DNA of 55,407 nucleotides, the filler included, from Stramenopiles sp. TOSAG23-6 (Eukaryota), in assembly GCA_900128565.1 (NCBI GenBank). It is 3 parts of 3 records of this genome, joined end to end, with 100 filler letters (N's around TTAATTAATTAA, not from the genome) between each part and the next. Parts side by side here need not be neighbours in the genome. Positions count along the whole stretch, not along the records: positions 1 to 18,413 come from LT636063.1; 2 more parts are not named here. One strand, given 5' to 3'. Positions 1-55,407 of the stretch are shown one piece after another (positions within the stretch are counted from its first letter, which is position 1; the number at the start of each line of letters is the position of its first letter). The notes under the pieces were generated by a model, which saw only the letters and a list, made by a program, of their open reading frames with translations, made no database searches and was not told the origin of the DNA. Both the position numbers and the translations under genes were made by a program.

Positions 1-61
1 CGTTAGGTACAAAATTTCGTATGAAAAATAAATTCGAAATTGAAAAAAAAATAAAACATAC
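1..61 (-). mobile_element. Introner-like intron, 5' half (contig edge)
   Basis: GTATGTTTT...CATACGAAATTTTGTACCTAACG. Confidence 0.85.
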
Positions 62-1047
62 ACTAGGAGCCATACACTCAGCTTTCTGTGTCGATTGTTT
101 ACCTGAACTATTCAATTTTTCTCCATTCTGGCATAGGCGGACTTCATAATCTCCTGGTTCTGATAGTCGAAAGGACCAGTGAGTAAGACATACTGTGAAA
201 AAATATTTTTTTGTAAAATTTTTTGTTAGGTACGAAATTTCGTACGAAAAAATAAATGTATACAAAACATTGAAAAAAAATAAAACATACGCTATGCTTT
301 ATCCATACTGAAGCTACTGCACAATTTATTGTCGATGGCTTGCTTGTCTCTGTTATATTTTGATAGACTTTTGGTTCAATTAGGATGTGTCTACTGTTGA
401 TCCACTTGGCGGCACATTGAGAGGGAATTTGTGGGACTGAGTACATGTATTGTAAAAAAAATAAATTCGAAATTAGTTAGGTACAAAATTTCGTACGAAA
501 AAAAAATAAATTTGAAATTCATCATGAAAACGTACAGCTGTGCCAATATTGACGCAGATGAAACATTATAGAAATTATTATCATCTTGTTGTGAACTATT
601 ACCCGGGATATTGAATGCTATATCTGTTTCATCCATATTTTTATGCACTTCTTGTTCAAGACGCAGTGACATTGTACCATTACGAAACACTTCTCTATTT
701 GAAATTTTCGTATGACAAGTTTTATTTCTCATTAAGGTTCCGTTAATATCGTTGCACATGGTTAATGCACCAGCTTGTTCAATGTTTTTTTTAACAGGCC
801 ATCTTGCGATAGCATCGCTATTATGACCATGCGCCACAAAGAGGCCAAGCCAAAATTGTTCATCTGGTAAATGATGATTCGGAAAATCAAATGAAGCTTT
901 AGCGACTACCTTTTCGTATTCGCACACAATTTGTCGTGATAAATCTATATCAAAGCTTTCAGTGACTACAGAGTCTAGACAACACGAAAAAACCAAAAGA
1001 AGAAATAAACAATCTAAAATATAAAATGAGGCATTTAATACTACCAT
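62..1047 (-). CDS. Secreted hypothetical protein, 3'-partial; exons 1047-536, 444-291, 187-62
   Basis: Hydrophobic N-terminus (LFLLLVFSCCL). The frame stays open across two introner-type introns and runs into a third at the contig edge. Confidence 0.6.
188..290 (-). mobile_element. Introner-like intron GT..GT (preceding exon ends GC)
   Basis: Family core; ends CACAGTAT-GT; frame stays open. Confidence 0.7.
445..535 (-). mobile_element. Introner-like intron GT..AT (exon ends CT)
   Basis: Core present; ends ACAATAC-AT; joins LAQL-YSVP. Confidence 0.8.
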
Positions 1048-1333
1048 TATTTTGATACTTTCTCCAAAAATTTACGTATACATCAGTTTAACATCTATGT
1101 GCGAAAAAAACCGTTGGTGATAAAAATGATACTACGGCAATGTGATACGATTTGTGTGACTGAACGTATCTTTCGCGATATAATTGGCGTTGAGTCGAAA
1201 AAAAAAATATGAAAAATAATGAAATAACACGATAACACGAAATAATCCTTTTTTTATTACATCCTAGTTATTTTTTTTTTGTGGATCGCAGCCATCCGAA
1301 AACAAATATGAACACTCTAGCCAGTTTGAGTTT

Positions 1334-2884
1334 TTACCCTTTTCCCTCTTTTTTTCCAAATCGAAGTTTTTTTGCTTTCTGTTTCGCTCCTATTCTCCTT
1401 TTCCTTGATGGCAACGAACTATGATACGAGTTATGTCCATTTAAAATACCAGATGGATATGGATTATGAAAAAATATTTCAAAAAAAAATCGTTAGGTAC
1501 ATAATTTCGTATGAAAAAAATTCAAAATTGAAATTAAAACATACATATATGCAATCGATACCACTCAGATTCATCTACAAAGAAATTTTCAGCCATTTTT
1601 TGCATACCTATAACCCCAATTGTAGTATAGTCTATATGTACATCAACATGTATTGTGAAAAGTATGTTTTACAGTTTGAAATTTGTTAATTTTTTTTTTT
1701 TTTTTTTTTTGTGTAAAAAAATAAACTTTCAATTAATGATTACGAACAAGGTATGGATTCTTTTTCATCGCTTTAGCCAATAACGATCCACCATCTGATC
1801 CTATAGCATTCCCATTTAGATGTAACGACCGTAAAGAAGTATTTGTTGAAATTGCTGAACAAAGGTGATGTGCTATTACAATTTTGCGAAATTTGAAATT
1901 TGTTAAGTACAAAACCTTTGCAATGTCTATGGAAAGAACTCAAAAAAACAAANAAANAAAAAAAANTGTNAGNTACAAAATTTCGTACGAAAAAAAATTG
2001 AAATTAGTGATGAGAACATACATGCATTCCTTGCTCTGTAATATTATTGCATGATAGGTCCAAAGATTTCAGTCCGCATGTAGTCACTTTGATAGCTTCA
2101 GCCAAAATTTTGACTCCACTATTTCCGATATCATTGTTATAAATACGCAGTTCTGATATATTATGAAAAAATATTTTAAATTTGAATTTTTTGTGTTTTT
2201 TGTTAGGTACAAAATTTTTTTGAAATTTTTTTTCTACTGAGATTATGGTGAAAAGGTGAAAGTCGGTGAAAGTGGTGGCGGTGCTATTGAAAACGTACAG
2301 AGGGTCTGGTTGTTTTCTAAAAGTACATTAGATAGCCTTTCCATTCCTCCTGGGCCTATGCTATTATAGGAAATATTAAGTACACCCAAGACATTATTAT
2401 GGCGTAGCATACTTGCAATGAAATCTGTTCCCGATTTACCAATTTGGTTACAATAAAGATCGAGATAAAATAAGGTTGGGTGAGGTCGCGAAAGACTCTC
2501 TGCTAAACACTTTATCCCTCTTGGGCCAAAATTGTTATGGCTTGCGCATATTTCCTTTAGAGTATTGTTCACTTTTAATACATTTGCAAGGGTTTTACCC
2601 CCTTCTGGTCCAATATGTTGGTGAGATATATCAAGCCGACTCAATACTGAGCCAAGATATGTTCTGCTGTTGTTTCTAAGAATTTTGTATTTTTCCACTA
2701 AAGGTAATTTCTGAAAAACTATGGGCTTCTTTGCCTCTTCTTTTTTGTCCTTTCCATCCTCGTCATTCTTTCCATCTTTGTCATCCTTTTCATGAGTGGT
2801 TTCTTTACCTGCTTTACCCATGGTGACAGTATTAGATTTACCTCCAATTACAGTATTTAATGCATCTATAGGAAGTGTGTTCAT
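1334..2884 (-). CDS. RI-like leucine-rich-repeat protein (NLRC3-like LRRs), 5 exons
   Basis: LxxLDLxxNxIGxxG repeats. Removing introns 2156-2298, 1868-2021, 1648-1747 and 1459-1544 restores repeat register (NQTLSELRIYNN, GMHHLCSAISTNTSLRSLHLNGNAIG). Confidence 0.85.
1459..1544 (-). mobile_element. Introner-like intron GT..AT (AT/AT duplication)
   Basis: Core present; ends CATAATCC-AT. Confidence 0.75.
1648..1747 (-). mobile_element. Degenerate introner-like intron GT..AT (exon ends TT)
   Basis: Donor GTTCGT; ends CACAATAC-AT. Confidence 0.65.
1868..2021 (-). mobile_element. Composite introner-like intron GT..AT (AT/AT) with two branch modules
   Basis: Only the distal AT restores the LRR frame. 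Confidence 0.7.
2156..2298 (-). mobile_element. Introner-like intron GT..AT (exon ends CT) with an internal insertion
   Basis: Restores NQTL-SELRIYNN. Confidence 0.8.
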
Positions 2885-3283
2885 TCTTTTGTGGACATAT
2901 TCGAAATTTTAAGCATGCGTGTAACTGTTTGTTGTACTCTTGGGCTTTTAGTCAATCATGAAAACTCCGAACAACACGAAATCCTAATTTTTTGATGCGC
3001 ATGCATTTTTGACTGGAAAATGTCGAAAATATTCAATCAAAATACGTAGTAGTAGGCCTACAAGTCAAGTGTCTATTAAACAAACAATAGAGTCTCACGA
3101 GACCTCAAAATTCTTACCATTATTATATCGTAAACTATAGTAGTGTCGCCATTTGTCTTACCAATAAATTATTTTTGTCCTTGCTAGTTTCTTAAGCAAG
3201 ACATCTTTAACTCTGTGTATTCTATATTATAATATCTAATAGTAAAGTAGCTATTGACTTAATCTTACTATTTTCTGTGCGCA

Positions 3284-6115
3284 ATGACGGATGCAGTCAA
3301 AGAGTCTCCGACAGAGGCGGTGAATGGTGATTCGGCTCTAGATGCTCGCACTAAATGTGGACGTGAACTTGAGGCAGAGGCTTCTATATTAAACTATAAG
3401 TATGATGCGGATGCATGGTCGATTTTATTCATGGAAGCTCAAAAGCTTCCGCTCAATGAAGCTGAAAGTATTTATGAGCGCTTTCTTGCTCCAGAACAAT
3501 TTCCTACTGCTGGCTTATACTGGAAGTATTACATTGAACATTGTTTGCGCGAGGAAAATTTTGAAAAAGCTAAAGCTCTACTAGAACGTAGTCTTTTGAA
3601 CTGTTTTAGTTTGGAACTTTGGAAGTTATATTTGGATTATATTAGTGCAAAAGCAGAAGTTGACATTAAAAAAGATTCTACACAAGAAAAACGCTTAAAA
3701 GTTGATGAAGAAAAACTTGCTGCGTATAAATTTGCATTGGCCAATATTGGAAGTAGTATTGATTCTCATGAAATATGGGCAGAGTACATCGCTTTTTTAA
3801 GAAGGAATGAAATTAAAAATGCAGGAGGTGACGGGGTTGGTGCGTCTTTCGGTGGATTCACGACAATGCAAGAGGTAGTCGATATTCGATCAGCTTATCA
3901 ACAGGCAGTGACTACGCCTCATAGGGATCTGGAAAAGTTATGGATAGAGTATGAATCATTTGAAAAAGCTATGCCTAACAAAAGTCTATCTCAAAAACTT
4001 ATCGAAAGTTTCACGGGAAAGTACGTTTTCAGCATACATTTCAAATTTATTGTTTTTTTTCATACGAAATTTTCATAGAAAACAGAAACAAATTTTTTTT
4101 TGTGATGACGTTTTCAGTATGAATTTCAAATGNTTTTTTTTTTTTTTTTTTAATACAAAATTTTGTACCTAACGAATGTTTTGTGTCCGAAAAAAAATAT
4201 GTTTTCACAATATATGTATGAGTCAGCAAAAGCTATTTTGAAAGAACGAAAAAAATTCTGGGATCGTCTTACCCCGAGTAAGAGTCTTCTTGCGACCCCT
4301 CCACTGCCAATGGAAACGCAATTTATAGATGTGAATGGAAATCGTAAAAACTCATCTCTAAAAAAAATGAAACAGCACAGAGCGAAACAATTGGAACAAT
4401 TTAAAATTTGGCGTGAAGTTCTTCAATTTGAATTAACAAATCCGCTTTGTTTAGAACAGGCAGAATTTCAAAAGTGTACTGTCTTATTATATGTAGGTTC
4501 TCATACTACATTTTGAATAGTTTTTTTCATACGAAATTCCGTACCTAACGATTGTTTTTTGAAATATTTTTGCATACTACATAATCAATGCCTTGCATGT
4601 TTTAGGCATTTTCCTGAAGTGTGGTATGATTATTCACAATTTGAACTTCGAGGTGGCATTCCTATTGACTCTAATTCTACATCTACAGTTGTTGGAATAG
4701 GCGGATTGTCAACACCTGAAGATTGTTCTAAAGCTGCTGTGGTTCTTGAACGTGCAACTGAGGCGTTACCAAAGTGTATAACTCTTGCCTTTGCACGCGC
4801 TGAACTTGAAGAGCAAAGGGAAGGGGGGGATATTCATAAAGTGTTTAAATCAGTCATTAGCGAACTCGAGAAAGACATTACATCTACAGAAAAAGATGTT
4901 AACCCTAACCCTAATGCAATCGATGCGAATAAAAAATCTCCTGAGAAAACCAAAAGTCCTGAAAAAACAAAACCAAATAATCTAAAAAAATACGAAGGTG
5001 ATATTGATGGAGCAGTGCTTTGTTGGATTCAATATCAACGAACTGTGAGACGTACTCAGGGCCTTGCAGCAGCACGTAAAATATTTACACGAGCACGAAA
5101 ATCTGTAAGTGGTAGTGATTATCGCATTTTTGTAAATTCTGCGCTGTTAGAACACCATGCGAATAATGAAACAAATGTAGCGATAAAGATTTTTGAGATG
5201 GGTTTAAAAAAAGGTTTTATTTCAAACCCGTTATTTGTCAAAGCCTACTTATCTTTTATTGAACCTCAAAGTGATGATAAAAATATCCGTAGTCTTTTTG
5301 AGAGATCAATCCCTCAGTTGCCTCCTGATGATCCTGCGACTGCAGTTATTTGGGCAAAATTCTTGGCATTTGAACTACGCATGGCTCGTGGTGGTGGTAC
5401 TTTAAATGCAGTGGCTAGGATATTTAAACGTTGGGCTATTGCTTATCCTGAACAAAAAGGTCTTCAAGGTTTGCTCGGTTGTGCTGTAAGAAATCATTTC
5501 TTAGGTCTTCGCCCCAGCTCCATGGATGACGTAGCATTTTTTGAAAGATCGTCACCTGCATCGGATGCTCTTGTTGGTCTTGGATTATCTTCACTCTTAG
5601 GTCTTGGTGGTGGCGACGCTTGGGGTTCTTCTTCAGGTTGGACTGTCCAAGGAGCACAGCACCGTGAAGGAGTGTTTGGTCTAAGCTCAATTGGAGCAGC
5701 TGGTATTTCATCTACTGCTACTGGACGTAGTGTTCAAGTGAACGGTAATACCAGCTCTGCCATTGATCATGGTTCTGCCGCTGCGTTGAGTAATTCTAGT
5801 GGAACTCTTGTTTTTCAACCTGGAGTTGTGCCAAAATTACCTGCAAAATTTGACTTTTTGCAACCTCTATTTGCTAAACTACCTCCACTAAGTCTCATTA
5901 TGACGCATGGATTTCTTGATGTGAATCTTTTTATACGTCATCTTCGTGAAGCTACTCTGCCGCCGAGACCCGCTGAGAGTGTAGAAATAAGTAGTAAGTC
6001 TAGTGACGATGGTACTTCTCGAAAACGAAAAAGTACGGATAATCCAGGTAAGGAAAAGGCAGCCAGTAGTAACTCGGATGTGTATCGGAGAAGAATGCGA
6101 CTAAGAACGCACTGA
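3284..6115 (+). CDS. CSTF3: Cleavage stimulation factor 77 kDa subunit (HAT-repeat, Rna14/Suf); exons 3284-4020, 4216-4492, 4583-6115
   Basis: FPTAGLYWKYYIE, ELWKLYLDY, YNQCLACFRHFPEVWYDY, AARKIFTRARK, KIFEMGLKK, NIRSLFERS, C-terminal DVYRRR. Confidence 0.9.
4021..4215 (+). mobile_element. Composite introner-like intron GT..AT (exon ends AA)
   Basis: Duplicated 5' module; joins GK-YESAK. Confidence 0.75.
4493..4582 (+). mobile_element. Introner-like intron GT..AT (AT/AT)
   Basis: Restores Y-NQCL of CstF77. Confidence 0.88.
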
Positions 6116-6339
6116 GGATTGTAAATAAAATTACTAAATCATTTGATCTGAGCCAACGCCAAGCACAGAATTAAAAAAAATAAATTACCTTAAAGATATC
6201 CACACGTGACTTTCTATTAGAACTTGTATTATGCCAAATAACTTACTATTCATTTTTATTAGAGATTTCGTCAATTCTGATGATACCAGGTACTACGGTA
6301 TGGTATACGATGTAATTTTGTTCTGTTGTGTCACAGCTC

Positions 6340-6432
6340 CCATGGCCAATCAATCCGGCGGCCGGCCAATCATTGACGTCTTCTCTCCAGGAACTGAGTT
6401 GCAACTGAGTTGCAACTGAGTTGCTGAGTTCC
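6340..6432. promoter_or_regulatory. Putative promoter: two GGCCAATCA boxes, TGACGTC, and about three copies of AACTGAGTTGC
   Basis: GC-rich patch 40-130 nt upstream of the ATG at 6474; function inferred only. Confidence 0.35.
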
Positions 6433-6473
6433 TGGCCAACTAACTTGACAGTGTGACACACATTCACTACAAA

Positions 6474-7505
6474 ATGATAATCGATGATAGAGATGATAAG
6501 ACAATTACATGCTTATGCTCAAGATGTTTCGATTCATTTCGAACTGAGTTTCAGAGGAACAATTTGAATTTTGATAAAAACACTTCTCACGGTGTTATAG
6601 AAGATTGGAGATTTGTTTTTGGACGTGGCATCAAAACTAAAGGTGGCAGAGTCGATTGCAGTAGTTTTGGTGTTACAGTATTAGTTCGTGCTTCTGCTGC
6701 ACTTTTGATGCTTTCAATTTGGTTATGGTCTACTATTTCTAGCATTAGTCATGGAAAATATGCTACTTGGTGGCTGTTTCTTACTCACTTGACCCTTACG
6801 GGACAAGTTGTTTATCATGTACTTAGTCTAATTGTAGCGTTGAAAGTTCAAAAAGTCACTTTCGTTGATGATACGCAGCGTCCAATGAAACTTCCCTTTA
6901 TTGTGAAAACTACATGGTGTCTTCAGGCTATTATTCTTCCTGCAACATTTTTTGTATTTACACTGTATTTCGGGTTTGTTTTTAAGCACAATTTAACTCT
7001 ACTAAAGTTTAGTCAACACGGCCTCAACTTCATCGTGATGGGGATAGATACATTTATATCAGGCTTCCCCTTCCTTTTAATTCATGGAATCTACTTTATA
7101 ATTTGTGCATTTTTATACCTGCTGTTGACGATTGCCGCTGCAATTGCGGGTAATGCTCCTATATATGATATCTTGGATTGGTCAAGACCATTGACGCCCG
7201 CTATTTTATGCATCTGTCTCATTTGCATAGCACTACCATTAGTAAATACCGGTTGTTGGTGGATTTGTCGTGGACGTGCTTTATATATAGACACTGGAAT
7301 GATGAGCAATGATGAAGAGATTGATCAAACTTTAATATCGAAGCCTAGCGATGTCTGTTGTTGTATTTCATCGTTTGCTCATCCTATTGATTCTAGAGAT
7401 TCTTTTCTTGTAGATGAAAAAAATTCCATGACAAGGAATGTTCAATTACATGATTCATCATCACAGTATGATGTTATTAAAATTGGGGATACACATATGG
7501 TTTAA
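6474..7505 (+). CDS. Multi-pass membrane protein, rolling stone / FAR-17a-AIG1-like
   Basis: About six hydrophobic helices; WWLFLTHLT, QHGLN..MGID, PIYDILDWSRP motifs; intronless. Confidence 0.75.
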   Translation: MIIDDRDDKTITCLCSRCFDSFRTEFQRNNLNFDKNTSHGVIEDWRFVFGRGIKTKGGRVDCSSFGVTVLVRASAALLMLSIWLWSTISSISHGKYATWWLFLTHLTLTGQVVYHVLSLIVALKVQKVTFVDDTQRPMKLPFIVKTTWCLQAIILPATFFVFTLYFGFVFKHNLTLLKFSQHGLNFIVMGIDTFISGFPFLLIHGIYFIICAFLYLLLTIAAAIAGNAPIYDILDWSRPLTPAILCICLICIALPLVNTGCWWICRGRALYIDTGMMSNDEEIDQTLISKPSDVCCCISSFAHPIDSRDSFLVDEKNSMTRNVQLHDSSSQYDVIKIGDTHMV

Positions 7506-7657
7506 TCTAAAAGTAGCTTGTATAAATATATATTGCATACGATGCAAACTACAAATATAAAATTTACAATTATTTTGTTATCTCTTTTTGATCTTGAATT
7601 AAATTTATTTGTTTTAATCAAATTTCGTACCAAACGAATTTTGAATGTTAACATAAA

Positions 7658-9454
7658 TTAATTAAGAGCTGCCGGTATGGCCAATAACTGTGGCATGAAC
7701 CCAAGTTCTTCTACTGGAATTCCATAGGCTAACATTTTCGTTTCATAATGCTCAATCATTTGGTTATGTTTTCCAATCAAATCACCTAAAGATTGTTGTA
7801 AATCTCGAACTGTCATATTCTTCATTTCGATGACGTCATCCCACTTACGACTAACTTTGGAATTTACGGCAGAATCAATATTCGCATGTGACAGAAGCTC
7901 TCCAAGTTGGGCATGTATTGTAGGAAAATATTTTTAGAAAAAAATTGTTAGGTACAAAATTTTTATAAAAAAAAAATAAATTTGAAATTGATGATGAAAA
8001 CGTACATCTTTTCGTTCCAGTTCATTTTGCATTGCTTGGAGTTTCTTTTCAATAAGTAAATTCTTAAAACCACATTTTTGTTTAATTGAATACACCGACT
8101 TTTGAAATTCCGTGTACGTATTGCGAAAAATATTGCAAAAAAAAATAGTTAGGTACAAAATTGTGTACGAAAAAAAAACTAAATTGAAATTGAAAAAAAA
8201 CCTACACAACTCGTTACGTTCTTCTTCTAAATCTTCCAATTTTTGTGATTTAACTTCAAATTCCCATTGCATATTTTTAAGTTTCCCATCAAGAGTGAGA
8301 AGAACTTCTTTAGTAGCGTCAAGATTAGCTTTATCTTTTTCGTATTCGGCAAGTATTGTAAAAAAATATTTAAAAAAAAAAATGTTAGATGTGGATTTTC
8401 ATACCAAAAAAAAATTGAAATTCAATTTTGAAACGCACCAATTCTTTTCGTAATGTTTCGACATCAGCCAATGCACATTTTAGAGGTTCGTACATTCGCT
8501 TGTTTTCTAAAGTAATTTTAGTCATCTTTTTCTGATCAATTCGCTCTTTCTTTTTGAGTTCGACAACTTCTTCTTTTAGGGTTTTGATCAAATCAAGATT
8601 GTTGTGTACTTTGGAAAAATATTTCAAAAAAAAAACACTTAAATTTGTTAGGTACAAAATTTCGTACGAAAAAAAATCGAATTTGAAAAAAAACTAAAAC
8701 ATACGTGAGTTATATCATGGTAATAGGTTTTAATATCTGAAAACGCTTTTTCGTGTTGTTTCATTATTTGAGAGCAAAATTCATTTTTACGTTCTTCTAA
8801 CCTTGTCTTTTCAACCTTTCTTTGTAATTCCATAGTTCGGCGTACAGATTTCATTTTTTTTTCATACTTGAGTTGAGTTTCTTTAGCGCGTCGCTCAAAC
8901 TCATGCCTGAGTTTCCAAATATTTTGATCATGAGTTTGTTTCAAAGATCGAAGGCAGGCCATATGTGAAAGATCCATTTCTCTATATTTTTTCTTAAACT
9001 TTCGACGATCGTCTTTAACTTGTCCTTCGTTGATTCTATTATCGTTTTCGATGAAACTCACTTGACTCTCCTGAGAATGTTTTGCGTTGGTAACTTCATT
9101 TTGATGTTCATATAAAAGATGTTTGACAGACTGTTTGTACAGTTTGATGTCTATTTGATGTTTTTCTTCCATATCTTGCAGTTCCCTTGCCTTATGTCTG
9201 CGATCATTCTTTTTGTCTTCGAGATTCTTTTTCTCAACAATCCAAAAGTAATTAAGTTGGTCTCGTTGCTGTTGAAACTGATCAAACTCCATTGTCTCAT
9301 GGTCAATACTTCGCTGAACTGCCTTTGCCCGTTTTATTAGATCCAAACGACGCTGCTCGTCGGGAGATGCCACAGCACCCTTTGGTGCTGCCCCTCCTGC
9401 AGCGGCCGCTTTCTTCTTTGCCTTTCCCTTTTTCTTTCCTTTCTTTTTACCCAT
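7658..9454 (-). CDS. GAS8: Dynein regulatory complex subunit 4 (GAS8/trypanin); exons 9454-8705, 8603-8439, 8350-8206, 8115-8006, 7912-7658
   Basis: [85 protein letters not shown]. Confidence 0.93.
7913..8005 (-). mobile_element. Introner-like intron GT..AT (AT/AT)
   Basis: Restores LERKD-AQL of GAS8. Confidence 0.9.
8116..8205 (-). mobile_element. Introner-like intron GT..GT (GT/GT)
   Basis: Restores ERNEL-Y-TEF of GAS8. Confidence 0.88.
8351..8438 (-). mobile_element. Introner-like intron GT..TT (exon ends TG)
   Basis: Restores LRKEL-AEYEKDK. Confidence 0.82.
8604..8704 (-). mobile_element. Introner-like intron GT..AC (AC/AC)
   Basis: Restores [10 protein letters not shown]. Confidence 0.9.
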
Positions 9455-9669
9455 TGTTGTTGCAAGTATACTTAGAAAGAGCAAGTATGAAAATGTGAAA
9501 CTTTCACCGTTACAAATTTATGAAACGGATTTTCATCAAAAAAAAACGAAAGAAAGTGAATTTGTGATTGTGAATTTATTTGTGATCGATCTCGAAAAAT
9601 TTGACAGTTCGAGTTCAACTTCAAGGACACTGCATAAATTTTAGATAATATTAATTCATTAGGCTTAAA

Positions 9670-11012
9670 ATGTCAGCACACCGGCTTTCTCGAATAAAAG
9701 AGGGCTTGTCTATGATAGATGGTGAAATAGATGTTTCTTCAAGTACTTGCATAGATATTTCTCCACCAAAAACAACCGTGGAGGACGAATTAGTCTCAAT
9801 TCTCCAATTACAATTAAAGGAAGCAAAATTAGAAACTTTGCTGTTGAAGAAGTCGCACGAGAAAATATCCCGCGATGTGAAAAATTTTACAGATGGTGCT
9901 GAAATTGTAGCTGCCGAACGCGAAATGCTTACAACATTAAAGGCTCAAGTAAAGGCATTATGGAAGGAAAAGACTGAAACTGCTATAAAGACGAAAGCCA
10001 TAATTGATGAGAAGCAAAAAAAGAATGAGGCAATTAGCAAGGCACTAAAGGATGTGAGTAATAAATTACAAAATTGCCATCAGGACATTACAACTATGCG
10101 TGAAAGATGCAGTGCATTTAATTCTCTGCAAGCAAGTTTTGAATCAAAATCTTCAGAGTTAAACAGAGTGACTTCTGAGCTTACAATTTGCTCATCTCAA
10201 CGCAAAGCTCTCAAGCGTTTAGCTCGCTCTCAAAGAGACGATTTGAATAGTTTAAGGTATGATGTTACTAGGTATGTTGCAGTTCAAGAAAGATATGAAT
10301 CACTGCTTATGTATGGTGAAGATGAAGCTAGTCGTGCAATTGAACTCGCCGGTTTGACAAAAGAACTTGCTTTACTTGAAAAACTACACGATAAAAAGGA
10401 GAATTTTGAGGAAAAAAAAAAACGACAAAAATGGAGAAAATATCTGCGGATCGATCCTGCGCCAAATTTTCATATGAATTCTCCAATTGTGAAAGAATTG
10501 TTAGAAAGTTGGACAACAGATAAACGCCGTCAAGGACTTTTGTATGTTATATCCAATTTTATTTCAAATTTATTTATATTATTTTTTCTGTGAAAATTTT
10601 GTACCTAACGAAATTTTTTATCTAAAAAAAAATATATATATATTTTTCAAAATACTGGCATCAGTGGTTAGTTAACGTAATGTCATTTGATGTTGATTGC
10701 AAAGAAGATCAAGATAATATAAACATGAACAATAGATATAACAACCATAATACTTTCACTCAGCAAATTAAATTTGGGACATCACCAGCAGTAAATAATA
10801 CTATTATAAATTCATCCATTCCAATCAACATTCCAATCGAATTATCTCGATTAGCTCCTGAAGTTAGCGATGGTTTTCTAGCATTAATTATACCCATGAT
10901 TAGAAATAAAATTGGAGATAGATTGATCGTTCAAGTACGAGAGAAGGAAGAAACTCGTACAGATATCAGAATATCCATAAGAGATTCTGTAATAAAAGCT
11001 ACATTAAAATAA
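9670..11012 (+). CDS. Coiled-coil protein with a small C-terminal globular domain; exons 9670-10541, 10658-11012
   Basis: Two ORFs join in frame across intron 10542-10657. Confidence 0.7.
10542..10657 (+). mobile_element. Introner-like intron GT..TG (exon ends TT)
   Basis: Core present; ends CAAAATAC-TG; joins GLL-HQWL in frame. Confidence 0.75.
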
Positions 11013-11202
11013 TAAATAAAGAAATTTTGAGAATTGTTTTTTCATACGAAATTTTGTACCTAACAATTTTTTTTTTCGGTAAAAAAATTTTGTAATAAAA
11101 ACTACATTAAAATAATAAAAAAAAACAAGTCATAGCAAATCTATGGCAAAAGTTATAACATAAACAAATGAAAAAGTGTTCATGTGAAAACAAATATCTT
11201 TT

Positions 11203-12353
11203 TTATTTTTTTTTCTTTTGTTTTAATTTATTTCTTTCCCATTTTTGTAATTTTGGCTTTTGGGGGTTTTCACCAATTTTAGAATTTATTGTGAAATGTG
11301 ATTTATACTCTTTTGGTGAGTTAGAATAAATATGTAGGCGATGAAATCCATTTTTTTTAACGACAGCACTATGCAGGCGCTCACAGCCAATTTCATTAAT
11401 TTGCTCAAAGTCGATATGTATTTTACGAAAATATTTAAAAAAAAATCTTGTTAAGGTACAAAATTTTCATACAAAAAGAAAAACAAAGTAAATTTAAATT
11501 TTTGAAATTGAACAAATATTTGTTAGGTACAAAATTTCGTATGAAAAAAAATACATGCAAATTTTCGAGCCAAGAATGCTTCTGCAAGCAGACAGATAAA
11601 GCTTTTGCACCATCGGCACCTATATGATTACCACAGAGATGCAGTTCTGTGAGTGTTGTATTTGTGGTGGCCAAAATAGTTGCTATTTTTTTTATACCTG
11701 CTGGTGAAATATGTATNGTGAAAAANTATTTTTTTTTTNCCGAAAAAAAAAATTATTAGGTACGAAATTTGGTACGAAAAAAAAATTAAAATTTTGGAAT
11801 TGAAAACTACATTATTATGGCAAAGTTCTAATATTTTTAATGAAGTATTTGTTTCCAGTGTGGCTCCAAAATCTGAAGCAGCAGCATCACCAATATTATT
11901 TCCATGTAGTAGTAAAACCTCTAGCGTATTATTTCTAGATTTTAGCACATCAGATAGTTTCAAAGATCCTTTTTCATTTAACTGGTTATATCTCAAGTCA
12001 AGCAATTTGAGGGACTTATTATGGTGTAAAGCATCACTAAAAAATGTAGCCCCTGCGGTACCAATACTACACCCATATAATCGTAATTCAGTAAGTGTTT
12101 TGTTTTCTTCTAAAGCGTTGGCTAAAGCCTTTGATCCACTTGCGCCAATTTTATTATATGACAAGTCCATGTGAACCAATGTAGTGTTTGTTTTGAGTGC
12201 TAAAAAAAGATTGGTCAAGACTTGGGCATCCAAGTATCGATGACGTAAGTCAAGCTCTGTAAGATTCGACGGAGTCGTTTTCAATTCTTCTAGAAAGTCA
12301 TTCGATGAGGGAACTATTGTTTCTGGGGATGCAAGCGCGAAGCAAGTAGTCAT
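11203..12353 (-). CDS. RI-like leucine-rich-repeat protein; exons 12353-11811, 11710-11555, 11415-11203
   Basis: NTTLxxLxLxxNxIGxxGAxxL repeats continue across two introns (LCHNN|ISPAG, LENLH|IDFEQ). Confidence 0.85.
11416..11554 (-). mobile_element. Composite introner-like intron GT..AT (AT/AT), two cores, perfect GTATTTT/AAAATAC termini
   Basis: Two TACGAAATTTTGTACC-like cores; frame restored. Confidence 0.82.
11711..11810 (-). mobile_element. Introner-like intron GT..AT (AT/AT)
   Basis: Restores LCHNN-ISPAG. Confidence 0.85.
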
Positions 12354-12676
12354 TTATATATCTTTGTGATTAGGTTCACTGTATAGATTTTGTGCTCCAA
12401 GTGTGTGAGCAATTTTTTAGATTTGACTTGCTTGACACTTTGACAGTTACTGAGTTTCAAAAATTAAAAACGAGATATTTTGTTACCAAATTCTGTATAC
12501 ATAAATTCAAAAGCTTCAAAATGCTGTTATTCGCGGTCAAAAACGTCAAAACGACTATTTGTGTCTAAAACTAGCTTTATGTACTTGCTCCACTTGCTCT
12601 TTATTGTCTTTGGTTCCCTATTTCTTATCACAATTAAATTTCTCAAAAGTTTAAGCAAACAAAATATTTCAAAACA

Positions 12677-14287
12677 ATGAACAACTCTATGATAATCATA
12701 CTATGCATGGCTCTTTCATATGGCTATACTGAAGGTGCCTCGCTTCGCGCAGCCGCTACTCCTGAACCAAAGTACATGGATAATATCCAAGTCTTGTTTA
12801 AAGGGTACGACATTTTATACGGGAATCCTATGCCTACTGGATTTATTCCAATGGACCCAGGATTAAGAAAACAAATATTTGGAGCTGTGTATGATCCAAA
12901 CCACCCCGAATGGGTTTCGGGTGATAAACTCTACTATCAGCCTAAAGGCACTACTATTTCTTCCTGTGCTGGTTCTTGTGTTAGCACTTTTTCATCGACG
13001 AGAATTGCCGGGACAAAGTCGTATTCGGCGTCTCTTTCTACAAAGGTTTCAGCTGAAGGGGAAGGCTGGGGAGCTAAATTTTCAGCGTCAACAGATTACA
13101 AAAATGTAAAAGATGGATCATCGGCGCGGGATTCTTTTTTTACTCAATCCGAAATGAGCTGCTGCATATACTATGCGGATATTGATTATTACACCCCTCC
13201 TGACCTGAGTGATGACTTTAAAGAAGGACTTAAAACCTTGACCGAAACATACATGAAAGAACCATATCTTCATTTTATTAAAACATTTGGTACACATTAC
13301 GTTAGTCAAATTACTATGGGCGCAATGTTTGGACAACAGTCAGAGATTACAGCAGATGCGTGGAGTGCAATGGAATCTTCGGGCTTGAATATTGAAACTG
13401 CTGCAAATTACTCTGGTGCTCTAGTTGCTGGGTCTGCAAGTGCCACGAGCGATTCCCAAAAAAAACATGCTGAAACGTTTAACAAGTACTCAACAAAACA
13501 AAGAATGTATAGTCTTGGTGCCAAGCCTCCAAGTGATGGTAAAACTTCAACCTGGGCTGAACAGGCTGTCGAGAGCCCAGCACCACTTAAGTACAATTTG
13601 GTTCAAATCGATGAGCTTGTCAAAGATGAGGCAATTAAAGCAAATTTAAAGAAAGCGCTAAAAGATTATTGTCATAATTTGATGATCGACGGTCTCATTG
13701 ATAGTTGTGATGGTCCTGGAGAAGACAAGCCCTACCCAAAAATTATAAAAAAACGAACATGGACCAAAGTAAGTTTTCACTACTTCAAAAGTATTTCATT
13801 TTGAATTTACCTAACCTAAAGGTCTTGTACTTAACAAATTTCAAATTTCTTATTTTTCACAATACAGTGGGGCACAGGAAATTTCAATGGAGGTGAAAAT
13901 AGTGTTCATGAATGTCCAGAAGGTCACTTTATCAAGGAATTGAAATTTAAAGAGCAAAATGGATACGGATTAGTCAATCTTCATGGAAAATGCTCTGATG
14001 GTAAAACCGAATTTGATGCAACAAGCAACTTCAGTGGGGGATGGAACAGTAAAATTACATGTTCTGAAGGGTTTAGACAAGTTACGCCGAGGTATCAAGA
14101 TGGGTATGGCGTGATCAATGCCAAATCATTTTGCGTTGATGATGCTCTTCAGTCCACTTCAAACGGGAATATGAAGGGAAACTGGAAATTCGATCTTAAA
14201 TGCGATGAGGGTCAGCAGGTTGTTGGGTTTCAGACTCGTGATCAATGGGGATATGGAATTGTTAATCTTAGATATGAATGTGCATAA
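12677..14287 (+). CDS. Secreted MACPF/perforin-like protein with a 3-repeat C-terminal beta domain; exons 12677-13768, 13868-14287
   Basis: Signal peptide; GYDILYGNP; MACPF signature FIKTFGTHYV...MGAMFG; QxGYGxVN three times in the C-terminus. Confidence 0.88.
13769..13867 (+). mobile_element. Diverged family member with canonical GT..AG
   Basis: GTAAGT...TTGTACTTAAC...TTTTCACAATAC-AG. Confidence 0.85.
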
Positions 14288-14557
14288 TTTTAATAATGTA
14301 TACATTAATAAAAATAGAAAGTTATAGCATTATTATTATTATAGATAATCCAATTTAAATAAGTTAATCTTAGATATGAGTGTGCATAATTGTAATTATT
14401 CTTGATTTTGAGGTAAACTCACAATGAATTAGGGTTACTAGGGGGAAGATGTTTTTGGGAATAGTGGAAAAAATATGGAAAAAATAAAAATTAAAAGCTT
14501 TAGATTTTCTGGAAATTTTGGGGATTTTTCATTTTTTATTTTTGCACATGTAGTAAG

Positions 14558-15196
14558 TCACGGCATCGCTTTCCACTGAGTCAGGCAGTTCAACATAGCT
14601 AGAATGTTGATCGAGGCGCGTAGAATTGCAGGGTCGTCTGACTTGACCACCTCAGCACCGATAGCAGTGCCAACACAATCATTCCCCCTCATGATCCGAC
14701 TTTCTTGTGGCGGCAAGCAAAAGCAGCCCATACACAGGGTCAAAATCAAAAATGGCAGAAGCCAAGGCTGGCTGGGAGCAACAATGGACAGGACAGGTTG
14801 GTCATCGGCCACTAATTCGCCCACTGAGCCTCCACATGTTAAGGCCCTTCTTTCAAATGTGTTCATGCCTTGTGTGTTCCACCTCGCCTGGACTAGTCCA
14901 AAGCTGTCCCCCGCGCTTGCATTGATGGAGCCTTTGGAGACCTTGTCCGACCAAACGACGCTCCCGTCAGGAAGAGCAGCAGTCACCACCGCGTGATTGC
15001 TGCCTTTCCACTCATACCTCAGTATTGCAATTTCTTCGCCATCAGCGTTCAGAATGGAATACGCGTAATAATATCTAAGGCCGGCTGGCTTTTCCTCTTT
15101 CTTCCTCTTTACACGGATCTCACCGCCTGCGGTAGACAAGGAACTCGCGAGTTTTTGCTCTGGTGAAATAAATTTTGGAGCTCCGGCAGCTTCCAT
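14558..15196 (-). CDS. Hypothetical protein, possibly scramblase/tubby-fold-like, with a Cys-rich hydrophobic segment
   Basis: Intronless ORF, visibly more GC-rich than its neighbours; WLLPFLILTLCMGCFCLPP. The fold call is a guess. Confidence 0.55.
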   Translation of the reverse strand: MEAAGAPKFISPEQKLASSLSTAGGEIRVKRKKEEKPAGLRYYYAYSILNADGEEIAILRYEWKGSNHAVVTAALPDGSVVWSDKVSKGSINASAGDSFGLVQARWNTQGMNTFERRALTCGGSVGELVADDQPVLSIVAPSQPWLLPFLILTLCMGCFCLPPQESRIMRGNDCVGTAIGAEVVKSDDPAILRASINILAMLNCLTQWKAMP

Positions 15197-15666
15197 GGCA
15201 ATTGCAGAGACCTCGCGTTCGGTGGACTGCCTGTCAGGCAGCACACGGTTGCGGCCACTGGCAAGGATGATTGTTTGTTATCTTTGCAAAATGAATTTAC
15301 TTGAACTTCTTCTCTTTTGGGAGAAGAAAAACAGCGTTTTTTGGTGTATGTTTGTTAATTTAAAAACTTAAAAAACAGTAACTTTGCAGGAATAAAGTTT
15401 TAGAGTACTTTACAGTAAAGTACTGTAACTCAGCTCTAATATTAAGATATTTATACCAGTATCTTTTTTTCTGCCCACCCACGCGACGAAAATATAGATT
15501 AAAAAAACCGACTGAAATAAATTTTGGCGAAATTTTTCCATTTTTTCATCAGATCAGTCCAGTCAGACATCAGACAGTTTCAATATTTCTTGTGCAAAGA
15601 TCTTACATAAGCCTAAACCGATACTCTATTAGACTATTATACTATAACTACAAAAACATAGAAAAC

Positions 15667-17753
15667 ATGGGCGCTGCTGCATCCCTTACATCTGAGAAGA
15701 GTAAGGCAGTTGCGCAACAACTCCAAGGAGAATGTGGAGATAAAGTTATAGATCTTGGCCGCCTCAAAGTTCTTGAAGCTTGGTGGCATTCAGAGCAAAA
15801 TAATGAAGAAGTAGCTTACAACTTGGTCAAAGATAGTTACATGAAACTACCCAGTTCTGATGAACTTGACGACATTGACGAGGCACAGATAAGAGTAGAA
15901 CTCAGGGGTCTTCCCGACGCAATGGATACTGCATGTCACGTATATAATAAATGGCCTCTAGTAATCGACTCAACAGGAAATGCAAATAGATATCTCAAGT
16001 ATAATGGTGCGTATATCATGGCTAACTTACCCAGCGAAGTTCAGGGCGAAAACTTACGCAAAATATTCATTGCATGTCTTAAACGAGGAAATACAATGAT
16101 TTTAAATTTCGGAGATAGTGACTGCTCAACATTGACGGATATATTTGATCCTGAATTTTTTCCCGCTACAATTTTAGATCGGAGATGTTGTTTTGAGAAG
16201 AGAGTTTGGCAGCCTCTCTTAAAGCCCGATACCGACGGAGATTGTGATTTCTTCTTTCCTAACGAGGGTTTCAAACTTGTCATTGTTACAGAAAACACCA
16301 ATCCAACGACTGACTTTGATTCTTTACTTAAACGTGTCAATATAGGAAATAAAGATTCAGAGTCAAATGGAAATTGCGATAATGAAGATCAAGTTGAAGT
16401 TCTCCTTGGTGCAAAAGAAGTGATTCGCAATAGCGAAGATTTGACAGAATTTGCTTTTGATGGTGACTTGGATGGTGTTAAAGATCTTATAGAAAAGGGA
16501 TATTTTATGGATTCTGTTGATGCACACGATCATTCTGCTCTATCCGAGGCCGCTGCTCAAGGTCATGCTCATGTCGTTGAATATTTGTTGAGTCTTGGAG
16601 CAAATCCAAATAAGTGCAATGACAAAGGGAGATCTCCACTTTATCGGGCTGCTTTCAATGGTCATCTGCCAGTCGTACAATTTCTATTGGAATCTGGTGC
16701 AGATCCTGACAAGCATGATGAAGGCAGTGGTGAAATGCCAATGGATGCCTGTAATTTATATACATTTTTATAGCTACATTTTTTTGAAATGATTGAATGC
16801 ACAAGATTTTTATACTAATTTTATGATTCTTAACTTATATATAAATAACCTAAACAGGTACCGATGAGGCAACTCAAAATTTGCTCTCTTCTTGGGATCG
16901 GGAGAAAACTAAATCATTACTTATCAAACGCGAGGAAGCAATTCAATTGGCCGCTGAAAGTCGTTTGAAAACTGCGGCAGAACGTGAACTATACGCTCGA
17001 GGTAAGATACGGGATGAATTAGTCAAGTATTGTCAAGATGGGGAAAAAACTGCCGTTGAGGAATTACTGAATCGGATGGCTGAAGAAGCAGAAGAGTGTA
17101 GTGGAAGACCAACTGGTACAGCACAGTGTCGGGATCCAAGAGGGAATACACTACTTGCTGTGTCTGCATGGAAAGGTCATATAGAGATTGTTGAAATGTT
17201 ACTCACTAAATATAAGACACTAGATCCTGGTGATGGTACGGGTTCAATGTTTGGTGATCCAGATAAATACATGAGAAAAGTTTGGCGTGTTGATGTGAAT
17301 GCTCAAGATCAAAAAGGATGGACTCCCATTCAGGTGGCGGTCTTTCATAAACATGTAAATATTACACGATTATTACTTGAACATGGAGCTGATCCATCCC
17401 GGAAAAATTCGTATGGTAAAGATGCATTTAGTCTAGCACAAGTGGAAACACCTCCGAATATTAAATTAATGCGATGGTATGACCACGAATTATTTAAAAA
17501 AGATATGGAAGAAAAAAATAACTACAAAGAAAGTGAATGTACACTTCTTCTCAATGAATGGGCAAGAACAAAACGAGCCGCGGCGAATACACTCGGAGCC
17601 GAAAAAGCTGCGACAGAAATTAAATCTATAGAAAAAAAGTCTGCTGAAGTGAGCAACGATAATCCAAAGGTACAAAAAGTGAAAAAGAAAAATTCTACAA
17701 AACCAACTCCAAAGGGAAAGACAAGAAAAAAAAAGAAGAGGAAAAAAAAGTGA
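15667..17753 (+). CDS. Ankyrin-repeat protein, IQANK1-like; exons 15667-16750, 16858-17753
   Basis: SALSEAAAQGH, GRSPLYRAAFNGHL, GWTPIQVAV ankyrin repeats; KWPLVIDSTG domain; MGAAAS myristoylation-like start. Confidence 0.85.
16751..16857 (+). other. Ordinary GT-AG spliceosomal intron, not of the introner family
   Basis: GTAATT...TACTAAT...AAACAG; restores MDAC-TDE; lacks the CGTACGAAATTTTGTACCTAAC core. Confidence 0.85.
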
Positions 17754-18032
17754 AGATTTTTTACTATAAAAAAAAATACAAACCTCATACAATGGTCCAT
17801 TCCTCACTATCTGAAACGAGGACATACTATATAGTGTTGTGCATATATACGAGATCTATCTGAAAATTAGATAGGCACAAATGGTACGAAATTACGAAAT
17901 CTAAAAAAGTCTCATTTCGTACAACAATGCACGAAATCTTAAAAAAATATTATTATACGTACAACAATACACAGAAGTGTAAATCTTAAAGATTAAATAA
18001 AACAACTACATCAATATAGTGCTTATCCTTGC

Positions 18033-18303
18033 TTACACAGAAGCGCAAATATTTTTACTATTCAATTTCTGTACATTTTCCATTACAGCAGATAATGGCC
18101 GAACACGAATTCCAGTGGATATTTTATCCATCACAGCATTTGGATAAGCAAAAAATGGTCCAAACCTAGCTTTAGCAATCGCTCCCATAAAAACAGATAT
18201 CATCGGGAAATATTTCTTACCTGGTTTCAACTGAGTGTAAGCTGAGCCATACGATTTCCCATTAATATAAAAACTTACATCTCCACTACAATTTCCTTTA
18301 TTC
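18033..18303 (-). CDS. Last exon of a SPRY-domain protein, ASH2L-like (5'-partial)
   Basis: FYINGKSYGSAY...YFPMISVF...FGPFFAYP resembles the ASH2L SPRY C-terminus. Confidence 0.65.
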
Positions 18304-18411
18304 ATGTATTTTGGAAAAATATTTCAAAAAAAATCTAAAAAAAATTGTTAGGTACAAAATTTTTATAAAAAAAAAATTCGATTTTTTTGTTAAAAAAAAA
18401 ATAAAACATAC
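18304..18411 (-). mobile_element. Introner-like intron GT..AT (AT/AT) at contig end
   Basis: Full consensus; the upstream exon is missing, so frame cannot be tested. Confidence 0.8.
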
Positions 18412-18413
18412 AT

Positions 18414-18513
18414 NNNNNNNNNNNNNNNNNNNNNNNNNNNNNNNNNNNNNNNNNNNNTTAATTAATTAANNNNNNNNNNNNNNNNNNNNNNNNNNNNNNN
18501 NNNNNNNNNNNNN
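18414..18513. other. Artificial contig linker N44-TTAATTAATTAA-N44
   Basis: 100-nt linker with stop codons in all six frames; identical linker at 36922-37021. Confidence 0.97.
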
Positions 18514-19069
18514 CCCCGGCTGTGCACACTGTTGAATAATTGTTTATCTTTTGGTATCGTTTGACGCACGTCAGTTTTGATGTTTTTTGAGAAGCGTGAA
18601 CTTTCATTTGGAGACCAATCAGAGTTCTTTTTCTCTGTCAGCTCTCCAGCAAATTCCATGATTTGAGTTCAGCAATCAAATGTTTGCTCAAGCAGTTTAA
18701 GTATAATTAAGATTTTTCGATAATAAGTAACAATGAAAAATACTAGTATGAATTGGATTTGCTTCAGTACTTAGTTTTTATTTCCTTCGTTGAAACGAAA
18801 GTATACCCAAGCTATATTTACTATCGCAAGTCCCGCCTTATACGCGTAACGATCGTGTAACCGTAACTATCGCTTCATCGTCTTAAAAGTACGTACTTTA
18901 GCTTTACTTCTCGTCAAGACGAATTCATATTCATACTACTGGTAGATATTACAACATGTCTATAATGGATTTTTTCTCAGTGTTGCGCTAATCTTTCGAA
19001 TATTCTGTTGCTTAGAAGATACATATAAATTATCAATAATACTATACTTATCGAAGCATTTTCATGTAG

Positions 19070-22000
19070 ATGGCTGACTCAAAAAACACAGAACTTCAGT
19101 TGATTGGGGGTCTTGAAGGAGCATTGAAACTTCTTGGTTCCAAAAATTCGACTATATGTGAGAATGCTGCTCTTGTCCTTGTAGGGAGTACTCGAGAAGA
19201 CAGAAATGGGGCAGAAGAACTCCGCGAGTCAATCTTGTGTTTACCGACTGATCAACTGGAAACCTTAATATCACATATGAAGAATACACAGCTTGGTGTA
19301 AAAAGAGCAATAACAAATACAATTTGCAACTGCTCATATGCTAATCTAGAATCTAATAAAATCGCTAAAAATGGGGGCCGTGATGCACTCGCTTCTAGGT
19401 TACTTGATACAGATGCGATAGAAATTCTAGTAGACCTTTTATCTTCAAACGAAGAAGATGTTGTTGTTTCTGCTGCAACATCAATAGCAAATTTATCATG
19501 CGATTTACCTATTTTAAGAAATGAAATTCGTGCAACTGGAGGAATTGAAGATTTGACTGACTTGCTGAAACGAAATGAGCCTACAATCATTGAGGTTGCA
19601 ATTAGTGCAATTGCAAATATAACCGAAGATAATCCACGGAATATTGCTGAATTGGCGGCAAAACAATCTGAAACTGTGCCTGTAATTATCAAGCTTCTAC
19701 GAGAGAATATTCCTATTAACGTGTCTTCGTGTCTTTCTGTCAACACTAAATATAATAGATTGGTTGAATCAAAACATGTCATGAATGATGATAAGGAAAC
19801 ACAACAGGGCGACGAGTCAATTAACATAAATGAATACAAAGAATATCGATTCGGTCGAACATCTGATACAGTAGATTCTGTGAAATCACCTTTTAGACGA
19901 GCTGATGGATCTCTTGATGAGACAGGTATGGAAATATTTCATACTATTTTATTATTACTGGAGAGAATTTGTAATTGCAAAGCAGTAGAAGCCAACAGTA
20001 ATTGGTTGAAAGTAGTTCAGGATAGTTGTGGTATTTGGCCTTTACTCTCAGTCTTTGCGTTTGCGGGTAAAATTGAAAATACGAATAACATCAACAGTAA
20101 TACCACAAGCGATGAAAATTCAGAAACCGAAACAGTGAATGATGCTTTCTCTGATTCAAGCAGACGAGCAGCAGTTGTATTATCATCATTATTGCGAAAA
20201 CGACAATCGCCACAAGAACTAGCAAATTTATTAGATGTTTTTATTTCTAGAGGTGCCATATCAGCAGCAATGAAGAATATATATAGTTGCGTAGACGATG
20301 TGATGCAGACAGCTTGGCTAATTATAACCCGCGCATGTCGCCAATCTCCATCTGCGTGTAGTAAATTGGTAAACAGCAAAGAAAATGTAGACCAACTTGT
20401 AGCAGGGCTATATCATTCAAAAAACGAGATTCTTGGAGCTGTCACTTTTACCATCTCTTGCTGTCTTGCTTTACACCCAGAACTTTTCATTCCAGCAAAT
20501 ACAATACACTGCACGACAAAACTCAATTCGGTTCAACCCATGGCACCACTTTACGAAGCATTATGGAAGGCCCAAGAAAATATAGATCAAACAGGCGAAG
20601 AACAAGTGAATAAATGCTATTTGTTTTCATCCAACTGTGGATCGATGCAATTGATTCGTCTATTGAGACATAAAAATGATCAGGTGAGGAAACACGCCGT
20701 GATGTGTATTCGAGGACTCCGAAAAGATTACAATGCATTAATAAATTTCGCTGCGTCCGGGTGCTCGGTGCTGATGCGAAAGTTCGCCGGTAAGTATGAA
20801 TTGGGTGCCGCCATTACTCATACACGGACAACTGATATAGGTCGGAGTAGTTTGCACATAACCAATCATTCCAGTTCATCACATGTACATTGTGATATTT
20901 TAGATGCATCGTACAAAGCGACAGAAGACTTTTGGGAGAAATCTGAAAACGAGGCAGCTTCTACTGCTCAAGGACTGGCGGTTAAGTTTCCTCGAGCAGC
21001 AGAGACGTGTACGGCTTTATTGGAATGGATGAAAGCTAAACTTGAAACGCGCGAATCGACGAATAAAAATAAAAATGTTGACAAGGGGGACACCCAATTT
21101 ATTATTATGGAACAGCTAATGCATTCATTGCGCTCATCAGTCCAGATATCGAAGTCCATAAAAAATGTCCAAACGGTGCGATTGCATAGAGTTAGGATGT
21201 CTTCAATAGCACGATCGGTGCTCGATTGTGGTGCTTTGGGTAATATCGATATCATGAGATTATTCATCAAGCATGGTGGTATGTCTGTGATACTACCAAT
21301 GATTAACTCTCCGGATAAGAATTTGATGAAAGATACAAAAATTGTGAGTATAGATGACGCAAAGGGAAATATAGGATGGAATTTTTGTATTGAAACACGT
21401 GGTTGTGCATATGAGTTTCTGGTTTCTGCGTTTAGAGGAATACGATACAACTCATCAACAGGTAGCAATAGTAAACATAGCCCAAATGGTATAGAATATG
21501 ACAGTGTAGATGATACCCGAGATGAGTATGTCAAATCTGTAAACTCAACAGATGTATGTTTTATGTTTTTTCAAATTCGAATTTGTTTTCGTACGAAATT
21601 TTGTACCTAACGATTTTTCTTTCAAATATTTTTCCAAAATACTTTCTTCAGCAGCATGGATGATTGGAGAAACAATGAACACAAGTAGGACCTATCTTAA
21701 ATTCACTTCTGGTAAACATGATAATATGTCAGCATATTCGGGTAAGATCATGGCTGGTGGAGCGAATATCCGATTCTGTATTGGCCCCGAACAACGCCAT
21801 TTTTTTGCCCATACAAATATTTTATGTAAAGCTTCTCCTGTTTTCGAAGCTCTTGTAAACGAAGCTAAACAAGAGTTTAATGATTGTGGTTATTCCCCCG
21901 CTGTTAATAAAGGTAAAGAATCAGCCAATTTTGTCATTGAAACTGAAAAAGGGCAAAGTCATTCTTTGAAAGAAATTGCTGAAATAGTTTTACCTAATAT

Positions 22001-22442
22001 CCAGTACAGTGTATTTATGGCAGTAGTAGGTTTTATATACACTCATGACTTCAATGCTGTATTTGCTAGAGGAGATGGCGTAGATAAAGGCGGCCCATCA
22101 ATATCTTGGGTATTCTCGCTTATGGATGCAGCTGAAAAATTTCGACTTACCGAATTATTCTCTAGTATTCCTCGATATCTGACGTCTAGAATAGATTTAA
22201 GAAATGTATTCACAGTTCTAAGCCTTGCTCTACAAAGGAAGCTTATGCGCCTTGCCAAGCACTGTTTCTTTTATATCGTAACACATATAGACTTAATTTG
22301 TATTGCCGCAGATAGACATCAAAAATTAGCATTGGAAAAGAAACAGGAAAAAGATTACGAAACAAGAACATTATCAAAAATAGATAATTTAAAAGATGTA
22401 CAAAATATGATAGAAATGTACTTAAAATCCGTTATATATTAA
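19070..22442 (+). CDS. Armadillo-repeat plus BTB/POZ protein (ARIA/ABAP1-like architecture); exons 19070-21553, 21645-22442
   Basis: ARM repeats (GGIEDLTDLLK, AISAIANIT); BTB (FFAHTNILCKASPVFEAL, FMAVVGFIYT, LMDAAEKFRL). Confidence 0.82.
21554..21644 (+). mobile_element. Introner-like intron GT..TT (exon ends AT)
   Basis: Near-consensus copy; ends CCAAAATAC-TT; joins the ARM and BTB ORFs in frame. Confidence 0.82.
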
Positions 22443-22515
22443 TGTAGTGTGTGATTATGATCGGGTTGAAAATAAATAAATCTAATTTATAATATCTTAA
22501 GGTTCCAACTACGTT

Positions 22516-25500
22516 TTAGATCATTAATTTGCTTTGCAAAACAGTCCATATTAGAATTATCGTAATTGATAAAATCCCGAAAACATACATCATCGAAAGC
22601 ATATGTATATGTGTATTTAAGAGAGTAATATTTGAACCGCTCCCTTCTATTTTTAACTTTGTATTGGCAATGAACCGTGGATGTTGGCGCAGGCTACGAA
22701 GTATTTTCGGGTGTCTAAGATATATTTTAGCTTTCGAGCGCCACAAAGTTATATCTTTTGTTAATTGTCTGGCTTCGTCTTTTGTTTCAGATATTAATTT
22801 AGATATATTTTTATTATGTTCTGCAGTAATGTCATTTATCTCAGATTTGTGATGTTTGCGTATTTCTTGGATAATGTTTTTGCGTAAACCGCGAGCGTCT
22901 TGAATCTTACTCGCGTGTTTATTTTTTATATTTTTGATCATGTTTTCATGTGTATTGTGTATGTTGCAAATTATTTGATCACAATTGTTTTTAACATTGG
23001 AAATCTCTTCTAAACAGTTGGCTTCAACTACACGAATCGAGTCCATTTTCTCTTTCTGAATAAGCGCAATCTCGGATTGATAGTTCTCTCTAATGTGCCC
23101 AATTGCTTGTTGGTGTTTGGCAATTATATTATTAGTTGATGATTCTTGTAATGTTATCAATTCATCTTTCTGGTGTTCATGTTGACCAATTAAGTGTTCA
23201 TAATTAACTGAATTCTTATCTTTTACTTCGATTAAATTCTGAATATTTCTTTCATGCAATTCCTTCAAATTTTGGACTAGATCTTGTGCTTCTCTTTGTT
23301 GTAGGGAAATTTCTTTATCAAAATTACGTTTTGATTCTTCAAGTGTTTTATTATGCAATTGTTTGAGTTCTTCTGTATTTATATTATATCCGTGTGAAAT
23401 TGATTGAGCATTTTGAATATTATTTTGTTCCATTTCGTTTAAACTTCTTCTGTGCTTTCTGTTTGCTGTGGCAATACACTTGAAACACAAATCCTTCATA
23501 TCTTTTAGCTTGGTTTCATTTGATGTAAGAATCTCCGTTATTTCTTCATGACAAGTTTCATCTTTTTTATTTATCTCTATTTCATGTTGATGTTTAAGTA
23601 AATTAAATTCATGGATATGTTTTTGGTGCGATTCATCGTACTCCTCCTTGAAATTTATAATTTCGTCATTTGAAACTTCTCCTTCAGCCTGATACATTTT
23701 ATGGATGTCCTGCATATCTCGAAAATTCGACTCAACACACGAATCATATTTTTTGCGAAGTTTATCAAGGTCACTTTCAAATATCAGTTGTTTATTTAAA
23801 TTAGCCGATTCATACTCTTCCTGTACCTTTGATAGCTCTTTATGATGCTCAAAATGTAAATTATGTAGATATTTTGATTCATTGCTAACTTGTTGATCAT
23901 ACTCTACTCGTGTCTCGGTCAGTATATGCTTATGATTTAATTCATTTTCATGCATTTTATATGCATGTGTAGAGTTTGTTTCATTTAACAAGGCTTGATG
24001 CCTAAAAACGGTATCTTCATTTTCAAATTTACTTTCGTTCTGAATATCACGAAGTACCAATATTTCATTTTCTGCCTTGTTCAGCTTATTTTGATTCGTA
24101 TTACTTTGAGATAAGATATTTTCAAATTGGGATTGTAGATTCAAAAGTTCAACTTCAAAAAATCGTTCTTGCTGTGCATTATCACGCCATTTATCCACTT
24201 CTACTTTATATTTTGTAATTTGATCGTCGTAATATGAACGGGCTAAATTTTCTTGACAATATATTGCTTTATTTTTTGCTTCAAGATTATTAATATCATT
24301 TTTTAAATCTTGGATGAGAGTCATTTGTAAATTTAGCTCATTTGCTTCTAAAGTATGAGTCTCTAAATATGATTCCATTTTTATCATATTCTCATGTTCA
24401 CGTAATAATGATAATTGTTCTATTTCAAATATATTATCATACTCTGTATATATAGAAGACTGTGCAATTTTAGCATCTGCTTCAAGATCTAATATTCTGC
24501 AGTCAGATGTTTTCAAACGGTCTAATACGATGGACAAAAGTGTATGGTTATATTTAGATAAACCAAGAAAAATTTGGGAACTCGAAATAATTTCCGGACT
24601 TGAAAGATATATATGAACTGTCTGGTGAAATATTGTTTCAATCTTGTGTAGTAGTTTTGATACTCGAAATTGAGAATGTCTCATTATATTTTTAGAGAAA
24701 GTGTCACACATGTCAAGTAAGCGTAAAAAGTCATTCTGTAAAATATTCTGCTTACTTGTTAGCAATGTATTTTGACAGCGAAGGCAGTATACACCACACA
24801 TGCTTTCAGGCAAACACNGCANTGNTTTTANTTCTGNCCNTCATTGTATATTCATACCATGAAGACTTTGCATTTGTTTTCAACCTATATGATATTTGTG
24901 GTAGCCAATTTACACTAGTTTTTATATGATTCAACTTCTCTCTTTTTTGTGACAACTTTATATTTTCCAAAGTAATTGACTCCTTTTCCCACAGTGAGTT
25001 TAGCATTTCTAAAAGAATAGATCCATCGGCTCCACATTGCCCAGGTATAAGAGCAATTTCTCCTACGATTTCTGTAAGAGTTACATGCAGATTAGTTCTT
25101 TGCGCGTCCAAAATATTTATTTCATTTAATTTGAAATCACGATGATTATTGTTCTGTATATCTTTACTTGAATATCCTTGATTTTCTTTGCAAATTATTC
25201 TTTCTTTTTTCAAACACACATCCATGGTGCGTCGTATATCTTCATCTGCTTCTTTTAATCCCACTTTTAACAAATTTACAGATTCCTCCATCTGTGCAGA
25301 AAGTGTTGCATCGTGTTGTTTGCGCATAGTACTTAATTTGGTTTTTAAAGATGAAACTTCTTCATGGAATTTTTCTGTTATTTCTGCATGATTAATATTT
25401 TCTATTCGATTTATTTCACGCAAATCCTTCAACGAATTTTCCAATTTACTTTCTACATCTTGAGTATATTCTTGGGTTTTACAATGTTCTTGTTCTTCCA

Positions 25501-26089
25501 TAATTAATTGATCTGATAATGACTTTTGTTGTAACATCTGACTATATTTGGTAAGTTCTATAGCAAATAAACATTTCATAGCTGTTTCTTGTTGAATAAT
25601 TTTATCCTCTTTTTGCTGATTTGATATGAACTCGTTTTCTTCTACCGATCTTAAATGCTCTACCTGAAAAGTTTCTTGTTCTAATAATGTTTTATAATGT
25701 TGTACATCTTTCACCTCAGCATTTTGTTTGTATACTTCAGTCTGGTAATATCTATATTCAAACTCTAATAGTGTATTTGTTTCGGATGCTTGAGCTACTG
25801 CGAGTTTATTTTTTTCATCCGCCAGCCTCAACGCTTTAATATATTCGTTTCTTTGGTCAATTAATATTGAATGATGCCTTTCAAATGCTCTTCTTACTAA
25901 AGCTGATTGTTGACTTTCTGCTTCTTTAAGTTCGGCCTTCAAACAATGAGCTATACGAACTTCCTCGGCAAACTCTTTTTTTCGTGTTTTCTTCGGTTTT
26001 TGTAGTAGTGATGCTACTACTTTACTATGGCATACCTCAGAATATACTTGATTCGATTCTTTTGTCATGGACTCTAATTCGAATGACAT
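22516..26089 (-). CDS. Large coiled-coil protein with a C-terminal transmembrane helix; one gene split by a frameshift in the N-rich patch near 24818-24840
   Basis: Two overlapping same-strand ORFs meet at ambiguous bases; E/Q/K/H-rich heptads; C-terminal MYVFGILSITIILIWTVL. Confidence 0.75.
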
Positions 26090-26669
26090 TTAGAGATCTC
26101 TGAGTTACAAAAGATATATATATGCAAAAGAATTAACTTATAAATTATAAGCTAAGTATTATATATAGTTGAATCAGATAAGGCTAAACGTAGATTGGCG
26201 AATTCGTCAGTCTCATTGACAAAGGGAAAATCTGAACAGGGCCTATTGAAAAGGCATAATATACTAAATCTTGAAATCTCACAAATAAAATCCAATTCGC
26301 AAGCATCGAGGAGTTGCACTAAGTTCCATTAGAATGTACGTACTATTATATGTGGTACAGGTACTAAAAGGCTGTATGTACTGCAGTAGCCTAGCTAGAT
26401 CGAATGTCCAAAACCCCCGATCTGCAGATTTCAGAGATCGCGATATTTATCGGTTATTTTTGCATTGATTTTGAGATCGATCAAGCAAGATACTATATCA
26501 AGAATCGAATCCGGATTTCATCGATCTTACGCGTTTTACCTATTATCTAAAAACACAACATATCCTNAGNTATANTTNCNAAAAAACNTNAAATATGACG
26601 ATATTTTAATATACATATGATTGTTTGTATTGTCTATTAGTTCAGGACTCTTTTAAGACGCACAATACA

Positions 26670-29600
26670 ATGAGTGTACGTGGTAAGAAATTCAATATTT
26701 CAACGATGGATAACAATGAGACACGAAATGACAAAAAACAGGTTGTTGGCACTTTTAATCAACCACTTTTACTGCAAAACGCATTTCAAACCCATCATAG
26801 AATTCTCCAGCAACAAAATAATGTGCATGAACATATACTGCAGCGCGAGATACATCTTCGAGAAAATGCAGTTAAGGAGTTAGAACTGTACAAACGTGAA
26901 GTTTGTAATGAGCAAAAAAGTAGAAGACTAAAGGATGCAAGAGAAATTAACAACTACAATAAAAATATAAAACAAGAAATCGATGATGCATGTTCTCTTA
27001 CAAATATAAAGTATGCAAATATGACGAGAAATCTTGAATCAGAAATCAAGACCCTACGCAAAAGATACTCGGAACTTGAAATGGAACGGAATGAAATGTT
27101 AATATCTTTTGACTCCTTCGAGTCCACGTCCGAGTTTGAAAATCAGCATCTCCAATTAGAGAATGAATCTAGAATAACAAAAATTCAGGAAGACGCAGTT
27201 TTAGCATCTGAAAATATGGTGGAAATGCAAATGAAATTTTACAGAGAGAAAATAAACAAAATCAAAGAGCAGAATCAAATTTTTTCTAGTGAAATGTCTA
27301 ATAATAAGAATAATCTTATAAAAATGGCTGAAAATAGAGCTCATCTAATTTACACATCCGAATTAGATATTGAACGTAGATTTTATACTCTAAATGCAGA
27401 AAATGCAAATAAAATTTGGGATCTCTCAATGAAAAAACTGCTGATAGACCAAAAAGAAGCAATTATTGAAAGGGATAAGAAATTTGAAATGGAAATTTCA
27501 GCTCTAAAGCTTGAAGAATCATCAAAGATCGCTACATTTATCGAGGATGTTGTACAACCAGATCCGAAAACAAGTATCATTGATAACAGTACACTTTCAT
27601 CAATGGAAAATAAATATCAGTTACAGTTAAATACATGTGGAGTTGAAGTACATGCTTTGCATCTCAGAAATGAAAAATTGGTTGATGAATTGCACAATCA
27701 ATCTGAGTTTCATATTAATGAAATGAAAAATATTCAGCATGAGCATACTGCCCATACGATGTTTACAATGAATGAAAAAGACAATCTTCACCATATGCAA
27801 TTGGCAAATGCAGTAGAATTGCACAATTTATCAGAAGAACATGCACAAAAATCCATAATGAAACTCGAGAATGCTCTTGAAGCGCTTTCTTTGCGAGATT
27901 CCTTATTGAAGGAAACAAGAGAGGCACACTTGCTAGAATTAAAACTTCAAGCAGAGCGAATGCTGGGTATAAATAATCAACAGGATCATGTATTGCTTGA
28001 AAATTATGAGAATATTATTACCTGTTTGGAGGCTTCAATAGAAAATGATAACAAACCTCATCCTGAAATCGACATGTTGTATTCTATCAAAACTTCTATA
28101 GCTGAACACCGACACAAACATGAAAAAAGTCTAAAGGATCTGAAAACATCTTGGAGCAAAGATTCCAATGAAACAGATTTGAACGACATTATTGATAAAC
28201 AAATTGAATCTCATTTGAAACATATAGCAGGTTTAACCGAAACACGAAATGAAATAGAACAAAATATATCTAATGAATATGAAAATCAGAACAAAGCGAA
28301 GAAAATTGCAAGACGCGAACATGAAAAGTATATTAATAAATTAAGAATTTCATTTTTAGATAAACACCAAAGTTTACATACAAAGATAGAGAATGAATGT
28401 ATGGAATATAAGCAGGTGATAGAATCCCAGAACGAAGCTAATGAAGAGCACATGGAGAAATTAAAAGCAATATTTCAAAAGGAAGTAGATGACACGCAAA
28501 GTAAATTAGATGAAGGCATAAAACACATAGATATTAGAGAGAAAGATATACGCCAAGAACATAAACAACATCTAGCAGATATCCACTTAAATTATGAACA
28601 GATGATCGCTGAACAAAGCATGGTACACGATGTTCACAAGAAAGAATTAGATAATGAAATTATTAAGTTAGAACAAAGTCATAGCCGAGAAATGAGGATG
28701 CATAATTTTCAACAAGAAGAAGAGACGTCGTTGCAAAAAAACAGATTATTAGACGTAAATATGAATATGGAGAATAAGCTTATAGAGGAAATTGATCATT
28801 ACAACCATCTTTTAGACAGCCACAAACTAGAACACGAAAGAGCTATAAATCAGCAGAAAGCAGTGTATATTGGCGAAACACAAGACGCGAACCAAACTAT
28901 ACTAAATCATGAACAAAGTATTAATCGTTTAAGAAATGAATTATATAGAGAAAATAAAGATTTGAACGATGAGTTTGTAGAGCACCAAAACAGCCATAAA
29001 AATAATATTAAAACTCTGCATCTCAAACACGGACAAGAAATTAATAGTTTACGAAGAATTCTCAATTCAAAAAGTGATGAAGAATATGCCGCGATGGATG
29101 CAAGATATCACCATTATAAACAAGAAACAGATATGGCTACTTTAAAGCTAGAAAAAGATATCCGTGAGTTACGAATTAATTCTGAGAAGAAAACTCAAGA
29201 AATGTGCACACTCGAAATCGAACATTGCAATATGAGAGATCTTGCCCGAATGAAACATGAAAAGTCAATGGAAAAATATAAAGTAGAATGCGATAATGAT
29301 ATGGAAAGTTGTCGCATCCGACATGACATGGAAGTTTCTGAGTTACGTTATATGTTATTAGATGAAAACAAGGTTGCAGTCTCTCACATGCAAAATTTGA
29401 AGAATGGTATAGAATCTCAACAGATCCAACATGAACAACATATAGCACACTTACGCAATATGTTCACCGAAGAAAATAAAATGTCACATGATACTGTACT
29501 TATGGAATCTAAATCAAATATAAAAATATATGAAAATCGGATTTTAGGCCTTGAAAATCGTTTCGAAAACCTTGAAAAAACAATCGAAGATATAAAGTTT

Positions 29601-32600
29601 GTTTCGAATGAAGAAAATGAGGCTAAAATACTCACATCTGTTGAACTATGTGAGGCAAATATGAGAGATCATAATACTCGTACTTTAGAAATTAATAATT
29701 TGAGACATGAAGAGAATATTGCACTACTACGGAGCAAATGGGTAGAATGTGGTCAAAATGAAATTGAAGAAGCATTAGACGCACACGAAAAGAACTCTAA
29801 AGAATCACATGATCGTAATATACGATTAATTGAATTGCAACATGAACAAGCATTAGCATATTCTAAGCTCAGATTACTAGAGCAAAATGACGAAAATGCC
29901 AGCTTGAAAAGGTATATAAAGTTAACCGAAGTAAATTCAAAGAATAAACATGATGAACAACGTGAACATCACGTAAAATACAAAAAATATGCAGAGGAAA
30001 AGTTACAAAAAGCTATGCATGTTGAGAAGAGTGCAAACGATTATGCAATACAATGTCTAAAAGAAAATCATCAAGAACATCTAGATAAATCACTGAGAAA
30101 CGCGGAAGAAAATCTACAACAAAATCACACAGCAGCACTAGAAAAGCACATCGGTGATATACAACAAGAACATGATGCTGAGTGTGGTATAATGAATATG
30201 AAAATGAAAGAAGCAGCTCTTAATTTACAAAATACGCTAGATATTCATGATGAACACCTCAAAGAAATAAATTTAGGACACGCTAAAGCGTTAGAATCAA
30301 CTGAAAAAATACTTGAAGCAAGAACTGCTGAAAACGAAAAATTATTTAAGATGGAGAAACAAGCAATTTTAATGGAAAATGAAATTGCGATGAAAAGATA
30401 TTTGAAAGAACATGAAACCCGAAATAATGACGTCGCGTCTGAGAATCAGTATGAACTAAATCATCTTAAAAGTAAATCAGATGTGGAGTATTCAGCATAT
30501 AAAAAACATATCACAGGTAAAGATAATCTTATCAGCAAGTTAGAAAATATTTTGCAGGAACAAGCGGATGAGCATAAAATGTCAAAATGTCATCAAGATG
30601 AGCTAGTAGATAGACATAATTTGATGCAGATGAAGTATTCAGAATGTGAAGACTATGTCAAAAATTTACAGGGAAAGTTAGAGAAAAGCAAAACTTCATT
30701 TTCAGTTGCAAAAATTCATCATCAAAATCAGATGAATGAAAGCCTCCGATCCGAAGAGTATGCAAATAAAGTTTCTGTAATAGAGGCAACATTGGCAGAA
30801 CAATCCAAAAAGCAATACCTAGGACATCTTATGGAGTTCGAAGAAAATCTTTCAAATTTCCATGCTCAGCAATTGAATGCACAAAATATTGAGCACCAGG
30901 AAAATATTGCTCAGCTAAAAGCCAATTGGTCTTATAATGATGGATCGGCAAAATATATTGAAGAGGTGTTAAATTCCCAAAATATTCAACATGAGGAATT
31001 AATGGAAGGTCAGTTACATCAACATAAATATAAGCTGAAGTTGCAAGAAAGAAAACATAAAGATTCGATTCAAACGCAGTACAAATTTTATGAAAATATA
31101 ATATCGAAATTGAGAAATGAAATGTCGAGGGAGAGTATTGCTATAAGCAATGAAGAATTTAAATATGAAATGAAGGAAGCAAATCTTGTCCGTAGATTGA
31201 AAAATGATGCAAAACGTGAATTACATGAGCATATTGAAACTCATGTAGCGCAACATCAAGAGGGTTTAGAAGCTCTTCGAGACCACCATGACGACACACT
31301 TAGTTCCCATAAAGATCACGCAATGTCCATGTTGAAGGACGCCCTCAAAGAAGCAGACGATGATATGCAGCATGTTGTCAAAATGCACAAAACATTCACA
31401 GAGAATAAACTTAAATTTAATGACGCAAAGTGGGAAAAACGAGAACAAGCACTGATAGAAAGTTACGAATCAAAAATTAGAACTAAGGCCCAAGATCGCA
31501 ATCCGACTGAATATAAAATTACCATGGAAAATGAAAACTCCACTTCTTCGGAGAAGAATTTGATGGCCAAAGATGTTTTACGAGTATGTGAAGATGTGAG
31601 AGATAACTTACAATTAAAGTTATCGGAGTTGGCGAGAAAAATTTCTTTGGAATCAGTTGATAGTAACAACTCTGATGGATTAAATTTATGTCATAAATTA
31701 AATTTTATGTGGGAAAAACAATTGAAATCTCTGGACGCTGCGAAGGGACTTCATGAAAGGTATATGCACAATACATCAATTCCTATCATATCATCTACTG
31801 TGGTTAGTAAAGCAAAGAGTAATTGGATCAAACAAGATGCAGTTGATCGGTATAAAGTGATACCAAAACTACCAGGGGGATTGAAAAAGTTATGTACACT
31901 TCGTTGGCCAAGTCAAGACGCAACTAAGGAGCATCAAAATCTTACACGTGAATTTTCATGTGCGCTCGATTCGTGCATTAAAATTTCTCATAACATTTAC
32001 CAATACTCAACAACTCTAAAAGCGTTGCTTCGAAATGTTGAAGAAGTTCATAACTTTTTAGTAGCAATGTACGCATCTCAGAACGGGGTTCTTCTCTGCT
32101 TAACTACGAATATACGTACAATGAAAGCAGAAGATTTACTCAGTGACCAAAATACATTATCTTACAAACTAGATAAAGCCCGAGCAGAAATAAAAGAAAT
32201 TCAACTGAATGCATTATCGGATAACAAAAAGCAAGAATATGAATACAGAGATTTATTAAATACTGAAACATTGAATCATAAATATGAGATTCAACAATTA
32301 AGGGACTTAACATCGAAACAGGAGCATGAGATTATCACACAGCGAAAGGAATACGAAGAGTTGCAAAATACTAGTCGCAGTCGTCGTAGACGGCGAAAGA
32401 AAAACAATCAAAAGAGGGTAATGTCGGAAAATAGCGTCGATGATAAAAATTTGATTTTGTTGGAAAATGAATGGGCAAGTATCCAAGAATCTGAAGCTAG
32501 AGAACATGACATTGAAAAAACAAAAAATGCTTTATTAAAAGAAGAATTAATATACCATAATAAAAAGGCTGAAGAAACGCAGTCTCATTTACAAGAAGAA

Positions 32601-34676
32601 AAGATTTCAAAAGAATCTTTTGAGTCAAATTTAGAAAAAGAGATAGATGCATTAAAATTAACTTTTAGAAAGGAGGCACAAGAATCACAGAGGCATGCTA
32701 TAGACGAACATACTAAAATGATGAAAGCAGAACATGACATTTTGAAAAATGAGATCCAGCTTCGTCATCAAAAAGATGTTACCAATTTGCAAGAAATTTT
32801 ATCACGCGAACACAGTGAAGCAATGCGTAAAACTGAAAAAGCAAATAAGAACTATACTGAAAAACTTCAAATTGAACAAGAAAAACACAAAAAGCAGATT
32901 GCTTCTCTACAAGAAATAGCGACACAACAAAAACGCAATGCTGTTGCAGAAGCTCGTGATCATATGCAAAAACTTAAGTTGCATGAAGAAAATGAGTTTA
33001 TAGCTCTACAAGATATGAAGTTAATACATGAGGAACACATTACAAATATCAAAGAGAGTATTGTGGAAGAAGGCCAAAACAAGCTTGTGGATGAAATGAA
33101 TCATTATTCAACAGAATTACGCCATTTTCAACAAAAACAAGAACTTGCAAACTTGAAGAAAACACTCGGTCAAGAAACTCAGATTCAGTTATTGGAGGAA
33201 CAATATCTTCAAACTGAATCAATGACAAGCTTAAAACATGCACAGGATATTGCTATTATAAAAAAGAAATATGCCGAAGAAAATGAAGATTTTGTTGCTC
33301 TCAATAATTCCATGAGATCTCAAAATACCCACGAAATGAAATTATTTGAAAAACATAACGAACAATTGCAGAATAAGGAGAATGAATTTGAAATGATGCA
33401 CCAAGAAATTATTGGAAAGCAAAATATAAAACATGTGAAAGATATGCTCAATTTGAGAAAAGAGTTAACAGAAGAGCACATGGATGCTCACCAAGAATGT
33501 TATATGATGAAGTTGCAACTTTTGAAAAATAAAGCACTTTTACGCAATGATAAAGAAGACATTTTTCATTTGCGAGCTTCATTATTGAAAGAAACAGAAG
33601 AAGCAGCGGCAAAAGAGCACAAATTTCAGGTGCACCTTCGTCTACATGAGACTGAAATGATAAAATTAGGCTATTTATTGGAAAACACAGAATCGCATAA
33701 ATCAGAAACTTATTTACATCTACAAGAAATAAATACAAATTTAGAAGCTGCACAGCTTGATGAAGAAGAGACAATCAGAACTTTAAAAAAACGTTTGGTC
33801 GACGAGAGTCAAAATTCGGCGCGAAATGAGTATTCAGCCGAGATGTGTAATTTAAAATTAAAGACAGAAATACTAAAGATGCAAGATGCTTCAAAAGATG
33901 TAGTTAATGATACAACTAGTCTGCTAGCAGTAGAAGTGCAATGTGAGAAAGATAAACTACGCGAAGTCGAATTATTACGCGTAAAACACGAACATGTTTT
34001 AGCCGATATAAGTGAGAAATTGATTACGGACATTAGCTTATCACACAACTCGGAGCTCAAAGAACAGCAAGAAAAACACACTTTGGCGATGAAAGCACAG
34101 GGTTTGAATTATGAAAAAGAAATTACTGAAGCGGAAGAAAAAGAGAGAAAAAATCAAATACACGCTTTAGAAACAGAAAAAATGAAGTATAAATATGCTT
34201 TAGAACAGCAAAAATTACAATATGATCAAGAAATTGAACAATTGAGGTTGACAACTAAAATTGAAAGTGAATCAGCCCAGAAGCTAGCATTAGATCAACA
34301 AAGGCGCAAGTTCGAGAGAGAGTTTTTAAATATGGAAAATCAAATGTCATCAGTGAATGATGATGCATATGAAAAGGCTGTGATTTGGGAGAAGAAATGT
34401 AAAAGACAAGCTCAGGATTTGAAAATAATGCGGCTTAGACTTGATGAGGATACCAAAATACAGAAAGATTCTCTTGAATCTGAACAGCAAAAATGCAAAC
34501 GTGTGATTCGGCACACAAATGCAGGTTTATCGGCAACAATACTGAAAGTTAAAGAGTGCGGGAAACTTGTAATTTCTGAAAATACTGGTTCAAAACGTAA
34601 AGATGCTGTTCATGAATTAGAACTTATTCTCGATGCACTGAAATCACATGTTACTTCTTTAGATAACATTGAATGA
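26670..34676 (+). CDS. Giant intronless His/Glu-rich coiled-coil protein (about 2670 aa)
   Basis: 8 kb uninterrupted ORF; first ATG at 26670; basic SRSRRRRRKK motif. Confidence 0.85.
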   Translation: MSVRGKKFNISTMDNNETRNDKKQVVGTFNQPLLLQNAFQTHHRILQQQNNVHEHILQREIHLRENAVKELELYKREVCNEQKSRRLKDAREINNYNKNIKQEIDDACSLTNIKYANMTRNLESEIKTLRKRYSELEMERNEMLISFDSFESTSEFENQHLQLENESRITKIQEDAVLASENMVEMQMKFYREKINKIKEQNQIFSSEMSNNKNNLIKMAENRAHLIYTSELDIERRFYTLNAENANKIWDLSMKKLLIDQKEAIIERDKKFEMEISALKLEESSKIATFIEDVVQPDPKTSIIDNSTLSSMENKYQLQLNTCGVEVHALHLRNEKLVDELHNQSEFHINEMKNIQHEHTAHTMFTMNEKDNLHHMQLANAVELHNLSEEHAQKSIMKLENALEALSLRDSLLKETREAHLLELKLQAERMLGINNQQDHVLLENYENIITCLEASIENDNKPHPEIDMLYSIKTSIAEHRHKHEKSLKDLKTSWSKDSNETDLNDIIDKQIESHLKHIAGLTETRNEIEQNISNEYENQNKAKKIARREHEKYINKLRISFLDKHQSLHTKIENECMEYKQVIESQNEANEEHMEKLKAIFQKEVDDTQSKLDEGIKHIDIREKDIRQEHKQHLADIHLNYEQMIAEQSMVHDVHKKELDNEIIKLEQSHSREMRMHNFQQEEETSLQKNRLLDVNMNMENKLIEEIDHYNHLLDSHKLEHERAINQQKAVYIGETQDANQTILNHEQSINRLRNELYRENKDLNDEFVEHQNSHKNNIKTLHLKHGQEINSLRRILNSKSDEEYAAMDARYHHYKQETDMATLKLEKDIRELRINSEKKTQEMCTLEIEHCNMRDLARMKHEKSMEKYKVECDNDMESCRIRHDMEVSELRYMLLDENKVAVSHMQNLKNGIESQQIQHEQHIAHLRNMFTEENKMSHDTVLMESKSNIKIYENRILGLENRFENLEKTIEDIKFVSNEENEAKILTSVELCEANMRDHNTRTLEINNLRHEENIALLRSKWVECGQNEIEEALDAHEKNSKESHDRNIRLIELQHEQALAYSKLRLLEQNDENASLKRYIKLTEVNSKNKHDEQREHHVKYKKYAEEKLQKAMHVEKSANDYAIQCLKENHQEHLDKSLRNAEENLQQNHTAALEKHIGDIQQEHDAECGIMNMKMKEAALNLQNTLDIHDEHLKEINLGHAKALESTEKILEARTAENEKLFKMEKQAILMENEIAMKRYLKEHETRNNDVASENQYELNHLKSKSDVEYSAYKKHITGKDNLISKLENILQEQADEHKMSKCHQDELVDRHNLMQMKYSECEDYVKNLQGKLEKSKTSFSVAKIHHQNQMNESLRSEEYANKVSVIEATLAEQSKKQYLGHLMEFEENLSNFHAQQLNAQNIEHQENIAQLKANWSYNDGSAKYIEEVLNSQNIQHEELMEGQLHQHKYKLKLQERKHKDSIQTQYKFYENIISKLRNEMSRESIAISNEEFKYEMKEANLVRRLKNDAKRELHEHIETHVAQHQEGLEALRDHHDDTLSSHKDHAMSMLKDALKEADDDMQHVVKMHKTFTENKLKFNDAKWEKREQALIESYESKIRTKAQDRNPTEYKITMENENSTSSEKNLMAKDVLRVCEDVRDNLQLKLSELARKISLESVDSNNSDGLNLCHKLNFMWEKQLKSLDAAKGLHERYMHNTSIPIISSTVVSKAKSNWIKQDAVDRYKVIPKLPGGLKKLCTLRWPSQDATKEHQNLTREFSCALDSCIKISHNIYQYSTTLKALLRNVEEVHNFLVAMYASQNGVLLCLTTNIRTMKAEDLLSDQNTLSYKLDKARAEIKEIQLNALSDNKKQEYEYRDLLNTETLNHKYEIQQLRDLTSKQEHEIITQRKEYEELQNTSRSRRRRRKKNNQKRVMSENSVDDKNLILLENEWASIQESEAREHDIEKTKNALLKEELIYHNKKAEETQSHLQEEKISKESFESNLEKEIDALKLTFRKEAQESQRHAIDEHTKMMKAEHDILKNEIQLRHQKDVTNLQEILSREHSEAMRKTEKANKNYTEKLQIEQEKHKKQIASLQEIATQQKRNAVAEARDHMQKLKLHEENEFIALQDMKLIHEEHITNIKESIVEEGQNKLVDEMNHYSTELRHFQQKQELANLKKTLGQETQIQLLEEQYLQTESMTSLKHAQDIAIIKKKYAEENEDFVALNNSMRSQNTHEMKLFEKHNEQLQNKENEFEMMHQEIIGKQNIKHVKDMLNLRKELTEEHMDAHQECYMMKLQLLKNKALLRNDKEDIFHLRASLLKETEEAAAKEHKFQVHLRLHETEMIKLGYLLENTESHKSETYLHLQEINTNLEAAQLDEEETIRTLKKRLVDESQNSARNEYSAEMCNLKLKTEILKMQDASKDVVNDTTSLLAVEVQCEKDKLREVELLRVKHEHVLADISEKLITDISLSHNSELKEQQEKHTLAMKAQGLNYEKEITEAEEKERKNQIHALETEKMKYKYALEQQKLQYDQEIEQLRLTTKIESESAQKLALDQQRRKFEREFLNMENQMSSVNDDAYEKAVIWEKKCKRQAQDLKIMRLRLDEDTKIQKDSLESEQQKCKRVIRHTNAGLSATILKVKECGKLVISENTGSKRKDAVHELELILDALKSHVTSLDNIE

Positions 34677-34746
34677 TAAGTCATATAATGAAATTTATGA
34701 AAATAAAGAAAACTAAATATTAAGAATTTTTAGTTGGATTTTAATT

Positions 34747-34913
34747 TTTTTATTCATTTATTTTTAAGCAAGCTTCCGAATACTAAATACAGGTGTTGCT
34801 CTTTTTATTCATTTATTTTTAAGCAAGCTTCCGAATACTAAATACAGGTGTTGCTCTTTTTATTCATTTATTTTTAAGCAAGCTTCCGAATACTAAATAC
34901 AGGTGTTGCTCTT
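34747..34913. repeat. Tandem repeat, 3 x 55 bp, covering the stop codon of the minus-strand gene
   Basis: TATTCATTTATTTTTAAGCAAGCTTCCGAATACTAAATACAGGTGTTGCTC at 34751, 34806, 34861. Confidence 0.95.
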
Positions 34914-36921
34914 CTTCGGGATAGGTTCTTTTCTACTGTTTGCTTAGATGAACCTTCTTTTCCATCTTCAATAAATATATTTGAAGTATCGGTAGTATCA
35001 CTATCATCAAATAGCATCATTATACTATTCGTTTTCTTCTGTGGTTTAGATGTCTTCATTTCTTCAATATTTTTACACCCGAGTCTAGTCAGCACAGTAC
35101 TTTTTGGATATTTCTCTTCTTGCTGCAGCTCACCTCCTAAATATCGCCATATTGAGAGATCAACAGAAGCAGGTTTATGTCCACCTTGACCCCTAACGAG
35201 TGTCTTTGCTAATTGTACTCGTGCTGAACTACGATTTACTCCATACAAAGATAGTTTCTTCCACACGGAATTTTCCGCATCACTTTTATAATCAATATTT
35301 GGTAGTGTTTTCAAAGATTTTAATCTGTGACACTCATCTGCTATATAAAAATTTACACACGCCATTGCAGCCCATATGACATCTGGTGACGAATCCTCCA
35401 GTCCAGCTGCCACAACAGCAGCAATACAATCTTTACTTACTTTACTACAACTGTTATCAGATTTTTGTGTATTATTCCAAAACTCAAAAGAGAATCCACT
35501 ACATGTGAGCACCGCAAAAGAACTCTGCCTCACATTGCTTACTTTGTCTTTGCAAGCTTTCAAAAGAGCGGATAGAAAGTGTTTTTTAAAGAAGTTCAAA
35601 CGCATTGGGGGAATATTACGCACACCATACCAGTCAGGAGCATTATATTTTTCGAAATTATCTTTTTTTTTAGAGTTTACTTCTTGAATTTCATCTTGTT
35701 CTGCATCTCTTGAATTTTTATTTACATTTGTGTGAATACAACCATACAAAATCGAATTAAGTGAAAATGAAGCCTCATGACGTACTGCAACACTAGAATC
35801 GCATACACCGCGCCCAATGGAACTNCAATCGTTCATACCAATACTTCCTCGTCTATGAAAATTACTTCGGATAGATGAGTTTGCTTTAAACGCTTGAGAA
35901 GCAATTTCAGCTGGTCCACAGGAAACACTTAAACCAGCCCAAGGTGATGGTGAAACATAAGATCTCTTAAAACTACGTGACTGTAATCCAAAATCACGTT
36001 GACCAGAGACCGATTTTGAGAGATCTGCATCGGCACGACACCCTAGGAGTAAAATTCGACATAATAGAGGCAACAATATTCTTTTTTTATGACTATCACC
36101 TTCAAGATCTAAAAGAATTCTTTCAATTAGCTTTTTCAATTCAGTTCGCGAAACATTCCTTTCAATATTTACATCAGCTGACCTATCAATTCCAGTATAT
36201 TTAGGCAATATCATATGNCAATTTTCATCAGCCGTCACAATAAAACGATGAAGAAGTGTACATATACCCGTTAATGATTTTGATTGAACACATGCGACAT
36301 CATCATTTCGGAGAGCTAAGGTGAGTGGTAGTATATATTTAATAGTTGTATTCAATGAAAAAAGTTGCACCAGAGGTACAAGTTGAGCTGCAATACACCA
36401 ACGAAGTCTCCAATTAAATATAGATGACTGGGGCNTTTTGTAACCCGAAGCAGCCGATGATTTATATGTTTTAGAAGTATACTTATTTTCATTAATATTT
36501 GCGTCAACGTTCCTGTCTGGAGAAATTACATGATCGATATATTCTTTCCCACATAACGACTCAACATTGATACCCCATTCTATAAAACCTTTGGATCCTG
36601 CTTCTTTTATAACTCTTTCTCGAATATTCCATCGGAGACATGCTAAAAACCCACCTACATGTCGTAAGCAACCCAATCGTACTTCAACACTTTTATCCGA
36701 TATAAATCGTCGATACAACGAAATCAATTCAAGTTCCTCTGATAATACATCTCTATGNTTTACATCTATTTCCAATTCAACTGAACTACTTATAAAACTA
36801 GGCATTCTTGGTCTCATAGAATGTTTCTCCAGAGGAGTGACACTTTGTTGTAGAGTGTCACCTTCTTCATGTGTATCAGATATGGGTTTTGTATGATTGG
36901 TTGTATCAATTTCTTCGACAT
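34874..36921 (-). CDS. HEAT-repeat phosphatase regulatory subunit, PP4R1/PP2A-A-like (5'-partial)
   Basis: EVRLGCLRHVGGFL, NWRLRWCIAAQL, LPLTLALRNDDVACV, CKDKVSNVR. Confidence 0.7.
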
Positions 36922-37021
36922 NNNNNNNNNNNNNNNNNNNNNNNNNNNNNNNNNNNNNNNNNNNNTTAATTAATTAANNNNNNNNNNNNNNNNNNNNNNN
37001 NNNNNNNNNNNNNNNNNNNNN
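36922..37021. other. Artificial contig linker N44-TTAATTAATTAA-N44
   Basis: Same structure as 18414-18513. Confidence 0.97.
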
Positions 37022-37115
37022 TTTCAAAAAAAATTTTGAAAATTTGTTAGGTACAAAATTTCGTACGAAAAAAAAAAATTCAATTTCAAAATTTAAAAAA
37101 AAAAATAAAACATAC

Positions 37116-37326
37116 ATTTTATGCGTAGTTGACCATGAAACATATAATGGATAGATATTATGGAGCAAACCTGTTCCTTGCACCATACCACCTGAATTTG
37201 TTGTATACTTATCGACGAGATCGACTCCAAATGGCATATATTGTGGAACAATATTTCGAAATTTTTTTTACCAAAAAAAATTGTTAGGTACAAAATTTTT
37301 TTTTTCGTAAAAAAAAAAAAAAAAAA

Positions 37327-37362
<36 letters not shown>

Positions 37363-55407: not shown

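Follow-up and report, generated by a model that had tools for sequence, protein, structure and literature searches.

Where new introns come from, and why bursts of gain occur in few lineages, is an open question, for which introners are the best-supported source. The GAS8/DRC4 gene raises this question in a specific form, as in a stretch of Stramenopiles sp. TOSAG23-6 DNA of 55,407 nucleotides (GenBank assembly GCA_900128565.1; hereafter the window) its four introns begin with GT and end in AT, GT, TT or AC. What sets the 3′ end of such introns, and where do their last two bases come from? The initial annotation had proposed that a GT...AC element duplicates two bases of its target on insertion, with an AT/NT preference, and that splicing removes the element plus one duplicate, leaving no scar and needing no AG.

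A family of similar introns in unrelated genes

A 12-base core was found 54 times across the whole window against 6.1 expected, with 0/100 shuffles as high, and an nhmmer family profile gave 42 matches at E≤1e-3 (best 2e-16). The host genes of the nhmmer-matched copies are unrelated to one another, so that the window holds many similar introns in unrelated genes, the pattern by which introners are recognized under the criteria of Gozashti 2022. Rfam returned no match in the window. We curated a table of 31 unique family introns, designated by letters below, on which all counts out of 31 are based. Left out of these counts were the arm-2 twins of introns AB, AC, P and Q, along with the arm-1 twin of intron O, which is broken by Ns, in the inverted duplication described below; the copy at 1-61, whose 3′ end lies beyond the window; two copies (43000-43064 and 43125-43189) in which a palindrome junction takes the place of the 3′ half; the partial copies 7589-7641 and 11031-11091; an intron that starts at 39996 and stays in frame if it ends after AAAG or TAC, not two bases past TAC (TAC+2); and the non-family GT-AG intron 16751-16857, which lacks every family block. 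Some copies are composite (introns D, K and AF) and others partial, such as 11031-11091; the latter is flanked by a 28-base direct repeat.

The family introns are 86-195 nt long (~100 typical), and all copies lie in sense orientation. Their lengths modulo 3 are spread 12/10/9, and this spread, together with mixed intron phases, is expected if insertion ignores the reading frame. At the 5′ end, position +1 is G in 30/31 (the exception, intron AB, starts ATATGT) and +2 is T in 31/31, giving GT in 30/31; +4 is T in 17/31 and C in 10/31, +5 is G in 29/31 and +6 is T in 31/31, so the 5′ splice site of the elements reads GTAYGT. A CTRAY branch-site-like motif, usually inside TACCTAAC, is present in 31/31 at a median of 43 nt from the 3′ end, and all 31 contain T-rich tracts (median T fraction of 0.47 from CTRAY to the 3′ end). 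The 3′ block at -7..-3 reads AATAC, each position being conserved in 24-29/31 (A at -6 in 26/31, C at -3 in 24/31). The annotated GT...AC element thus stands, more fully as GT...TAC. The two bases that follow, A at -2 in 25/31 and T at -1 in 24/31 (25/31 when intron AF is ended at AT), are conserved to a degree similar to that of the adjoining element positions.

RNA and protein evidence for excision two bases past TAC

The GAS8/DRC4 gene (7658..9451, minus strand) consists of five exons (9451-8705, 8603-8439, 8350-8206, 8115-8006 and 7912-7661 plus the stop codon), and its DRC4 product scores best against Chlamydomonas. The exon translations correspond to residues 4-241, 242-296, 297-344, 346-381 and 382-457 of Chlamydomonas DRC4, with neither gap nor overlap at the exon joins and with residue 345 supplied by a split Tyr codon. 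At the protein level, all four junctions are therefore scarless, in agreement with the annotated claim.

We further confirmed excision in RNA, using spliced contigs assembled at low depth (3-7) from three marine polyA metatranscriptome runs of one study (X1, X3 and X5). For intron I (8604..8704), the X1 contig designated record 4 joins 8603 to 8705. Intron H (8351..8438) is skipped as 8350-8437 (+0..1) in contigs of X1, X3 and X5, intron G (8116..8205) as 8116-8205 (+0..2) in X1 and X3, and intron F (7913..8005) as 7912-8004 (+0..3) in X1, X3 and X5; none of the four joints was present in run X2, from a second study. Re-reading of the sequence reproduced the annotated junctions, in which exons ending in CAC, TGT, GAT and TTG precede GT..TAC-AC (I), GT..TAC-GT (G), GT..TAC-AT (F) and, with one mismatch, GT..TAC-TT (H). 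Both the element and the two bases after it are accordingly absent from the RNA. In intron I, splicing bypasses an AG at -6/-5, five bases before the junction; upstream AGs also occur in introns A, K, M, R and S. Taken together, the RNA joints and the DRC4 colinearity establish that non-AG acceptors (AT, GT, TT and AC) are in use.

The unequal pair of intron H (exon end TG, intron end TT; pairs are written in this order below) reveals which copy leaves, since it is the 3′ copy that the RNA lacks. An AT-AC-like reading, in which the upstream dinucleotide is removed with the element, is possible for matched pairs and is excluded by the joint at 8351-8438, where a cut two bases upstream is ruled out for the window's sequence. 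A rule by which splicing takes the first TAC after the branch motif was likewise rejected, since an earlier TAC is skipped at 7913-8005. RNA joints thus cover 4/31 introns, and a consistent contig is available for a fifth, intron D (4021..4215, plus strand; AA/AT), a composite of a 5′ half copy and a full copy across which the frame is open. There, an X5 contig piece begins at 4216, right after the intron, and X5 depth is 3.38 at 3986 and 4276 and 0 at 4030, consistent with removal of the 3′ copy.

The reading frame is open across the element plus two bases in 20/22 tested introns and then in 9/10 more. The tenth of the second set, intron AF (1868..2021, minus strand), is a composite of two copies that was resolved on re-reading its 3′ end, the end chosen from three in-frame options (AT/AT) being favored by a 28-residue LRR period. 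In the family intron X (54644..54753, plus strand; TT/AT), the frame excludes the cut at TAC+2 and is kept by an end at a block that finishes in TCA-AT. Overall, acceptors are non-AG in 27/31 introns (AT 20, TT 3, GT 2, AC 1 and TG 1). Removal of the element with the two bases after it, and the dispensability of AG, are thereby borne out, and the annotated origin of those bases as a duplicate made on insertion is a reading of the sequence, addressed next.

Locus-specific matching of exon and intron ends

The initial annotation had counted exact matches in 16 of 32 introns, with all but two of the rest matching at one base; in our table, 16/31 match exactly, 13/31 at one base and 2/31 at neither. 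Thirteen of the exact pairs are AT/AT. On the minus strand, these are intron C (1459..1544; 3′ block ending TCC), AF, F, the composite K (11416..11554), L (11711..11810), M (18304..18411; upstream exon lost in Ns), AB (37236..37391), AC (38115..38266) and Q (39428..39518); on the plus strand, E (4493..4582), R (50285..50373; an alternative in-frame end lies three bases earlier), S (50452..50554; the top family-profile match) and Z (55302..55406; one base short of the window end). The remaining exact pairs are GT/GT (G), AC/AC (I) and TT/TT, the last in intron V (53630..53732, plus strand), where an exon ending in GTT precedes GT..TAC-TT as annotated; all three are direct and not inverted repeats.

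A single base is matched, apart from D, H and X, in the minus-strand introns A (188..290; GC/GT; 3′ block ending TAT, an nhmmer match with the frame open across the junction), B (445..535; CT/AT), AE (2156..2298; CT/AT; 3′ block ending TAT), T (51110..51223; AT/AG) and U (51832..51933; GG/AG), and in the plus-strand introns J (10542..10657; TT/TG), AA (13769..13867; AA/AG; a decayed relative with 5.3 bits to the family profile), N (21554..21644; AT/TT), O (49436..49547; AT/AG) and Y (55050..55154; TT/AT). No base is matched in two copies that score highly against the family profile, P (38560..38679, minus strand; GC/AT), whose frame was tested on its twin at 47872-47991, and W (54418..54515, plus strand; TC/AT).

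Exons end in AT in 16/31 and in T in 23/31 cases, close to the annotated 16 and 24 of 32, and in 7/7 rare acceptors (GT twice, TT three times, AC and TG) one or both bases agree with the exon end, as had been claimed. The association exceeds what a common AT preference would give: when acceptors were shuffled among introns, the mean number of exact pairs was 10.8 against the 16 observed (p=0.003). One or both bases agree in 29/31 against 24.5 expected (p=0.003), and three non-AT exact pairs compare with 0.52 expected (p=0.008). Resolved by position, the match at offset -2 is strong (23/31 vs 16.4, p=0.0005) and that at offset -1 weak (21/31 vs 18.3, p=0.08, with AF counted as AG; 22/31, p=0.047, with AF as AT/AT), and ten control offsets (-6..-3 and +1..+6) are flat, with ratios of 0.78-1.19. 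Registers for a 3-bp duplication, taking in either the intron's G and the next exon base or the C of TAC, were rejected, there being no excess at +1 or -3. Where the acceptor starts with a base other than A, the exon has the same base in 5/6 introns.

The signal held in a stricter selection of 25 introns (exact pairs p=0.018, offset -2 p=0.002). The four GAS8 introns, which generated the hypothesis and form a discovery set within the small sample of 31, were also removed; in the remaining 27, exact pairs fell to 13 vs 10.9 (p=0.12), with offset -2 at p=0.017 and at least one matched base at p=0.007. The expectation that the youngest copies match best did not hold, as the profile score failed to separate the match classes (Mann-Whitney p=0.22; median bits of 36.0 for 15 exact, 33.9 for 14 one-base and 40.0 for two unmatched introns, AF counted as AG). 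A 2-bp target-site duplication is supported by the locus-specific match at -2/-1 and weakened by the 15/31 introns that lack an exact match.

Empty sites, further copies and mobility machinery

The window contains an inverted duplication, with 37022-39509 matching 49529-47042 at 98.9% identity and 39455-43093 matching 46734-43096 at 100%. A poly-A/T stretch within a single intron is the sole difference between the arms, which carry the same introns, and no pair of filled and empty sites was found between them. Terminal inverted repeats of at least 6 nt were not found in the family, the termini being inverted over GTA(Y)/(R)TAC only (3-4 bases); some published introner families also lack terminal inverted repeats, according to excerpts of Gozashti 2022 (PMC9860276). 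No transposase domain was detected in the 20 ORFs scanned.

Searching with a 19-base core identified three metagenome loci and one bacterial MAG locus (a single Bacteroidales contig). The profile scan covered the metagenome loci, all three of which match the family profile in nhmmer only around the 19-base core, so that the metagenome matches are chance 19-mers, as the MAG match probably is too. No family copy was found in viral contigs. In the literature, we found no description of a GT...TAC+2 intron family, which may sit in the supplementary lists of PMC9860276 or PMC12130899.

Discussion

The reading that best explains these observations, and that we consider probable, is an introner-like family whose insertion makes a 2-bp duplication at an AT/NT target, the duplicate doubling as the acceptor. 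Short elements would have spread in sense orientation through the genes of the host, an AT-rich, flagellated marine eukaryote and probably a protist, every copy carrying GTAYGT, a CTRAY motif, T-rich tracts and a 3′ block ending in AATAC. Insertion, presumably at the DNA level, would duplicate two bases, and the major spliceosome would probably then cut at the first G of the element and two bases beyond TAC, such that the intron comprises the element plus the next two bases (AT, AC, GT, TT, TG or AG). Excision of the element with the downstream copy would restore the original frame, making AG dispensable.

The comparison of exon and intron ends suggests that the two bases duplicate the target site, and part of this comparison is neutral: because AT is identical to its reverse complement, the 13 AT/AT pairs fit a duplication and an AT-preferring target joined to an element-borne AT equally well, and an element-borne AT would also produce the seven of the 15 mismatches that have the form x/AT. 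Indeed, the mobile unit might be the whole intron, GT...TACAT, inserted without duplication by RNA-level copying with a preference for sites after AT or T, for instance through reverse splicing followed by reverse transcription and recombination. The rare acceptors would then have arisen from AT by point mutation and would resemble exon ends by chance. We regard this as rather unlikely. It accommodates the 20/31 AT acceptors, the conservation of -2/-1 at the level of adjoining element bases, the seven mismatches of the form x/AT, the uniform sense orientation, and the absence of clear inverted termini and of a transposase among the scanned ORFs; moreover, in the excerpts of Gozashti 2022 (PMC9860276), matches across an intron cannot separate duplication from target preference, and fungal introners that have neither feature have been read as RNA-based. 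However, it leaves the locus-specific match at -2, the three non-AT exact pairs and the first base shared by 5/6 acceptors not starting with A to coincidence, and the -2 signal persists when GAS8 is removed. Alternatively, the repeat could be real and arise with no transposase, if element DNA such as reverse-transcribed or extrachromosomal copies were captured at staggered double-strand breaks whose fill-in duplicates a 2-base overhang. In Daphnia, short direct repeats at new introns have been attributed to break repair, and in our data the same direct-repeat statistics, the lack of clear inverted termini and transposase, and the composite or partial copies (D, K, AF and 11031-11091) would all fit. 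An enzyme with a defined stagger would account better than random breaks for a repeat of constant length and a strong preference for AT/NT, and full-length copies with exact ends predominate; we consider break capture improbable.

As for excision, the spliceosome might be bypassed in the way proposed for euglenid and hemistasiid nonconventional introns, with GUA pairing to UAC at the intron ends so that an endonuclease and a ligase act on a cut staggered by two bases. The cut does lie two bases off the terminal GUA/UAC pairing, irrespective of the identity of the last two bases, and minimum-energy folds pair the ends in 7/21 folded introns (of the 31), but in 14/21 the ends are unpaired. The pairing spans 3-4 bp (4-5 bp in the folds that pair the ends), the folds are weak (-5.5 to -14.5 kcal/mol), the T/C variation at +4 is unmatched at the mostly A position -6, and the GTAYGT, CTRAY and T-tract signals are strong in 31/31, so that we consider this route quite improbable. 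Least credible, and in our judgment very improbable, is that these are ordinary old introns sharing an odd splice consensus of their host, with nothing mobile. The best-conserved parts are indeed splice-signal-like blocks, but similarity spans the whole ~90 bases including the middle, and the non-family intron 16751-16857 is GT..AG without the family blocks. U12-type introns feature a 5′ RTATCCTT and a TCCTTAAC-like branch site near the 3′ end; G at +5, T at +6 and the distance of CTRAY from the 3′ end contradict such an assignment. A euglenid type was rejected on the conserved GT, the T fraction and the scarcity of paired ends, and the diplonemid and Amoebophrya descriptions (excerpts of PMC12621601 and PMC7789003), with GC-rich ends and no GT, do not fit the host here.

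Returning to the duplication reading, the principle is already published for introners of Fritillaria, Chrysochromulina and Amoebophrya. The following comparisons draw on excerpts of the cited sources. In Fritillaria borealis, non-canonical introns derive from MITEs (PMC11282704, PMC13326754); there as here, short repeated elements gave rise to the introns, the 3′ end is non-AG in most of them (in Fritillaria often AT or AC), a T-rich tract is retained and a few canonical introns remain. However, the Fritillaria 5′ end is non-canonical (AG/AC, AG/AT) whereas GT is found here in 30/31; its repeat is a YAY/TAC triplet, whereas ours is two variable bases with TAC inside the element (YAY precedes 8/31 introns and ends 19/31, AF counted as AG); and inverted terminal repeats are reported there, against 3-4 bases here. 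Fritillaria is a tunicate, whereas the host here appears protist-like (DRC4 scoring best to Chlamydomonas, and DUF4116), a weak assignment. The introners of Gozashti 2022 (PMC9860276), with which Micromonas and Aureococcus introners (Huff 2016, via a review) are grouped, likewise take one splice site from the element and the other from the duplicated target, and are scarless, sense-oriented and gene-enriched; the test for a locus-specific match applies equally to both. With core splice bases of GY/AG, their insertion would be bound to targets that contain AG, whereas the duplicated bases here need not be AG and AGs a little upstream are passed over. Amoebophrya (Farhat et al. 2021, PMC7789003) is also a marine protist with repeated non-canonical introns and direct repeats over the exon/intron boundary, but its direct repeats measure 3-5 nt, its inverted repeats of 8-20 nt form hairpins where structure here is weak, its terminal dinucleotides are not conserved as GT is here, U1 was not found and its genome is GC-richer. 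Euglenid and hemistasiid introns share short boundary direct repeats and short, offset end pairing (PMC11282704, PMC12621601); they lack the GT-AG and pyrimidine tract, in contrast to the GT, CTRAY and T tracts here, their end pairing is strong, and Euglena introns leave as circles.

How the 3′ site is chosen is a separate matter. Tentatively, the cut may be set by position, two bases past AATAC at any dinucleotide with nearby AGs passed over, perhaps aided by pairing of the intron start GUA(U) with (A)UAC; this is possible, though we would not favor it. Such a positional acceptor needs splicing machinery tolerant of any 3′ dinucleotide, and would represent an independent protist origin of the permissive 3′ recognition studied to date in Fritillaria, with ordinary 5′ and branch sites kept. 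As these sites are conventional here, the choice of the 3′ site is open to study on its own.

The need for AG (or GT) in a duplicated target restricts the harmless landing sites of an introner. An acceptor defined as two bases past the element's own end would, if true, lift this limit, and under a positional rule any genic site would be a harmless landing place. The family would add a lineage, apparently a marine protist, beside Fritillaria, Amoebophrya and the euglenozoans, and gene finders that require AG would mis-annotate most genes of the host organism.

A repeat family of introns in GAS8/DRC4 and other genes

The interval 7913-8704 lies within a minus-strand GAS8/DRC4 gene, whose first exon (9451-8705) aligns to Chlamydomonas DRC4 with E=1e-50, with lower scores for the mammalian (161 bits), Tetrahymena (124 bits) and kinetoplastid homologues. 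Its four introns (8604-8704, 8351-8438, 8116-8205 and 7913-8005, all on the minus strand) are visibly copies of one sequence. They start with GTAYGT, except for the most diverged copy, 8351-8438 (GTGCGT), hold TACCTAAC in a middle block directly preceded by a 12-base palindrome, and continue through T-rich tracts into a 3' block that ends in AATAC and is followed by two further bases. Exon-by-exon translation covers residues 4-241, 242-296, 297-344, 346-381 and 382-457 of Chlamydomonas DRC4, with residue 345 supplied by a split codon; all four junctions are scarless in this alignment, with no DRC4 residue added or missing.

The GAS8 introns belong to a repeat family. A 12-base core (at most two mismatches) occurs 54 times in the window against 6.1 in shuffled sequences (sd 2.7, maximum 15; 0 of 100 shuffles reached 54), and a profile made from 16 full copies gave 42 matches at E<=1e-3 (lowest E-value 2e-16). 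The host genes are unrelated, encoding LRR proteins, a CstF77/Suf homologue, a MACPF protein, an ARM-repeat protein, an IP3-receptor-like protein, ABC-F, UTP15 and a Cid1-like nucleotidyltransferase, and every family copy is in sense orientation relative to its host gene. In most copies the palindrome, perfect and with a central CGTACG, lies just 5' of the TACCTAAC block (e.g. 8658-8680, minus strand), and some minimum-energy folds pair its CGUAC with the intron 5' end (GUAUG or GUACG). Three composite introns (4021-4215, 11416-11554 and 1868-2021) are built from one and a half or two copies of the element, a pattern suggesting that insertion was nested or in tandem, or that a copy was partly duplicated. 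A partial element (11031-11091, profile positions 28-88) lies within 10985-11125 between 28-base direct repeats with one mismatch; the plus-strand gene that ends at 11012 has its stop codon inside the repeat, and taking out the first repeat copy together with the partial element would restore nearly the same C-terminus.

Part of the third record, 37022-49529, is an inverted duplication centered at about 43095, in which 39455-43093 and 46734-43096 are 100% identical and the outer part (37022-39509 versus 49529-47042) is 98.9% identical. An element copy (43000-43064 and 43125-43189) spans its turning point, one arm has a 307-N gap (46735-47041), and the structure has the look of an assembly or amplification chimera, not of a biological feature. 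Long Asn/Thr-rich low-complexity runs in coding ORFs (38700-39300 and 37500-37900, both minus strand) are typical of very AT-rich genomes.

Excision in environmental RNA

Five marine metatranscriptome runs each contain 10-15% of the words in positions 1-10000, and contigs from four of the five were placed on 1974-11716. The stretch 7912-8004 is absent from contigs of runs X1, X3 and X5 (the cut possibly lying 0-3 further right), 8116-8205 from those of X1 and X3 (placement slack 0-2), and 8350-8437 from those of X1, X3 and X5 (slack 0-1), with 0-1 differences per piece throughout. Record 4 of X1 runs from 8349 through 166 letters to 8705, which places a fourth joint at 8603/8705. The stretches skipped in RNA are the four introns named in the initial annotation. 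All runs with joints come from one study, and none of the four joints was found in X2, the run of the other study; contig depth is low (3-7), and splicing efficiency is not derivable from these contigs. An X5 contig piece that starts at 4216, with X5 depth of 3.38 at 3986 and 4276 and 0 at 4030, is consistent with excision of a fifth intron, 4021-4215.

Over the element copies in 7824-8798 and 10749-11716, summed contig depth reaches hundreds to thousands (maximum 8742) versus 2-10 over exons, and many contigs depart from the window sequence at the element edges. These depths show that the polyA RNA from these seawater samples is very rich in the family, with copies originating from many other loci.

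Splice signals and the position of the 3' cut

The 5' site of the family is yeast-like (G+1 in 30/31, T+2 in 31/31, G+5 in 29/31 and T+6 in 31/31), a CTRAY motif is present in all 31 introns at a median of 43 nt from the 3' end and is followed by T-rich sequence, and the intron RNA folds are weak. Together, these features point to probable excision by the major spliceosome rather than by a structure-guided endonuclease. The family introns lack U12-type signals. An ordinary GT..AG intron outside the family, with a TACTAAT branch motif, lies in an ankyrin-repeat gene (16751-16857, plus strand), so canonical and family-type introns coexist.

Where the exon-end and intron-end dinucleotides are identical, three cut placements yield the same mRNA; one of them removes the dinucleotide plus the element, and an AT case would then look like an AT-AC intron. 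At 8351-8438, where the exon ends in TG and the intron in TT, the RNA joint permits only GT..TT or TG..TG, and hence the downstream pair is the one removed. Given a GT start, the acceptors AT, GT, TT and AC are verified in RNA. An AG lies between the last CTRAY and the 3' end in 8 of 31 family introns; in 8604-8704, the only one of these eight with RNA support, the AG five bases 5' of the junction is passed over. The 3' cut falls two bases past AATAC, whatever their sequence; we conjecture that recognition of this block, possibly plus GUA/UAC pairing, would place it there.

A possible target-site duplication versus a preference for AT

Intron boundaries were set by family register, followed by a check of reading frames. 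The frame is open across the element and its two following bases in 20 of 22 introns; one exception has Ns upstream, and the other, X (54644-54753, plus strand), keeps the frame only when its 3' end is set at a block finishing in TCA-AT. Ten further introns were read by eye and rechecked, including the re-fixed boundaries of X and E (4493-4582, plus strand), and nine were open; the tenth, AF (1868-2021, minus strand), was re-read and its 3' end set at 1868, one of three in-frame ends. The curated set comprises 31 unique family introns, those of the inverted duplication being counted once. Excluded from the counts was 39824-39996 (minus strand, IP3-receptor-like gene), which has a family-like interior and in-frame 3' ends at AAAG or TAC, not TAC plus two bases. 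By frame and register, the first bases of 37236-37391 (minus strand) are ATATGT in place of GTATGT (A at +1) and its last two are AT; this may reflect an AT-AT intron, a base error or a dead gene.

The initial annotation had proposed that the acceptor dinucleotide copies the upstream exon end as a 2-bp target-site duplication, and its match figures were reproduced: 16 of 31 introns match exactly (13 AT/AT and one each of GT/GT, AC/AC and TT/TT), 13 match at one base and two at none. Acceptors are AT (20), AG (4), TT (3), GT (2), AC (1) and TG (1), and exons end in AT (16), TT (4) or other dinucleotides. When acceptors were permuted among introns with both compositions preserved, exact matches (16 versus a mean of 10.8, p=0.003), non-AT exact matches (3 versus 0.52, p=0.008) and matches of at least one base (29 versus 24.5, p=0.003) all exceeded expectation. 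A per-offset test taken from the introner literature, applied to twelve offsets, singles out -2 alone (23/31 versus 16.4, ratio 1.41, p=0.0005); the effect at -1 is weak (p=0.08; 0.047 when AF is counted as AT/AT), and the remaining ten give ratios of 0.78-1.19. The excess holds after AF is dropped and in a strict set of 25 introns without boundary choices (exact p=0.018, -2 p=0.002), and becomes weaker without the four GAS8 introns from which the hypothesis arose (exact p=0.12, -2 p=0.017, at least one base p=0.007). The initial observation is confirmed, with RNA adding strength to it, and its reading as a duplication has partial support.

The duplication reading is favored by the locus-specific match at -2 and by the three non-AT pairs, which are direct and not inverted repeats, a distinction that the palindromic AT cannot make. 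Other results speak against a simple duplication: almost half of the introns are unmatched, and P (38560-38679, minus strand) and W (54418-54515, plus strand) are well conserved yet match at no base. Seven mismatches carry an AT acceptor behind another exon end, and an AT borne by the element itself would give the same pattern. The inverted termini are limited to GTA(Y)/(R)TAC, which also speaks against duplication; no transposase domain was found in 20 scanned ORFs, and searches for empty sites in the inverted duplication and for further copies in metagenome, genome and viral collections returned none. The expectation that the youngest copies match best found no support, the matching copies showing no clear advantage over non-matching ones in similarity to the profile. 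All four AG acceptors are one change away from their exon end, and a plausible reconciliation is that the intronic pair would shift after insertion, by drift or selection, to carry A at -2 (AT or AG).

Comparison with known systems

The principle of a duplicated target serving as splice site, non-AG sites included, is already published. It is described for Micromonas and Chrysochromulina, in the latter of which the element brings the 5' site and a 4-bp duplication supplies the 3' site (PMC9860276), and for Fritillaria borealis, whose introns end in a second copy of the exon-final TAC, giving a non-AG acceptor (PMC11282704, PMC13326754); direct repeats at boundaries with non-canonical ends are reported for Amoebophrya (PMC7789003) and euglenozoans (PMC11282704, PMC12621601). 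The present family differs from these systems by pairing a conventional GT 5' site with an acceptor that is two bases long and free in sequence, a combination that our literature search, with supplementary tables outside its scope, did not find described. The host differs as well: the best DRC4 match to Chlamydomonas and a DUF4116-repeat protein (40813-42054, minus strand; 4 repeats, E=3e-42) hint at what looks like a protist, not an animal. The mechanism is of solid interest for work on intron gain and 3' splice-site choice.
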